Part shown: positions 1 to 64,000 of the stretch, one piece after another
How positions within the stretch are numbered: the stretch's first letter is position 1
Layout: every line of letters begins with the position of its first letter
Translations under genes and position numbers: made by a program
Source of the DNA: Sedimentisphaerales bacterium
GTDB taxonomy: Bacteria > Planctomycetota > Phycisphaerae > Sedimentisphaerales > Anaerobacaceae
NCBI GenBank assembly: GCA_035528395.1
Contig: DATKYR010000119.1
Location: 1,702 to 65,701 of the forward strand
Length of the DNA: 64,000 nt
Reading direction: 5' to 3'
The notes under the pieces: model-generated
What the model was told of the DNA's origin: nothing
The model's input: the letters and a program-made list of their open reading frames with translations, nothing else
Databases searched by the model: none

Positions 1-1
1 G

Positions 2-760
2 TTAGAGAACTACTCGCGCACTATTTTTAACCTTCGGGTGGACCGTGAAATTCGAGTTCTTGAACGGAGCGAAGCGCTCGATGCGTTGGGAATAACGCCG
101 GCCAAAACAGTTAAAATAGTTGCTTTTGAATCAAAAAACACGATGACCAACACAGGCACCAAGGCCTGGGAAAAAGAAACCGGACTGCTCTCAATCTGGA
201 TTCTTGGCATGTTCAATCCATCGCCTGCAACCACGATTGTCGTCCCGTTCAACGCGGGTACGGAGGATGAGCTTGGCCCGATCGTGAACGATGCCTATTT
301 CGGCAAGGTCCCTGCGAATCGGCTGGTTGTCAAGGACGGTGTGATGTTCTTTAGTGGTGACGGACAATACCGCAGTAAGATAGGTCTCTCGCCCCAACGT
401 GCCAGGCCAATAGCCGGCAGTTATGATACCGTCAATAAAGTCTTGACAATTGTCCAGTACAACAAACCTCAGACTGCTGCCGATTATGTAAACTCGATGT
501 GGGAGCTTCAGAAAGAACCGTACAAAGGTGACGTTGTTAATTCGTACAACGATGGTCCTTCTGAACCCGGCGCTAAACCGATGGGGCCATTTTATGAGCT
601 TGAAACATCATCCCCGGCGGCAGCCTTAAAACCCGGCGAGGCAATATCCCACATTCATCGTACTTATCATTTGCAAGGCCCAGAAGCTGACCTCGATACT
701 ATTGCCAAAGCAACGCTTGGAGTAACGATAGCCGAAATAAAGTCGGCACTTCCAAAATAG
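2..760 (+). CDS. conserved hypothetical protein, C-terminal fragment (5' end lies upstream of the window)
   Basis: The frame is open from base 2 (LENYSRTIFNLRVDREIR...) to TAG 758-760. The track ORF 38..760 only starts at an internal GTG. No catalytic motif recognised. Confidence 0.6.
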   Translation, partial: LENYSRTIFNLRVDREIRVLERSEALDALGITPAKTVKIVAFESKNTMTNTGTKAWEKETGLLSIWILGMFNPSPATTIVVPFNAGTEDELGPIVNDAYFGKVPANRLVVKDGVMFFSGDGQYRSKIGLSPQRARPIAGSYDTVNKVLTIVQYNKPQTAADYVNSMWELQKEPYKGDVVNSYNDGPSEPGAKPMGPFYELETSSPAAALKPGEAISHIHRTYHLQGPEADLDTIAKATLGVTIAEIKSALPK

Positions 761-897
761 CTCTTACCGTTTCTAAAAAGTTAGGTTAACATTTTAGCCA
801 TGTCGTTCCGGACCCATTCGGCCCATTCGGCTACGCTCAGGGCAAGCTTTTGTTTGCTCAGGGCGGGCTTTGATCCGGAACCCAGACTTTGGATTTT

Positions 898-1071
898 CCT
901 GGATTCCCGCTTTCGGGCCTGTTGCCAAAGTTCAAAAGGAACGTTTTGAGATTGCCGCGCGATTCTTCGAATCGCTCGCAATGACATGAAAACGAACTTT
1001 GCGTCATTGCGAGGAATGTAATGACGAAGCAATCTCGGCTTTTTCAACAGGCCCTTTCGCGGGCATGACAA
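898..1071 (+). repeat. interspersed intergenic repeat, family A, copy 1 (about 174 bp)
   Basis: A near-identical copy in the same orientation lies at 54953..55125, and a partial core lies at 3661..3713. It contains the hairpin GCGATTC-ttc-GAATCGC and inverted arms CGCAATGAC / GTCATTGCG. Confidence 0.85.
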
Positions 1072-1150
1072 AAAGTAATACTCACTTTTTGGAAATGGCA
1101 CTAAATTCCTCATGTGCTGATGTGTAATGTCCTGATTACAAAATTTCCTC

Positions 1151-1180
1151 TTGACTGGAAGATGAACAATTTGGTATAAA
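1151..1180 (+). promoter_or_regulatory. sigma70-like promoter with extended -10 (TTGACT - 18 nt - TGgTATAAA) for the 1410..3608 gene
   Basis: TTGACT is at 1151-1156 and TGGTATAAA at 1172-1180. The same geometry and near-identical sequence (TTGACnnGAAGAT...AAT.TGGTATAAATAA.ATTG) recur at 41661..41690 upstream of the paralogous gene. Confidence 0.6.
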
Positions 1181-1409
1181 TAAGATTGGTAAAACTTGTT
1201 TTAGAGCCTGCCTTAGTGAAAAAAGTCTGCCCTTGTAGCCGAAGGGTCGAATGACTGGGTATTGACGGATTTTAGTCTTTCGGCAGGCTGAATTTCTACA
1301 GTGTTTTTAAGTGAGTGAGGTGCTGAGTTTTAAGCAGGAGCTTCGTGCTTCGTGATTAAGATTTTTGCATTTCAATTAACATCCTATTATATTTCGAAGG
1401 AGGTTTATT

Positions 1410-3608
1410 ATGTCTAAGAAATTGGTTTATTTGGTTTTAGTCTTGGCCTTTTGCCTGGCGTCGTCGGTGCACGCCGCCACAATCGTCTGGGTGTCGGACA
1501 ACAAGACCCCTACAGACGGAGTCCCGGCTGACCAGCCCTGGTTGGACCTGCTTGAGGCCCAGGGGTACACCGTCAACCTTGACTTCCGTAATCAGGAAGG
1601 TCGCAGCCTCGATGCAGCAGAGATTGAGACTCTTAACGCTGCCGACCTTATCATTATCAGTCGCGACACCAGCAGCGGCGATTATGCTAACGGCGATGCG
1701 CCGACCCAATGGAACTCCATCGAGACGCCTATCATCATGCAAGTTGCACATATCGCCAGGAATAACCGATGGCTGTGGATAAATACAGACGCCTATAATG
1801 ACAGTCTTCCTCCTGCGATGGAAGCGTTGGATATCAGCCATCCTGTGTTCAATGGTGTGAACCTTGACAACAACAACCAGGTTCCGGTCATCACGGAGGA
1901 GGCCAGTTCCTTTCCAAGCATTACGGATGCGGGCAACGGTACGCTGCTCGCCAAGCGAGCAGACAACGACGAACTCTGGATAGTTGAGTGGGAAACAGAG
2001 CAGGAATTCTACGCTGGGTCGGGCCAGATTGCTGGTGGTCGGCGTATGTTATTTATCTCCGGCACGAACAGCGGCGTCGATGGTCGATACAACCTCACCG
2101 CCGACGGTGAAATAATGTTCCTCAACGCGGTCGGTTATATGCTTGGTGCCTCGAAACGTGTAAATGCTTATAAACCAGTCCCGGATGATGGTGTCATCTA
2201 TGAGGATACGTGGGTGAGCCTTGGCTGGTTGCCGGGAGATAATGCCGTCTCACACGATGTATATTTCGGTGACAATTTTGACTACGTGAATGACGGTGCC
2301 GAAAGCACGTTCCAGGGTAACCAGGTCGCTACGTTTCTTGTTGTCGGCTTTCCAGGATTTCCTTTTCCGGACGGCCTTGTTCCGGGCACGACATATTACT
2401 GGAGGATTGATGAGGTCAATGACACCGAGCCGAATAGTCCATGGAAAGGCGATGTCTGGAGCTTTATGATTGCTCCCAGAACCGCCTATAATCCCGACCC
2501 GGCTGATGCTGCCGAGCAGGTAGACCCGGATGCAAACCTTAGCTGGACGGCAGGTTTTGGTTCTAAATTGCACACCGTATATTTCGGCGACAATTTTGAC
2601 GATGTGAACAACGCCGCTGGTGGACTCCCACAGGGAACTGCAACCCATACTCCCGGCACACTTGAATTGGCCAAGACTTACTACTGGCGGGTCGATGAGT
2701 TTGATGCCGTCGCCACGTATAAAGGTAACGTCTGGAGCTTTACTACCCAGGGCGCCGTCGGAAGCCCGGACCCGTCTAACGGCGCTGTGGATGTAAAGCA
2801 GACACCGGTTCTTACCTGGTCGCCGGGAATCTATGCTGCTTCGCATGAGTTATACTTTGGCACAGATAAAGATGCCGTGAAAAATGCCGATACCGGCTCG
2901 CCGGAGTATAAAGGTACCAAGGACCTTGGGTCTGAGACCTATGACCCCGGAAAGCTTGAGTGGGAAAGCACTTACTACTGGAGGATTGACGAGGTCAATA
3001 ATACCAATCCAGACAGTCCGTGGGCAGGCATCCTCTGGAGCTTTACGACAGCCAACTTCCTTATCGTGGACGACTTCGAATCTTACAACGACCTTGACCC
3101 CGCCGACCCCGAGAGCAACAGGATATTTAATGTGTGGTTGGACGGATACGACGACCCGACAAACGGTTCTCTTGTTGGTTATGAGAATCCTCCGTTTGCC
3201 GAGCAAACTATCGTTCACAGCGGCAACCAATCGATACCGCTTTACTACGACAACAGTGTTGGTTACTCTGAGGCGACTCTGACTCTAACTTATCCGCGTG
3301 ACTGGACCGAGAATGGTGTCAGCACATTAACAATTTGGTTCAGGGGCGATTCGGCTAACGCTGCCGAGACTTTGTATGTTGCTCTCAACGGCAGTGCGGT
3401 GGTCAATCATGATAATCCAGATGCAGCGCAGATAACTAAATGGACCCAATGGGATATCGACCTGCAGGCGTTCGGCATAAACCTTGCCAATGTAAATACG
3501 ATTGCCCTTGGGTTAGGCAATAAGAACAATCCACAGGCTGGTGGTTCAGGTACAATGTACTTTGACGATATTCGTTTGTATCCTCCACCATCAGAGCTGG
3601 CACCTTAA
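1410..3608 (+). CDS. secreted multidomain protein: signal peptide, N-terminal flavodoxin/ThuA-like region, three ~90-100 aa tandem repeats, C-terminal ~185 aa lectin/CBM-like domain
   Basis: AGGAGG lies 7 nt upstream of the ATG. The signal peptide is MSKKLVYLVLVLAFCLASSVHA. Three repeats each carry SHDVYFG / HTVYFG / SHELYFG ... YYWR(I/V)DE ... VWSF(T/M). The C-terminal FLIVDDFESYND...MYFDDIRLY domain is shared with the 42222..44954 protein. Confidence 0.85.
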   Translation: MSKKLVYLVLVLAFCLASSVHAATIVWVSDNKTPTDGVPADQPWLDLLEAQGYTVNLDFRNQEGRSLDAAEIETLNAADLIIISRDTSSGDYANGDAPTQWNSIETPIIMQVAHIARNNRWLWINTDAYNDSLPPAMEALDISHPVFNGVNLDNNNQVPVITEEASSFPSITDAGNGTLLAKRADNDELWIVEWETEQEFYAGSGQIAGGRRMLFISGTNSGVDGRYNLTADGEIMFLNAVGYMLGASKRVNAYKPVPDDGVIYEDTWVSLGWLPGDNAVSHDVYFGDNFDYVNDGAESTFQGNQVATFLVVGFPGFPFPDGLVPGTTYYWRIDEVNDTEPNSPWKGDVWSFMIAPRTAYNPDPADAAEQVDPDANLSWTAGFGSKLHTVYFGDNFDDVNNAAGGLPQGTATHTPGTLELAKTYYWRVDEFDAVATYKGNVWSFTTQGAVGSPDPSNGAVDVKQTPVLTWSPGIYAASHELYFGTDKDAVKNADTGSPEYKGTKDLGSETYDPGKLEWESTYYWRIDEVNNTNPDSPWAGILWSFTTANFLIVDDFESYNDLDPADPESNRIFNVWLDGYDDPTNGSLVGYENPPFAEQTIVHSGNQSIPLYYDNSVGYSEATLTLTYPRDWTENGVSTLTIWFRGDSANAAETLYVALNGSAVVNHDNPDAAQITKWTQWDIDLQAFGINLANVNTIALGLGNKNNPQAGGSGTMYFDDIRLYPPPSELAP

Positions 3609-3660
3609 GACGGTGTTGAACTTGCGATTAGAATTGTGTGGTTGATACAAAGCTCTAAAA

Positions 3661-3713
3661 GTTTGAGATTGCCGCGTTCGCCTTTAGCGGACTCGCAATG
3701 ACAAACAAGAGGA
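3661..3713 (+). repeat. partial family A repeat core (GTTTGAGATTGCCGCG...CTCGCAATGACA)
   Basis: Matches the core of the 898..1071 and 54953..55125 copies, with a different central hairpin. Confidence 0.6.
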
Positions 3714-3733
3714 CAAGAGATTTACGTCAATTC

Positions 3734-3777
3734 GGGGCTTATACCGGGTGATTCGGTATAAGCCCCGTTTGCTTTTT
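3734..3777 (+). terminator. rho-independent terminator (GGGGCTTATACCG / CGGTATAAGCCCC, then GTTTGCTTTTT)
   Basis: A 13-bp perfect stem is followed by a T-rich tail. An almost identical hairpin, preceded by the same CAATTC, follows the paralogous gene at 45063..45104. Confidence 0.8.
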
Positions 3778-3919
3778 GGGGTGGATATGCAAAAGTAAAA
3801 TGAGATTTCCCTGGTTATCTGGTTTTGCATACGTTAATTCTTTTTTATAATAATTTTACAAAAGTTCATTTATAATATCATACATAGATATAAACAAAGC
3901 AGTCATACGAGAAAAGCAA

Positions 3920-4924
3920 ATGAAGAAAGCCCGTTCTTATGCACTTGTTCTTGTCGGTATCAGTATTCTTCTGGGAGGATGTAAAGCCAGGAAGGTCACT
4001 TTCGTAACAATAGGAACAGGGGGTGTAACGGGAATCTATTATCCTACAGGTGTCGCTATATGTCGAATGGTTAATAAGAAACTTGATGAGCACAATATTA
4101 AAGCAACCGTTGAATCGACAAGCGGCTCGGTGTTTAATGTTAATGCGGTTTTAAACGCAGAGCTGGTATTTGGTGTTGTTCAATCGGACAGACAATATCA
4201 GGCGTATAACGGATTAGCTGAATGGTCCAAATACGGAAAACAAACGGACCTAAGGTCCGTATTTTCGATTCACCCGGAATCAATCACCTTAATCGCATCA
4301 GAGAAAAGCGGCATCAGGGAAATTAAAGATTTAAAAGGCAAAAGGGTAAATCTTGGAAACCGCGGCTCCGGATATTTGCAGAACTCGAGGGATGTGCTAA
4401 AAGCGGTAGGTCTTGCTGAAGGGGATGACCTCTCTACCGAATACGTTAAAGCCGTAGAGGCACCCGGCTTATTGCAGGATGAAAGAGTTGATGCCTTCTT
4501 CTATACAGTGGGACATCCCAATGCTAACATTAAAGAAGCAACATCGGGAAGGATTAAGGTATTTATCGTACCTATCAAAGGGCCGGACATAAATAAGATG
4601 CTCGAAACGTATCCTTATTACGCGGAATCGACAATAGCTCATTCATTTTATCCCTACGCAAAGAATACCCAAGATATTGAAACAATCGGTGTAAAGGCAA
4701 CTTTTGTTACATCAAAGAATGTAAAAGAGGGTATTGTTTATGCTATAACAAAAGAGGTGTTTGAGAACTTCGAAGACTTTAAGTCCCTTCATCCCGCTTA
4801 CAAAGTGCTGACGAAACAGAACATGCTGAAGGGACTTACCGCTCCAATTCATAAAGGCGCTTTAAAATACTATAGAGAGGCCGGCCTCGATAAACACATA
4901 GATCCGAAACTCATAATTGATTAG
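3920..4924 (+). CDS. TRAP transporter solute-binding protein, TAXI family (lipoprotein)
   Basis: Has a lipobox ILLGGC. The TIGTGGVTGIYYPTG motif and C-terminal HKGALKYYRE are typical of TAXI receptors. It is directly followed (TAG then ATG) by the fused TRAP permease. Confidence 0.85.
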   Translation: MKKARSYALVLVGISILLGGCKARKVTFVTIGTGGVTGIYYPTGVAICRMVNKKLDEHNIKATVESTSGSVFNVNAVLNAELVFGVVQSDRQYQAYNGLAEWSKYGKQTDLRSVFSIHPESITLIASEKSGIREIKDLKGKRVNLGNRGSGYLQNSRDVLKAVGLAEGDDLSTEYVKAVEAPGLLQDERVDAFFYTVGHPNANIKEATSGRIKVFIVPIKGPDINKMLETYPYYAESTIAHSFYPYAKNTQDIETIGVKATFVTSKNVKEGIVYAITKEVFENFEDFKSLHPAYKVLTKQNMLKGLTAPIHKGALKYYREAGLDKHIDPKLIID

Positions 4925-6991
4925 ATGCTTTTAAGAAACGAAAGAAAAGCCGACCAGCCGTGCCAGAGACAGCACGTCTCGGCAGGTAAACTTATCATTG
5001 CTGTTGTCTCAATAGCATGGGCTTTGTTTCAATTAGCATTGCCGCGTTTAATAATACTCGATAGCACAACAGTAAGGGTGGTTCATCTGGCTTTTGCCAT
5101 AACGCTCGTATTTCTGACCTTCCGGGGCCGGTCCAAACGAAAGTGGAAAGCTGACGTCCCAAAAGCTGTAAGCCGTATCCCGCTTATGGATTATATCCTG
5201 GCGAGCCTGGCGTGTCTTTCTGTGCTGTACTTTGTCTTTGACTGGACGGGCATAACAATGCGGGCAGGCCTACCCATTACGCGGGATGTTGTTATAAGTG
5301 TTATACTAATCGTACTTCTGCTGGAAGCAACAAGGCGTGCGATTGGACCTGCCCTTGCCATTATTGCTATTTTGTTCACACTCTATGCCTTCTTAGGCCC
5401 TTATATGCCGTCGATATTTGCCTTTCGGGGTGTGTCACTGCGAAGATATCTCAGCCAGATTGCTCTGTCCACGGAAGGGATTTATGGTATTCCCCTTTAT
5501 GTTTCCGCCAATACGGTTTTTCTGTTTGTGCTATTGGGCTCAATGCTTGATAAAGTCGGGGCCGGACATTTTTTCAATGACCTTGCGCTCTCTTTACTTG
5601 GTCGATTCAAGGGCGGCGCAGCAAAGGCTGCCGTTGTCTCAAGCGGATTAGCAGGTCTTTTCTCAGGCTCAAGCATTGCTAATGTTGTTACAACGGGGAC
5701 CTTTACGATTCCCTTAATGAAGAAGGTCGGCTATCCAGGAAAGATTGCGGCGGCAACCGAGGTTGCTGCAAGTACTAACGGCCAGTTAATGCCTCCCATA
5801 ATGGGAGCAGCGGCATTTATTATCGCAGAATATTTAGGCATTGATTACCTTGATGTTGTTAAGGCTGCCGCCGTTCCTGCCTTTGTATCTTATTTTGGCC
5901 TGTTTTATATCGCCCATCTTGAAGCCTCAAAACTCGGAATGAAAGGCCTGCCTAAATCGGACATCCCCAAATTTCTGACCGTGCTGAAAAGTGGATTTCA
6001 TTACCTCATCCCGTTGATTGTTTTGATATATGAATTGATAATTATGCGTCACACCCCAAACCTGGCGGCTTTTAATGCAATACTTGTCCTGATTGTGATT
6101 GTCTTTGTACGGGAAATCATCAAAGCGCTAAAGAATGGCACTGCCGTTATAAAGGCTGCTATTAAAAGTGTCAGGACCATAACTGAAGGATTAATCGCAG
6201 GAGCGAGGAATATGCTCACTGTCGCATTAGCAACTGCTACTGCAGGTATTATTGTCGGCATCGTTTTCATGGGTCCAAGCGGCATGGTTGTTGAGATTGT
6301 AACAAGACTTTCTTTCGGTTATATATTCCCTGTGTTATTAATAACGGCAATTGCAAGTCTGATACTTGGAATGGGACTGCCGACAACGGCAACATATATT
6401 GTTATGGCAACAATCACAGTCCCTGTAATCAGAGAACTAAGTCCCGTAAACGGTGTTGGTTTTATTCTTATCCCTCCAATAGCTGCCCATTTGTTCTGTT
6501 TCTATTTTGGTATTCTTGCCGATGATACCCCACCCGTAGGACTCGCTGCCTATGCTGCCGCGGCTATTGCAAAATCCGACCCCATATCGACAGGGATTCA
6601 GGGATTCATATATGATTTGAGGACCGCCGTTATTCCGTTTATGTTTGTCTTTAATGCCGAGCTTGTCCTTCACCAAATCAATAATTGGCCTCAGGCACTG
6701 CTCATTTTTGTAATGGCGATATTCGGGGCGTTTGCCTTTACAAATGCAGTGCAGGGATGGTTCATAACAAAGAATAAATGGTATGAAATTCCTCTGTTTC
6801 TTATCGCATCACTTATATTGTTTTGGCCCGCTATCGTAACGAAGATTTTCAATCTCGATGATAATCTTAGATATTATATGTACTTTATTGGAATAGCCGT
6901 ATATAGTTTACCTTACCTTATTCAGAAGCTAAGACTTAAAGCATCAGAAGGGCAGGGGGGGCGCTACTCAAAATCCAATTCGAAGCTGTAA
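4925..6991 (+). CDS. TRAP transporter fused permease (4TM/12TM DctQ-DctM-like fusion)
   Basis: A 688-aa polytopic membrane protein that abuts the TAXI gene. This is the typical TAXI-associated fused permease architecture. Confidence 0.85.
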   Translation: MLLRNERKADQPCQRQHVSAGKLIIAVVSIAWALFQLALPRLIILDSTTVRVVHLAFAITLVFLTFRGRSKRKWKADVPKAVSRIPLMDYILASLACLSVLYFVFDWTGITMRAGLPITRDVVISVILIVLLLEATRRAIGPALAIIAILFTLYAFLGPYMPSIFAFRGVSLRRYLSQIALSTEGIYGIPLYVSANTVFLFVLLGSMLDKVGAGHFFNDLALSLLGRFKGGAAKAAVVSSGLAGLFSGSSIANVVTTGTFTIPLMKKVGYPGKIAAATEVAASTNGQLMPPIMGAAAFIIAEYLGIDYLDVVKAAAVPAFVSYFGLFYIAHLEASKLGMKGLPKSDIPKFLTVLKSGFHYLIPLIVLIYELIIMRHTPNLAAFNAILVLIVIVFVREIIKALKNGTAVIKAAIKSVRTITEGLIAGARNMLTVALATATAGIIVGIVFMGPSGMVVEIVTRLSFGYIFPVLLITAIASLILGMGLPTTATYIVMATITVPVIRELSPVNGVGFILIPPIAAHLFCFYFGILADDTPPVGLAAYAAAAIAKSDPISTGIQGFIYDLRTAVIPFMFVFNAELVLHQINNWPQALLIFVMAIFGAFAFTNAVQGWFITKNKWYEIPLFLIASLILFWPAIVTKIFNLDDNLRYYMYFIGIAVYSLPYLIQKLRLKASEGQGGRYSKSNSKL

Positions 6992-8844
6992 ACTCGGTCT
7001 TCCAGCTGGCTACTAATTTTACAGCCGCTCTTATGCAGCACCGCCATCATCGGTTTGTTATCTATCAGAACCTCAGCAGTGAAGCCGGCAATGCCGTTGC
7101 GTTTTGCAATCGTAACAAGGTACTTCAGCAAAAAGGTTCCAACACCGCGGTTCTGCCACTGGTCGCGAACAATAAAGGCTACCTCGGCGCGGTTGGTTCG
7201 TGGATTCAGATAGTAGCGACCGATGGCAATAATATCTTCCCCGTGTGCTTCACGTAAAGTCCCGACAATCGCCATATCGCTGCGGTAGTCGGTATACAGG
7301 AAGTTCAGGACCTCCTTCTGGGGTAATCGCGTTATGTTTGACATAAACCGATAGTGTATGGTCTGCTGGGAGAGCGAGTGGAAGAGGTCTCGCATCCGCC
7401 TCTCATCAGTAGGGTGCATAGTACGGAAGTTTATGAGCATTCCGTCTTCGAGCACCATCGAGGTCTTCAATTCCTGGGGACCGACAAAAACTTTCCCTTC
7501 GACAGCCGCCAAATCAGAACTAACGTAATTATCTTCGATGGCCTCTTTGAGCAATTCGGCACGAAATTTCGGATGGGCGATGCTTATAAGCGCCAAAGCA
7601 CGCTCCCGCAGGCTTTTACCGTAAAGGTAGGCAACACCATATTCGGTAACTACATAATGCACTTCACAGCAAGTAGCAGACACGCCTGCGTGGTGACTAA
7701 GATGGGCCACAATCCGCGAGATAGTACCGTGACTTCGAGTGGACTCCAAAGCAACAATCGATTTGCCTCCGGACGCTCTGGTGACCCCGTGAGTAAAGTC
7801 CATATGACTACCCAGCCCGGAGAACCCGGCCTCCAGCGAATGGGCACAGACCTGTCCTGTTAAATCCACCTCTTGTGCAACGCTGATGGCAACCATGTTA
7901 TGCTGCTGGCTTATGAGGTACGGGTCACTGACATACTCAGCGGGCCGGAAAGAGAAAACAGGATTGCCGTCAATATAATCATAAAGCTTCTGCGTGCCCA
8001 TGCACAAACTCGCTACTATTTTGCCGCGGTCGATGTTTTTTCGTGCTCCTGTTATCACTCCGGACTCAACAAGGTCAATGACGGCTTCGGAGAGTACTTC
8101 CGTGTGAATTCCAAGGTCATGCTTGTCTTTTAGAAACTCGACTACCGCCAGTGGAATGCGCCTGATTCCTAACTCCACTGTGGAGCCGTCCGGAATCAGG
8201 GCTGCTATGTACTCGGCGATGCAGCGGGATGTCTTCGTGGGCTTCGGCAGCGTCGCTTCAATAATGGGACTCTCACCCGGCACGAGAATGTCGATGTCGT
8301 GGACGTACAGCAGATTGTCTCCCATGGTCCACGGCATCTGAGGATTTACCTGGGCGATGACTAATCCGGCGTTCTCAGCAGCGCCCTTGGTGATATCAAC
8401 AGAGACTCCCAGAGAGCACATTCCCTGTTCGTTGGGTGGAGTAACCTGTATTAAAGCGACATCAACAGGCAGCTCACCTGAGCGGAACAGGCGTGGTATG
8501 TCGGAAAAAAATATCGGCGTGTAGTCCCCTAATTCCTGCGTTTCCTTAATGTTGCTTCCTATGAAGAAGCTGTGGATATGAAAATGTTTGGCCAATTCCT
8601 TGTGCCCATAAGACGGCTCAGCAAGGCTCATCAAATGTATAATTTCGATATCCTCTAATTCGGCGGCACGTTTGACTAAGGCTTTAACCAATGCCTGGGG
8701 CTGGGCACAACCGGTACCAATGAACACCCGCTGACCGGGACGTATGCGGGCAATAGCTTCCTCGGCTGAGGCAATCATGCTCCGGTAGTTTTCCTGCCAG
8801 CTCGCGGCCGTTTCTTTATTGTAGCCGGGATTGGATTCGTTCAT
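6964..8844 (-). CDS. bifunctional-architecture protein: acetyl-CoA hydrolase/transferase family domain fused to a C-terminal Pat-type GNAT acetyltransferase
   Basis: The N-terminal ~430 aa resemble 4-hydroxybutyrate/acetyl-CoA transferases. The C-terminal ~190 aa carry the GNAT acetyl-CoA loop QNRGVGTFLL. Its start codon directly abuts the stop of the upstream gene (TAAATG at 8842-8847). Confidence 0.75.
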   Translation of the reverse strand: MNESNPGYNKETAASWQENYRSMIASAEEAIARIRPGQRVFIGTGCAQPQALVKALVKRAAELEDIEIIHLMSLAEPSYGHKELAKHFHIHSFFIGSNIKETQELGDYTPIFFSDIPRLFRSGELPVDVALIQVTPPNEQGMCSLGVSVDITKGAAENAGLVIAQVNPQMPWTMGDNLLYVHDIDILVPGESPIIEATLPKPTKTSRCIAEYIAALIPDGSTVELGIRRIPLAVVEFLKDKHDLGIHTEVLSEAVIDLVESGVITGARKNIDRGKIVASLCMGTQKLYDYIDGNPVFSFRPAEYVSDPYLISQQHNMVAISVAQEVDLTGQVCAHSLEAGFSGLGSHMDFTHGVTRASGGKSIVALESTRSHGTISRIVAHLSHHAGVSATCCEVHYVVTEYGVAYLYGKSLRERALALISIAHPKFRAELLKEAIEDNYVSSDLAAVEGKVFVGPQELKTSMVLEDGMLINFRTMHPTDERRMRDLFHSLSQQTIHYRFMSNITRLPQKEVLNFLYTDYRSDMAIVGTLREAHGEDIIAIGRYYLNPRTNRAEVAFIVRDQWQNRGVGTFLLKYLVTIAKRNGIAGFTAEVLIDNKPMMAVLHKSGCKISSQLEDRVYSFELDFE

Positions 8845-11031
8845 TTATTTGCGACCAGATTCAGCAGGCCCCCCAAATGCTTCTTCTTGTGTTTGGGGAC
8901 CCCGGCTGAGGGTTATCTGCGCATCTACTACCATCGCCTTGGTGCCGAGGCTTCCGACGATGAACGGATTGATGTTCAGCTCTTTAATCTGTGGGAAGTC
9001 GGTAGCCAGCTGGCTTATTCGCTGCAGACCGCCCGTAATCGCCGACAGGTCCACATCAGCCTGGCCGCGGGCACCTTTAAGTAAGGCGTATGACCGAGTC
9101 TCCATCAACATTTCCATTGCCTCATCGGCTGTGATAGGGGCAAGGTAACAGGAAACATCTTTGAGCACATCTACAAAGGTGCCGCCCAGTCCGAATATAA
9201 GCATAGGTCCAAACTGCGAGTCGGACGTCATACCAAGGGTCACCTCCAGTCCGCGGACGCACATCTTCTCGATGTAAACGCCGTTCAATCTGGCTTCGGG
9301 TGCCCGCCTGCTGACCCGCAGTGTCAGCAGGTCAAAGGTATCACGCAATTGGTCGGGGCTGGATATGTTCAGCTTGATACCCCCAACATCAGACTTATGT
9401 AAAATATCAGGGGAAACAATCTTCATAGCTACAGGATATCCGATTCTTTCGGCGATTTCTACAGCCTCTTCAGGCCTGTTGGCCACACGACCGTCCGGCA
9501 CATTAAAGTCGTAAGCCCGCAGGATTTCTTTGGCTTCAACTTCGCCCATCTGGATATGGTTTGTCTTTAAATGTCGTGAAATGATACGCTCAACCCTGTT
9601 ACGATTGACCGGAAAGCGCGTAACAACACGCGCCGGATGGCTGCGCCAGGCGCCATATTCATACATAGCCCGCAGCGCTGAGACAGCCCGCTCCGGTGAG
9701 GGGTAATCGGGCAGACTGCAATCGACTAATTCCCTGCGTTCGGGCATCATATCAGCACTGCCTAAGAAAACCACGAGCACCGGCTTGTCATCAGAAACGC
9801 AGGCGGCAATAGCCCGAGCGGTTTCCGCCGGTTTTGTCATTGCGTGCGGCGTTAGAATAACGATGATAGCATCGACCGATTCATCTTTTTGCGCGGTACT
9901 GACAGCAGTGGCATACCGCTCAGGGTCGGCGTCGCCCAATACGTCAATTGGATTGCTGACAATAGCTGCAGGCGGCAGTTTCTCCCTGAGGGCTCCGGCA
10001 CTGTTTCCGTTCAGAGTGGCCACCTTCATCCCGGATTGCTCGATGGCATCAGCGGCCATAACAGCCGGCCCTCCGGCGTTTGTAATGATTGCAACACGAT
10101 TACCTTTGGGCAGAGGCTGCATAGATAGCGCCGCAGCGTAGTCGAAAAGCGAGTCAAAGCTTTCTGCTCGTATTACACCGGCCCGCTTAAACGCCGCGGC
10201 ATAGGCAATATCATCCCCAGCCAGACCACCTGTATGTGCCGATGCCGCCTTCATTCCCGCCTTGGTAACTCCCGCCCTCAACAGGACCAATGGCTTAGCC
10301 GAGGCCACTGACCGCGCTGCCTTAATGAACTTATCGCCGGATGTAATATTTTCGAGGTAGCCGACGATGACTTTTGTTTGTTCATCGGTTTCAAATGCCA
10401 ATAAGAAGTCAGTCTCATTTAGGTCGGCCTTGTTACCTATGCTGACGACTTTTGCTAAGCCCAGACCTCGGGCCTTAGCCCAATCTAACATTGCCGTACA
10501 GACCGCTCCCGATTGAGACAGGACTGATATGCCGCCGGCCTTCGGCATACGTTTTGAAAACGAAGCATTCATCCGATGTCCGGTATTAATCAGGCCCAGG
10601 CAATTAGGCCCTAACAGACGAACTCCGGCCTGCAAACAAAGCTGCGTAATCTCCGATTGCATTTTGGTTCCTTCTGGGCCGGTCTCTCTAAAGCCTGCCG
10701 TGACCACCGCTATCGCTTTTGCTTCTGCTCTAATCGAACTTTCCACGGCCTTGAGAACCGACGCTGCCGGCACCGCAATAACTGCTAAGTCTACAGTGCC
10801 TGTGTATGTATTCAAATCGTGTAAACAGCTAAGGCCTAATACCTCGTCGGCCGAAGGATTAACCGGTATGATTTGTCCCTCAAAACCACCATCTAACAGG
10901 TTGGCCAATATCTCATAACCCACCTTGCCGGGTGTCCGCGAAGCACCGATAAGTGCAATAGACTTAGGATATAATAAAAATTCCAACATAACTTGCAAAT
11001 TGAAAAATTTTTTACTCGAATCTGCACTCAA
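8845..11031 (-). CDS. ADP-forming acyl/acetyl-CoA synthetase (fused alpha+beta; CoA-binding, succinyl-CoA-synthetase-like and ATP-grasp domains)
   Basis: Has an N-terminal IALIGASRTPGKVGY CoA-binding motif, the phosphohistidine-loop-like motif SAHTGGLAG, and a C-terminal ATP-grasp region (YPVAMKIVSPDILHKSDVGG). Confidence 0.8.
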   Translation of the reverse strand: MSADSSKKFFNLQVMLEFLLYPKSIALIGASRTPGKVGYEILANLLDGGFEGQIIPVNPSADEVLGLSCLHDLNTYTGTVDLAVIAVPAASVLKAVESSIRAEAKAIAVVTAGFRETGPEGTKMQSEITQLCLQAGVRLLGPNCLGLINTGHRMNASFSKRMPKAGGISVLSQSGAVCTAMLDWAKARGLGLAKVVSIGNKADLNETDFLLAFETDEQTKVIVGYLENITSGDKFIKAARSVASAKPLVLLRAGVTKAGMKAASAHTGGLAGDDIAYAAAFKRAGVIRAESFDSLFDYAAALSMQPLPKGNRVAIITNAGGPAVMAADAIEQSGMKVATLNGNSAGALREKLPPAAIVSNPIDVLGDADPERYATAVSTAQKDESVDAIIVILTPHAMTKPAETARAIAACVSDDKPVLVVFLGSADMMPERRELVDCSLPDYPSPERAVSALRAMYEYGAWRSHPARVVTRFPVNRNRVERIISRHLKTNHIQMGEVEAKEILRAYDFNVPDGRVANRPEEAVEIAERIGYPVAMKIVSPDILHKSDVGGIKLNISSPDQLRDTFDLLTLRVSRRAPEARLNGVYIEKMCVRGLEVTLGMTSDSQFGPMLIFGLGGTFVDVLKDVSCYLAPITADEAMEMLMETRSYALLKGARGQADVDLSAITGGLQRISQLATDFPQIKELNINPFIVGSLGTKAMVVDAQITLSRGPQTQEEAFGGPAESGRK

Positions 11032-11217
11032 TTCTACAATCAGCAGCCGGCTGTTTCAAGCAAATTAAGGCCAAAGCAAATTTCTTCTACTGCCAACCGG
11101 CTTAAAAATAATCAAACCATCGGTATAAGTGTCCCCAAAACATTATGCCGCTGTTCTTAAATCTATGGAAGAAAATTATTGATATGTCGCTTCCGTTGTG
11201 GAATAATAAGCCACCTT

Positions 11218-12630
11218 ATGAAAGTGCGCACGAAAAAATTATTGGTCGCAGCTGTATTCGTTCTTTGCCTCGGCAGTTTTGCAAAAGCGGATTTGGCGAA
11301 GCGAGTTGATGGTATTATCAGCCGTTCTTTGCAGCAGAAAGTTCAATTTTCCATTCATATCGTAAAGGCCGATTCCGGCGACACGGTATATAACCATGAC
11401 GCAGGAGAGTTGATGATACCGGCTTCAAATATGAAAATAATTACCACCGCAGCGGCACTGAACTACCTGGGGCCTGATTACGAATATAAAACGAAGGTCG
11501 GTTTTTGTGACGATACCCTCGTAGTAATAGGAAGCGGTGACCCTTTATTGGGAGACGAAAAAACAGACGCTAAGTATGGTCGAGAGAAAGGCTGGATATT
11601 CAAGGACATAGCAGAAGCTTTGAAACGTAAAGGTATAGATACCATAAAGGATATTGTTATCGACAGCAGCGTATTTGATGACCAGCGCGTCCACCTGAGC
11701 TGGTCTAAAAAAGAGCTGAACAAGTGGTATGCCTGCGAAGTAAGCGGCATGAATTTCAATGACAATTGTGTAGGGATAAGCACGAAGAATAACGGCGGCA
11801 AAGTGGAAGTATTTATTGAGCCGCAAACCGCTTTTATAAAATTTGACAATCAGGTCAAACCAATATCAAAAGGGACCAGTGCCGTAGGGACATATCGGAA
11901 TCAGGAGCCTAATAAGATTGTTGTTTACGGCAGATGCAAAGACAAAGTAGGGCCGTTCGATGTTGCAATTGAAAGACCTGCTGCATTTTTTGGATTTCTC
12001 CTGTACGAGAATCTAACTAAAGCAGGAATAAAAACAAATGGCCAGCTCGTAGAAAAAACGCTCGATGATCCCAGCGATTTCAAGCTGCTCACCCAATACA
12101 CCACTCCCTTAGCTGATTGTTTGGCCCGTTCTAACAAGAACAGTCTCGGATTGGCAGCCGAAGCGCTGCTTAAAACTATTGCCGCTCATAATAATCCGAA
12201 TGGAAAATACGGTAGTTGGGACAGAGGCCGGGAATTGATTTCTGAATATCTCCAAGAGCTTGGCATCGATGAAAGCCAGTTTTATATCGACGACGCCAGC
12301 GGCCTGAGCAGACAAAATGAGCTTAGCGCATACGCCATAACAAAAGTGTTATTGAATATCTATAATAGCAGGAATTGGGAACTGTATAAGGATTCGCTTG
12401 CGGTAGGGGGGGTAGATGGGACAATCGCCAGATATTTCAAAGAAGAAAAGTACAAAGGCAAAATCATAGGCAAAACCGGATATATAAATAGCGTCAAGAC
12501 ATTTTCAGGTATTTGCGCGACTGAACAGGGCGATTACATATTTTCAATTCTCGCAAACAACACCAACGGCCGCACCCGCGGAGTAATCAACGACATCGCA
12601 GAAGCGATTATTGATGAAGCTGATATGTAG
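11218..12630 (+). CDS. dacB: D-alanyl-D-alanine carboxypeptidase/endopeptidase (PBP4, peptidase S13)
   Basis: ATG at 11218 gives the signal peptide MKVRTKKLLVAAVFVLCLGSFAKA. Has an SxxK active-site motif PASNMK and the C-terminal KTGY(I) motif typical of PBP4. Confidence 0.8.
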   Translation: MKVRTKKLLVAAVFVLCLGSFAKADLAKRVDGIISRSLQQKVQFSIHIVKADSGDTVYNHDAGELMIPASNMKIITTAAALNYLGPDYEYKTKVGFCDDTLVVIGSGDPLLGDEKTDAKYGREKGWIFKDIAEALKRKGIDTIKDIVIDSSVFDDQRVHLSWSKKELNKWYACEVSGMNFNDNCVGISTKNNGGKVEVFIEPQTAFIKFDNQVKPISKGTSAVGTYRNQEPNKIVVYGRCKDKVGPFDVAIERPAAFFGFLLYENLTKAGIKTNGQLVEKTLDDPSDFKLLTQYTTPLADCLARSNKNSLGLAAEALLKTIAAHNNPNGKYGSWDRGRELISEYLQELGIDESQFYIDDASGLSRQNELSAYAITKVLLNIYNSRNWELYKDSLAVGGVDGTIARYFKEEKYKGKIIGKTGYINSVKTFSGICATEQGDYIFSILANNTNGRTRGVINDIAEAIIDEADM

Positions 12631-12677
12631 CAGCGTAACAGCTTACTCGGTGGTAATATAATCCTGAGCCAGTGACA

Positions 12678-14564
12678 TTATTCCAAGGTGACCACGGCAA
12701 TTTCGTATATGCTCACCTGCGGCACAGAGAATGTGACAACGCCGGCCTGCTCCTTAAAGGTCAGTTCAATGTCGTTTTCCCGGTCGGGACCGGCCAGTGA
12801 TATGTCCTTGACATGACGTTCAGCCGGCAGGCGCAGACTTATTGTGATGTTTTTGACAGGGTCGTTGGTCCGGTAGTTGACCAGATGAACAAGGCGTCTG
12901 CCGGGTTGTTCTGTTAGCTCCGAACACAGTCCCGGCTCGGCCTGAAGCGACAAGGAAAGTTCATTTGCGCAGGCCTGGCTGACCGCGCCAAGAATGTCGT
13001 TATTTTCGCCGATGCGCACCACGCTGCTGGCCGGCAGGTCACCCAGTGCCGGTTTTTCCCGCGGAAGCATCCACTCGTCGTGGGTGGCGACCGGACCGAT
13101 GACACAGACCCTGCCGCCGGATTTGATGTATTGCCTGATTTGTTCTATCTGCTCATCAGAAAGGGCTATACATCCTGCAAGAATGAGCGCACGATAGCGT
13201 TTTAAATCGTTGAGATGGTGGTCATAGATTATCTGGAAACAGATGCGATTTTCAATGAGAGCCTGCTCGGCTTGATAAGTGAGCCTGGCATAATTCGAAT
13301 TGGCGAATACCTGTGATGGAAAACTGCGTAGAACGGCTACATCGGCAACAATTCTGGCCTCCCTAAGCAGGTCACGACGTGTATTAAAGAAGTGAATAAA
13401 AGGTTCAAGAGTGTTGGAAATGGGTTCATTCGAGCCTGGCTTGGCGACTAACTCGCCGTATTCAAACCAGCAGATACATCCAAGGCAATCGCGGTTGAAC
13501 GCCATGGACTCAGCCATCTCAAGGCCGGTTGTGGTGTAAACAAATGCAATATTATCCATACGCCGGGCGACCTTGAAAGTGCGGATACGGGTCTGGAGCT
13601 GTCCGTTCTGGTAGCCGGGCTGCCTGCCCTCGTCCCAGAACGCCTCGCCGCCCTGAAGAAGGTTTCCATGGTCCACAGGTGGTCGAATCCGGCTCCCCGG
13701 ACCTCCGGGATTACACTCGATGAGGATGTCCTTACGAAGCGTGCGAGCATACCGGCTCATGTCGTAATAGGAATCGGTAAGCGACCGGCAGGAAAAATCC
13801 AGCCACGCCCGACGCAGCATATTCTCCGGCAGCCCGGTCATAGGAGGCTGCACGGTATCCAGGTCATCGATACCCATTTTGTTAAGCTGCTCGTGAGTGA
13901 ACGTATTATCGAGATATTTGCGAAACCGTTGTACAGAATTGGCGTCCTGGCCGGGACCATACCCATAGTTGTCGAAGTGGAGCAGCTCTGCTCCAATGTC
14001 GTTGACGGCAAATCGAACGAGCTGCCGGTAGAATGCCTGGGCATCGGCGTGGTTCCGGTTCCAGCGGTAGCGATATGTTGCCGTACCGTACGTTAGGGGC
14101 TTGCCATCCTTATCGAGTACGACCCAGTCTTTCGCCTGTGGAACCTCTTTAAATAAAAGCTCCCAAATAAAGGCCCCGCTGTAGTTATAAACGCCCACGT
14201 TCAGATCGGCGTCGTGACAAAGTTTAGCGAATTTGACCGCATCAGCCATGCTTTCGCGTTCCGCTTCCAGGCCTGCACCTTTATAGCAGTGCATCATAAC
14301 GAAATTCACGCCCAGCGCCTTAAGTTTTTCAATCATCTCGGGACTATGTTCGCGCAAGTAGGCGGCACGTTGCTCGGCCGTCGGTATGTAGCCCTGGCTT
14401 CCGTCACGCCGAACGCGGAACAGCAACGGCTCCCAGCTCCCCGCCATCACAATCCCGTCCCGCTGCAGCCAATCCGGACGTTGCTCAAGCGGCAAAGTCA
14501 GCGGTTCAGCGTGAACCAGACAGGTAAGACATAAGTGCAGCAAGATTACCAGTTTGATGGACAT
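12678..14564 (-). CDS. secreted hypothetical protein, possible TIM-barrel glycoside-hydrolase-like enzyme with a GH42-trimerisation-like middle domain
   Basis: The internal start M23 gives the signal peptide MSIKLVILLHLCLTCLVHA. The NFVMMHCYKG and LLHFDNYGYG strands resemble (beta/alpha)8 hydrolases. The function is a guess. Confidence 0.6.
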   Translation of the reverse strand: MSIKLVILLHLCLTCLVHAEPLTLPLEQRPDWLQRDGIVMAGSWEPLLFRVRRDGSQGYIPTAEQRAAYLREHSPEMIEKLKALGVNFVMMHCYKGAGLEAERESMADAVKFAKLCHDADLNVGVYNYSGAFIWELLFKEVPQAKDWVVLDKDGKPLTYGTATYRYRWNRNHADAQAFYRQLVRFAVNDIGAELLHFDNYGYGPGQDANSVQRFRKYLDNTFTHEQLNKMGIDDLDTVQPPMTGLPENMLRRAWLDFSCRSLTDSYYDMSRYARTLRKDILIECNPGGPGSRIRPPVDHGNLLQGGEAFWDEGRQPGYQNGQLQTRIRTFKVARRMDNIAFVYTTTGLEMAESMAFNRDCLGCICWFEYGELVAKPGSNEPISNTLEPFIHFFNTRRDLLREARIVADVAVLRSFPSQVFANSNYARLTYQAEQALIENRICFQIIYDHHLNDLKRYRALILAGCIALSDEQIEQIRQYIKSGGRVCVIGPVATHDEWMLPREKPALGDLPASSVVRIGENNDILGAVSQACANELSLSLQAEPGLCSELTEQPGRRLVHLVNYRTNDPVKNITISLRLPAERHVKDISLAGPDRENDIELTFKEQAGVVTFSVPQVSIYEIAVVTLE

Positions 14565-14646
14565 AAAGACTCTCCTGCGAATGGATTGTGCCGGGATTTC
14601 TCTACATGCTTTCTTCATAATCTTTCTCACTGCTCATTTTACATGA

Positions 14647-16221
14647 TTACGGTCTGAAGTAAACTATGAGGCCGTTTTCATAGACTTTTCTTTCCCAGTC
14701 GGGCTTGACGATTGATTCGAAGATGGGTCCTTCGAGACGTCTCATTTCTACGCCGAGTATCACCGCCGACGGTGGAGATTTTTCGAGTAATTCTCCGAGT
14801 GTTTTTGGGCCCACGGTATGTGTAACACTTCGCTCAGATGGTGACATAGAATCGGCAGCTCTATAGATAATTGCACCACAGGAAAGTTCGGTATAGATAT
14901 CGCTTCCGCCCTCAAGAGCGAGTAGGGGGGCTAAAGTAAGTATGAGTTTTGGTTCTTTAGTTCTCTGGGCAATATCTTCTGAAATCTTATGTATTTCAAT
15001 CGGCACCCATCTTTCCGGCACAAGAACTAACGGAGTTCTGTATAGTACAACTGGATAGTAAGCAACTGCCACAAGCGCGCACACAATTACTAAAGCAGCC
15101 GCTATTTTGAAGTGTTTACTAACACTGGTTTTGCCGGCAAGTTTTCGCAAATACAACAGCGGCAAGGCAAAGCTGATTACCAGAAAAGGTACCGGCGTTG
15201 CAAGATACTGCCTCCACATTGTCGGCGGAATTAGAGCGATGATAAAGAATGCTAACGGCAGCAGGGCGGCGAGCAAGAGGGCTCTGACATTCGATATATT
15301 TAACCTGCGGCGAAGACACACAACCACCAGGCAAAGATAAATCGCCAATACCACAAGTGCAAAATATCCCGGCTGTCTAAGGCAGGTTAATGTCAACGCG
15401 GATTTGTTGTAAACCATACCTATTTCGTGCAGCCATTCGCCGTAGAGCGTAGGTATTTTGACCAGGTTCAGAAAAAATGCTCGAGGTGCCTGAGCTATCA
15501 CCCAGACAGGCCAAATCAAGACAAAAGCTATCGCTGCAAGAAACGGCAGGGCGGTCTTGAATCTTTGTTTAATTGACTCGGCTGGCTGGCTCAGCAGCAT
15601 CACAAAAAACAGCAGCTCTACCAAAGCTGTCGTTATACGCATACAACTTGCAAACGTAAGCAGGGCACCAATGGCGGCAATGCGCCAGCCCAGCGAAGCT
15701 GGGTTTTGATCATGCCCGCCTTCGGCGGGTGACTTCTGCTTAAAATCAGTGGATATAAATAACCAGAATGACAACACAACGCATAGGATTACAACATCAT
15801 GGTTCCAGGCATAGCCGTTTGCATAATCGACGAGAGGATTGAATACGTACAGGACGGCCGCTGCTAAGCCTAAAAGCATTCCTGAAATTGCAAATGACTT
15901 GAAAATATACCGGTATATACCAACAATACAGACTAATACGAGAATATCACAGAAAGCAGAGAGAATTCTCCCAACGAGCAAATAATGGGTTGTGCTAAAC
16001 GTTCTGAATAGAGCTGCACATAATAAGGGGTGGTAGGGCAGTTGGGCCGCGTATGAAAAATCCCTGTAAATCATCTTTCCCTGGGCCAGCAGGGCACCAC
16101 CGGTGCAGTACATCTGTTCATCCCGGCCGATGGGCTTGGCCATACTATTGGCTAAAATTGCAAGCGAAAGAACAATCAGTATTAAGACAACCGATATATT
16201 GACGATTTTTGCAGACATCAT
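14647..16221 (-). CDS. GT-C fold membrane glycosyltransferase (ArnT/PMT-like, family 39/83 type)
   Basis: Polytopic membrane protein with a first-loop DE motif (GRDEQMYCTGG...YRDF...PYHPLL). The start is set at MMSAKI (16219-16221) because the upstream 64 codons of the track ORF run through a repeat element. Confidence 0.65.
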   Translation of the reverse strand: MMSAKIVNISVVLILIVLSLAILANSMAKPIGRDEQMYCTGGALLAQGKMIYRDFSYAAQLPYHPLLCAALFRTFSTTHYLLVGRILSAFCDILVLVCIVGIYRYIFKSFAISGMLLGLAAAVLYVFNPLVDYANGYAWNHDVVILCVVLSFWLFISTDFKQKSPAEGGHDQNPASLGWRIAAIGALLTFASCMRITTALVELLFFVMLLSQPAESIKQRFKTALPFLAAIAFVLIWPVWVIAQAPRAFFLNLVKIPTLYGEWLHEIGMVYNKSALTLTCLRQPGYFALVVLAIYLCLVVVCLRRRLNISNVRALLLAALLPLAFFIIALIPPTMWRQYLATPVPFLVISFALPLLYLRKLAGKTSVSKHFKIAAALVIVCALVAVAYYPVVLYRTPLVLVPERWVPIEIHKISEDIAQRTKEPKLILTLAPLLALEGGSDIYTELSCGAIIYRAADSMSPSERSVTHTVGPKTLGELLEKSPPSAVILGVEMRRLEGPIFESIVKPDWERKVYENGLIVYFRP

Positions 16222-16281
16222 CGTTCTGAAAGATAAAACTAAAAAACATTGAAAAGTGACAATTGAAAAATAGTAAACAGT

Positions 16282-16417
16282 TCCTATTGCGGAAAAAGTA
16301 TTTGTCATTCCCGCCCCGCATCGTGTGCGGGATAAACTCCAGCGGGAATCCAGCTTTTCACTCTGGACCCCTGCTTTCGCAGGGGTGACATCGTTGAGTT
16401 TCGTTTTCCGCAACAGA
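16282..16417. mobile_element. MITE-like element, family B copy 1 (136 bp), flanked by an 11-bp direct repeat
   Basis: Terminal inverted repeats are TCCTATTGCGGAAAA / TTTTCCGCAACAGA. Perfect direct repeats TAGTAAACAGT lie immediately outside at 16271-16281 and 16418-16428. The second copy is at 41820..41933. Internal hairpins are CCCGC..GCGGG and CCCCTGC-tttc-GCAGGGG. Confidence 0.7.
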
Positions 16418-16450
16418 TAGTAAACAGTCGATAGTAAATAGTCAATTACT

Positions 16451-17494
16451 TTACCATTCAGCCAGCTCGCCGAGAAGCTCCTCGACCAGGTCTTTCATTG
16501 TCACGATACCGATGGGTCTTTCCCGGCCGGGACGTCCCCCCCTCGTAACTAAGACGATTTTCTGATTTTCCCTCTGCATAATATTTATCGCTTCTATCAC
16601 TGTAATATTAGCGTCGATTTTTCGGATTGGTTTAACAAACTTTGTTAAATCAGTGAATTGTTCTGACAAGCTTAAGGCCTCGTAGATACTTATAAAACCG
16701 ATGATATGTCCGGGCTCTCCCTCTGTGACCAGCAGGCGGGTGTAGGCACATTCCTCCAATTTATTTAACAGAACCGTATTATCAGAATTAACATCAACCA
16801 TTTGAACATTGTTAATTGGTACCATCACAGACCTTATATTGATGTGTGAGATACTGACAAGGCGGTTTATAATGTCGGTCTGCACGGCACTGAGAATACC
16901 CTCTTCGTGCGTATCCTGCAGAATAGCCTGGACCTGGTGTCTTTGTGCAGATGTTATTACCGTTTTCGAAGAAGAAGCCAGACCTGATAATCTCACGAAT
17001 AGACCCGATATGAATTTGAGCAGGGGTATGACACCGCACCAGCTTAAGACTTTGTGAAATGAGTATAAAAGCGGCGACAAATACGGCATAAGCGAATCTG
17101 AGCGATAAAAAAAGATATTTTTGGGAATTAGCTCTGAAAAAACAAATAGTGTCGGTGCGGTTAAAAGGGTTGCAAATAATTCAGCATTGTGTTCAGCCCC
17201 TGTCTTACTTAGAAATACATAAGTGAAGAAAGCATAAGTTATAAAGCTCGTAGTGAGATAGTGGGCAAGATTTGTGCCTATCAGCATTGATAGAAGCAGG
17301 CCGCTGCTGTCGTGCAGGCATCTGCTGAGTATGACGTATGATAATTTCTTTCGTTCAACTCCCAGTCGTAAGCGAAGCCGGCTGAGACGATACATACCTG
17401 TTTCAGAACCGGCGAACAAACCCGCCAGGATAATGAAGAACGCAATTGGTAATATTAATACTGTATTATTGAACATTTGTTTGGAACGGCTCAA
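16451..17494 (-). CDS. CNNM/CorC-type transporter (DUF21 transmembrane domain + CBS pair), lacks the CorC_HlyC C-terminal domain
   Basis: Has the N-terminal DUF21 signature (GSETGMY...) and a CBS-pair region (MVPINNVQMV...IGIVTMKDLVEELLGE). It overlaps the upstream paralogue. The alternative start MFNNTV at 17476 is equally possible. Confidence 0.75.
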   Translation of the reverse strand: MSRSKQMFNNTVLILPIAFFIILAGLFAGSETGMYRLSRLRLRLGVERKKLSYVILSRCLHDSSGLLLSMLIGTNLAHYLTTSFITYAFFTYVFLSKTGAEHNAELFATLLTAPTLFVFSELIPKNIFFYRSDSLMPYLSPLLYSFHKVLSWCGVIPLLKFISGLFVRLSGLASSSKTVITSAQRHQVQAILQDTHEEGILSAVQTDIINRLVSISHINIRSVMVPINNVQMVDVNSDNTVLLNKLEECAYTRLLVTEGEPGHIIGFISIYEALSLSEQFTDLTKFVKPIRKIDANITVIEAINIMQRENQKIVLVTRGGRPGRERPIGIVTMKDLVEELLGELAEW

Positions 17495-18722
17495 GGATTA
17501 GTGTTAAGGTTTCTATTCTGCGCTTTTGCACTTTTTCGACGGTAAACTTCAAATTCTTCAAATGTGCGACGTCACCGCTTTTAGGTATTTTTCCGAGAAG
17601 GGCGGTCACCAAACCGCCGACTGTGGCGAAACGCGTCTCGGCCAAATCAATGCCGAACACTTCAGCCCAATCGTGAATGGCCAGATTACCTGCGAGGCGA
17701 TATTCAAAGGGCCCTGTTTGTTTGATTGGTTCTATGTGGCTTGCAGGTTCCATCTGGCCGAATAATTCTTCGGCAATATCCTCAAGCCGGACAGAACCGG
17801 CGATTCCACCGTATTCATCCACGACTATTGCCGTATCGGTTTGACTTCTGCGGAAAAATTCAAGCAGAGATTCGACTGTCTTTTGTTCCGGGACAAAATG
17901 AACCTGTTGAACGATTTTGTCTAATGACACGCCCGGTTTAAGCAAAAGCTGTCGAAGGTGTATCAGTCCGACTATATTGTCTATTGTCCGGCTGTATACA
18001 GGCAGCTTTGTAAGGTGATTATCCTGCATCTTCGCGCGTGCTGTTTGCGGCGAATCTGTAACGGAACAGGCGAACATATCCACCCGCGGCCGCATAACGT
18101 GACGGACTTTGAGAAAGCCCATCTCGATAACTTCCGTCAGGAGTTTGTTTTCATCGGCGCTAATCAATCCCTGTTTTCGCGTTGTATCGATCAAAGATTT
18201 AAATTCGCCAACTGTTATTGGTTTGGGACTTCTGACCGGCCCCAAAAACAACCGAAGAATCGGTTCTAATATGAAAAATTTGAACACAAACTCAAGTGGC
18301 GTAAAAATTTTAAGGCACAAAAAAGCAGGAAGAGCAGCAGCGATACTCACAGACTTTGAATTTGCGTAGGCTATGGATTTTGGCAGTATTTCCCCTACCA
18401 GCACAAGAGCGGCGAAACTCAATACAGCGATAATAGCTGCGAATATCAGGCTTCCCTGTTCTTTGACTCGCATTATCAGGATACTGGAGACGGCGTAAAA
18501 CAGAACGTTGACCGTCATATTTCCGAATAATAAGCTGTCAAGCAAATGTCCCGGTTTGTTAAGAAGACTTGCAGCAAGCTTTTGAACCTTGTGTTTGGAA
18601 CCGTTCATCAGCTTTAATTGTCTGCGTGACAGATTAAAGAAGGCGGTTTCGGCTCCTGAAAAAAAAGCTGAACCGACAAGAAGCAGTAACATAAAAATAA
18701 TTTGGTAAACCTGAGCCGCCAT
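17466..18722 (-). CDS. CNNM/CorC/HlyC-family transporter (DUF21 + CBS pair + CorC_HlyC domain)
   Basis: Motifs seen: FFSGAETAFF, CBS pair (VMRPRVDMFA...IVGLIHLRQLL), and a C-terminal transporter-associated domain. Its start ATG shares one base with the TGA of the upstream histidine kinase. Confidence 0.8.
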   Translation of the reverse strand: MAAQVYQIIFMLLLLVGSAFFSGAETAFFNLSRRQLKLMNGSKHKVQKLAASLLNKPGHLLDSLLFGNMTVNVLFYAVSSILIMRVKEQGSLIFAAIIAVLSFAALVLVGEILPKSIAYANSKSVSIAAALPAFLCLKIFTPLEFVFKFFILEPILRLFLGPVRSPKPITVGEFKSLIDTTRKQGLISADENKLLTEVIEMGFLKVRHVMRPRVDMFACSVTDSPQTARAKMQDNHLTKLPVYSRTIDNIVGLIHLRQLLLKPGVSLDKIVQQVHFVPEQKTVESLLEFFRRSQTDTAIVVDEYGGIAGSVRLEDIAEELFGQMEPASHIEPIKQTGPFEYRLAGNLAIHDWAEVFGIDLAETRFATVGGLVTALLGKIPKSGDVAHLKNLKFTVEKVQKRRIETLTLILEPFQTNVQ

Positions 18723-19513
18723 CAGCTATTACCTGACTGTGGTTTTGGCAGGGTCATCTTGAATTTGCTTCCCTTGGCGGGTTTGGATTCGACCGAAATC
18801 AAACCCTCGTGTTCGGCTATTATCTTTTTGCAGAAAGCCAGACCAAGTCCGGCCCCTGAATACTTGGACGACGAGCTCTTATTTGTTTTTGTTGTGAAGA
18901 ACGAGTCGAAAATATTATTCAAATCGGCTGGTTCAATTCCCTCGCCGGTGTCGGTAACTTCTATCTCAACCATATCACTTTTCTCTGTTGCCTTGACGGT
19001 CAAAATACCGCCTCGCGGCAGCATCGCATCACGGGCGTTAAGAATCAAATTCATTAAAACCTGTTGAATCTGGACCGGCACCCCCCAGACCGTTAAGTCT
19101 TCAGGAATACAGGTTTCTACGGTTATCCCGTCCTTCGCAAAATCCCGGCAAAGACAGGTAAAAATCTCCTCGACCAAAGTAAGTAATCGAGAATTTTTCT
19201 TTTCCTGCGTTCGGCCGTTTGCCAACGCGAGCATACTTTCCATAATTTTTGAGGCACGCTCACAACTTCGGACAGTTTTTTGAAGTGCTTTTTCAACGAA
19301 ATCCCTATCGTCAGGGTTCTCCAGAGCAACAGCCGCATAACTCCTCAATGGTGTGAGCAGATTGTTGATTTCGTGGGCTATCATGTAGCTGGCTGTACCC
19401 ATGTTAGCAAGGTGCTGGAGTTGAGCAAGCTGGGATTTTAAGGCGTCGTTATCCTGCTGCTGATTTTCCAGACGTTTGTGTAAAGAAAAGCGTTTTTGCG
19501 TAATACTTGCCAA
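18722..19513 (-). CDS. cytoplasmic sensor histidine kinase without a recognisable input domain (coiled coil + HisKA + HATPase_c)
   Basis: H-box MIAHEINNLLTPL, N-box LILNARDA, G-boxes DTGEGIEP and GAGLGLAFC. No TM segments. Confidence 0.85.
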   Translation of the reverse strand: MASITQKRFSLHKRLENQQQDNDALKSQLAQLQHLANMGTASYMIAHEINNLLTPLRSYAAVALENPDDRDFVEKALQKTVRSCERASKIMESMLALANGRTQEKKNSRLLTLVEEIFTCLCRDFAKDGITVETCIPEDLTVWGVPVQIQQVLMNLILNARDAMLPRGGILTVKATEKSDMVEIEVTDTGEGIEPADLNNIFDSFFTTKTNKSSSSKYSGAGLGLAFCKKIIAEHEGLISVESKPAKGSKFKMTLPKPQSGNS

Positions 19514-19611
19514 TTGTCTGCTCCTGCTATAAAATTCAGCCGTTAGTGGTTATTATTAATAGGAAACTCTTGACTTACAAGTATCTATATCGACTTTTAA
19601 TGCGTTTTTTC

Positions 19612-19651
19612 TTGAACCACGAAATACGATATACTAAATACGATATACGAA
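19612..19651 (+). promoter_or_regulatory. candidate promoter (TTGAAC - 17 nt - TAAATA) overlapped by four phased ATACGAT-type heptamers
   Basis: TTGAAC is at 19612-19617 and TAAATA at 19635-19640. The heptamer array ATACGAT ATACTAA ATACGAT ATACGAA spans 19624-19651 and ends 2 nt before the ATG at 19654. The same heptamer array is at 40253..40301. Confidence 0.4.
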
Positions 19652-19653
19652 AA

Positions 19654-19920
19654 ATGAACGAACAGAGGATTTTAGAAGAGCTTTTAGCACTTTTGGAAGC
19701 AAACGGCGTTACAATCCGTGATGAGCCGCTTGGTGGAAGCGGCGGGGGGCTTTGCACTATAAAAGGGCAGCATATTTTCTTTGTGGATACCCAGGCCCCC
19801 TCGGCTGTAGTGGCAGCAATTTGTGCCGAGGTGGTGCCGAAAGTGGCGGATATTGAGCAGGTATATATCAAACCGGAAGTCCGCCAATTTATCGAAAATC
19901 ACAACAATCAAATTATCTGA
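19654..19920 (+). CDS. small hypothetical protein (88 aa)
   Basis: ATG at 19654 (MNEQRILEELL...). The upstream part of the 19507..19920 track ORF covers promoter and repeat sequence. No motif recognised. Confidence 0.55.
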   Translation: MNEQRILEELLALLEANGVTIRDEPLGGSGGGLCTIKGQHIFFVDTQAPSAVVAAICAEVVPKVADIEQVYIKPEVRQFIENHNNQII

Positions 19921-19934
19921 AAGGTGGTGTAACC

Positions 19935-22900
19935 TTGAAAAGAATATGGCTGGCGATATTTCTGCTCTTTATGGCCGGGCTGCTCCACGATTCAAAGGCG
20001 GCAGCAAAGTCATCCTCTGCGAATACGGCGGAGAAATTTGCAAATTCGGTCGGTATGAAGTTTGTCCGCATAGAACCAGGCTCTTTTCTGATGGGGCAAA
20101 AAGATGGCGGCGATTGGGACGAAAAGCCTGTGCACAGGGTTACAATCACCAAACCTTTTTGGATGTCCGTGACTGAAGTTACCAATGCTCAGTATGAGCA
20201 GTTCGACACCGAGCACAAAAGGCTTCGTGGGAAACTCGGCTTCTCCAAACAGGATGACGAGGCGGTCGTTTTTGTGAGCTGGCACGATGCGGTCAAATTC
20301 TGCGAATGGCTCTCGAAAAAGGAAGACAAACTCTATCGTCTGCCGACTGAAGCCGAGTGGGAGTATGCCTGCCGTGCCGGCACTACCACTGCCTACCACA
20401 CTGGTAATAAACTGCCCGGGGAGTTTCACAAGAATGCTCGGATAAGCTGGTTCCCCGACCCGGCACGCCGCCGCAAAGGCGCTGAGCCGGTGTCGCTTAC
20501 GGTCGGTCGGACGATGCCGAATTCGTGGGGTCTTTTCGACATGCACGGCAATGTAGAAGAATGGTGTAGTGATTGGTACGGACCATACAGCCGGGATGCC
20601 CAGACAGACCCCGTGGGTTTTGGATCCGGCGATTTCAAGGTTACCCGCGGCGGCAGTCACAGCACTGAGATTTTATTCATCCGCTCAGCCAACCGGCTTG
20701 CCACACTGCCGGATAATAAGAGCTGGCTGATAGGCTTCCGAGTGGTCCAAGGCCCGATGCCGGCCACAAAGCCGCTTACCGTCCCTTCGCCACCCTTGAA
20801 CCAGCAAAATATAAAGCAGCAGATTCCTGACGACTTACACAAAGGCCCGGACCCGGACAAACCGTACTTCAAAGGCCCAATCGAATATGTCAAAATACCT
20901 CCGGGTTCTAACGGCCCTATGTACTCCGAGCACAACCACGACCCGGCGTTGGTTGATTGTCCTAACGGCGACCTCTTAGCTATATGGTATTCGTGCCGGG
21001 ATGAGCCTGGCCGCGAGTTAGCCATCCTGGCTAGTCGATTACGATATGGTACCGAAGATTGGGAGCCGGCCTCGGCCTTCTGGGATGCACCGGACCGCAA
21101 CGACCATGCTCCTGCTTTTTGGTTTGACGGCCGAGATACCATTTATCACTTCAACGGCCTCTCGGCAGCAGCCACATGGGGCAATCTCGCCACGGTTATG
21201 AGAATTTCAACTGACAGTGGGGCCACATGGTCGAAGGCACGGCTCATCAATCCGGAGCACGGCCTTCGTCACATGCCTGTCGAATCGGTATTTCAGACAC
21301 GAGAGGGTTTTATCGTTTTACCTTGTGATGCGGTAACCGGCGGCAATGGCGGAACGGCTGTGCACATCAGTCGCGATGGTGGCAGTACGTGGATTGACCA
21401 CGGCGCCGGAAAGCCAAATCCGAGCTTTGCGTCGGGTTCAACCGGAGCGTGGATAGCCGGTATTCACGCTGGTGTAACGCAGCTTAAAGATGGCAGTTTA
21501 ATGGCCTTCGGCCGCAGCAACAATATCAATGGTCGTATGCCGATGAGTATCTCAGTAGATATGGGGCGCACCTGGACTTATTCGGCCAGTGAATTCCAGC
21601 CAATCGGCAGTGGACAACGATTGATTCTCAGGCGATTACACGAAGACCCCATTTTATTTGTGAGCTTTGCCGACCGCAGAAAAGGTATGGATATCCCCGA
21701 TGCCGCCGGCAACCAACGTCTTGTGTACGGAATGTTCGCGGCCCTTTCTTTTGACGAGGGCAAAACCTGGCCTTGCAAGCGCCTTCTAACGGCAGGGGGG
21801 CCGGCCAGAAAACTTGACGGCGGAGGCAATACCGGCCCATTTACAATGGACGAAACCCACGCCGAACCCAGAGGGTATCTGGCCGCTACTCAAACGCCGA
21901 ACGGGCTTATTCATCTTATCAGCAGTAAGCAATACTACGTTTTTAATCTGGCCTGGCTCAAACAGCTCACACCAACTGCGGTGACAGAGAAACCACAGAC
22001 ACCGGACTATTCGTCCGTCCCCGGTGTTGTTATTGACCACAGCCCGGCTGCAACCGGAAAGTACTTAGGTTCACCAAGTCTGGCTGTTTTGCCCAACGGT
22101 CATTACGTAGCTTCGCATGATTTTTTCGGGCCGAAAACAAAAGAAGATCATACTGCTATATTTTGTTCCAAAAATGCTGGAAAAACATGGGAGAAATTAA
22201 CTGTTTTTAAAGGTCAGTACTGGTCAACACTTTTTGTACACAAAGGGGCACTTTATATTATCGGCACAAGCACTCATAACGGCTATGTCGTTATCCGCCG
22301 GTCCACGGACGGAGGTCTGACATGGACAACGCCGAAAGACCGGAACACAGGACTGTTGATTGCACAAGGCGAGTATCATTGCGCCCCCGTCCCGGTTGTG
22401 GTACATAACGGACGAATCTGGCGGGCGATGGAAGACAGGTATCCCCCCAAAGGGTGGGGAAGCAATCTCCGGTCTTTTGTTATGTCGGCTCCAATCGATG
22501 CAGATTTGTTGAAAGCGGACAGTTGGACGATGAGCAACCGTCTTAGCTTTGACCAGCAATGGCCCGGAAAAGCCTGGCTGGAGGGCAATATTGTCATCAC
22601 ACCGCAAAATAAGCTCGTAAATATTTTGCGGGTAGAATGTGAAGACGCGGAAATAGCCGCCATTGTCCGCATTTCTGATGATGGTAAGTCGGTCTCCTTT
22701 GATCCTGAGAAAGACTTTATCGATTTCTTCGGCGGCTCGAACAAATTTACCATTCGTTACGACAGGTTGACCAAACGTTATTGGTCACTCGTCAATAAAC
22801 AAAAAAATCCCAGGGCCTACCGTAACATCCTAACGCTGGTATCTTCCGGGGATTTGAGAAACTGGAAGGTCGAATCTATTATTCTCCGCCATCATGACAG

Positions 22901-23105
22901 CGAAAAGCATGCTTTTCAATATATAGACTGGCTCTTCGAAGGTAATGATATCATTGCCGTTTCCCGAACTGCTTACGATGATGGCCTGGGTGGTGCCCAT
23001 ACGGCCCATGATGCAAACTATATAACCTTTCATCGAATTCGCAATTTCCGTGAGCTTACACATGAGGACTCGCCTGTAAAAAGGAGTAACAAAAATGGCA
23101 GTTAA
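19935..23105 (+). CDS. secreted fusion protein: FGE/SUMF1 (formylglycine-generating-enzyme-like) domain + two BNR/sialidase-like beta-propeller domains
   Basis: TTG start with AAGGTGGTG upstream. Signal peptide MKRIWLAIFLLFMAGLL. FGE motifs: RLPTEAEWEYACRAG, NSWGLFDMHGNVEEW, RGGSH. Six BNR (SxDxGxTW-type) motifs: STDSGATW, SRDGGSTW, SVDMGRTW, SFDEGKTW, SKNAGKTW, STDGGLTW. Confidence 0.8.
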   Translation: MKRIWLAIFLLFMAGLLHDSKAAAKSSSANTAEKFANSVGMKFVRIEPGSFLMGQKDGGDWDEKPVHRVTITKPFWMSVTEVTNAQYEQFDTEHKRLRGKLGFSKQDDEAVVFVSWHDAVKFCEWLSKKEDKLYRLPTEAEWEYACRAGTTTAYHTGNKLPGEFHKNARISWFPDPARRRKGAEPVSLTVGRTMPNSWGLFDMHGNVEEWCSDWYGPYSRDAQTDPVGFGSGDFKVTRGGSHSTEILFIRSANRLATLPDNKSWLIGFRVVQGPMPATKPLTVPSPPLNQQNIKQQIPDDLHKGPDPDKPYFKGPIEYVKIPPGSNGPMYSEHNHDPALVDCPNGDLLAIWYSCRDEPGRELAILASRLRYGTEDWEPASAFWDAPDRNDHAPAFWFDGRDTIYHFNGLSAAATWGNLATVMRISTDSGATWSKARLINPEHGLRHMPVESVFQTREGFIVLPCDAVTGGNGGTAVHISRDGGSTWIDHGAGKPNPSFASGSTGAWIAGIHAGVTQLKDGSLMAFGRSNNINGRMPMSISVDMGRTWTYSASEFQPIGSGQRLILRRLHEDPILFVSFADRRKGMDIPDAAGNQRLVYGMFAALSFDEGKTWPCKRLLTAGGPARKLDGGGNTGPFTMDETHAEPRGYLAATQTPNGLIHLISSKQYYVFNLAWLKQLTPTAVTEKPQTPDYSSVPGVVIDHSPAATGKYLGSPSLAVLPNGHYVASHDFFGPKTKEDHTAIFCSKNAGKTWEKLTVFKGQYWSTLFVHKGALYIIGTSTHNGYVVIRRSTDGGLTWTTPKDRNTGLLIAQGEYHCAPVPVVVHNGRIWRAMEDRYPPKGWGSNLRSFVMSAPIDADLLKADSWTMSNRLSFDQQWPGKAWLEGNIVITPQNKLVNILRVECEDAEIAAIVRISDDGKSVSFDPEKDFIDFFGGSNKFTIRYDRLTKRYWSLVNKQKNPRAYRNILTLVSSGDLRNWKVESIILRHHDSEKHAFQYIDWLFEGNDIIAVSRTAYDDGLGGAHTAHDANYITFHRIRNFRELTHEDSPVKRSNKNGS

Positions 23106-23610
23106 AAAGGTAGCTATTATGGTTGACGAGATGTATCAGGTTCTTGAGGTCTGGTACCCTTACTATCGCCTCAAAGAAGCCGGCCTGGAGGTTAATTTCG
23201 TTGCTGCCGAGGTAAAAAAGGAATATCATTCAAAAGAGGGCTATCCCTGTGTCTCGGAAATTGCGGCCGGAGAAGCTGATGCCGGCGATTATGATTGTAT
23301 GGTGGTGCCGGGCGGGTTCGCTCCGGATTTTATGCGAAGAAACGCTGATGTCATAAAGTTTGCAAATGATATGGTAAATGCCGGCAGGGTTATAGCGGCT
23401 ATCTGTCATGGCGGATGGCTGTTGTGCAGCACGCCGGTTTACAAGGGCAAAAAGGCAACCTGTTTTATGGCTATTAAAGATGATATTATAAACGCCGGCG
23501 CCGAGTATATAGATGCCGAGTGCGTTGTCGATGGAAATTTGATTACATCACGCAAACCGGATGATTTACCGGCCTTTTGCACAGCTATCTTAAAAGCTCT
23601 CGGAAAATAA
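23095..23610 (+). CDS. DJ-1/PfpI family protein (class I glutamine-amidotransferase-like)
   Basis: Nucleophile elbow AAICHGGWLL. AAGGAG lies upstream of the ATG. Overlaps the preceding gene by 11 nt. Confidence 0.8.
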   Translation: MAVKKVAIMVDEMYQVLEVWYPYYRLKEAGLEVNFVAAEVKKEYHSKEGYPCVSEIAAGEADAGDYDCMVVPGGFAPDFMRRNADVIKFANDMVNAGRVIAAICHGGWLLCSTPVYKGKKATCFMAIKDDIINAGAEYIDAECVVDGNLITSRKPDDLPAFCTAILKALGK

Positions 23611-23638
23611 TGAGTAAGCGAATAGGAGCAATTTTCTT

Positions 23639-24121
23639 ATGAAGCGGACAAAAACTGAGAATGAGCGGGAAAAGACCCCTATGGTACTCGTGGTTGATGA
23701 CAATCAGCAGAATCTTGAACTCTTGCAGGCGTATCTTGAGGATGTGGATTGTCAGACAGTCCCGGCACGCGATGGGCTCGCGGCGCTGGAGATTATAGCC
23801 AAGAACCCCCCTGATTTGATTTTACTGGATGTGATGATGCCGAAAATGAGCGGCTTTGAGGTCTGCAAAAGAATAAAAAACGACCCCAAAACCTCTGATA
23901 TTCCTGTCATAATGGTAACCGCACTTAATGAATTTGGCGATATTGAACGGGCCATTGATTCGGGCACCGATGATTTTCTAAGTAAACCGGTGAACAAGCT
24001 CGAACTTTTAACACGAATTAAAACTATGCTGAAATTAAAACACTTAAGCGACAAACTTGAGCGCACTTTGGCATATTTGAGCGAGATAGAAAAACAGGCA
24101 CAAATGGCAAAGTCCGATTAG
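23639..24121 (+). CDS. single-domain response regulator (receiver only)
   Basis: Motifs VLVVDDN, phospho-acceptor context LILLDVMMP, and DFLSKP. Confidence 0.85.
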   Translation: MKRTKTENEREKTPMVLVVDDNQQNLELLQAYLEDVDCQTVPARDGLAALEIIAKNPPDLILLDVMMPKMSGFEVCKRIKNDPKTSDIPVIMVTALNEFGDIERAIDSGTDDFLSKPVNKLELLTRIKTMLKLKHLSDKLERTLAYLSEIEKQAQMAKSD

Positions 24122-24200
24122 GAATTGTACTTAAAGGCCTTACTATAACGAGCCGCCATTGCCATTATTGGGCTTTGTGCTATTAATAAAATATAAGGTG

Positions 24201-24234
24201 ACACCCCCCCAACTTGTTTGAGGGGTGTTTTTGT
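24201..24234 (+). terminator. probable rho-independent terminator (ACACCCC ... GGGGTGT then TTTTTG)
   Basis: A 7-bp GC-rich stem with a 14-nt loop, directly followed by a T-run, about 80 nt downstream of the response regulator stop. Confidence 0.55.
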
Positions 24235-24571
24235 GTTAATAGTGAAATTTGGATTGCGGTAACAGCCGTCTTATAGGCCAATCTCCTGAAAGCAGGGGGG
24301 TAAAAAACCCGATAACCGCCTTCTAAAATCCTAACAATCCGCACATCACACACAATCGCCACAACGAAAAGACAAAATTAAAAATCAGCCAATGAAAAAC
24401 CAAAAAATGGCTTAATCCACTTACGCCTATTGTCGATACTTTAGTCGACGCATTCTGGTAATCTTGTGAAAAAGTGCTGGTCGGTAATCACACAAGGAAG
24501 CGGCAATAATAGCAGGGCGACAGGGTCCAGAGTGTAAATCAAGAATCAAATTTGGCTCCGAGGGAGGGTGT

Positions 24572-26191
24572 ATGAGTCAGTTACTGGAAATTCTTGGTAG
24601 GGCGATAACCATCGATATTGCCGATTTGATATGGCATTGGTTAAATGCAGCCAAACTTCCGAAAGACGACAGCCAATCTGCCCGATACAGTCAGCTAAAC
24701 AAAGCCATTGAGCTAATTGGTGTTAAGAAGCTCGATGCCGCCGCTGAGCAGATGAGGATGTATCTGTTTGAAAATCCTTCCTGTACATACGGACGCCTTG
24801 CAGCGGCTGACATTTGTCTGTATAATAACCATCTGCAGGAGGCAATCAAAGAGCTAAACTCGGTTTATCTCCGCGAGCCGACTAATACAATGGCCCTTTA
24901 TGCCCTCGGCTATTGTTATGAACGACTCGGCAAAGAGTCTCAGGCTATCGAATTCTATCAGGACTGCCTGAAGTTCAAAAGCTATTTACAGCTTCCCGCC
25001 CAGCGAATGGCTGCCATTTACTTCAAAAATGGCCAGCTCGAAAAAACCATAGAGCAATATGAGATATTGAAAAATGAATACCCTGACGACATATCAACAC
25101 TTGTAACGCTTGGGCATCTGTATATTGCCACCACCAGATATATGCAGGCTATCGAAACGTTTAACACCGCCATCTTAATACATCCGGACAACTTCCACAA
25201 TCAGGATGATATAGACCAGCTTATTGTCGAGGGCCAATTCCAGGAGGCATTGGAGCTGCTTGAGGATTTGTTGCAGGCACAATCCAACAGGGCCGATTTG
25301 CTTATGAAGCATGCCGATGTCCTTCGTGTGCTGGGTGCTTGCGATGATGCTATTTTGCAATACGAAGAGGCTCTCCGTATCTGTCCGGATTTCCTCGAGG
25401 CCACTATAAAGCTCGGTACACAATATTTGCAGCTGCACCAGGTACGGCTTGCCGCACAACAATTTAACAAGGCCGTTGAGATAAACGACAAAATAGTTGA
25501 TGCGTACATCGGCCTGGCAACTTCCCAAAAATTAGCCGGCAACCTCTCGGACGCCTTCGGGACATTATCACTCGCAGCGTCGATTCAGCCAAACAGCTCA
25601 CTGTTATTCGCCGAGACTGCTGCTTTGCGATTCCAGGACGGCCTTAACAAGAATTTGCCCTTTGATAATGAATATAATAATGTACTGGAAGACCCCATAA
25701 ACCTTACTAAAGCTGTAATTGACGCACATTGTCAACAAATTACCCATCGCCCGCAAAATCCGGATTTGCATTATAGACTTGGTGTGCTTATGACCAGCAT
25801 AGGAAGGTTAACCGAAGCTATTCAATCATTCCAAACGGTCCTGGAGATAAATCCCGATTATAATAGAGCCAGAAGCAAATTGGCCATCTGTCTGTTTGAA
25901 ATAAACCAAAAAGCCAAAGCCCTCGAACATCTGTCCGGTCCTGTCCGTCTCGATAAAGATACACTTGAGCTACACTACAAGACGGCCTTGCTTTATTGTG
26001 ATAAGGTAAAGTTCGCATCGTCTCTTATGAACCTTGAGCGTCACTTAGAGAATAATTTCGCCCGTCCGGATGCTGCGGTGAACATCTCAATAGTCCTCCA
26101 GAACTTAGGCCTGTTGGACAGGGTAACTACTATGTGGGACAATCTCTCAGATACCGCCGACCAGGCGATTAACGCCGATTATCCGCTCTAA
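24572..26191 (+). CDS. tetratricopeptide (TPR) repeat protein
   Basis: GAGGGAGG lies upstream of the ATG. Repeated 34-aa A..Y..A/G..P helical patterns run throughout (e.g. ALYALGYCYERLGKESQAIEFYQDCLKF). Confidence 0.75.
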   Translation: MSQLLEILGRAITIDIADLIWHWLNAAKLPKDDSQSARYSQLNKAIELIGVKKLDAAAEQMRMYLFENPSCTYGRLAAADICLYNNHLQEAIKELNSVYLREPTNTMALYALGYCYERLGKESQAIEFYQDCLKFKSYLQLPAQRMAAIYFKNGQLEKTIEQYEILKNEYPDDISTLVTLGHLYIATTRYMQAIETFNTAILIHPDNFHNQDDIDQLIVEGQFQEALELLEDLLQAQSNRADLLMKHADVLRVLGACDDAILQYEEALRICPDFLEATIKLGTQYLQLHQVRLAAQQFNKAVEINDKIVDAYIGLATSQKLAGNLSDAFGTLSLAASIQPNSSLLFAETAALRFQDGLNKNLPFDNEYNNVLEDPINLTKAVIDAHCQQITHRPQNPDLHYRLGVLMTSIGRLTEAIQSFQTVLEINPDYNRARSKLAICLFEINQKAKALEHLSGPVRLDKDTLELHYKTALLYCDKVKFASSLMNLERHLENNFARPDAAVNISIVLQNLGLLDRVTTMWDNLSDTADQAINADYPL

Positions 26192-26440
26192 ATAAAGGCC
26201 GACAATATTTAACCGGAAAAATGAAAATAGCCCCATATCGCCCAAAATGCTGAATGAAACATAACATATATTATGGGACGTTAATTATCGCACTTCAAAG
26301 AAGCATCATTTTTTGATTTCTTTCAGGGCTTGTTGTCTTGGGATTCGTGGTGTCTGAGTGTAATCCCACGCTTCTTCCCTTGGCTTGTCTTTATTAGAGT
26401 GCTTCTAAAAACCTTCGGATACTTATAAGGGTTTCAAAAC

Positions 26441-26617
26441 TTACTCGCTTCCGTTTTTCCTTAAGCCATCCATGAATACGATCTCTTGCTGCTCAGCTAC
26501 TTTTTGGGGATCATCATTTAGGTCATTCAATATATTTCTCCATTCTTTGTTATACAGCCTTTGTTTGTTATGATTCTTCAAAAGCTTGCTCAAAGTCATC
26601 GCATCAATCATCGGCAT
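26441..26617 (-). CDS. possible small ORF (58 aa), below the track threshold
   Basis: My own translation is MPMIDAMTLSKLLKNHNKQRLYNKEWRNILNDLNDDPQKVAEQQEIVFMDGLRKNGSE, ending at TAA 26441-26443. Just upstream, in another frame, a 33-codon Cys-containing ORF (MMKEECRNCKSFKPTFYPLHCGDP...) may be a frameshifted remnant. Confidence 0.25.
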   Translation of the reverse strand: MPMIDAMTLSKLLKNHNKQRLYNKEWRNILNDLNDDPQKVAEQQEIVFMDGLRKNGSE

Positions 26618-26794
26618 CGTGTCTTTGTTGGTCTTTTTGTCAGATTCCGTCCATTATCGTTTCTCTATTGGGGTCGCCACAATGTAAAGGATAAAAGGTT
26701 GGCTTGAATGATTTACAATTCCTGCATTCTTCTTTCATCATATATCCTTCTGGAAAAAACCTGCTTTTTACCTAAAATCCGAAGCATAAAGAAA

Positions 26795-26918
26795 AGCACG
26801 AAGCACGAAGCACGAAATTCGAAACAATATCTAATGACTAAAATTCAAATGACCAAAACAGTAAGTTTTCAAAATTTGAACATTTAAATTTCGAATTTGT
26901 TTCGGATTATGAATTTCG
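26795..26918. repeat. palindromic repeat element: AGCACGA x3 tandem heptamers, then a long imperfect hairpin
   Basis: AGCACGA occurs three times at 26795-26815. The arms CGAAATTCGAAACAA (26813-26827) and TTGTTTCGgattatGAATTTCG (26897-26918) pair. The inner arms AAATTCAAATG / CATTTAAATTT also pair. The 14-mer CACGAAGCACGAAG recurs inverted at about 1338-1352. Confidence 0.7.
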
Positions 26919-27014
26919 ATATTCGGATTTAGAATTTAACGTAATTGACATAACGTTCTATATGGTAAGACATTATGTTCAACTAATAAATATGAGCGGC
27001 GCTGTAGCACTAAT

Positions 27015-27695
27015 CTAAAGTCCTATAATCTGGCCAGAGGGACCACGGAGCGATAAAGGCATGCCTAAGATTTCGTAATGCAGAATCGCCATTCTCAGCT
27101 CATCGGGGTCGGCGTAATCCAACAAAACTTCGGAAAGATATTTTGACTCGACAACTTCGTCCATACCTTCACGTTTGCCTACCAGTCCTTCAACCGTTTT
27201 GCTGGTGAATTCCGGAAGCGCTTGGATACTTGTCTGGAGTTCCGAAAGCTCTTCAAAGGCAGGCTGCACTTGTGGGGCCGGTATCGACAATTCAAGGCCA
27301 GGCCTTTTAGGTTTTACCGGTGGTGTTATGGGTTGAGTTCGAGGCGCTTGTTTGGCTTCGGCAGCGTATTTACGTACAACAGGAACAGGATGAGGATGAG
27401 GATGAGCTATTCTTTGCCGTACCGATTGGGCAGAAGGGCGAGACTCTCGCTTTTCTGTGGGATCGAGAGCACGCTGAATCTCCCTAACGAATTGTTCCAG
27501 CACCCCCCTACTGCTCGCGGGTTTACGTTTCTGCTGCTCCTCACTCTGCTCTTGCACCTTTTTCCCCTTTTTTGCTTTGATGATAGTGCCGAGCCCATAG
27601 ACAGCCGCCACAAGAACGAGGACAAGTATATCCATCCAGCCTTCTACGCCGTTGCCGCGAGCAAGCTGAACTAATTGTGCTAAAAGAGCATTCAT
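27015..27695 (-). CDS. hypothetical membrane-anchored protein with a proline/histidine-rich linker (HPHPHPVPVV)
   Basis: One TM segment (ILVLVLVAAVYGLGTII), a charged linker and a conserved-looking C-terminus. It is the last gene of the NfeD-FloA string. Confidence 0.6.
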   Translation of the reverse strand: MNALLAQLVQLARGNGVEGWMDILVLVLVAAVYGLGTIIKAKKGKKVQEQSEEQQKRKPASSRGVLEQFVREIQRALDPTEKRESRPSAQSVRQRIAHPHPHPVPVVRKYAAEAKQAPRTQPITPPVKPKRPGLELSIPAPQVQPAFEELSELQTSIQALPEFTSKTVEGLVGKREGMDEVVESKYLSEVLLDYADPDELRMAILHYEILGMPLSLRGPSGQIIGL

Positions 27696-27718
27696 AATAA
27701 AGTCCTTGTGTTAGGCTA

Positions 27719-27818
27719 CCAGAGTATCAGGTTATCAGAATATCAGGTTAATTTTGTCTTTTCCTGGTATCCTGATTTTCTGATATTCTACGCCCTAATA
27801 TCCTGCTTTCCTGATACC
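27719..27818. repeat. TATCAG / CTGAT(A/T) oligomer array forming an imperfect hairpin in the floA-downstream spacer
   Basis: TATCAG occurs at 27725, 27733 and 27741. Inverted CTGATT/CTGATA occur at 27772, 27780 and 27811. Confidence 0.65.
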
Positions 27819-27824
27819 CTACTT

Positions 27825-28838
27825 CTATTGTTTTTTCTTCGGCTTTGCAATGGAGTCGCGCATCGACGTATCGGCCATGATGTTTTTCATTCTATAATAG
27901 TCCATAATGCCGAGGTTGCCCTTCTGGAAGGCTTCAGCCATCGCTAATGGTATCTTTGCTTCGTTTTCCACTACGAGCGCCCGCATTTCCTGCTCGCGCG
28001 CGAATGCCATTGCCCGGCGTTTTTCCGCCTCGGCCTGTGCCCGAACTAAATCTGCTTGGGCCTGGTTCTTCTGCAGCACTGCGCCGACATTTTCACCGAC
28101 ATCGACGTCGGCTATATCAATAGAGAGAATCTCATAAGCCGTTCCGGCATCAAGCCCTTTGGCAAGAACCGTTTTTGAAATCTTGTCCGGGTTCTCTAAA
28201 ACGCTTTTATACGTTATTGCACTGCCGATAGTGGTAACAATTCCTTCGCCCACGCGAGCGATAATTGTCTCCTGGGTGGCACCGCCTATCAGTCTTTCGA
28301 TATTGGCCCGGACGGTTATGCGCGCCTTTGCCTTCAACTGAATCCCATCCTGAGCAACTGCATCTATCGTGCCTCTGCTCTTCTGGGGGTCTGGGCAATC
28401 TATTACCTTGGGGTTGACGCTTGTCTGGACCGCTTCGAGAATGTCACGACCGGCCAGGTCGATTGCCGTGGCCGTCTGCAAAGACAAATCGATATTTGCC
28501 CTGCTGGCGGCTATTAAGGCGCGAACAACGTTTGGAACATTGCCGCGGGCCAAATAATGGCTTTCCAGGTCCCTTGTCGTAAGTGTCAATCCTGCCTGAA
28601 TCGCCGTTATTTTACTAATAACTATTGTTCTTATATCGACCTTTCTCAGCCACATCCCGATAAGCTCGGAGAATTTGACGTCGGCTCGCGATAGTTTGGC
28701 CTGCAGCCACAGCCGGAAGAATTTTAAGAACAGCATCAGGAACACAAAAGCGACAAGAAGGACTATGACCAAAAGAGCTATTCCGACGATTTTTACAGGT
28801 TCGGTCTGGGCCAGAATCGTGTTTGTTAAGTTATACAT
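27825..28838 (-). CDS. floA: flotillin-like protein FloA (YqfA/UPF0365 family, SPFH domain)
   Basis: The N-terminal TM, then [15 protein letters not shown]...LIGMWLRKV...[11 protein letters not shown]...[21 protein letters not shown], is the characteristic FloA sequence pattern. It follows two NfeD genes, as in Bacillus yqeZ-yqfA. Confidence 0.85.
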
Positions 28839-28853
28839 ATTTTTGTCCTTTCA

Positions 28854-29354
28854 TTAACTATCTTCATCTTCTATTTTACGAACGGTCAACTGTGTACTCT
28901 CCACATCAATAACCTTGACCTTTTTACCTTTATCAATATATCCGCCTTCAGCCACACATTCAACTCTTTGTCCTGCAAAATCACACATCCCTACCGGCCG
29001 CAACGGTGTAAGCACGACACCGACCTCACCAAGCAGCTCTTTTAATTCGGACGTATCAGGTATGGCGTCGCCCTGCTGCCGTTCGGGGGGAGTAAGTGTA
29101 ACGCTTTTGCCGAATCTGGTTTTTGGGAATATCCTGTAAGCAAAAATCAGGACTCCCGGTATCATTACAAATGCGATACCTACCCCTATCCAGCCGGCCA
29201 TCGCACTGTGCTGAAAAAATATCACTGCACCGCCGATTAAACACGCCAGCGCGCAGAGACTTATCAGCCCGCCGCTCGGCACGAATACTTCCGCTATTAT
29301 CAGAACCGCACAGGCAAAATAAAGAAAAATAGCAAAAAACAGCCACCAACCCAT
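28854..29354 (-). CDS. NfeD family protein, short form (membrane domain + C-terminal OB-fold)
   Basis: Three TM segments followed by GEVGVVLTPLRPVGMCDFAGQRVECVAEGGYIDKGKKVKV, typical of the NfeD C-terminal domain. Confidence 0.75.
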   Translation of the reverse strand: MGWWLFFAIFLYFACAVLIIAEVFVPSGGLISLCALACLIGGAVIFFQHSAMAGWIGVGIAFVMIPGVLIFAYRIFPKTRFGKSVTLTPPERQQGDAIPDTSELKELLGEVGVVLTPLRPVGMCDFAGQRVECVAEGGYIDKGKKVKVIDVESTQLTVRKIEDEDS

Positions 29355-29395
29355 TAGCTTATCCCTCTAATTTTTACCACTAAGGTACATGTAAA

Positions 29396-29519
29396 GTGCC
29401 TAAAGCGACACGTAAGTGTCATCCTGAGGCGAAGCCGAAGGATCTGGCCAACGAAAAAGAGATTCTTCACTTTGCTGCGCTGCGTTCAGAATGACAGCAA
29501 AGCTGTCACTTTAGCTCAC
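29396..29519 (-). mobile_element. MITE-like palindromic element, family C copy 1 (124 bp), inverted relative to copy 2
   Basis: Its reverse complement aligns almost base-for-base with 48732..48878, apart from a 23-nt indel. Termini are GTGCCTAAAGCGACA / TGTCACTTTAGCTCAC. It lies between two co-directional NfeD genes. Confidence 0.75.
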
Positions 29520-29540
29520 TTTAGCTCACTTTAGCTCACT
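29511..29540. repeat. tandem 10-mer TTAGCTCACT x3 derived from the family C terminus
   Basis: Three perfect units. The last unit supplies the TGA stop (29536-29538) of the long NfeD gene. Confidence 0.8.
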
Positions 29541-31068
29541 TCGCTTTAACTACAACTCTATTACCATGAATTTCAATTATCTCGACCTTTGTGCCTTTGT
29601 CAAGGAACTCGGCCTCAGCTACTACATCTACTATCGCATCGCCGAATTTTGCTTTTCCTGTGGGCCTTAGTATCGAAACCACTTCACCTGCATCGCCCAG
29701 ATTTACGCTTACGGTTTTACTTTCGGGCGGAGTAGTCATGCTCAATGGTATTTCACCGCTCTGCCTTGGGACCGCCGGGGCAAGTATCAGCCCGCTAAGG
29801 AACTGAATACGCGGCAGATATTTTGACAACAGCCACGCCAAAACAATAAATCCGACAAATCCCATCGATAGCCCTACGACCCCCCAAGTGAAATCACTCC
29901 AGGCAATTGCATCTTGGGGCCAGGGTAATTTTTCCGGCGGATTCTTGATGAGCATACCGAATAAGCCGGCGAAAATGCATACAATTCCCGAAAAGCCTGC
30001 GATCCCAAAACCAGGCAGGATTAAAAATTCGACCAGGAGCAGAAGTATTCCTAAAAGAAATAACGCTACTTCCACCCAGTTGGCTAATCCGACAAGGTAT
30101 TTACTGCCAATTATGATTGTAAAGCATATAACCGCCGCCAGGCCGGGCAGACCCACACCCGGGGTGTTAAATTCAATATAAACGCCCAACAAGGCGAGCA
30201 TAACAAGCACGGCCATCGCTGCCGGTGAGTTTAACCATCGAACCATTTCTTCCGACCAGTTGGTCCTAAGCACCATTGGTTCGCCGACAAAGGTTACGCC
30301 GTCGCGTTTGGCCAAGAATTCAAGGGCTCCTGCCCGGTCTTCGACCTGTGCTCTGGCTACGCCGTATTCGAGAGCTTTAGAAGCAGTCAGCGTCAAAAGC
30401 TCATCATCTTTGACAATTAGCTCCTGGTTGTCCAGGTCATAAGTATTTGGGTCTTTGGGCAATTGCTCGCTCTCGAAATACTCAGACTTGCCGGTTTGCA
30501 GATTTTTTACTCTGTAGACCTTTGTTTGCATGGTAACCATAGCTTTTAGCAGCGGCGCTGGATATCCGTTTGCTTCCGCGGCCCGCATAAACGCTGCGCG
30601 GGTAAAGCTTTCGACTTTTTCCCGTTCAACACCCTCGAGTTTACCGCCGAGCACAATCGGAGCGCAATCGCCTATGGTTGTGTTCTCGCGCATTATTATG
30701 TCCTGACAGGAGACGCTTATCATCGCACCGGCTGATATAGCTTCGGTAGTTATGTAAGCAACGGTGTGGGCTTTTTTGCCTATATCGAGTATGAAGTATT
30801 TGGATATATCATCCGCTGACTGGAGAAGACCACCGTAGGTCCCTATTTCATAAATCAGGTATTCCACCTCTTCATTAAGGGCGGTTTGTGTTCTGCGCTG
30901 GATGGATTTGTAAAGCCCATTGTCAATCATCCCCTCACAGATGATTACTGCTGCCTTTGCACCTGGCGTCTCTGCCGGGGCGTTGCTGAATTCTTCTGCC
31001 ATAACAGCCCCCCAAAGCAATAAGAGGCACGGCAGAACAATTGCAATTTTTCGAAGTGCAAGTTTCAT
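29536..31068 (-). CDS. NfeD family membrane-bound ClpP-class serine protease (long form, YqeZ-like)
   Basis: Start set at MKLALRKIAIVLPCLLLL (signal/anchor). Has a ClpP-like N-terminal domain, four to five TM segments and a C-terminal OB-fold (GEVVSILRPTGKAKFGDAIVDVVAEAEFLDKGTKVEI). Confidence 0.75.
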   Translation of the reverse strand: MKLALRKIAIVLPCLLLLWGAVMAEEFSNAPAETPGAKAAVIICEGMIDNGLYKSIQRRTQTALNEEVEYLIYEIGTYGGLLQSADDISKYFILDIGKKAHTVAYITTEAISAGAMISVSCQDIIMRENTTIGDCAPIVLGGKLEGVEREKVESFTRAAFMRAAEANGYPAPLLKAMVTMQTKVYRVKNLQTGKSEYFESEQLPKDPNTYDLDNQELIVKDDELLTLTASKALEYGVARAQVEDRAGALEFLAKRDGVTFVGEPMVLRTNWSEEMVRWLNSPAAMAVLVMLALLGVYIEFNTPGVGLPGLAAVICFTIIIGSKYLVGLANWVEVALFLLGILLLLVEFLILPGFGIAGFSGIVCIFAGLFGMLIKNPPEKLPWPQDAIAWSDFTWGVVGLSMGFVGFIVLAWLLSKYLPRIQFLSGLILAPAVPRQSGEIPLSMTTPPESKTVSVNLGDAGEVVSILRPTGKAKFGDAIVDVVAEAEFLDKGTKVEIIEIHGNRVVVKAK

Positions 31069-31179
31069 ACTAAGAATTCTACCTCTATATTGCGAATTTG
31101 GCAATATAAATAACGCTTAGCATAAAATATTGTCGTTCCCGCATAAAATTGCTACTCCTGCCGAAGCAGGGGCAGGAAT

Positions 31180-32898
31180 CTACGACAAATCTGCCACTTT
31201 TGGCTTGACGCCCTCCCAGTGCAGCCCGCCTATTACCGCTTGTGCGATATTCGTGAGGTGATCGCCGATTTTTTCGACATTGTCAACCAGGTCGATAAAT
31301 ACTAATCCTGCTTCTGGTGAGCACACGCTATCGCTCATACGCTGAACATGGCTGCGACGAAAATCCATCTGCATCTTGTTGATGTTGCCCTCATTGACCA
31401 GAGCTGACTTGCCTGCCTTAATGTCACTGTTTTCCAGAGCTTCTATGATGTATTCAAACATCTGCTCTATTTCGCTTCTAAGTTGGTCAATCTCAGCCAG
31501 TGCCAAGTCGCTAAATGAAAGCTTTTTGTCAATTTTCCGCTCAGAGATTTCGACAATATTAACGGCGTGGTCGCCTATACGCTCGAGGTCGTTGACCGTG
31601 TGCAAAAGAACCGGCAACTCGACGGATACTTCATCGGATAGTTGTCTGCGTGATAATATCGAAAGATATGATGTAATTTCATACTGGAATTCGTCTATAA
31701 AATCCTCTATTTGTCTTACCGATTCGAGCTTTCTTCTGTCATCATTAACAATTCCGCTGATAGACTGCTCAAGGGCTGTTTTTGCAGTTTTTGCCATACG
31801 TACTATTTCACGCCTTGACTGTTCCAGTGCTATTACCGGTGTATCAAGAAGGTGGTACTCGAGTACAACCGGCTTAGCTGCCAAATCACCTGGTTTTTCG
31901 GGCAAAAATTTGACAACTAATTTCTCTAACACACCTGCCAATGGCAAGAATATGCCGGAATTGACAACGTTAAAAAGAGTGTGCGCGATCGCAATATTGG
32001 CTGCAATAGTGCCGGGCCCGAGTTTCCAGGGAGAAATTACATGAACCAAAGCACCAAACCAACCCGCATAAATAAATGGATAAGCTATGCCCGCGCCGAG
32101 AACGTTAAATATTGTGTGTGCCCATGCCGTGCGCTTCGCATTTAGATTCGCCTGCAGTGCCGCAAGCTGAGCTGTAATTGTTGTTCCGATATTGCTGCCT
32201 AACACGAACGGTACCGAAACATTGAGCACTGTTTGCCAGTCGCTCCCGAAAGCTCCTCCCATGGCCAGCAATTGCACGATAGCGATTGCGGCCGAGCTGC
32301 TTTGAAGAAGCGTTGTTATTACCGCCCCGGCCAAAATTGCTAATAGAGGCTTGTTGCCCAGAGCCACGAAAAGCTCTTGTACTTTCGGGCTTTCCTTCAA
32401 CGGATCGAAACCGGCCTTCATAAAACCGATGCCGACAAACAGTATTCCGAACCCCAGCAGTATTTGTCCCGTACTTTTGGTTCTCCGTGTTTTACCCAAC
32501 GTCCGCATGAAGAATCCTATGCCAACTGCAGGAAGAGCATAAGCTGTAATCTTAAGGGCACCAATTCCTGATATGGACACTAACCACGCCGTTGCCGTTG
32601 TGCCCACATTTGTTCCAATAATTACGCATATCGCCTGTCTGAGCGTCAGCAGTGCGGCATTAACGAATCCGATAACCATAACGGTCGTAGCAGAGCTGGA
32701 TTGAACTAAAGCCGTAACACCTGCGCCGACAAGAAAAGCAATCAGGGGTCTCCTGGTCATTGACTCAACTATCTTCCTGAGCCTTTGGCCGGCGACTTTT
32801 TTCAGCCCGTCCGACATTAGACCCATACCAAACAAAAACAAACCCAACCCCCCCACTGTTCCGAATAGCATCTCCCTTAAAATTAACTCTTTTGTCAT
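31180..32898 (-). CDS. Na+/phosphate cotransporter family protein with C-terminal PhoU-like domains (NptA/YjbB type), copy 1
   Basis: Has duplicated Na_Pi_cotrans motifs (LVQSSSATTVMVIGF; LLQSSSAAIAIVQ) and paired PhoU-type helices with DLERIGDHAVNI and NVEKIGDHLTNI. Confidence 0.85.
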   Translation of the reverse strand: MTKELILREMLFGTVGGLGLFLFGMGLMSDGLKKVAGQRLRKIVESMTRRPLIAFLVGAGVTALVQSSSATTVMVIGFVNAALLTLRQAICVIIGTNVGTTATAWLVSISGIGALKITAYALPAVGIGFFMRTLGKTRRTKSTGQILLGFGILFVGIGFMKAGFDPLKESPKVQELFVALGNKPLLAILAGAVITTLLQSSSAAIAIVQLLAMGGAFGSDWQTVLNVSVPFVLGSNIGTTITAQLAALQANLNAKRTAWAHTIFNVLGAGIAYPFIYAGWFGALVHVISPWKLGPGTIAANIAIAHTLFNVVNSGIFLPLAGVLEKLVVKFLPEKPGDLAAKPVVLEYHLLDTPVIALEQSRREIVRMAKTAKTALEQSISGIVNDDRRKLESVRQIEDFIDEFQYEITSYLSILSRRQLSDEVSVELPVLLHTVNDLERIGDHAVNIVEISERKIDKKLSFSDLALAEIDQLRSEIEQMFEYIIEALENSDIKAGKSALVNEGNINKMQMDFRRSHVQRMSDSVCSPEAGLVFIDLVDNVEKIGDHLTNIAQAVIGGLHWEGVKPKVADLS

Positions 32899-32950
32899 AT
32901 TGGTTCCTTACATCGTATTGTATATCGCATCATAGACCAATGGCGCGGCA

Positions 32951-32979
32951 GTTTTATCTGTTTTGGTATCACCGGTCAA
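32951..32979 (-). promoter_or_regulatory. sigma70-like promoter TTGACC - 17 nt - TAAAAC for Na/Pi copy 1
   Basis: The minus-strand sequence is CGCTTGACCGGTgataccaaaacagaTAAAACTGCCGC. The same blocks and spacing occur at 34783..34811. Confidence 0.55.
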
Positions 32980-33011
32980 GCGAGTTTTTCTATGATTGCA
33001 AGCTTTGTTTT

Positions 33012-34730
33012 TTAAGCTTTGTCAATATCTCGTTCGGGATTGGTATAAATTTTCGGCTCGACCTCCGCCCATTGTAGGCCGCCTATTACCGCTTGTGCGA
33101 TATTGGTGAGGTGGTCGCCGACTTTTTCCACATTGTCGACCAGGTCGCAGAATATCAGCCCTGCCTCAGGCGAGCAGAGGCCCTCGCTCATTCGCTGAAC
33201 ATGGCTTCGGCGAAAATCCATCTGCATCTTGTTGAGGTTATCTTCATTAACCAACGCTGATTTGGCGGCTTCAGTATCATTATTTTCCAGGGCTGTTATG
33301 ATATAATCACACATCTGCTCTGCCTCTTTTTTCAATTGAGCAGCATCGGTCAGTGCTAAGTCGCTAAAGATAAGCTTTTGCTCTATTTTTCGTTCAGCAA
33401 TCTCGACAATGTTTACAGCGTGGTCACCTATACGCTCGAGGTCATTAATCGTATGCAACAACACCGGCAATTGCACGGACATCTCATTGGAAAGCGCCTT
33501 CGTTGATAAAGCCGCAAGGTATGATGTGATTTCGTACTGGAGAGTATCCGTTATATCTTCGGTCGTCCGCGCAATATCAAGTTTTCTCATGTTATTTTCA
33601 ACAAGCCCGTCCACTGCCTGATTAACCGCCCTTTTGGAAGCTCGTGCCATCCGCGCTATCTCACGCCGGGCCTGATCCATAGCCAACTCCGGCGTTGCCA
33701 ACAAGTGTCGTTCCAATACCGTCGGCTGAAGCAGTAACTCGCCCGGCTTTTGCGGTACCAGCTTAAGTACCAGTTTTTCCAGGACACCCGTCAGAGGCAG
33801 GAAGAATGCCGCCTCGAATATCTTTATGGTTGTATGAGTAACCGCGATGGAGACGGCAATCGTTGTTTCGTTGAGTCCCCAGGGTGTGATTATATCAACA
33901 AGTTTGCCCACCTGAGCGATGAACCAGAAACAGATAAAAGCCCCGATAACATTGAACATCGTATGTGCCCAGGCAGCTCGACGCGCGTTGCGATTGGCCT
34001 GAAGGGCCGCAAGCTGAGCCGTAATTGTTGTGCCGATGTTATCACCGAGTATGAACGGTATTACCACCAGTAAAACCTGTTTCCAGTCATTACCGAACGC
34101 TCCCTGAATAGCCAGCATCTGAATCAATGCAACCGAAGCCGAGCTGCTTTGCAGCAGCATTGTTATGACTGTTCCAGCCAAAATGGCCAAAAGCGGATTA
34201 CGCCCAAACCATATCAATGCTTTATGTGCGCCTTCACTCTCTTTCAGAGGGATGAAGGCGTCTTTCATAAAACATATGCCAATAAACAAAATGCCAAAAC
34301 CGACGAGGATTTGCCCTACATTTTTCGACCTTTGTGTTCTACTGAATATCTGAAGGGCAAATCCGATAGCAACGGCTGGAAGTGCGTAATCAGTCACCTT
34401 GAATGCCTCAAACCCTGAAATGGAAACCAGCCAAGCCGTCGCTGTTGTGCCGACATTCGTGCCGATAATTACGGATATTGCCTGTTTGAGAGTAAGCAGT
34501 CCTGCGTTCACGAAGCCGACCACCATAACGGTTGCAGCAGAGCTCGACTGGATTAAAGCTGTGGTGCCGGCACCAACCAGAAAACCAAAAATCCGTCTTT
34601 TGGTCATTGATTCAAGGATGTTTTTAAGTTTCTTGCCAGCGACTTTTTTAAGGCCGTCAGACATCTGCATCATACCATACAGAAATAGCCCCAACCCCCC
34701 TGCTGTGCCGAAAATCATATCTGTGGTCAT
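33012..34730 (-). CDS. Na+/phosphate cotransporter family protein with PhoU-like domains, copy 2 (tandem paralogue)
   Basis: Same length (572 aa) and collinear with copy 1. Motifs: LIQSSSAATVMVVGF, DLERIGDHAVNI, NVEKVGDHLTNI. Confidence 0.85.
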   Translation of the reverse strand: MTTDMIFGTAGGLGLFLYGMMQMSDGLKKVAGKKLKNILESMTKRRIFGFLVGAGTTALIQSSSAATVMVVGFVNAGLLTLKQAISVIIGTNVGTTATAWLVSISGFEAFKVTDYALPAVAIGFALQIFSRTQRSKNVGQILVGFGILFIGICFMKDAFIPLKESEGAHKALIWFGRNPLLAILAGTVITMLLQSSSASVALIQMLAIQGAFGNDWKQVLLVVIPFILGDNIGTTITAQLAALQANRNARRAAWAHTMFNVIGAFICFWFIAQVGKLVDIITPWGLNETTIAVSIAVTHTTIKIFEAAFFLPLTGVLEKLVLKLVPQKPGELLLQPTVLERHLLATPELAMDQARREIARMARASKRAVNQAVDGLVENNMRKLDIARTTEDITDTLQYEITSYLAALSTKALSNEMSVQLPVLLHTINDLERIGDHAVNIVEIAERKIEQKLIFSDLALTDAAQLKKEAEQMCDYIITALENNDTEAAKSALVNEDNLNKMQMDFRRSHVQRMSEGLCSPEAGLIFCDLVDNVEKVGDHLTNIAQAVIGGLQWAEVEPKIYTNPERDIDKA

Positions 34731-34782
34731 ATCGGTTCCTTACAGGGCCATTGAAAAGTGAAAGATTTATAATCGTGCGGCA

Positions 34783-34811
34783 GTTTTATTTGTTTTTGCT
34801 TAACCGGTCAA
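34783..34811 (-). promoter_or_regulatory. sigma70-like promoter TTGACC - 17 nt - TAAAAC for Na/Pi copy 2
   Basis: The minus-strand sequence is CGCTTGACCGGTtaagcaaaaacaaaTAAAACTGCCGC, conserved with 32951..32979. Confidence 0.55.
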
Positions 34812-34865
34812 GCGAAAAAAAACAAATATCAAAATTGCAATCTAAACTCTTGAATTTTGATTTTT

Positions 34866-35972
34866 CTATAGGCTGCGGAGAATTTCTATTCCCTCTTGTA
34901 TCTTGGCGTCACTGGTCGCGTAACTTATCCTGAAGTGTGTATCTTTCTCACTGAACACATTACCCGGTATAATGAGCACATTATTTTTAATCGCCTTTTC
35001 TACGAATTTACTTCCTGACCCACCCGGCGCTTTAACGAACGCATAAAACGCTCCGCCCGGCTTAACCAGCTCAAACTTGTCCTTCAACCCATCATAGAGA
35101 AGGTCCCTTTTCCTTCTGTATGCATCAACGAAATCACTTGTCTCGTAATCCAGCGCTGCGACAGCCGCCTTCTGGAAAGGCGTAGGCGCACAGACAAACG
35201 TATATTGCTGTATCTTGGTCATCTCTTCGACTACGTTTTTAAGAGACTCACCGGCCGCAATATAACCCAGCCGCCAGCCGGTCATCGCATAAGACTTACT
35301 GAAGCCCCGAAGCAAAAGGGTCTTCTCGAAGTAATGAGCTATACTTGGGCACTCGCCGTCGTAGCAGAATCTCTCATATATTTCATCGGTCATAACGAGT
35401 ATATCTTTTTCCGCTGCAATCTCAGCTAATGCCTTTATCTGCTCTTCTGAATATACCACGCCGGTCGGATTACAGGGCGAATTGAGTATAATCATCTTGG
35501 TTTTGTTGGTTATCGCATCGGCTATTTTTTCAATCGGCAGCTCGAAATTCGGATAACTATCCACAAAGACACATCTCCCCCCCAACATATTGATTACGTG
35601 CTTATAAATTACGAAATATGGGTCGGGTATAATCACTTCGTCGTTTGGATTGATAAGCGCCAAAAATGCCAGCAGCAGCCCCCCACTGACACCACTGGCT
35701 ACAAGAACCGCCGGCTCCGACCAGCCGAACTCGTTCCTTACCTCATCGGCGATTCTTTTTTTCAGAATGGCGTCACCTGCCGTTTGGGAATATTTGTTGA
35801 TTCCATCTCGGATTGCCTTTATCGCTTCTTCTTTTAACGGTTCCGGCACATCGAAATCCGGCTGACCTATCGAAAAATTAACCGGGTCCTTCAGTGACGC
35901 CGCCAGCGCAAAGACTTTCCGTATCCCACTGGCGTCAATCAGTTTTGCCCTATTTGCAATAATATCTTTCAT
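34866..35972 (-). CDS. pyridoxal-phosphate-dependent aminotransferase, class I/II (aspartate/aromatic aminotransferase-like)
   Basis: PLP-lysine context SFSKSYAMTGWRLGY and NPCNPTG. The start is taken at MKDIIANR. The track start at 35999 is also possible. Confidence 0.8.
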   Translation of the reverse strand: MKDIIANRAKLIDASGIRKVFALAASLKDPVNFSIGQPDFDVPEPLKEEAIKAIRDGINKYSQTAGDAILKKRIADEVRNEFGWSEPAVLVASGVSGGLLLAFLALINPNDEVIIPDPYFVIYKHVINMLGGRCVFVDSYPNFELPIEKIADAITNKTKMIILNSPCNPTGVVYSEEQIKALAEIAAEKDILVMTDEIYERFCYDGECPSIAHYFEKTLLLRGFSKSYAMTGWRLGYIAAGESLKNVVEEMTKIQQYTFVCAPTPFQKAAVAALDYETSDFVDAYRRKRDLLYDGLKDKFELVKPGGAFYAFVKAPGGSGSKFVEKAIKNNVLIIPGNVFSEKDTHFRISYATSDAKIQEGIEILRSL

Positions 35973-36000
35973 TTGACAAGCGTAGCTAAAATCCCTCAAC

Positions 36001-36060
36001 CAATCACTAATTAATTATTCTCTAATTCTCTAATCACTAATTCACTAATCTCTAATCACT
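36001..36060. repeat. CTAAT-containing 7-8 nt oligomer array (six CTAAT copies)
   Basis: CTAAT occurs at 36007, 36022, 36030, 36037, 36045 and 36052. It fills the spacer between the amidohydrolase stop and the aminotransferase start. A related array is at 37051..37093. Confidence 0.75.
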
Positions 36061-37039
36061 TACCTATAAACTTATGGGTCTTCGGCTCAATACCTAATAT
36101 TTTTGCCACAGTCAGTCCCCACATCTTCTCGCGGGCGGCCTGGGGGACATTATTGGCATCCAGCATTTTTTGAAATCTCTCGATGTTTGTTATCAGCCCG
36201 CTTGGCCGTTCATCAGTGCCAAAAACGATATGCTCCCAGGCACCCGGTCCACCTTGAAGCGTATGTGGGTTTCTCTCTGCCTCGTCGCCGGCCCACCATA
36301 GTATCTCACTCATTCTCGCTAATTTGCCAAGCTTGATGAATTTCAGAAGTGTCGAACCGGTGACATCAAAATACAGCTTTGGATTCCACCGGGCCGCCTC
36401 CGCAGCTTCCTCATACCAGGGATTACCGAGGTGTGCACCCTGAACGGACAATCTCGGAAACTGCCGACAAATTGTGTCAAGATAAATCGGTCGCATCCTT
36501 GCCGATGAGCCCCACTGCGGTTCATCTTTAATCTGGTGAGACGAAATTCCGGTGTGAAACAGTGTGTGGAAACCGTATTCTTCACACAGCCGATATATCT
36601 GAAAATAGTCCGGGTCGTCGTAGTTTTTCTGCGGACTGTGAAATTTCATCCCGACAAAACCATTCTTCTTGAAAGTCTCCACTTCACGAATCGCATTTGG
36701 GTCGTCCAGATTAATGCGTCCACAGTTAATAAACACATCCGGATAGCCGGCGGCAGCATCTTTCATAAGCTTCATATCCTTCATCCAGGTCAGCACAAAG
36801 GCCATAGCATTACGCGGGCGATATGTCTTAAGCATTTGCTCGACCCAGGCCTCTGTGCCGCCGCAGTGAATATGTGAATCAAGAATGAACTTCGGAGCTT
36901 TTGCAGGATTACTGGTCGATAAGGCCGCTTTTGATTTAGGGGTTTTGCTTACCACGGTTAATGCCGAAGCCCCCACCGCTATCTTCGCACTATTGCCAAG
37001 AAATTCTCTTCTTCCTATTTTCTCCCGCAACCTGTCCAT
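36056..37039 (-). CDS. amidohydrolase-family (metal-dependent TIM-barrel hydrolase) protein with twin-arginine-type signal
   Basis: N-terminal RREFLGNSAKIAVGASAL. Has an HxH-type metal motif context DSHIHCGG and later HTGIS and FGTDE motifs. Confidence 0.7.
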   Translation of the reverse strand: MDRLREKIGRREFLGNSAKIAVGASALTVVSKTPKSKAALSTSNPAKAPKFILDSHIHCGGTEAWVEQMLKTYRPRNAMAFVLTWMKDMKLMKDAAAGYPDVFINCGRINLDDPNAIREVETFKKNGFVGMKFHSPQKNYDDPDYFQIYRLCEEYGFHTLFHTGISSHQIKDEPQWGSSARMRPIYLDTICRQFPRLSVQGAHLGNPWYEEAAEAARWNPKLYFDVTGSTLLKFIKLGKLARMSEILWWAGDEAERNPHTLQGGPGAWEHIVFGTDERPSGLITNIERFQKMLDANNVPQAAREKMWGLTVAKILGIEPKTHKFIGK

Positions 37040-37050
37040 TTTAAACTCCT

Positions 37051-37101
37051 ATCACTAACCAATCACTGGTCTCTAATTCACTAATCAACTAATTATACCA
37101 C
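37051..37101 (-). promoter_or_regulatory. extended -10 promoter (TGGTATAAT) followed by a leader made of TTAGTGA-type repeats
   Basis: The minus-strand sequence is cagTGGTATAATTAGTTGATTAGTGAATTAGAGACCAGTGATTGGTTAGTGATAGGAGTTTAAATG. The -10 is at 37092-37097, and an AGGAG Shine-Dalgarno precedes the ATG at 37039. Confidence 0.5.
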
Positions 37102-37351
37102 TGGCATCAATCCTACTTGTTCTATCTGCGAAGTTCCTTTCCATTTGTCGGTATCATAACCAAATCCCCTGAATAATCAATCGAAAACTAATGTGTCATT
37201 TCGAGTGCTGCCTGCCCTGAGTGAAGCCGAATGGGCGGGAATCCAGTTCCTGTAGTTCACACTTCGTAGTTCCTTGTTCGATATTGGGTATTCTTCGCCG
37301 CCATTGCGAGCGTAGTTTGTTGGGTACGCTGTGCATACCATCTCCTGATTT

Positions 37352-37867
37352 TCAGGCAATGTATGAAGCCACAGTTTTCCATTTAATTTTGCCGTCTTTT
37401 GTTACTTCATATTCAAGCAATAGATACCCTCCGTTGTGACCATCTTCAAAGTACGCAAGTACCCACTTTTTTGTTAATATCCAGATTCGGCTCTCAGAAT
37501 AGAAATTCATTGTCCCACCAACACTTCCCTTGTATGGAATAAGCTCTCTGTGCTGTCTCAAATCAGAAATAATATCCTTTACCGGGTCTTTTAGCCCTTT
37601 TCTCTTCATCTGTTCAATGTCCCAGCTATGGAGTTCGACAAGATTTGCCGGCTTGTTTTCGCCGAGGTTAGCCGTATCTTTCAGCTCTGTTTTTCTCTCG
37701 GTGGATTCCTTATTGGCCTGCTCAAGCTTTTCGACGAGTTCTTTATTGTTTACTTCTAACCGCTCAATTTCGTGTTTGTTTTTGAAATTACTAATGAGCA
37801 GGACCACTAAAGCCACACTCACAAGAACAAATCCGAATTGAAAAATTTGCCGAGAAGCGGGTTTCAT
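37352..37867 (-). CDS. hypothetical membrane-anchored protein with coiled coil
   Basis: N-terminal TM (FQFGFVLVSVALVVLLI), then a K/E-rich helix and a globular C-terminal part. No motif recognised. Confidence 0.6.
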   Translation of the reverse strand: MKPASRQIFQFGFVLVSVALVVLLISNFKNKHEIERLEVNNKELVEKLEQANKESTERKTELKDTANLGENKPANLVELHSWDIEQMKRKGLKDPVKDIISDLRQHRELIPYKGSVGGTMNFYSESRIWILTKKWVLAYFEDGHNGGYLLLEYEVTKDGKIKWKTVASYIA

Positions 37868-37965
37868 TTTATTACCTCTTAAATTGCAATCCCCTTCTCC
37901 GCTTGACTATAATATCGACATACTCTAAAATTAATCTGTAAAAATTATGTCCAACATATCGTAAC

Positions 37966-40065
37966 TCACTTATGGCTAACTGTATTTCTTCCCAAAAGCT
38001 GTATCTTGCGTACTGAAAAACAATCGTCCCCTGAAAAAAGCAGATAGCAGGTTTTGCCATCTTCACTCATCCACTTGGTTGGCAAGCAGCTTGTCTCCCC
38101 CGGCCCAACATCCCAATTTTCCGTATAGAAAACAGTTGTCCACGGCCCCCACGGCACAGACGCGTCAAAAATCCCTATCCCCCCTTTGAATCGCATATCA
38201 TCCTCACCATAGGTAGTCTGACACCACAGATACCTTTTCAACCCCGCGTTGTAACTGATACCCGAACGATAACATCTGCCGGGATTAATAAACACAGCCC
38301 CCCTACCGTGAATATTTTTTGTCCATATTGGCTTACCTGAATCATCAAGCTCTTTGAAGAATTCATAAGCGTCACGATTTCGTATTTGTTCTTTGTGCAC
38401 ACGTGCCATCACCATCCTATCCGCCGGCTCGTATGCACTATCACTATCATGCGAGTAAATATAAACGAAATTATCTCTCGCACTGGCGTAATTCCTGCCA
38501 AAGTTCAAAAATGTTGGAGCACCAAAACTCGTTGTAAATTTCCAGTCGCACCATTCCCAGTTCTTGCCGTGATCTCTGGACCAGGCTATCTGCGAATTTG
38601 CGGTGTTTCTGACTAACATATAAAGCACGCCATCGACACACAGCATCCCGCTTACTTTTGCGCCTTTAGCCCCCTGCCCTATTCTTTCGCCGCTGTCTGT
38701 ACGAATGTTGACACCCCGAAAATCAGGCGGTGACCCGACAATCTTTGCAATTCCGAGACTCAGCTTCTTTTTGGTTTTCGGCTCAAATCCCCAGCCGTCA
38801 CCATAGGCTGTGTATAAATTATCATCATCCGCCCATGTAATCGGCCAGTTATCACTGCCTTTAGCTTTGCGAATGATTGAAGAAGCCGGCGCAAAATTAA
38901 CTTTAGTAATCAAACCGCTTCGGGGATACGGCGTGTCGATTATCGCCTCCATTACCGGGTTGAACAGATATTTCTCCAGTCCACCCCAGAATCCTTCTTC
39001 CTTTGCAGAGTCAAACAGGTTTGAACCGTTTCGAACAATAATAAGTTTGAGACTTGGCACTACCAATAGCACCTGGTTGCCGGCCCCCGCCCCCGCAAAG
39101 GCATCACGGGGTACTTTGTCCCATACGCCGTCAAAATTCGTCCACCACCCCAGTCCGGAACCGGGATTAGGATTACCCGCTGGCCGGTCAGGTAAAGGCG
39201 TGCCCGCATACTTCACTACCTCTTCGACAAACCTCGAATCGATAAGCTGTTCGCCCTGCCAGTTACCTTTTCGCAGCATCAGCCGGCCCACCCGCGCTAC
39301 TGCGCGAGCGGTGTAGCTACCCCCGCCCCAGTTGGCAACCAGGTTCAAGCCGTTGACTTTATAGGTTTGACCGTATCCGATAGACCATTCGTCGTCCTTC
39401 ACACCAATAGGCCGCATAACGCGCTCCCGCAGCAGCGTCCGAACATCGGTATGCTCTGTACCCTGCAGGCTGGCTGTGACGGCATAGGAGAGCATTGCCA
39501 TGCCCGGATTGCTGTAGGCATACTTTGTTCCCGGCGGAAAAATTATCGGGGCTTTATCGCGGGAGAGAGTGAAGGGGTCGGGGTCTTTCTTCCAGAATCC
39601 ACCCTTCCAGCCAGGCAGCTCAAAATGAGGAATCTCGCCCTGCTCGGCATCTTCAACGCCTGAGGAATGTGTCGCTAAATGACGAATAGTAATTTTTGAT
39701 CTCTGCGGGTCTGCCTTCCATTCTGGAATATAGTTACAAGCCGGATCATCTACACTGAGCCGCCCATCGTTTAGAGCAAGCATCAGAGAAACGCCACCCA
39801 CTAATGCTTTAGCAAGTGAAGCTGTGTAATGGCGCCGCTTCGAATCCCACCCGGAAGCATACCATTCGTACACGATTTTGTCATTCCTGATAACCAGGAG
39901 TGTCTTTGTGCCTTTGGCAGCAAGAGTATCCTTTGCCGCATCAAGCTTCTCGGACGACATACCCTCACTTTCCGCTGATACTGTTTCCCATTCAAAGTTT
40001 GCCTGCCCTGCAAATACGAATTGGGAAAAGCAAATGATGGCCAACATACTTGAAATGATTCTCAT
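37966..40065 (-). CDS. secreted serine hydrolase (class C beta-lactamase/PBP fold) fused to a C-terminal beta-propeller-like domain of unknown function
   Basis: Start taken at MRIISSMLAIICFSQFVFA. Has SxxK (TASLAKALVG) and YxN (YAYSNPG) motifs. The C-terminal ~320 aa are rich in W/G/D (WPITWADDDNLYTAYGDGWGF...). Confidence 0.7.
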   Translation of the reverse strand: MRIISSMLAIICFSQFVFAGQANFEWETVSAESEGMSSEKLDAAKDTLAAKGTKTLLVIRNDKIVYEWYASGWDSKRRHYTASLAKALVGGVSLMLALNDGRLSVDDPACNYIPEWKADPQRSKITIRHLATHSSGVEDAEQGEIPHFELPGWKGGFWKKDPDPFTLSRDKAPIIFPPGTKYAYSNPGMAMLSYAVTASLQGTEHTDVRTLLRERVMRPIGVKDDEWSIGYGQTYKVNGLNLVANWGGGSYTARAVARVGRLMLRKGNWQGEQLIDSRFVEEVVKYAGTPLPDRPAGNPNPGSGLGWWTNFDGVWDKVPRDAFAGAGAGNQVLLVVPSLKLIIVRNGSNLFDSAKEEGFWGGLEKYLFNPVMEAIIDTPYPRSGLITKVNFAPASSIIRKAKGSDNWPITWADDDNLYTAYGDGWGFEPKTKKKLSLGIAKIVGSPPDFRGVNIRTDSGERIGQGAKGAKVSGMLCVDGVLYMLVRNTANSQIAWSRDHGKNWEWCDWKFTTSFGAPTFLNFGRNYASARDNFVYIYSHDSDSAYEPADRMVMARVHKEQIRNRDAYEFFKELDDSGKPIWTKNIHGRGAVFINPGRCYRSGISYNAGLKRYLWCQTTYGEDDMRFKGGIGIFDASVPWGPWTTVFYTENWDVGPGETSCLPTKWMSEDGKTCYLLFSGDDCFSVRKIQLLGRNTVSHK

Positions 40066-40252
40066 TGTACTATCTCTTCTTTTGGATGTTAGCACATTAA
40101 GCTCACCAGTTCGGCCCCCCGTTGCTATACGACACTATAAGCAGATCATAAACAATCATCAGTGAATAGACAATAGTCAATAATAAATTAATACCCCCCT
40201 GCCCTGCCGGTCTGCTCTGGTGGGATATGAAATGCGAAAGACAAGATATTAA

Positions 40253-40301
40253 ATACGATATACAACGTATGACATACGATATACGAGATACGCAATACGA
40301 T
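40253..40301 (+). repeat. seven phased heptamers ATACGAT ATACAAC GTATGAC ATACGAT ATACGAG ATACGCA ATACGAT
   Basis: Strict 7-nt phase over 49 nt. The same unit occurs at 19624..19651. It lies between the small-basic-protein stop and the start of the next gene. Confidence 0.8.
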
Positions 40302-40302
40302 A

Positions 40303-40554
40303 TTAACTTTCTTTTCCTTCGGTTTTTGGTGTTTCGGCTTCGACTGATACTTCTTCAGTTACAGCTTCTTTAGCGGGAGCTTCTTTTCGGCCGGCGTGGC
40401 TCTTGCGATGAGCAACCTTCGGCAGACCCAGTAAAGATTCACCCTCAGACCATCGCTCTTCTTCTTTTAGCTTTTCGATACGTTCAGCACGCGTCAGAAC
40501 GTTTCGGTGTCGGCTCAAGGCGCCTTTGATTTTTAAAGAACGATCAATAGACAT
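40303..40554 (-). CDS. PVC-type small basic protein
   Basis: MSIDRSLKIKGALSRHRNVLTRAERIEKL...GLPKV matches my recollection of the small basic protein family restricted to Planctomycetes/Verrucomicrobia/Chlamydiae. Confidence 0.65.
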   Translation of the reverse strand: MSIDRSLKIKGALSRHRNVLTRAERIEKLKEEERWSEGESLLGLPKVAHRKSHAGRKEAPAKEAVTEEVSVEAETPKTEGKES

Positions 40555-40578
40555 TCAAAATTTCTCCTAAAAAAACTT

Positions 40579-41328
40579 TCACTTTACTTTCTTGCCGTAG
40601 GCGTCGCTGAAAAAATTCGGCGCAAAGGTTTCAAAAGATGGAGGAGCTTTACCTTTATATTCAGCTCCGACCTTGATAATTTCTTGCAATGCTTTGTATC
40701 CATCGGTCCCAGGCGTTCCCGGGTTATCGTATCTATTCTTTGTTTGCAAAAAGTAACGGCCGTTTTCCATCACAATTTCAGTAGCAATGCCGTACTCGGC
40801 GAAATGTGCCTTCACTGGTACTAAGTCCGCTCGCGCTTCATACTGCACCAGGACAATCACATTGCTACCTGTCAATGTCGGCTGAACAGGTGTAACATCT
40901 TCAATACCCCGTAATGTACTATCTTCAACGGGCGCAGGCGGTTCCCTTATATCGGCCGTCTCCCGCTCTATCGGAGTTCTCCGATTAATCTGCGGCCTTT
41001 CTACGGCTGTGCTGATTGCTCTCTGGTCGGTTAGATTATATTCCTGACCGAGCCGAAAGGCTGCCAGAACCAGCAGAATAAGGCCCAGAACCAACGCAAC
41101 GGCGAGCTGATACGGCATTGAGAACTCGATTCTGCCAAAATTGAATTGGACAATTCTCGGCTTTCTCATCAATCGTGCTGTTGCTTTGGATTTTTCTATA
41201 TTAACGGCGGACTTACCTTCGACAGAGCTTTTTGGTTTCATTTGCTCTAAGGTCCTGCCGTAGCCGGGCTTTTCACGGGCCTTACTCATCACCTCGTAAA
41301 GAGCCTTTTTTCTTCGATTACGTACCAT
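40579..41328 (-). CDS. hypothetical membrane-anchored protein, possible C-terminal SPOR-like domain
   Basis: Basic N-terminus, one TM (LAVALVLGLILLVLAAF). The C-terminal IVLVQYEARADLVPVKAHFAEYGIATEIVMENGRYFLQT resembles the SPOR beta-alpha-beta pattern. Confidence 0.55.
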   Translation of the reverse strand: MVRNRRKKALYEVMSKAREKPGYGRTLEQMKPKSSVEGKSAVNIEKSKATARLMRKPRIVQFNFGRIEFSMPYQLAVALVLGLILLVLAAFRLGQEYNLTDQRAISTAVERPQINRRTPIERETADIREPPAPVEDSTLRGIEDVTPVQPTLTGSNVIVLVQYEARADLVPVKAHFAEYGIATEIVMENGRYFLQTKNRYDNPGTPGTDGYKALQEIIKVGAEYKGKAPPSFETFAPNFFSDAYGKKVK

Positions 41329-41660
41329 AGCCGAATCTGCTTAATTAAACAAAACATTCGTTAAACAACCATTATATCGGCATAAATTCAAACAACAAGC
41401 CAATATCAGCCAAGAAATTGTCTAATTTTTATAATATTTCAATCTGGATTTCAGAGATGAACCACCAACATTTATAAGTGAGAAGTCAAACAAATACGCT
41501 GGTAAATCGGCATAGAGAAAGGACATTTGCTTTTTATACTTGTTGTGAGAATATTTATAAAGCTCTTTTATGCAGATGCTTACAGTGATTTGCAGGCATT
41601 TTAGAATGAGTGTTTTTTTGTGCTTTTTGGCATAATTTGCTTCAAAAGCATTGATTTCCC

Positions 41661-41690
41661 TTGACGAGAAGATTGCTAATATGGTATAAA
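41661..41690 (+). promoter_or_regulatory. sigma70-like promoter with extended -10 (TTGACG - 18 nt - TGgTATAAA), twin of 1151..1180
   Basis: TTGACG is at 41661-41666 and TGGTATAAA at 41682-41690. The flanking bases match the 1151..1180 promoter. Confidence 0.6.
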
Positions 41691-41737
41691 TAAAATTGAT
41701 TGGAGTGTGGTTTTTGTCTCCCCGGAGGCTAAACTTG

Positions 41738-41770
41738 TACCCGCGTAGGCGGGTATCTATAATTTTTTTT
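41738..41770 (+). other. leader hairpin TACCCGC-gtag-GCGGGTA followed, after 7 nt, by T8
   Basis: Located about 40 nt downstream of the predicted -10. The T-run is not adjacent to the stem, so it is not a canonical terminator. Confidence 0.3.
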
Positions 41771-41819
41771 GAATTAGCTTAGTAGGAAAGCTAATGTAAG
41801 AGGTGGAATTTTAGCTAAT

Positions 41820-41933
41820 TCCTGTTGCGTGAACAGTATTTGTCATTCCCGCGGAAGCGGGAATCCAGCTTTTTCGATCTGGACCCCTGCTTTCGAAGGG
41901 GTGACATAGTCGGTTTTTGCTTTCCGCAACAGA
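41820..41933. mobile_element. MITE-like element, family B copy 2 (114 bp), inside the 5' leader of 42222..44954
   Basis: Same termini as copy 1 (TCCTGTTGCG... / ...CCGCAACAGA) and the same core (GTCATTCCCGC..GCGGGAATCCAGC..GGACCCCTGCTTTCG..GGGGTGACA). Flanked by a degenerate direct repeat TAGCTAAT / TACTAAT. Confidence 0.65.
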
Positions 41934-42221
41934 TACTAATTAAACTTCATACTGAAGAACTTTACATTTTGTTAGCACCTAAGATTGGTTTTTTAAAGGA
42001 AGGAGGTATTAGCAAATCGTAAAAAATAATTCTGTGCAGAAGATGTAGTGAGTGTGAAAATTATTATTGGCCGTTTTGTTTGTAATTGCCGGCACCTCCG
42101 TGCTTTCCTGCGAGAACAAGAACAGGGATTTCATAGGCACAGGTGTTTCTTACAAACGACGGGTGTTTTGGCGTGTGGCCAGAGCATAATTATTTAACTT
42201 TTTTTTACAAGGAGTACTATT

Positions 42222-44954
42222 ATGTCTAAGAAGTTGTTTTATTTGGTTACTTTCGTTTTGGTGTTGAGCCTGGTTGGTTCAAATGTAGTCTTTGGTGCCA
42301 TCGAGATAGAAAGAAATATCGCTTCTTCTAACGATGACGGTGAAGCTCTCGTCGATGGCGGTGCGGATAGTCGGGGCAGCAGCGACCTTGAGATGCCGTG
42401 GGAAGGTGATGGCGCGACGGGCAACAAACAAATTATAGGTTTGCGTTTTCGTGATATCCCCCTTGAGAAAGGTGAAGAGATATCTGAAGCCTATGTGCAG
42501 TTCACGGCCGACGACCAGAAGGTGAGCGGCGCGACTGTGAATCTTATCATCAGCGGTCTATTACAGCCCAATCCCGGTGAGTTTGGAAGTGGCGAACAAT
42601 TTTACGATGACAGAGATCCCAAAACGGCTGCGGAGGTCAAGTGGACCGATATACCGGATTGGACCCTCGTCATAGCAACACCCGAGTCAAGGACCCCGAA
42701 TATCGCCTCTATCATCAACGAGATAATCAGCCAGAACGACTGGACAAGCGGCAACGCCCTGATACTATTTATCAGGGACGACGAAACAAATCCCTCCACC
42801 GACATTAGAAGTGCTTTAGCTGACGGTCCGGCAAAGCTGATTTTGAAAATTGCCGTTCCATACGCTACGGAACCGTCTCCGGCCAATGGTGCCTTACTTG
42901 AGGAAACTTGGGTTACCCTTGGCTGGGCACCTGGAAAGTCTGCGGTCTCGCACGATGTGTATATGGCAGACAATCTTGCAGATGTGGAGTCCGGTGCCGA
43001 GAGCGCATTCCAAGGCAACCAGGCCACGACGATGTTTATTGCAGGATTTGCCGGATTTGCTTTTCCGGATGGCCTTGTGCCGGGCACGACATATTACTGG
43101 CGGGTTGACGAGGTTGAGGCCGATGGAACTACGGTCTCAGGCGAAGTCTGGAGCTTTCTGGTTCCACCCAAGAAGGCCTACAATCCCAACCCGGGTGATG
43201 GTAAAAAGAATATAGACCCGGATGTGGAGCTTAACTGGACGGAAGGTTACGGAGCGAAACTACACACTGTTTACTTCGGCGATAATTTTGACCAGGTGAA
43301 TAATGCTACCGGTGGCCAGTCTCAGGCAGCTTTAACCTATACTCCCGGCACCCTCGAATCGGGCAAGGCATACTATTGGCGGGTCGATGAGTTCGATGTC
43401 GTTACAACGCATAAAGGCGATGTCTGGAGTTTCACAACATTACCCGTTATCACCATTACCGACCCGAACCTTATCGGCTGGTGGATGTTTGACGAAGGTA
43501 CTGGCAATACTGCCATCGATTTTTCCGGTTACGGCAATAATGGCACGCTGGGCGGTGGCGCTCAGTGGGTAGATGGTGTCATAGGCGGCGCGCTGAATTT
43601 GGTCGACGGTGGTCATGTTATAATTGACAGTGTACTTGATGACATAACAAGCCCCAATATTTCACTCAGTATATGGATTAAAACCACGCAGGGGAGTGAG
43701 GGAGAATTGATTGCAGCTAACACGACTGGCAGCAGTCACCCCTTTATGTTAGGCATTCAAGGCGGTAATATCTATGTGAACGAAGATAGCGACGTAGGAC
43801 AGTTCCCCCCTGCTGTCAATGACGACCAGTGGCATATGATAACGTATGTCAGGAACGGGTCAAGAGGATATATATACGTCGATGGAGTTGAGCAAGGCAG
43901 GTATCAAGGCGGCTTCGATTTGGACGCGATAGCACGGTGGTCGATAGGAATGGAATGGGATTCTGCACCGAGCAACTTTTATAATGGCATGGTGGACGAC
44001 GCCCGCTTCTACAATGCGTCACTGACGGCGGATCAGGTTAAGGAGCTTATGAGAGGTGACCCATTAGTTGCCTGGAAACCGAGCCCGGATAATAACTCAA
44101 CAGTGGATATCGACGAGGCGAAGCAGCCTCTTAGCTGGTCGGCGGGAGATGCGGCATCAGAGCACGATGTGTACTTCGGCGCTGATAAAGACGCTGTAGA
44201 AAAGGCCGATGCATCTGATACGACCGGTATATATCGAGGCAGACAGGGTGCTACCAGTTACAGTATCCCCGAAGCTCTTGAATGGGCCGGAGGGCCTTAC
44301 TACTGGCGAATCGACGAGAATAATACCGACGGTACTATCAGCACAGGTGGAACATGGAGCTTTTCAGTAGCCGATTATCTTATCGTGGACGATTTTGAGG
44401 ACTACGACACCGGCGAAAACCAGATATGGTACGCCTGGGTAGACGGACTTGGCTACGGTATTCCGGGTACTCCGCCCTACTCTGCCGGTAACGGGTCCGG
44501 CTCTGCTGTCGGAGACGAAACCACCTATTCTTATACTGAGGAGACTATTGTTCATGGCGGCAGCCAGGCGATGCCTGTCTACTATGACAACAACCAGCAG
44601 GCCAAGCTCAAGTATTCAGAGGTGGAGATGACATTGAGCTCCTTACGAGACTGGACTAAGGAAGGTGTTGGAGTACTAACGATTTGGTTCCATGGCGTTG
44701 CGTCTAATGGTGCTGAGTCCTTGTATGTGGCTCTCAATGGCAATGCGGTAGTTACTCATGATAATCCAAATGCAGCACAGGTAGAAACCTGGACTCAATG
44801 GAATATCGACCTGCAGGCGTTTGCCGACCAGGGCGTGAACCTGGCTAATGTCAATACGATTGCTATTGGTATTGGTAACAAGAACAATCCGTTAGCTGGT
44901 GGTTCAGGTACGATGTACATCGATGATATTCTGCTGTATCGGCCGGCTCCATAG
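42222..44954 (+). CDS. secreted multidomain protein, paralogue of 1410..3608 with a different N-terminal domain and an inserted LamG (concanavalin-A-like lectin) domain
   Basis: AAGGAG lies upstream. Signal peptide MSKKLFYLVTFVLVLSLVGSNVVFG. Three SHDVY / HTVYFG ... YYWR(V/I)DE ... VWSF repeats. LamG pattern: LIGWWMFDEGTGNTAIDFSGYGNNGTL...SLSIWIKT...YVDGVE...VDDARFYN. C-terminal YLIVDDFEDYD...MYIDDILLY domain. Confidence 0.85.
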   Translation: MSKKLFYLVTFVLVLSLVGSNVVFGAIEIERNIASSNDDGEALVDGGADSRGSSDLEMPWEGDGATGNKQIIGLRFRDIPLEKGEEISEAYVQFTADDQKVSGATVNLIISGLLQPNPGEFGSGEQFYDDRDPKTAAEVKWTDIPDWTLVIATPESRTPNIASIINEIISQNDWTSGNALILFIRDDETNPSTDIRSALADGPAKLILKIAVPYATEPSPANGALLEETWVTLGWAPGKSAVSHDVYMADNLADVESGAESAFQGNQATTMFIAGFAGFAFPDGLVPGTTYYWRVDEVEADGTTVSGEVWSFLVPPKKAYNPNPGDGKKNIDPDVELNWTEGYGAKLHTVYFGDNFDQVNNATGGQSQAALTYTPGTLESGKAYYWRVDEFDVVTTHKGDVWSFTTLPVITITDPNLIGWWMFDEGTGNTAIDFSGYGNNGTLGGGAQWVDGVIGGALNLVDGGHVIIDSVLDDITSPNISLSIWIKTTQGSEGELIAANTTGSSHPFMLGIQGGNIYVNEDSDVGQFPPAVNDDQWHMITYVRNGSRGYIYVDGVEQGRYQGGFDLDAIARWSIGMEWDSAPSNFYNGMVDDARFYNASLTADQVKELMRGDPLVAWKPSPDNNSTVDIDEAKQPLSWSAGDAASEHDVYFGADKDAVEKADASDTTGIYRGRQGATSYSIPEALEWAGGPYYWRIDENNTDGTISTGGTWSFSVADYLIVDDFEDYDTGENQIWYAWVDGLGYGIPGTPPYSAGNGSGSAVGDETTYSYTEETIVHGGSQAMPVYYDNNQQAKLKYSEVEMTLSSLRDWTKEGVGVLTIWFHGVASNGAESLYVALNGNAVVTHDNPNAAQVETWTQWNIDLQAFADQGVNLANVNTIAIGIGNKNNPLAGGSGTMYIDDILLYRPAP

Positions 44955-45062
44955 CAAGAAGCACCGGAAGCCATAAATGATAGTTGATCGTTTGCAGTGA
45001 CAGACGATGGCCAAACGGATTTGTATAACTTGTACCTGCGGTTACGCAAGTGCAGACAATTC

Positions 45063-45104
45063 GGGGCTTATACCGAATGATTCGGTATAGGCCCCTTCTT
45101 TAAA
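45063..45104 (+). terminator. rho-independent terminator (GGGGCTTATACCGAA / TTCGGTATAGGCCCC), twin of 3734..3777
   Basis: A 15-bp stem (one mismatch) followed by TTCTTT. It is preceded by the CAATTC seen at the paralogue. Confidence 0.75.
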
Positions 45105-45174
45105 TAGTAAACTACTACCGCCTGAAGGCGAGTGATTTTCTCCCATTCCCCGAATGGGACATTAAGGGATCTAT

Positions 45175-45206
45175 AAAAAAGGCCGCTTTGAAAAGCGGCC
45201 TTTTTA
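45175..45206. terminator. bidirectional rho-independent terminator AAAAAAGGCCGCTTT-gaa-AAGCGGCCTTTTT
   Basis: A perfect GC-rich stem flanked by an A-run and a T-run. It sits between convergent genes 42222..44954 (+) and 45275..46330 (-). Confidence 0.85.
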
Positions 45207-45274
45207 CTCGCCGTTAAGAATAACCTCAAACAATTTTTATAGTTCGGCCTTTGGTTCTGTTAATAACACAAATC

Positions 45275-46330
45275 TCAGAAGCCATTATTTTCCTGGTGCT
45301 CGCCGTTGTCACCGCTTCGTGGATGTGCGTTTTCATATACGTCTTTGAGCTTTGTTGTCGTAAGATGCGTGTAAATCTGAGTCGTTGACAGCGACTGATG
45401 ACCGAGCAGCTCCTGGACACTTCTTAGGTCCGCACCATTGTTTAACATATGCGTTGCAAAACTGTGACGCAGGGTATGTGGGCTGATGGCCGGGTCCAGT
45501 CCTGCCATCTTAAGATATTTGTCCATCTTACGACGGACGCTGCGGGTGCTGAGCCGTTTGCCGTGTTTGTTGACGAATAAAACTTTGGAATCAAAATTGC
45601 CGTTATTTTGTGCCCGTTTATTCCTGAACTCCATATAGTGCTGAATGACCTGCAAGGCGGATGAGCCGATAGGTGCGATTCTTTCCTTTTTGCCTTTGCC
45701 TCTGACATGCACGATCTCGCCAAGGAAGTCTATATCATCCATATTTAGCGCTACAAGCTCGCTGACTCTTATGCCGGTGCTGTAAAGCGTCTCCAGAATG
45801 GCTCTGTCTCTGGCACCGAGCCAGTTATCCTGTGGTGGCGTATCGAGTAATTTCTTTACTTCTTCATACTCAAGAAATCGCGGCAGCTTCTTGTCCTGTT
45901 TTGGAGTTCTGACGGCTACTACCGGATTGGAGGTGACCTGGTTTCTTTTAACAAGGAACTTGTAAAAGCTCCGCAGGGTAGCCAGTTTGCGGGCTATGGT
46001 CGCTTTGGAATACTGCTTCTCATTAAGAAAAGCAAGATAAGCCCTGACGACATCTGTCCCTGCTGAAAGAAGTAACTGGTCGACTTTCAGATTAACGTGT
46101 GTTGCCACGGCCGTGGCCGAGCCACCCTGTTCCTCTGTCGGTGACATCAACTCGGTATGCGGCGGGCTGCCGATCGACTCGGTATGCAGCGGTCTGCCGT
46201 CAGAAAAACCAATCAGAAACTCACCATACTGGTTCAGGTCGGCGCCATAACATTTGGCTGTGTGCTCGGAGAAACGCCTTTCAAATCTCAGGTAATCTAA
46301 AAACTTTTGGACTGTTGTACTTTCTTCCAT
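45275..46330 (-). CDS. tyrosine recombinase, XerC/XerD family
   Basis: Motifs ARDRAILETLYSTGIRVSEL, HTLRHSFATHML, LLGHQSLSTTQIYTH (R..HxxR..Y catalytic set). The N-terminal SAM-like domain carries an insertion with a 27-nt tandem duplication. Confidence 0.85.
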   Translation of the reverse strand: MEESTTVQKFLDYLRFERRFSEHTAKCYGADLNQYGEFLIGFSDGRPLHTESIGSPPHTELMSPTEEQGGSATAVATHVNLKVDQLLLSAGTDVVRAYLAFLNEKQYSKATIARKLATLRSFYKFLVKRNQVTSNPVVAVRTPKQDKKLPRFLEYEEVKKLLDTPPQDNWLGARDRAILETLYSTGIRVSELVALNMDDIDFLGEIVHVRGKGKKERIAPIGSSALQVIQHYMEFRNKRAQNNGNFDSKVLFVNKHGKRLSTRSVRRKMDKYLKMAGLDPAISPHTLRHSFATHMLNNGADLRSVQELLGHQSLSTTQIYTHLTTTKLKDVYENAHPRSGDNGEHQENNGF

Positions 46331-46422
46331 AATATACCTATCTGTTTAATCTTGTCGGGGGTTTTCTTAACTTTCTAAAATCACAATTGTGTTCATTTCT
46401 ATCTTGACAAATTCCTTCCGGA

Positions 46423-46680
46423 TTAGTTCGCATGAAGTTGGGCATCTGTATTTTCGCCTTCGCCTAAGAGTTCGTCTGCCTTGCCAATTAGCGACTGTGT
46501 CAGTTTGAAACTCAGCACGGCTGCATCAAACCAATCGAAATCTGTCTGCTTATCTTTTGCCTGCTCAATCAGAGCATCCAAAAGCTCGTCTTCGGCGCCG
46601 TCCTCGTAACGAAATATAAACTTCTCTACCCCTTTGTTCAAAACCAGTTGTCGCTTCATTATTTTCATCATTAAAGGCAT
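46423..46680 (-). CDS. small acidic hypothetical protein (85 aa)
   Basis: An ORF with no overlapping alternative. No motif recognised. Confidence 0.45.
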   Translation of the reverse strand: MPLMMKIMKRQLVLNKGVEKFIFRYEDGAEDELLDALIEQAKDKQTDFDWFDAAVLSFKLTQSLIGKADELLGEGENTDAQLHAN

Positions 46681-46957
46681 CTCTAACTTTAGGCAAAATC
46701 GGTTGACAAATATAGTCCGTTAAGTATTGCTATAAACACCTATGTTTGTTATCGGCCTAAAAACAACTTACTAAAGCCCAAACTTTAATTTTCTTAAACA
46801 AATGTGATAAAATCGACACTGTGAAAAACACTACAACGCTTTTATCGGCCAATAAGACTTTGAGCTTTACTAAAATGAATGCGAATGTTGCCGGATTGAG
46901 GTTATATTTGGATATATTTCGTATTGTCTGACCGCTGGAGGATAGAGGGCTTGGCTC

Positions 46958-47890
46958 TTAATTGACCTTGAAGAAGATTCTTCCGTCTTTTTTTTCGGAG
47001 TGAATAATCCCCTTGTGTTGAAGACCGGTGACATATTTCAACGCTTCGTTACGGCCGATGCCCAGGCCTGAGCATATGTCATCCAGCGAGCAAGGCCTGC
47101 GTTTCAGTATTGATAATACATCTTCGGCTTTATTTTCGAGGCCCCTGCCGTGGTGGCTCAGTGAAAAATCAGCTACGACCTCACACTTCGGGCCCAGGCG
47201 TGCAGCTATAGCCTGCAGTTTTTCGGCATCCAGTCTCTTGATGTCGGCCTGGGCCGTGGGTCGAACGGCTGTATTAAGCTGAACTTTGTCGGGACGAATG
47301 AGTTCGATAGCATCCCTGATTTTAGAAATTTGCTCGACATCGGTATTTAGACCCTCGACAAAAAACACTTCAAGCCATATCCGGCCGGCAAATTTTTCTC
47401 TGAATGCGCATAATCCCGAAATCAGGTTTTCGATACTAATATCGTTGTGTGGCTGATTTATTCTCCGGAAAGTCTGTTCATCACCGGCGTCCAAGGAGGG
47501 CATTACTACATCAGCCTTTGCGCAATCTGCCCGCACATCTTCTTTGTACAGCAGTGTGCCGTTGGTTAATATAGCCACGGGAATCTCGGTAATTTTTTTT
47601 ATGCCGTCGATAAGTTCGCCAAGCCGTAAATTCAACGTTGGCTCACCGGAACCCGCGATAGTGATAAAATCAGCTTCCAGGCCTTCAGCCAGAGTCTCTC
47701 TCAGCTCAGCCAGGATAGGCTCGATGGGTCCATAGTCCTTTCGCTCTATAGTCCTGTCGGTGGTTTTGCCAAGCTGGCAATAGACACAGTCCAGCGTACA
47801 GACCTTGAACGGCACGATATCAACGCCGTAACTTCGTCCCAGCCTTCGCGAAGGCACCGGCCCATAGAAATATTTTTTCTCACCAGCCAT
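46958..47890 (-). CDS. radical SAM protein (COG0731-like) with C-terminal winged-helix-like extension
   Basis: YGPVPSRRLGRSYGVDI...CTLDCVYCQ (CX3CX2C cluster). Starts 3 nt after the kdsA stop. Confidence 0.75.
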   Translation of the reverse strand: MAGEKKYFYGPVPSRRLGRSYGVDIVPFKVCTLDCVYCQLGKTTDRTIERKDYGPIEPILAELRETLAEGLEADFITIAGSGEPTLNLRLGELIDGIKKITEIPVAILTNGTLLYKEDVRADCAKADVVMPSLDAGDEQTFRRINQPHNDISIENLISGLCAFREKFAGRIWLEVFFVEGLNTDVEQISKIRDAIELIRPDKVQLNTAVRPTAQADIKRLDAEKLQAIAARLGPKCEVVADFSLSHHGRGLENKAEDVLSILKRRPCSLDDICSGLGIGRNEALKYVTGLQHKGIIHSEKKDGRIFFKVN

Positions 47891-47893
47891 TTT

Positions 47894-48709
47894 TTATCGG
47901 TGTACGACCTCGAATATTTCTTTACAGATTTTCAGTAAATCTTCGAGCCAGTCCATCGGCATAATGCAGGCGGCGTCTGATTTTGACTTTTCCGGCTCGG
48001 CATGGACTTCGATAAAAAGGCCATTGGCGCCGGCTGCAACTGCCGCTTTGGCAAGTATTGGGGCCATTTCACGTCGGCCTGCGCTGGCGTTGCCGAGTCC
48101 GCCGGGCTGCTGCGTACTGTGGGTGGCATCGAAAACAACCGGATAACCCAGCTTCTTCATCTGCTCAATAGCTGTCATATCGTTGACCAATCGATTGTAG
48201 CCGAAAAATGTGCCCCGTTCTGTAAGTGTTATTTTTTCGTTGTCACAGGCACGAATCTTCTCGACCACATTTTTCATCTCAGCGGGAGAAAGGAACTGGC
48301 CTTTCTTTACATTTACCGGTTTGCCTGTTCGTGCACAGGCACAAAGCAAATCAGTCTGTCGGCACAGAAAAGCAGGCACCTGGAGACAATCCACAATCTC
48401 GCCGGCCACAGCGGCCTGTGCCGGCTCGTGGATATCGGTCATAACAGGCAGGTTGGTCTGGCGACGGACCGCTTCGAGAATCTCCAAACCTTTCTCAATG
48501 CCCGGCCCACGGAAGCTGTTCAAGCTGGAGCGATTGGCCTTGTCGAAACTGGCCTTGAAAATTATTCCAACTTTGGTCTTCGCACCAATATCGAAAAGTC
48601 TATTCGCAATATCCAGACAGCAGCTTTCGCTCTCAATAACACAAGGACCTGCCATTACGAATAAGGGCGCATCCAAACCAATCTCGACTTCACCAATTTT
48701 GAAATTCAT
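47894..48709 (-). CDS. kdsA: 3-deoxy-8-phosphooctulonate (KDO-8-P) synthase
   Basis: Motifs KASFDKANRSS, MTDIHE, VKKGQF, DATHSTQ are characteristic of KdsA. Confidence 0.9.
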   Translation of the reverse strand: MNFKIGEVEIGLDAPLFVMAGPCVIESESCCLDIANRLFDIGAKTKVGIIFKASFDKANRSSLNSFRGPGIEKGLEILEAVRRQTNLPVMTDIHEPAQAAVAGEIVDCLQVPAFLCRQTDLLCACARTGKPVNVKKGQFLSPAEMKNVVEKIRACDNEKITLTERGTFFGYNRLVNDMTAIEQMKKLGYPVVFDATHSTQQPGGLGNASAGRREMAPILAKAAVAAGANGLFIEVHAEPEKSKSDAACIMPMDWLEDLLKICKEIFEVVHR

Positions 48710-48731
48710 TTTACTTATACATTGCGATATA

Positions 48732-48878
48732 GTGCCTAAAGTGACAGCTTTGCTGTCATTCTGAACGCAGCGCAGCGAAGTGAAGAATCTCTTTTTCGTT
48801 GGCCAGATCCTTCGGCTTCGCCTCAGAGCTTGCCCTGAGCTTGCCGAAGGGATGACACTTACGTGTCACTTTAGGCAC
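48732..48878 (+). mobile_element. MITE-like palindromic element, family C copy 2 (147 bp) with perfect 15-bp terminal inverted repeats
   Basis: GTGCCTAAAGTGACA at 48732-48746 and TGTCACTTTAGGCAC at 48864-48878. Subterminal hairpins are TGACAGC-ttt-GCTGTCA and GACAC-ttac-GTGTC. It lies 6 nt after the lipid-kinase stop and 22 nt before the kdsA start. Confidence 0.8.
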
Positions 48879-48884
48879 TTTATA

Positions 48885-49829
48885 TCATCCTATTGCTCTG
48901 ATAATTCTTGTTCTTATACCTGCCGGTTTGGCGCCTTCGGGCACTATACAATTGACAGCCTGTGGTATCACCTTGATTTGTACGGGCAAAGTCGGCCCAG
49001 GGTCGCCGTCAATTTCAGTCATTATTGAACCGGTGTCGGAGCTTACAAGAATGTTTTTGCCCTGCCGATAAATAACATCGCCGGTATCGGCATGGTGCTT
49101 GAGGACAGTCATCACTGAATGCTTGACCAGGTGAAGCTGAGAGGCACATTTATAAACGCACACGTCCAGCAAACCGTCGCTGAAATCGGCATAGTGCAAT
49201 ACCTGAAGGCCTACAGCATATCTTGAAATGTTTCCGACAAAAACCAAACCGGGGCCGTCGAAAATCTCTTCTCCGTCAACCTCTACTTTCATAGGGTCAA
49301 ATTTATAGTTCCAGAACGTTCGCCATATCGGCCAGAAATAATCGAAGTGGTCTATATGTCCCTTTCGCTGCTCGCTGACCCGTTTGACCACTTCGCCGTC
49401 GAATCCAAACCCGGCTATAGAAGTAAAACATTTCCCATTTGCACTTCCTAAGTCCAGAGGCCGAATGTATTCTGCTTCAAATGTCCTTATTATTGTTTTT
49501 AGTTTTTCATCAAAACCTAATTCATTTGCCAGCAGATTTTCCGTTCCGTGGGGTACTATCAGCAAAGGCTTGTCACTGCCTTCCAGGCCGTGCGCGACCT
49601 CTCTGACGGTACCGTCACCGCCGACAACGACGACCATTGCACAGTCGTAATCAATCGCTGCATCGGTGGCCAGTTCACAGGCATTTTCCAAAGAAGTGGT
49701 CAGACTAACCCTGACCTCGAATCCCCTTTTGACGAGGTATTGCTCAAATCGGCGTCCGGTCAATTTACTGCCGGTGGCGCCGGACTTGGGATTTACGATA
49801 GAAGCAATGTAACCATCATCCGGTTTCAT
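48885..49829 (-). CDS. diacylglycerol-kinase-family lipid kinase (YegS/BmrU-like)
   Basis: Has the VVVVGGDGTVREV nucleotide-binding motif. Overlaps the upstream CYTH gene by 4 nt. Confidence 0.8.
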   Translation of the reverse strand: MKPDDGYIASIVNPKSGATGSKLTGRRFEQYLVKRGFEVRVSLTTSLENACELATDAAIDYDCAMVVVVGGDGTVREVAHGLEGSDKPLLIVPHGTENLLANELGFDEKLKTIIRTFEAEYIRPLDLGSANGKCFTSIAGFGFDGEVVKRVSEQRKGHIDHFDYFWPIWRTFWNYKFDPMKVEVDGEEIFDGPGLVFVGNISRYAVGLQVLHYADFSDGLLDVCVYKCASQLHLVKHSVMTVLKHHADTGDVIYRQGKNILVSSDTGSIMTEIDGDPGPTLPVQIKVIPQAVNCIVPEGAKPAGIRTRIIRAIG

Positions 49830-50413
49830 AATTGCGGCTCTGAGCTTTCATAATAAACTGCCTTGTCCTCTTTGTTCTGCTGTTGGAGTTGCTCCTTCAT
49901 CAAGGCCGCATAGCTTTTCGCAATGTGCGGCAAATCAGTCAGTCCCAAACTCTTTTGCACAGTGGTTATTTTTTCTTCGTCATGTCCTTCTATTTCCACA
50001 AAATCACCTAACAGTGGCAAGCGGTCCAAAGCAACTTCGCAATCACCAAGCTGCCAAACGCAACGTTTTTTTTCGATAGCCAAAACCTGCTCGTACCCTA
50101 ATGCCGAAAGCAGCTTGCGGACTGAATCGGCGTCCTTGATTTCGAATTCTATCTCCTGCCTTCTTTTGAAGTTGCTTTTTTCTTTGGTGCCTTTATAAGT
50201 CAAAAAAAAGCTCTCGCCTTTTCCAACCATTTGCTTGCGTAATCGAAGACATCTGTCGCTTTTGGTCAGTATTGAATTTACATCATCAAAAAAGCAATCA
50301 ATCTGTAGCTGCTCTGCTTGGAACTCAGCACCGAGGCCGGTCAGCTTATGCTCTATTTCCTCTAACGAATCAACCTTTAGCTTCGCTTCGATCTCAGTAG
50401 GCATCAGTTCCAT
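49826..50413 (-). CDS. CYTH-domain protein (triphosphate tunnel metalloenzyme; class IV adenylate cyclase/triphosphatase-like)
   Basis: N-terminal ExExK signature (TEIEAKLKV) and alternating charged beta-strands (RLRKQ, LTYKG, RQEIEFEI). Confidence 0.75.
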   Translation of the reverse strand: MELMPTEIEAKLKVDSLEEIEHKLTGLGAEFQAEQLQIDCFFDDVNSILTKSDRCLRLRKQMVGKGESFFLTYKGTKEKSNFKRRQEIEFEIKDADSVRKLLSALGYEQVLAIEKKRCVWQLGDCEVALDRLPLLGDFVEIEGHDEEKITTVQKSLGLTDLPHIAKSYAALMKEQLQQQNKEDKAVYYESSEPQL

Positions 50414-50416
50414 CCA

Positions 50417-51913
50417 TTATTTATCTTGATGATGTTTCTGCACAGCTTCAATAAAACCTGTAGGATTAACAATCGGGCCTGCATCCGTCTGCACAGCAGT
50501 TTCGACCCACAACTTAACAATTGTTTTAGGTTCGATTTTCGGGTCAACCTGATAAGCCAAACCAGCAAGACCCGCCAAGTATGGAGCCCCCCAGCTCATT
50601 CCACCGGTTCGATCAAATGTGTACACATCCGGCCCATGGTAGCTTGCAATTGTCCTGTTACCCGCAGGTACAAGAAGAATATCAACTGCAGAACTGTATC
50701 TTCCCCGTCTGTAGCTCAATGGATTATCAGGGTCTTTACCTGGAATGCGGACAAGTGTGCCATATATGAGGAAGTCAGAGTGGTCACAGGTTACGACTAA
50801 TAAACCATTCTGCTCGGCCTTGGAAAGAGTCTGCTGCCAGTGGTTGAAGTTAGCCTGCTGAGAAAACTTGCCTGTCGAGATGCTCACCACTCGAATCTGT
50901 TCAGACACATCTCGATTCTTGTTGAGCTCGATGATTTTGTTGATGACGTCACAGTATGGCTGGTTATCCCCCTTCCACAGCGATACGGCGAAATAATGAA
51001 GCGAGGCTTTTGGCGCAACGCCGCACGTCTTTCCGACGGCAATACTGGCCACGGCCGGCCCATGCATCTGGGGAGACGCCAACTTGGCTAAATCCACTTC
51101 TTCATATTTCACCAATTGCTCTGCGTATTCCCGGTGGTTCTGCAATAAATTCCCGTCAATGATAGCGATCCTCACACCCCGGCCATTTACTCCCTGCTCA
51201 TGTAGGCGCCGAACACCGAGTCCCGGATTCTTCCCTTCTTCAAGCAAACGAATTGGATCGAAGCCGTCAGGCAACCTGCCAGAGCCGGGCCAATTCGTTC
51301 GGCTGTCAAAAGGCATCTTCTCAAGCAGTTCTGCATGGGCTTTCAGATCGAGGTTGACCAATGATACGCCTGCATATCCCCAGAAAGTATTAAACTTTGT
51401 AAGGTCATTCTCATTCCTCAATACAATTGTCCGATTCGACCCAACATTAACCGGCATACTATTAAAGAAATCCGTGAGAATGTCAGTCCGGATACTCTTG
51501 CCGCCTATGCCGCCTATTTTCATATACTCAAGGGTGAATGGCGCCGAATAGCCCTCCACTTTAGCAAATGCGGCTCTAACACCAGGCCAGTCGAGTATGC
51601 GCCTCTGCATAGCACCACCGTCATTTATGGTGGTTTCTGTTAAAGGAGTCCCAAGCATACTCTCAATCTCTTCCGGTACAGTTAGTCTGTAAGCGAGTTT
51701 CCCTTCTGAGGCAGCGGAACGAACGAGTTCTACCTTCCTGGTATCCACAGGGCTGGATGGCATGCAATATCCTAATGCAATAAGAGCACACAATGTTATA
51801 AATCCGAATATGGCAAGAAGCCAAAATGCGGCTCGTCCTAATATCTTGATAATCTTAAATGATATTCGTAGAAATTTGGAAAGGGTTCCCATCTTAAATA
51901 TATCCTTCCACAT
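50417..51913 (-). CDS. membrane-anchored subtilisin-like serine peptidase (S8 family)
   Basis: N-terminal TM (AAFWLLAIFGFITLCALIALGY). Catalytic-triad contexts: IAIIDGNL (Asp), HGPAVASIAVG (His), GGMSWGAPYLAG (Ser). Confidence 0.7.
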   Translation of the reverse strand: MWKDIFKMGTLSKFLRISFKIIKILGRAAFWLLAIFGFITLCALIALGYCMPSSPVDTRKVELVRSAASEGKLAYRLTVPEEIESMLGTPLTETTINDGGAMQRRILDWPGVRAAFAKVEGYSAPFTLEYMKIGGIGGKSIRTDILTDFFNSMPVNVGSNRTIVLRNENDLTKFNTFWGYAGVSLVNLDLKAHAELLEKMPFDSRTNWPGSGRLPDGFDPIRLLEEGKNPGLGVRRLHEQGVNGRGVRIAIIDGNLLQNHREYAEQLVKYEEVDLAKLASPQMHGPAVASIAVGKTCGVAPKASLHYFAVSLWKGDNQPYCDVINKIIELNKNRDVSEQIRVVSISTGKFSQQANFNHWQQTLSKAEQNGLLVVTCDHSDFLIYGTLVRIPGKDPDNPLSYRRGRYSSAVDILLVPAGNRTIASYHGPDVYTFDRTGGMSWGAPYLAGLAGLAYQVDPKIEPKTIVKLWVETAVQTDAGPIVNPTGFIEAVQKHHQDK

Positions 51914-51936
51914 CTAACGAAACTACTATTTCTCAT

Positions 51937-54501
51937 TTAAATGACAATATTTACTAATCGGGATTTAATAACGATAACTTTTTTCGGTTCTTTGCCGGCC
52001 AGGGCAGCGATTACCTTTTCACAGGTCAGCGCCTTTTGTTTTATTTGCTCTTCGTCTGTATCGGTAGAGACAACAATTCTGTCCTTTATTTTGCCGTTAA
52101 CCTGCACCGCCAATTCAATTTCCTTTTCTTTGATAAGCTCCTTGTCATATTCGGGCCAGGGCTCGTAGGCCACGCTCTCGGTATGGCCCAGCTTCTCCCA
52201 GAGTTCTTCAGCGATATGAGGTGCTAACGGAGCGAGAATCAAAACGAATTTCTCAATGACTGCTTTCGGTCTGACCGTTTGTTTGTTGAGGTGATTTATA
52301 AAAATCATCATCGCACTTATTGCCGTGTTAAAACCGAAAGTTTCTATATCATAACCGACTTTTTTAATAGTCTGGTTCAACAGCCGCAACGTCTCTTCAT
52401 CTGCTTCGGCTTCCTTTACCTGTTCGGCAAGCTCACCCGTATCTTCATCGATTATCATTCGCCAGGCCCGCTGCAAAAAACGATGCACGCCCTCAACACC
52501 CTGCATACTCCAGGGCTTGATTGCCTCAAGGGGCCCCATAAACATTTCGTAAAGCCGCATCGAATCGGCACCGTAGTCGGTAATGACCTTATCCGGATTG
52601 ACTACATTGCCGCGGGACTTGCTCATCTTCTGGCCGTCTTCGCCTAAAATCATTCCCTGATTGACAAGCTTCTTGAACGGCTCTTTAGAGCTGACATAAC
52701 CCAGGTCGTAAAGAAGTTTGTGCCAGAATCGCGCATACAACAGGTGCAGGACCGCATGCTCGGCACCCCCGATATACAAGTCAACCCCCTCATCACCCAT
52801 CCAGTATTTTTCTTTTTCCGGGTCCCATCCGCACTGATTATTATGAGAATCGAGATACCTGAGATAATACCAGCAACTGCCGGCCCATTGTGGCATTGTG
52901 TTTGTTTCACGTTTTACTTTTGAGCCATCGGGCAGCGTTACGTTTATCCACTCGTCAATATTAGCCAGCGGTGACTCACCTGTCCCCAAAGGTTTGTAGT
53001 TTTCCACCACCGGAAGCTCCAGGGGCAAATCTTCTTCTGAAAGTCCAATGACGCGGCCATCTTCGGTATGCAAAATCGGAAACGGCTCACCCCAGTAACG
53101 CTGCCTGCTGAAAAGCCAGTCACGCAGCTTATAATTTATAGCTTTTTTCCCCTTACCTTTTTGTGCGAGCCAATCTATAATTTGCTCCTTGAATTCCGGC
53201 GTGCTTAATCCATTGAACTGCCCACTGTTAATCGCCCTGCCGTCGCCGATAAAGCACAATTTTCCCTCCTTGACTAACTCGGCTTGTTCGCTGTCCTGTG
53301 GCTCTACGACCGGAACAATCGGTAGCTCGAACTTTTTAGCGAATTCAAAATCCCTTTCATCGTGGGCGGGTACCGCCATAATCGCACCTGTCCCGTAGCT
53401 AATCAAAACATAATCGCTTATCCAGATGGGAATCCTTTCGCCGTTGACTGGATTTATCGCATAAGCCCCGGTAAAAATACCTGTTTTCTCTTTGGCTAAA
53501 TCCGTCCGATCCAAATCGCTTTTCCGGGCCGCCCGCTCGCGATATTCTTTCACCGCCTCTTTCCGGTCCTCGGTTGTAATCATATCCACAACCTCAAGCT
53601 CAGGTGCAAATACCATATAAGTAGCGCCAAAAAGAGTGTCCGGCCGTGTCGTAAATACCCAGAGTTCCCAGTCGCAATTTTCTATTTCAAATTTAACGTC
53701 TGCTCCAACGCTCTTGCCAATCCAGTCTGTTTGCAATTTCTTTATCGATTCAGGCCAATCCACCAGGGATAAATCTTCGAGCAGTCTTTCGGCATACTTG
53801 GTGATTCTTAACATCCACTGGCGCATCGGCTTTCTGATTACCGGATGTCCCCCGCGTTCGCTCAGACCCCCTATAACTTCCTCATTGGCCAAAACCGTTC
53901 CAAGCTCAGGGCACCAGTTAACTGGGACCTTAGCTTCATGCGCAAGGCGATTGTCGTCAATGTATTTCTGTTTATCTTCCTCACTCAATCCCTCCGGAAT
54001 CTGCAATTGTTCGATTGGCTTGGCCTTTTGTTCGGTCTCATCAAAAAAACTGTTAAAGAATTTCAGGAAAATCCATTGTGTCCACTTATAATAATTCGGA
54101 TCGGTAGTGTTAACCTCCCTGTCCCAGTCATAGCTGAAACCGAGGGACTTGATTTGATTGCGGATGTTATCGACGTTCTTTTGTGTCGTTTCCTTGGGGG
54201 GTGTTCCGGTCTGAACGGCGTACTGCTCAGCCGGCAAGCCGAATGCATCCCAGCCCATAGGATGCAGAACATTGAAGCCTTCCATTCGTTTATACCGGGC
54301 AACTATATCGCTTGCGGTATAGCCCTCAGGATGACCGACGTGCAGACCCTGGCCGCTGGGGTAGGGAAACATATCAAGCACATAATATTTGTCCCTGGAG
54401 TTATCACAGTCGTGTGCTTTGAATGTTTTATGCTCTGCCCAGAAACGCTGCCACTTCTTTTCAATTTCGCCGAATTTATAAAGTCCCTTCTTCGAACACA
54501 T
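51937..54501 (-). CDS. leuS: leucine--tRNA ligase
   Basis: HIGH-type motif ([10 protein letters not shown]), KMSKS motif (QKMSKSRGN), editing-domain insertion, length 854 aa. Confidence 0.95.
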
Positions 54502-54617
54502 CTGTTTTTACTGCTCCTTATCAATGCAAAAAATGATTCTTTGTTACACAATAAAATAAATATCGGGGGAAATCCACTAAATTCTATAGTTCTCTACGGC
54601 ACGTAATTTGTGAAGTT

Positions 54618-54736
54618 GTCATTGCGAGCACCTGGCCCGATTCTCAGGAAGTATGCAAAAGAAAATAGACCAACAATGTCATTGCGAAGGAGCCCCGCAC
54701 CAATTGAGCTTAAGCTCAGGCCTAATTGGTGCGGGG
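54618..54736. repeat. GTCATTGCGA direct repeats (54618, 54678) plus a 13-bp hairpin CCCCGCACCAATT / AATTGGTGCGGGG
   Basis: Hairpin arms are at 54693-54705 and 54724-54736. The GTCATTGCGA motif is shared with family A. Confidence 0.65.
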
Positions 54737-54854
54737 CGACTGTGACAATCTCAATCCTCACAACATGAAAACCATTTATTTTCTTAGGAGGCCTTTGAAA
54801 AAAGCCGTGGCAATCTCACAGTATCAAAACAACAGAGTTTTTGGCTTAATATGA

Positions 54855-54888
54855 ACGTAGTACTTTTCGTTAAAGAAAAGTACTACGT
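54855..54888. other. perfect 14-bp hairpin ACGTAGTACTTTTC-gttaaa-GAAAAGTACTACGT
   Basis: Seen directly. No adjacent T-run on either strand, so it is not a typical terminator. Confidence 0.6.
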
Positions 54889-54952
54889 GCATCTTATACC
54901 AGTTGCAGTTAAAAATTGCCGATAAAATTGCATATTATTTTAACTGGACGGG

Positions 54953-55125
54953 CCTGGATTCCACCTTTCGGGGCTGTTGAAAAAGGCCAAAAGAAACGTT
55001 TTGAGATTGCCGCGCGATTCTTCGAATCGCTCGCAATGACATAAAACGCATTTTGCGTCATTGCGAGGAATGTAATGACAAAGCAATCTCGACTTTTTCA
55101 AAAGGTCCTTTCGCAGGAATGACAA
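54953..55125 (+). repeat. interspersed intergenic repeat, family A, copy 2
   Basis: Aligns along its whole length with 898..1071 with only scattered substitutions. Confidence 0.85.
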
Positions 55126-55345
55126 GTCAGGTAACTCGCTGCGACCAGCCGTGCCGAAGCCATTCGCCGCGTTGCGTCGCAACAGGCGTCTCGGCAGGTG
55201 CGTCGCATCGGGTCGACAATCTGTAAATAAAATTGGTATTAGGTTTCAATTAGATATAAAGGATAAATACCAATCGTATAAAAGTAAATATGCTCGATGT
55301 CGGCGGTTTAATGAGATGACTGCTTGTCCATGTGGAGCCGAGGAT

Positions 55346-56950
55346 TTAACGCTCCCACATTCCATCCGGACGGACGTGGAGCACTTCCGTGTCACGATAA
55401 AATTTTAAGGTCGCAATAGTATAATCGACCAGAGATTGCGTAGCGGCATCCTGGGCGTTAAACAGGTCGTCCTGGGCGCTGAGCACACGGCGGCTGCTTG
55501 CTCGGCCGTACTGAAGCAGTAGAAAGGTATTTTTAAAGCGTTTCTCAGCCAGTATGAGGCTCTCTGACTGCACTTTATAGCGTTCAGCCGCTTCGGAAAG
55601 GTCGCGGTAGGCCTGGCGCACCTGGAGCCTGACCATATCAGCGGCCTGGTCGTACTCTCGCTGTCGTTGGTTCAACGTTATCAGAGCTTTGCGATAAACG
55701 TGCTGTTCGGGCACCCTGTCCAGGGGTAAGTCAAGTTCAAAACCAACGTCATAGTCCTCTCTCAACCATCCCAGTGTCTGGCTATTGGCTCGTCTTGCTG
55801 AAATAGCATTGGCACTGCGAACCAGGTTTAACTCGGCACGCAGGCTGTCGGCGGCAACAAAAACTTTACGCTGGGCATCGATGACGGCATCAGCATTGTT
55901 GGCCAGGTCGAGACGCCGAAGCAAGGCGGTTTCGATGACCTCTGCCTCAGCAAAATCAGGCTCAACTCTCTCCGCAGCCCTTAAAGCTTCAAGCTCACCA
56001 TCGTCTAATTGGAATTCTGCCGTCGTGCGTAAACTCAGAGTTATCTTGAATTCATCAAGTGCCTGTTTGTATTCTTTTTCTGCCTGAATACAGGTATCTA
56101 ATGCGCGCATCTTATCCTGGCGAACCCGGTCCAGCTCGAACTGAGGCACACGTCCTGCGTTGGCTAATTTTTCGACCCGCTCATAGACCCTGTCCAGGGT
56201 ATTGTAATTTCGATGAGCATTTTTTACTGAATCAAGCCGCTGCAAAACCCCGTAATACTGACTGATAATCGAGACCACGAATGTTTTACGGAACCGGTTG
56301 AATAACCGCACCTGATACAGCGTGTCACGTTCAGCTTGAGTTAGATTTTCCAGGACGACTCTGCGGTCGCTGCCGCGAAGCAAAGGTTGTATTACGGTTA
56401 TGTTTAAGAGCGAAGCCAGGCCGCCCCGCAGATTACCGGTAAACACCTCGGCCCAGGCAGCAGCAAGATTTACACTGATGCTGGTCCCGTTGGCTAACAA
56501 TTGGTTAAAACCATAATTTGCTTCAATCCCCAGTACCGCATCATTGCGGTCAGCCGAATATCCAATCCCTGCCCCACCGAAAAACTGCCTTTCAAACTCG
56601 TGACGGGTCAGTCGCAGGTCCAGGGCTTTGATGTAAAGCGCTTCTTTTTGGGTCTGATATTCACGATTGTGAGCCGTCGCAAGCGCTACAGCCTGTGAGA
56701 GACTCAGAATGCCGGATGCGGGGACGGCTTTTTCAATTTGGATGTCATTTGGTGAGGGCGCAGTGTCACTGACCTTGTAGTTAACTTTGGTGCCGAAATC
56801 TTTCCGCCATTTTTTGTCGATGATGTTATAGACTTTTTCGTCAGCTTCCTTTTTATAGTTATGCTGAATGCACCCGGTCAAACTACACAAACAGACAAGG
56901 CCGCATATAATAAAATAAGCTAACTGTTTGGTAAAATTATTGCAAATCAT
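55346..56950 (-). CDS. TolC-family outer membrane efflux protein
   Basis: Has a lipoprotein-like signal (LCSLTGC). The two-fold repeated helical/beta architecture is typical of OEP proteins (LSLSQAVALATAHNREYQ..., ...AQDAATQSLVDYTIA). Confidence 0.8.
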   Translation of the reverse strand: MICNNFTKQLAYFIICGLVCLCSLTGCIQHNYKKEADEKVYNIIDKKWRKDFGTKVNYKVSDTAPSPNDIQIEKAVPASGILSLSQAVALATAHNREYQTQKEALYIKALDLRLTRHEFERQFFGGAGIGYSADRNDAVLGIEANYGFNQLLANGTSISVNLAAAWAEVFTGNLRGGLASLLNITVIQPLLRGSDRRVVLENLTQAERDTLYQVRLFNRFRKTFVVSIISQYYGVLQRLDSVKNAHRNYNTLDRVYERVEKLANAGRVPQFELDRVRQDKMRALDTCIQAEKEYKQALDEFKITLSLRTTAEFQLDDGELEALRAAERVEPDFAEAEVIETALLRRLDLANNADAVIDAQRKVFVAADSLRAELNLVRSANAISARRANSQTLGWLREDYDVGFELDLPLDRVPEQHVYRKALITLNQRQREYDQAADMVRLQVRQAYRDLSEAAERYKVQSESLILAEKRFKNTFLLLQYGRASSRRVLSAQDDLFNAQDAATQSLVDYTIATLKFYRDTEVLHVRPDGMWER

Positions 56951-56973
56951 ATATTTGGTATTTGTTCCCGTAA

Positions 56974-57071
56974 GGGCGGTTCACGACTCATGCTACGTAG
57001 TGATTCATCCTTCGCAGTCCCGATTTTCTCAGGACGGAGAACAGAGTTACCTCACAGAGTAGTAACCGCCC
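56974..57071 (-). other. structured intercistronic spacer closed by GGGCGGTT / AACCGCCC
   Basis: The 8-bp GC-rich arms at 56974-56981 and 57064-57071 enclose about 82 nt between the hlyD-like stop and the tolC-like start. The palindrome CTACGTAG lies inside. Confidence 0.4.
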
Positions 57072-57073
57072 GA

Positions 57074-58249
57074 CTACAGTCTGCGTATCCCGACCACCTC
57101 ACCTATTATCAGCTTCATTTGAGGTGGAGCTTTCACCAGGAACGGTCGTCCCCACTCGGGAACGTTTGGATTTCGCCACAGCCGTGCCGGTAATTGTTCC
57201 ACAATCGGCCCGATATATATTATCTGCGAACGTGCAATCTCAATCTTTTCTGGCTCGCTCTTTTTGACGAGTTCTACAACCATTCCTTTTTGAATTTGAT
57301 TCACCTGGTCTTCGACGGCGTAGGCGATGATTTCAGTCGGCTTAACCTCTGCGATTGTGAGTATCGGCTCACCTGCTAAAACAGCTTCTCCAGGCCAACG
57401 TTGAATCTGGCTGACCACACCGTCAATTGGAGCCGTTAGCTTTAATGCCTCCCGTGGCACTAATGCCTCAATTTGTACTAATAATTCGTCCATCCGTCGT
57501 TCCTGAATCTTTATTGCTTTGCGGATAACATCCAGAGCATCCTCTACTGATGGATGGTGTGGTTTGTATCGGGCATATTCGTCCCACCGCTGCTGAGTTT
57601 GTTTGAGGGCGGCTTTCGCCTGCTCCAGTAGTTGCTCATTTTCCTCAATCTTTTTTGCCAGAGTCTCGTATTGGACATTTGCTTTCTGCAGCTCATAAGG
57701 CGCAACGGCCTCCTGTGCCAAAAGCTCCTGGACGGTTTGTACTTCCAGGGCCAGGTCTTCTAACATTATTTTGTCGGTTTCAATTTGTGCTCTGAGCCTT
57801 AGTATCTCAAGTCTGGCATTTTCCACGTCAACTGAAAATCTTCTACCGTCGCTGAGACGATTGGTTTCCCGGTCGTTTTTTTCAGCGAGCAGGTCGTCCT
57901 GAGTCGGGACTAATTGTGCCGTCAGGTGTTCTATTTCCGCTAAAATAACGGACAATTGTGCCTGCAACCGGGTCCGTGGTTGTTCATTATCGACTATAGT
58001 ATCAACCACAGCCACCGGTTGTCCCAGGCTGACTTGCTCAAACAATTGAACAGGCACGCTTTTCAGCCGTCCCGTGCAGTTGGCTGCTATCTGACGTACC
58101 TGTCCCTGGGCTATGCCTAAGACTTCAAAACGTCGTGAGCGACGAGTGAAAAGCCCGACCACGCATGCGACGACGCTCAACCACACCAAAATAGGCAGGA
58201 GGTGCCGACGTAAACGAGAAAGATAACTTATGGGGCTTATTATTTTCAT
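57074..58249 (-). CDS. HlyD-family periplasmic adaptor (membrane fusion protein)
   Basis: Single N-terminal TM (LLPILVWLSVVACVVGLF), a long coiled-coil hairpin, and lipoyl/beta-barrel-type segments (GQPVAVVD..., LTAPIDGVVSQI, GMVVELV). Confidence 0.8.
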   Translation of the reverse strand: MKIISPISYLSRLRRHLLPILVWLSVVACVVGLFTRRSRRFEVLGIAQGQVRQIAANCTGRLKSVPVQLFEQVSLGQPVAVVDTIVDNEQPRTRLQAQLSVILAEIEHLTAQLVPTQDDLLAEKNDRETNRLSDGRRFSVDVENARLEILRLRAQIETDKIMLEDLALEVQTVQELLAQEAVAPYELQKANVQYETLAKKIEENEQLLEQAKAALKQTQQRWDEYARYKPHHPSVEDALDVIRKAIKIQERRMDELLVQIEALVPREALKLTAPIDGVVSQIQRWPGEAVLAGEPILTIAEVKPTEIIAYAVEDQVNQIQKGMVVELVKKSEPEKIEIARSQIIYIGPIVEQLPARLWRNPNVPEWGRPFLVKAPPQMKLIIGEVVGIRRL

Positions 58250-58256
58250 ACGTGAC

Positions 58257-58955
58257 TTAGACCTCCAGCAACCGTTCCTGCATTGTCAGACTGATATTTT
58301 CGAGGCCTTCGACTTGTTGCAGCTCGGACAACATCTGTTGGTTTTTTGCGGCATTTCTTATCATCAACTGATAGGCGTATTCGACTTCGGCGGTGCCAAA
58401 GCCGCTCTCTTGCGCCGAGATGAGGGTGAAACTGCCGCAGAAACGTCTCAGGATAGCTGAGATTGGGCTGTCGGGCCCAATATGGCCCCTGAAACTAAAC
58501 CGCAAAAAGCCGTTGTGCGGCTGATGAGTACCGAAGCCGGTCAGATGCAAATATATTACTATTAAACTCAGAATAATGGTCCCGACAATGGCGACTGCGT
58601 AGCGCTGAGAGCCTGCTGCCATGCCCACAACCAGTGAACAAAAAATGAAGGCTATGTCTCTGGTGTCTTTGATAATGTTGCGAAAACGTATAATCGCTAA
58701 AGCACCCATCAGCCCGACAGCGGTGATGATACTGGTACCGATGACAGCCATAACCATTGCCACGACGACGGTGATTAGAACCAGTGATTGGACAAAGGAT
58801 TTTGAATAAGACAGACCGCTATGAGTGAAGTAATAAACCCAGGCCAGGACCTGTCCGAGAACAAAGGCAAGCAGCAGTGACAGGAGAACTGCCTCGGGTG
58901 TAAAAACCCCCCCTGCTGAAGGTGTATCTTGCAATATTTGCCAAATTCTATCCAT
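58257..58955 (-). CDS. DUF4956-family multi-pass membrane protein
   Basis: ALAIIRFRNIIKDTRDIAFIFCSLVVGMAAG is the family-typical core, as I recall it. Has four to five TM segments. The start is taken at MDRIWQ (58953-58955), 5 nt after the upstream stop. The track start at 58985 would overlap the upstream gene instead. Confidence 0.75.
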   Translation of the reverse strand: MDRIWQILQDTPSAGGVFTPEAVLLSLLLAFVLGQVLAWVYYFTHSGLSYSKSFVQSLVLITVVVAMVMAVIGTSIITAVGLMGALAIIRFRNIIKDTRDIAFIFCSLVVGMAAGSQRYAVAIVGTIILSLIVIYLHLTGFGTHQPHNGFLRFSFRGHIGPDSPISAILRRFCGSFTLISAQESGFGTAEVEYAYQLMIRNAAKNQQMLSELQQVEGLENISLTMQERLLEV

Positions 58956-58960
58956 AATTA

Positions 58961-59851
58961 TTACACCACTAACCGGGGTGCACAAAACTTTAACAAACAG
59001 GATTCTTTAATTGAAGAAGCATACTTTGAAATTGATTGCTGCCGTAAGTTGAAACACTTGACCATCCGGTTCAGCCAAACAGGGTAATGGGCGGTAAACT
59101 TGACTTCCAAAATAACGCCGCCCAAAGTAAAAGAATTACGCTGCCAGGCTCCACCGGCAAGTCTGACTTCGGGCAAGCTGGTAACATGGTAAGCAAGCTC
59201 TCGGTCGAAGGTTACTCTTACTCTGTTTTCCGAACCGCCTTCGTATGCCTGCCGAGTGTAACGAACTAATACCGCAGGCCTGGCTCTGATGTTGTTCATA
59301 TAGAACTGGAATTGATTGATTGTCTCGGTGTCGGCGGTATAATTCTCTGGCGGCAGAGGCGAGCCTGCAAGCAAAGTTGTCACATCGCTGTGCATAACGC
59401 GGGCCCTGCTTTTCATAATAATAGTGTTTATCCGGCGCTTAATCTCAAGAAAGCGTGGATAGTCTGGTTCGTCAGTGTAGCTGCGGATTCGCAGCTTGAA
59501 GCGATTTTTATGTCCTCCGAGGCTCTCTCTGCAGAGCTGCAGGTCATCCGAATCCAGATAGAGACTCACAATCGGATAATCACCGCTTCGATGCAATTTA
59601 CAGTACCGATCCCGTTGCAAGTATGGCTTAATAAACTGGGCTATCGCCTCGGCCTTTGACTCACTAATATGATATTTCAGCTCGTGTCGGCACCTGAGAG
59701 TACGGTCGGTCAGCTTATCCGGTATTTTTACCGTGCTCGCTTTGTCTTTGCGGTAGCGAGGGCCGGTATTCCCCCCGTTAGAAGGGGTCTTCGACTGCCC
59801 GGAAGTCTGTTTTATTGATTTACCCTCAAACATAATAACCTTCGTTATCAA
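58961..59851 (-). CDS. VTC-domain (polyphosphate-polymerase-like, CYTH/triphosphate-tunnel superfamily) protein
   Basis: Motifs RHELKYHIS, IVSLYLDSDDL, RFKLRIRSY, RFLEIKRR, VRVTFDREL, VILEVKF, SISKY follow the alternating-charge strand pattern of VTC domains. Confidence 0.75.
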   Translation of the reverse strand: MITKVIMFEGKSIKQTSGQSKTPSNGGNTGPRYRKDKASTVKIPDKLTDRTLRCRHELKYHISESKAEAIAQFIKPYLQRDRYCKLHRSGDYPIVSLYLDSDDLQLCRESLGGHKNRFKLRIRSYTDEPDYPRFLEIKRRINTIIMKSRARVMHSDVTTLLAGSPLPPENYTADTETINQFQFYMNNIRARPAVLVRYTRQAYEGGSENRVRVTFDRELAYHVTSLPEVRLAGGAWQRNSFTLGGVILEVKFTAHYPVWLNRMVKCFNLRQQSISKYASSIKESCLLKFCAPRLVV

Positions 59852-60151
59852 AACAATTAGTATTGAAGGATGTGGAAATTGTTAACTTTATTTATTTCAG
59901 GAACTTACGGCCTGAGATATCTGTTAACGGACGTTTATCATGCTCGACAATGCACAAGGCCGGTTTTCTGTTACGTTGACCCTGCTTTTGTACCGCTTAG
60001 AACTAATATCCAAATCCAGAATTTTACCTATTCTAACATATATAAGGTGCTTAAGTCAATACCATTTTAGTTCTAATAAATGTCCTAACGATTATGGGAC
60101 TTTGTTTGAGAGCCTAATTTACTTCTGCCCCACTGATGGGCTAAGCAGCAA

Positions 60152-60168
60152 CCCCGATTTTATCGGGG
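60152..60168 (-). terminator. weak hairpin CCCCGAT-ttt-ATCGGGG just downstream of the 60179..61699 stop
   Basis: A 7-bp stem 11 nt from the stop codon. There is no clear U-tract on the minus strand. Confidence 0.3.
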
Positions 60169-60178
60169 GGCAAAACGC

Positions 60179-61699
60179 TCAACCACACATTTTGGAATTG
60201 TGGGACCGTTTCTTCATTCGAAAAGGTATCAACTGAGCTGTCAATAAAATTATCAATCCAACACATACGCTTAGTGTGGTCCAGGTAATCACAGCCGAAA
60301 TCATCAACACCAACCATACTGACACTTGCATACCCGGTACGGGCACACACAGTTTGGCACTGAGTTTATGCCAACGCCATGTTCTATAGATAGTGGCAAG
60401 CACTTCATAAACTCCCAGGCATATAAAGAGAGTAATGACAACATACACGGACAAAGGTAGCTTGCCTTGTTCGGCCACCACTCCCATATCGACCGACCCG
60501 CGTGTGAGCACAAATAGCACAGCGGCTTCGCCAAGATATGGTGCATCAGATAGATTTGACAACATACGAGGCGCCAGCAGTGTCCCATTCGGCAATGGCC
60601 ACGAGCCGACTATAGCTTGCCCAGTAAGCGTATATGCATGGTCAAACCGTCCCATAGCCCTTGCAGCCCCGATACCGAAGGCACTTGCTGCAATACCATA
60701 GCCACCTACGACGGGCCCGGCATCCACGTCATCTAATGCAAACCATCCCACATCGACATCCTTTGGATACTCCCTAAACCCGGCCAACCATCGCCCCTGT
60801 TGCCAAAACTGTTCCTCATATTTGGCATACCATTCGCGGGCGGTTTCCGGCCACAACTCAGGTGCCCAGATAAGCATGAATGACAATCCTACGCCGCGAG
60901 CGCTGTCTTTGGCATGTCCTGTCTTTGAATCGACAAAATAGGCGGGCAGGTCCGTATCTTTGTCAAGACGTGTCTCCTGAAACCCGCGAATCGCGCGGGC
61001 GGCAAAATCAGCATGGTCGGTGCCCAAAACCACATCCGCCCGCCGAATTGCGGCGATCGCGGGCAGTACGTCAACAGGGTAGCATTGGCCGGGATAATCG
61101 TCCAATAGTCCATACGGAGATTGGTCGAGCTCGCTCGACAGCGATTCCACCTGGCTACGCAGGAGCTCTTCATATCTTGTGTCACCACAAAGCTTCTGAT
61201 AACTGGTCAATCCGCTGATTAGCAACATCCTGTAGAACAGATTCTCCTTCTCAAGGTAGGCATCCCCCCAGTGATCTTTGACCCAGCTTGCATGATTGGG
61301 GTCAGCGACCAGAGCTGCGGCCGCCTCTATCACGCCTCGTGCATAGTCCCTCGGCGCAGACGACGCGAGCGTCGGATTCTCGTTGAATGCTCCCTGCAGT
61401 GCCTCAGTCGCCCACAGATAGAACACTGAACCAAACATCGGCCATTCAGTTCCGGATATGTTCTCAGTAGTCAGCTTCGTTGCAGACTTTGATTCCACAC
61501 GTTGTCGGGCCCATTTCTCGTACCTGGAGGAGAGTGCTTTATGCCAGCGAAACACACAATGTGGCATTTTGTCGCTGTACAGGCCCGGATCTCGCAGGTC
61601 GTGAATCAGCATCCCGGCCAGGATAAGCAAAGCGTACGCCGACAGGAAAATCATGATAGCGGCATTGATATTGACACACAATGTCAATCGCTTCTTCAT
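60179..61699 (-). CDS. hypothetical integral membrane protein with a large extracytoplasmic alpha-helical domain
   Basis: N-terminal TM (AAIMIFLSAYALLILAGML) and three C-terminal TM segments. No catalytic motif recognised. Confidence 0.6.
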   Translation of the reverse strand: MKKRLTLCVNINAAIMIFLSAYALLILAGMLIHDLRDPGLYSDKMPHCVFRWHKALSSRYEKWARQRVESKSATKLTTENISGTEWPMFGSVFYLWATEALQGAFNENPTLASSAPRDYARGVIEAAAALVADPNHASWVKDHWGDAYLEKENLFYRMLLISGLTSYQKLCGDTRYEELLRSQVESLSSELDQSPYGLLDDYPGQCYPVDVLPAIAAIRRADVVLGTDHADFAARAIRGFQETRLDKDTDLPAYFVDSKTGHAKDSARGVGLSFMLIWAPELWPETAREWYAKYEEQFWQQGRWLAGFREYPKDVDVGWFALDDVDAGPVVGGYGIAASAFGIGAARAMGRFDHAYTLTGQAIVGSWPLPNGTLLAPRMLSNLSDAPYLGEAAVLFVLTRGSVDMGVVAEQGKLPLSVYVVITLFICLGVYEVLATIYRTWRWHKLSAKLCVPVPGMQVSVWLVLMISAVITWTTLSVCVGLIILLTAQLIPFRMKKRSHNSKMCG

Positions 61700-61952
61700 G
61701 TTTTACCTCCCCGTGTCCAAACACTATATGCTTGAAGGTAACATATCGTGATGTCGATGTCAATCGAATCCGGTGTTTTACCTTGGATGTCCAGAGAACA
61801 TACAAAAGTTTTCCACAAAGCATATTGACTATTGACTGTTAGATTCATAAACTACAGATTTTAAATTGCGAAATACGAGACCTGTCCTGAGCGCGGTCGC
61901 TCGTGCTTCGTAGCGAAGCGCTACTTCTCAGAGTAGCAAAGGATACTAAATC

Positions 61953-63275
61953 ATGGCAGAGAAGATTGTGAAAATTGGACTTGTTGGTTTCGGCACGGTA
62001 GGCACCGGCGTCGCAAAGCTGATAATCGAAGATGCGGATTCGATAGCAGTCAAAACCGGTCTTCGGCTGGAGCTTGCCTGCGTTGTTGATATCGACACAA
62101 AATCCGCCCGTCCGGTTAAACTGCCCGATGGTATCCTCACCGATGACCTGAATAGGTTGCTGGATGATAAGACTATTCAAATCGGCGTTGAGACGATTGG
62201 AGGAACCGATATAGCGAAACAGGTCCACCTGAAATTACTTGAGGCGGGTAAAGACGTGGTTACCGCCAACAAGGCCTTACTGGCTGTGCACGGCAATGAA
62301 CTTTACAGGGCCGCTCACAAGAACAATCGCTGTATAGCCTTTGAGGCCAGTTGTGCAGGAGGTATTCCTATTATCTCAGCTATCCGTACAGGATTAGCGG
62401 CAAATAATATCACTGCGATGTATGGCATCGTCAACGGGACCTGCAACTATATCCTCTCGAATATGACCTCGCAAAAAGAGGGATTCTCCGAGGCCTTAGC
62501 TCAAGCCCAGGAAAAAGGCTACGCCGAGGCGGACCCGACACTGGATATCAGCGGCGGCGACAGCGCACACAAGCTGGCTATCCTTTCCTCTATCGCTTTC
62601 GGATATGAAATAACACTCGACGACATCTTTGTCGAAGGCATCGAATCAATTTCAAAAGACGACATTCGCTACGGCGGCGAAATGGGCTACTGCTTGAAAT
62701 TACTGACGATAGGACAAAAAGACGATCACAACAGGATTTCTCTGAGAGTCCACCCGTCTTTTATTGCCGAGGATAACCCCCTTGCCCGTGTAGGAGGGCC
62801 CTTTAATGCCATCAGCATATTCGGCAGTGCCGTCGGGCAGGTGATGTTTTATGGCAGGGGTGCGGGAATGATGCCTACGGCAAGCGCGGTCGTCGCTGAT
62901 ATTATCGATGTGGCTCTGGGTAATTCCGCTACTACTTTTCGCCATTTGCGCCTGCAACCCAGAAGCCGGACGGCGCCGTTAATAGAGGAAATAGATAATC
63001 TTGTAAGCAGGTTTTACATCAAGATAATGTGCAATGACCAGCCGGGTGTAATAGCTCAGTGGAGCAAAGTACTTGCCGAGCACCAGATAAGTATATCCGG
63101 CGCGCTGCAGCACGAGGATATCGGGCCGGACAATACTGTGCCGGTAGTAATCGCAACCCACCCTACCCGGCAGAAAAATGTTACCGCCGCGTTGGAAGAT
63201 ATGAAAAAACTTGATGTGATTGGCGGAAAGCCGGTTTGCATAAGAATCGTAGATATTCCAGAGGATAAAGATTGA
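61953..63275 (+). CDS. hom: homoserine dehydrogenase with C-terminal ACT domain
   Basis: Motifs GLVGFGTVGTGV (NAD-binding), GIVNGTCNYIL, and the central AQEKGYAEADPTLDISGGDSAHKL. C-terminal ACT (FYIKIMCNDQPGV). Confidence 0.9.
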   Translation: MAEKIVKIGLVGFGTVGTGVAKLIIEDADSIAVKTGLRLELACVVDIDTKSARPVKLPDGILTDDLNRLLDDKTIQIGVETIGGTDIAKQVHLKLLEAGKDVVTANKALLAVHGNELYRAAHKNNRCIAFEASCAGGIPIISAIRTGLAANNITAMYGIVNGTCNYILSNMTSQKEGFSEALAQAQEKGYAEADPTLDISGGDSAHKLAILSSIAFGYEITLDDIFVEGIESISKDDIRYGGEMGYCLKLLTIGQKDDHNRISLRVHPSFIAEDNPLARVGGPFNAISIFGSAVGQVMFYGRGAGMMPTASAVVADIIDVALGNSATTFRHLRLQPRSRTAPLIEEIDNLVSRFYIKIMCNDQPGVIAQWSKVLAEHQISISGALQHEDIGPDNTVPVVIATHPTRQKNVTAALEDMKKLDVIGGKPVCIRIVDIPEDKD

Positions 63276-64000
63276 CAACCAAATACGCTATAATAATTCC
63301 CGATGGTGCAGCGGATGAACCCTTAGAGCAATTCGATAATAAGACCGTGCTTGAAGCTGCACACACACCCAATATGGACAAAATCAGCACGTTAGGCAGG
63401 CAGGGTCTTGTCCGGACGGTTCCTGTTGACATGGAACCCGGCAGCGATGTAGCTCAAATGAGTCTATTAGGCTACGACCCGAAGCGATATTATACCGGCC
63501 GAGCGCCAATTGAAGCGGTGGCACGCAATATCAAGCTGTCATTAGACGACTGGGTTTTCAGATGCAATCTTATTACCATTGCCGACGGCAAAATGGCAGA
63601 CCACAGTGCCGGACATATCTCCACTGCAGAGGCCGGCAAACTGATAAATGAATTAGACGACCAGCTTGGTAACGAGCAAATTCGTTTCCATACAGGCGTA
63701 AGCTATCGGCACTTACTGGTCTTCAAGGTCCTCGATTTCGACATTCAGACGTATCCTCCGCACGACCATATAGGTACGGCGATAGAAAAGATTTTACCTC
63801 GCGGCAAAGGTGCTGAACTGCTCATCGATTTGATGGCCCGTTCACAGCAGCTATTCACCAACCACGATATTAACAAAGTCAGAAAGGACCTGGGAGAAAA
63901 CCAGGTCAGCTCAATCTGGCTTTGGGGACAGGGTAAAAGAGCCCAGATGGAACGTTTCCAGAAGCGGTTTGGACTCAAAGGCGCTACTATAACCGCTGTT
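63272..64000 (+). CDS. cofactor-independent phosphoglycerate-mutase-like protein of the 'proposed homoserine kinase' type (3' end outside window)
   Basis: My own translation from TTG 63272, which overlaps the hom stop as TTGA: TTKYAIIIPDGAADEPL...HTPNMDKIS...PGSDVAQMSLLGYDP...ADHSAGHIS. The frame is open to the window end. It is not in the ORF track because no stop is reached. Confidence 0.75.
   Translation, partial: MTTKYAIIIPDGAADEPLEQFDNKTVLEAAHTPNMDKISTLGRQGLVRTVPVDMEPGSDVAQMSLLGYDPKRYYTGRAPIEAVARNIKLSLDDWVFRCNLITIADGKMADHSAGHISTAEAGKLINELDDQLGNEQIRFHTGVSYRHLLVFKVLDFDIQTYPPHDHIGTAIEKILPRGKGAELLIDLMARSQQLFTNHDINKVRKDLGENQVSSIWLWGQGKRAQMERFQKRFGLKGATITAV

Follow-up and report, generated by a model that had tools for sequence, protein, structure and literature searches.

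A conserved VTC-DUF4956-adaptor gene triad of Phycisphaerae, accompanied by a TolC-type channel, as a candidate polyphosphate exporter without a classical pump

Introduction

The eukaryotic VTC complex couples polyphosphate synthesis to translocation, and polyphosphate synthesis in bacteria is, to our knowledge, ascribed to PPK1 and PPK2 only. The eukaryotic complex (Vtc4/Vtc3 or Vtc2/Vtc1; 3g3q, 7ytj, 8i6v) combines its enzyme with a small polytopic membrane protein, Vtc1/DUF202, and the vacuole lumen is its destination. Bacteria can expose or release polyphosphate and thereby affect host cells and predators (e.g. PMC10653871, PMC7423913), and no dedicated bacterial export route for the polymer was described in the literature that we searched. 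VTC-domain genes are found in Gram-positive bacteria as part of CotH-VTC-DUF4956 accessory clusters of pel loci, such as SIR_1594/1593/1592 of Streptococcus intermedius, and of NELoc-2 of C. perfringens (10.1101/768473, PMC12345266, PMC2879425). Genetic work in S. intermedius revealed an effect on Pel-dependent aggregation (PMC12345266), and its authors' guess is that the polyphosphate stays cytoplasmic (10.1101/2024.04.20.589940). The three-gene synteny was reported not to be found outside pel loci (PMC12345266).

Two groups of envelope-spanning machines are also relevant. EmrAB-TolC, HlyBD-TolC and MacAB-TolC use an adaptor with a transmembrane anchor, a lipoyl domain, a long alpha-hairpin and a beta-barrel. 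In the alginate (Alg8/Alg44/AlgK/AlgE) and cellulose (Bcs) systems an inner-membrane polymerase, a periplasm-spanning partner and an outer-membrane exit form a polymerisation-driven route, and Alg44 carries an MFP-like domain.

In this paper we describe a four-gene locus in 64 kb of contig DATKYR010000119.1 from a Sedimentisphaerales bacterium (hereafter the window), which resembles each of these systems in part. As in eukaryotic VTC, an enzyme of the same tunnel-domain fold family, with the Vtc4 residues kept, is encoded with a polytopic membrane protein, and the expected shared logic is synthesis-coupled translocation. The bacterial enzyme, however, is a separate, soluble protein without an SPX or fused transmembrane domain, its membrane partner is a DUF4956 protein (predicted to have five helices plus an ACT-like domain, possibly MgtC-like) instead of Vtc1/DUF202, and the polymer would be bound for the periplasm or the exterior, via an adaptor (MFP) and TolC. 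The locus shares the VTC and DUF4956 pair with the Gram-positive clusters, but those are monoderm, lack MFP and TolC genes and adjoin pel genes, whereas the window has MFP and TolC genes, no pel genes and no CotH gene within 64 kb. The adaptor has the layout of the pump-associated adaptors and is accompanied by a TolC-family lipoprotein, but DUF4956, preceded by the VTC enzyme, occupies the position of the pump, and no MFS, ABC, RND or PET transporter gene lies in the operon. The resemblance to alginate and cellulose secretion is one of analogy, not homology: the polymer here would be inorganic, a glycosyltransferase, a PilZ/c-di-GMP receptor and a TPR scaffold are all missing from the operon, and at the outer membrane a TolC-type protein stands in place of a beta-barrel porin. 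We did not find the VTC-DUF4956-MFP(-TolC) combination described in the literature searched.

Results

Operon layout

The four genes form a co-directional quartet on the minus strand, and a check of the open reading frames reproduced the coordinates, strand and gaps of the initial annotation. The features are as follows.

60030..60059, minus strand: promoter-like site TTGACT-18 nt-TAGAAT, with TG (consensus scan, 10/12 matches; a consensus match only)
58961..59833, minus strand: VTC-domain (Vtc4-like) tunnel enzyme, 290 aa (Pfam VTC, PF09359)
58257..58955, minus strand: DUF4956 membrane protein, 232 aa, ATG start (Pfam PF16316)
57074..58249, minus strand: EmrA/HlyD-type periplasmic adaptor (MFP), 391 aa (Pfam HlyD_3 and HlyD_D23, above cut-off)
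56951..57073, minus strand: spacer, 123 nt, with a long imperfect hairpin and no U-tract
55346..56950, minus strand: TolC/OMF-type outer-membrane lipoprotein, 534 aa (Pfam OEP, PF02321; signal peptide and lipobox)

Gaps of 5 nt separate the VTC stop from the DUF4956 ATG, 7 nt the DUF4956 stop from the MFP ATG, and 123 nt the MFP and TolC genes. The longest VTC reading frame (58961..59851) begins with TTG; the start is likely the ATG at 59833, and the resulting 290-aa protein is 100% identical to a database protein. The promoter-like site precedes the VTC start by about 200 nt and falls inside the 327-nt non-coding gap in front of the operon. The spacer before the TolC gene is indeed structured, as had been noted (MFE -41 kcal/mol, more stable than shuffled sequences, z = -3.4). 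Only one locus among the close relatives (L009) shares it. It is therefore no conserved regulatory element and probably represents an inserted palindromic element rather than a core part of the operon.

Conservation of gene order

VTC, DUF4956 and MFP genes are contiguous in 79/79 species-level Phycisphaerae genomes, while the flanks of this triad vary among homoserine-DH/leuS, CotH, hisS/secretin and sulfatase contexts. The same triad is present at all nine distant VTC representatives sampled (33-43% identity), one of them an Acidobacteriota MAG, and on 5 further metagenome contigs; an adjacent DUF4956 or MFP gene is missing at the distant VTC genes L095, L101, L103 and L107. Triad genes in the distant loci overlap by 1-41 nt, compared with 5-7 nt of separation in the window, and such short gaps and overlaps are as expected if the products are parts of a single complex. 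Distant triads have adaptors that are homologous to the window adaptor over its full length, which indicates that the three genes travel together. A TolC gene follows the MFP gene in 49/64 Phycisphaerae loci, across two different upstream contexts, and is missing in the other 15 and in all 9 distant loci. The triad is thus the core and TolC an accessory. Of the four-gene set initially proposed, the VTC-DUF4956-HlyD part stands as a conserved unit, whereas TolC, found in about three quarters of Phycisphaerae loci, is not a constant member.

The initial annotation had raised chance juxtaposition as an objection to the HlyD adjacency, which proved to be universal in relatives, reaching distant lineages, other genomic contexts and another phylum. 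The order kept in 79/79 genomes, with TolC in 49/64 loci, places the linkage far beyond chance. We consider it highly improbable that the genes are neighbours by accident or hitch-hiking, with HlyD and TolC being parts of a conventional efflux system that has its transporter gene at another site. Adaptor and transporter genes may be unlinked in some genomes, but here the adjacency has outlasted rearrangement of both flanks and is found in two phyla or more, neighbouring genes overlap or have 4-10 nt between them, and orthologous adaptors recur from triad to triad. The best explanation is that the four genes are a single operon for a dedicated envelope-spanning module, with the triad as its core and the TolC-type channel completing it in this lineage.

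The VTC protein

The VTC protein matches Pfam PF09359 well above the cut-off (E 4e-39, 135 bits against 23; profile positions 2-232 of 235), in agreement with its first assignment. VTC is the sole domain that Pfam detects, with no SPX domain, and the protein is soluble and net basic (49 K+R, 28 D+E, 0 transmembrane segments). A profile built from 36 bacterial VTC homologs matches the catalytic domain of yeast Vtc4 (3g3q, 8i6v; E 5.6e-15), and the VTC-complex structures 7ytj and 8i6v are among its matches. Residues R49, K53, R115, R117 and K132 align to Vtc4 R196, K200, R264, R266 and K281, and Y192, R194, R206, E243 and K270 to Y359, R361, R373, E426 and K458. All ten tunnel or catalytic positions are invariant across the 36 diverse bacterial homologs, window protein included, so the loss of tunnel residues that would have spoken against the initial assignment did not occur. 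The first acidic residue of the ExExK motif of CYTH hydrolases is replaced by Arg (R49), matching Vtc4 R196. The protein is predicted from these features to be a putative polyphosphate polymerase; CYTH-family tunnels take in hydrolases and cyclases too, which tempers this prediction.

The DUF4956 protein

The DUF4956 protein was also correctly assigned, scoring 50.5 bits against PF16316 (threshold 30.6), and the family is matched in 16/16 members (orthologs and distant partners). It is the module's sole polytopic membrane protein and the best-conserved gene of the operon (median identity 79%), and the loop RFRNxxKDTRD at residues 90-100 is invariant. Its AF2 model has five helices (residues 20-138) and a C-terminal beta-alpha-beta-beta-alpha-beta ACT-like domain, with moderate confidence overall (mean pLDDT 66; about 80 in the C-terminal domain). 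A DUF4956 profile search returned 3380 proteins; in the PDB, the profile search gave no match to Vtc1 or VTC transmembrane chains, and DUF4956 and the Vtc1/DUF202 channel are not related.

The predicted architecture, five helices with a C-terminal ACT-like domain, would resemble that of the MgtC/SapB/YhiD family. The score against MgtC PF02308 is 20 bits, below the gathering threshold of 31.4, and sub-threshold hits of this kind occur in 9/16 members; Foldseek returned weak ACT-domain matches, including the MgtC C-terminal domain (2lqj, E 0.046), and JGI labels the protein YhiD-like. We know of no role as a channel for MgtC/YhiD, remote relatives of DUF4956. On this basis DUF4956 could be an MgtC-like regulator and not a conduit, sensing a ligand through its ACT domain and controlling phosphate or energy homeostasis with intracellular polyphosphate, while the adaptor and TolC were recruited for an unrelated efflux task. 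Phosphatase and phytase neighbours are compatible with a phosphate regulon, and Salmonella MgtC is cited in PMC12345266 as acting on ATP synthase and PhoR. We regard this explanation as very unlikely, since it leaves unexplained the invariable coupling of an EmrA-type adaptor to DUF4956 (79/79 and 9/9 loci) without a pump gene. The invariant RFRNxxKDTRD motif and the obligatory VTC and MFP partners are not MgtC features. We propose instead that DUF4956 is a putative inner-membrane conduit and the partner of the adaptor.

The adaptor and the TolC-type protein

The adaptor has an N-terminal transmembrane anchor, a lipoyl domain, hairpin arms of about 80-90 residues and a beta-barrel, without a membrane-proximal domain (AF2 model, pLDDT 82). 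The top Foldseek matches are EmrA (4tko, E 9e-18), EmrAB-TolC (8zar) and MacA, with MexA and HlyD also found, so that EmrA and EmrAB-TolC are the best structural matches; the NCBIfam models RND_mfp, EmrA and type_I_hlyD each score far below cut-off. Adaptors of the EmrA/HlyD class serve inner-membrane partners without large periplasmic domains. The TolC protein matches OEP in two stretches (E 5.5e-22) and begins with a signal peptide and the lipobox SLTGC. It is a divergent OMF member, as it scores below the TIGR01844 cut-off and a PDB sequence search gave no match.

The inconstancy of the TolC gene, missing in 15/64 Phycisphaerae loci and all 9 distant ones, would fit a module that makes polyphosphate but delivers it into the periplasm only, or retains it at the membrane. 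In that case the adaptor would be a periplasmic scaffold or co-polymerase and not a TolC-docked duct (co-polymerases such as Alg44 have MFP-like domains), and this lineage would have added its TolC gene later or use it for another purpose. We think this unlikely: the adaptor hairpin is of the long EmrA/HlyD type that reaches TolC, TolC is in the operon in 49/64 loci with two different upstream contexts, and tolC is often unlinked from pump genes, as in E. coli.

Absence of a classical pump

The reported absence of a canonical inner-membrane pump was borne out: no ABC, MFS, RND or PET/FUSC pump is encoded in the operon or among the reading frames of at least 250 aa scanned across the window. 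A dedicated ABC or MFS partner for the HlyD/TolC pair was also looked for in the annotated flanks of relatives, and ABC, MFS or RND genes were found neither in 12 Pfam-annotated related neighbourhoods nor among the recurrent neighbour clusters of the triad. The initial suggestion that DUF4956 serves the adaptor as its counterpart in the inner membrane has thus gained from comparative genomics, in that adjacency is universal in relatives and no pump gene was found in these surveys. Together with the retained tunnel residues, these two findings make the predicted partnership well supported. Two further links suggested for the window were not sustained: its other CYTH gene is conserved next to leuS and not next to the operon, and over 20 kb separate the Na/Pi-PhoU genes from it, which leaves their link unsupported.

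CotH and other neighbours

A CotH gene, in many relatives that of a giant secreted kinase, adjoins the operon in 12 or more Phycisphaerae loci and in 6/9 distant triads, with relatives from elsewhere in the Planctomycetota among the carriers; tblastn found no CotH homolog in the window. This ties the operon to the uncharacterised Gram-positive CotH-VTC-DUF4956 clusters, and the three-gene synteny is widespread here, contrary to the earlier report (PMC12345266). The recurrent neighbours of the triad are extracytoplasmic, namely CotH-LTD proteins with Sec-type signal peptides, phytase-like/DUF3616 proteins and purple acid phosphatases, in keeping with release of the product from the cytoplasm. 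The initial annotation had missed the recurring association with secreted CotH kinases.

Given this association, VTC and DUF4956 might be a new energising inner-membrane unit in which hydrolysis of NTP or triphosphate powers the export of some cargo that is not polyphosphate, such as cations, a small molecule or the giant CotH-LTD proteins. Triphosphatases do belong to the CYTH superfamily, and the architecture is formally like a type I secretion system. Such a role appears distinctly unlikely, however, as the CotH proteins bear their own Sec-type signals, the window operon has no CotH gene within 64 kb, and the VTC protein combines Arg at the first ExExK position with all of the Vtc4 polymerase residues.

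Discussion

The reading that we favour, with a probability of about one half, is polymerisation-driven export of polyphosphate through DUF4956, MFP and TolC. The soluble, strongly basic VTC protein would dock on the cytoplasmic face of a DUF4956 oligomer, making contact with its ACT-like domain and its invariant RFRNxxKDTRD loop, and would polymerise polyphosphate from NTP inside its tunnel in the manner of Vtc4. The growing chain would then pass DUF4956 into the duct of the membrane-anchored adaptor and exit via TolC to the cell surface or the medium. Translocation would be driven by polymerisation and not by an ABC ATPase or a pmf-driven MFS or RND pump, so that the module would secrete an inorganic polymer in a synthase-dependent manner. 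Several observations count against this reading: a TolC gene is not adjacent to the triad in 15/64 Phycisphaerae loci and in any distant locus sampled, the DUF4956 model is of moderate confidence and DUF4956 is no relative of Vtc1, some distant VTC genes have no DUF4956 or MFP gene beside them, and the CYTH family has other chemistries. A more tentative, and on balance doubtful, possibility is that the triad, with TolC where present, is a fourth kind of envelope-spanning exporter, powered by polymerisation, that secretes polyphosphate as an energy-rich phosphoryl donor for the secreted CotH-family kinases often encoded in the same operon.

If the favoured reading is true, the VTC-DUF4956-adaptor(-TolC) module would be a candidate polyphosphate exporter and would contain a third bacterial polyphosphate synthase, and DUF4956 would be given a function. 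The CotH-VTC-DUF4956 clusters of streptococcal pel loci and of the C. perfringens NELoc-2 pathogenicity locus would gain an explanation, and the tripartite envelope machines a member without a classical motor. As only four small genes are involved, the hypothesis is open to direct testing. Should polyphosphate also be the phosphoryl donor for CotH, bacteria would have a complete system for extracytoplasmic phosphorylation, able to operate where ATP is unavailable.

Methods

Relatives of the operon were scanned at one genome per species and the best 80 of 282 were kept; all were Planctomycetota MAGs, mostly labelled Phycisphaerae/Sedimentisphaerales, with VTC identities of 56-94%, and contiguity and the presence of TolC were counted from tblastn matches and called genes. 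An exhaustive HMMER search gave 4808 VTC relatives at 50% clustering. Distant lineages were sampled individually through nine VTC representatives (33-43% identity), and a further metagenome sample was seeded with the Acidobacteriota VTC protein. L-numbers denote loci in related genomes or metagenome contigs.

Results

The operon comprises four closely packed open reading frames on the minus strand (55346-59851):

58961..59833, minus strand, VTC protein (Pfam PF09359, 135 bits against a cut-off of 23)
58257..58955, minus strand, DUF4956 protein (Pfam PF16316, 50.5 bits against a cut-off of 30.6)
57074..58249, minus strand, HlyD/EmrA-type periplasmic adaptor, MFP (Pfam HlyD_3 and HlyD_D23, above cut-off)
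55346..56950, minus strand, TolC protein (Pfam OEP in two stretches, E 5.5e-22)

The four genes described in the initial annotation were thus confirmed, as were its intergenic gaps of 5, 7 and 123 nt. The VTC start is likely the ATG at 59833 and not the TTG at 59851; read from this ATG, the protein is 290 aa long and identical to a database protein of a Sedimentisphaerales MAG. A sigma-70-like promoter match (60059..60030) lies inside the 327-nt gap upstream of the operon. The VTC protein is strongly basic and without a transmembrane segment, DUF4956 is polytopic, the adaptor has a single N-terminal transmembrane helix, and TolC carries a signal peptide with a lipobox. Among the ORFs of at least 250 aa scanned over the 64-kb window there was no ABC, MFS or RND pump.

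In the tblastn census, VTC, DUF4956 and the adaptor (hereafter the triad) were contiguous and on the same strand in all 79 genomes with enough downstream DNA, and TolC came next after the adaptor in 49 of 64 relatives. Chance juxtaposition is effectively excluded. The flanks of the triad vary. Those of the window, homoserine dehydrogenase and leuS, are one context; in others there is a giant CotH kinase gene on the upstream side, or hisS on that side together with DUF3616 and a convergent secretin gene downstream, or a sulfatase gene. The triad therefore withstands rearrangement of its surroundings, and TolC is an accessory. Median identity among relatives is highest for DUF4956 (79%), followed by VTC (64%), TolC (61%) and the adaptor (52%).

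Seven loci in which TolC is missing (L043, L046, L047, L054, L062, L067 and L070) have the adaptor followed by the convergent secretin gene (domains Secretin, Secretin_N and STN) and the phytase-like DUF3616 gene. Delivery of polyphosphate to the periplasm only is an unlikely reading, for which the absence of TolC beside the adaptor in some relatives speaks and against which its presence in most of them does. In at least 13 Phycisphaerae relatives, among them L039 (5988-7103) and L004 (14601-15719), TolC is followed in the same orientation by a conserved gene of about 371 aa that has no Pfam family. The window lacks this gene, which could be one more accessory component.

All nine distant representatives, one of them an Acidobacteriota MAG, showed VTC, then DUF4956, then an adaptor of 369-434 aa with an N-terminal transmembrane helix, the genes overlapping or separated by very short gaps. 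These adaptors are homologous to that of the window over their full length (24-31% identity), and the Pfam-annotated flanks of the distant loci held no ABC, MFS or RND transporter. In the metagenome sample the triad was found in L096, L097, L099, L100 and L102; in L095, L101 and L103 VTC has no neighbouring DUF4956 gene, and L107 has CotH-VTC-DUF4956 with no adaptor inside a sugar-biosynthesis cluster. The triad is widespread, yet it is not the sole architecture of the VTC family. The L107 arrangement (2473-10871) lies among glycosyltransferase, methyltransferase, epimerase and aminotransferase genes. This setting recalls the link with pel in Gram-positive bacteria and is a hint that surface polymers may be modified.

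A giant CotH gene directly adjoins the triad in L045 (4859-9640, plus strand) and also in L059, L060, L080, L087, L088 and L090-L093; there is none in the window. The encoded proteins, of up to 1593 aa, have a Sec signal and LTD, Fn3_assoc and CHB_HEX_C_1 domains. A CotH-LTD gene is fused to the operon in six of the nine distant loci, and the neighbours in the Acidobacteriota locus are phytase-like and purple acid phosphatase genes. Since CotH carries Sec signal peptides, its secretion through the triad system was rated low. The operon is often fused with genes for Sec-exported CotH kinases and for other phosphoesterases that are secreted, which suggests that whatever the triad produces acts outside the cytoplasm.

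A single-sequence search of the PDB with VTC returned nothing useful (E 0.28) and a profile was needed; that built from 36 diverse bacterial VTC proteins matches the catalytic domain of the yeast polyphosphate polymerase Vtc4 (E 5.6e-15). Ten residues are invariant in the 36 sequences, namely (Vtc4 equivalents in brackets) R49 (R196), K53 (K200), R115 (R264), R117 (R266), K132 (K281), Y192 (Y359), R194 (R361), R206 (R373), E243 (E426) and K270 (K458) of the window protein. That VTC instead serves as a hydrolytic "motor" for the export of another substrate is quite unlikely, considering that these polymerase residues are kept.

Single-sequence PDB searches with DUF4956 and TolC gave nothing useful, and the DUF4956 profile had no meaningful match in the PDB. 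In the DUF4956 model (37-sequence alignment, mean pLDDT 66), residues 20-138 make up five helices, and the C-terminal domain, with a pLDDT of about 80, is of beta-alpha-beta-beta-alpha-beta type. Foldseek returned weak matches only, all of them ACT-type domains and including the MgtC C-terminal domain; Pfam MgtC was sub-threshold in 9 of 16 members. Residues 90-100 form a loop, RFRNxxKDTRD, that does not vary between Phycisphaerae and Acidobacteriota; the positive-inside rule would place both this loop and the ACT-like domain on the cytoplasmic side. The likeness to MgtC would fit an MgtC-like regulatory role for DUF4956, which we regard as improbable for a protein that is contiguous with an adaptor in all 79 genomes of the census and all nine distant loci.

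The adaptor model (pLDDT 82) shows a transmembrane helix and a lipoyl domain, then a hairpin of great length, built of helices 90-178 and 184-263, and a beta-barrel; it lacks a membrane-proximal domain. The structures that match the adaptor best are EmrA (E 9e-18), EmrAB-TolC and MacA.

Several features near the operon were set aside. The 123-nt spacer between adaptor and TolC (56951-57073, minus strand) forms a long hairpin (z = -3.4) common to the window and L009 only, other close relatives having unrelated spacers of 12-228 nt; it was rejected as a conserved regulator, and a small palindromic insert of a mobile kind is the probable explanation. No Rfam family was found in the operon region, nor in the TolC-leuS interval (54502-55345), 840 nt of non-coding DNA in which TCGCAATGAC-like words are repeated and four palindromes or hairpins have a perfect centre. 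The operon is separated from homoserine dehydrogenase by:

60179-61699, minus strand, 506-aa membrane protein

It has one N-terminal and about three C-terminal transmembrane segments and no Pfam or NCBIfam family. Among the relatives' loci compared, the ORF occurs in the window and L010 only; for this reason it was not accepted as a fifth component, and it has the look of an insertion particular to the lineage.

The links proposed earlier to a CYTH gene and to Na/Pi-PhoU genes were not supported. In relatives, CYTH and a DAGK/NAD-kinase-like gene directly follow leuS whatever the operon context, and CYTH therefore belongs to the leuS neighbourhood and not to the VTC operon. In the window an S8 subtilase gene (49826-51913, minus strand) is inserted between leuS and CYTH, and a tyrosine recombinase/phage-integrase gene (45275-46330, minus strand), with a similar gene in L058, lies a few kb downstream of this block. 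The Na/Pi genes are more than 20 kb from the operon, and no link to it was found:

31180-32898, minus strand, Na/Pi-cotransporter with PhoU domain (YjbB-like architecture)
33012-34730, minus strand, tandem paralogue of the same architecture

The pair adjoins NfeD and FloA genes.

Discussion

A set of VTC, DUF4956 and CotH genes is recorded as accessory to the pel loci of Gram-positive bacteria (10.1101/768473) and also in C. perfringens NELoc-2 (PMC2879425). In S. intermedius, Pel-dependent aggregation falls when the DUF4956 and CotH genes are deleted; that study describes an MgtC-like transmembrane domain and an ACT domain in the DUF4956 protein, and reports that no such synteny was found beyond pel loci (PMC12345266). 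Its preprint version guessed that polyphosphate stays cytoplasmic (10.1101/2024.04.20.589940). Extracellular bacterial polyphosphate is documented (e.g. PMC10653871). Our literature search found no description of a polyphosphate exporter and no polyphosphate polymerase combined with HlyD; for VTC-domain genes in Planctomycetes it gave a single, unrelated match.

On the most economical reading, DUF4956 sits where an EmrAB-TolC-like assembly has its pump. Both the substrate and the force that drives it would come from the VTC enzyme, much as the eukaryotic VTC complex works, and VTC, DUF4956 and adaptor/TolC together may be a route by which polyphosphate is secreted in a synthase-dependent way. 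The central proposal of the initial annotation, that DUF4956 may be the inner-membrane component of a trans-envelope machine for a phosphate polymer, is supported to the extent that computation allows. That exported polyphosphate might be the donor for an extracytoplasmic kinase is attractive but speculative. The system varies the theme of the tripartite envelope machines in that its inner-membrane unit is non-canonical, and if export of polyphosphate were shown it could prove to be categorically new.
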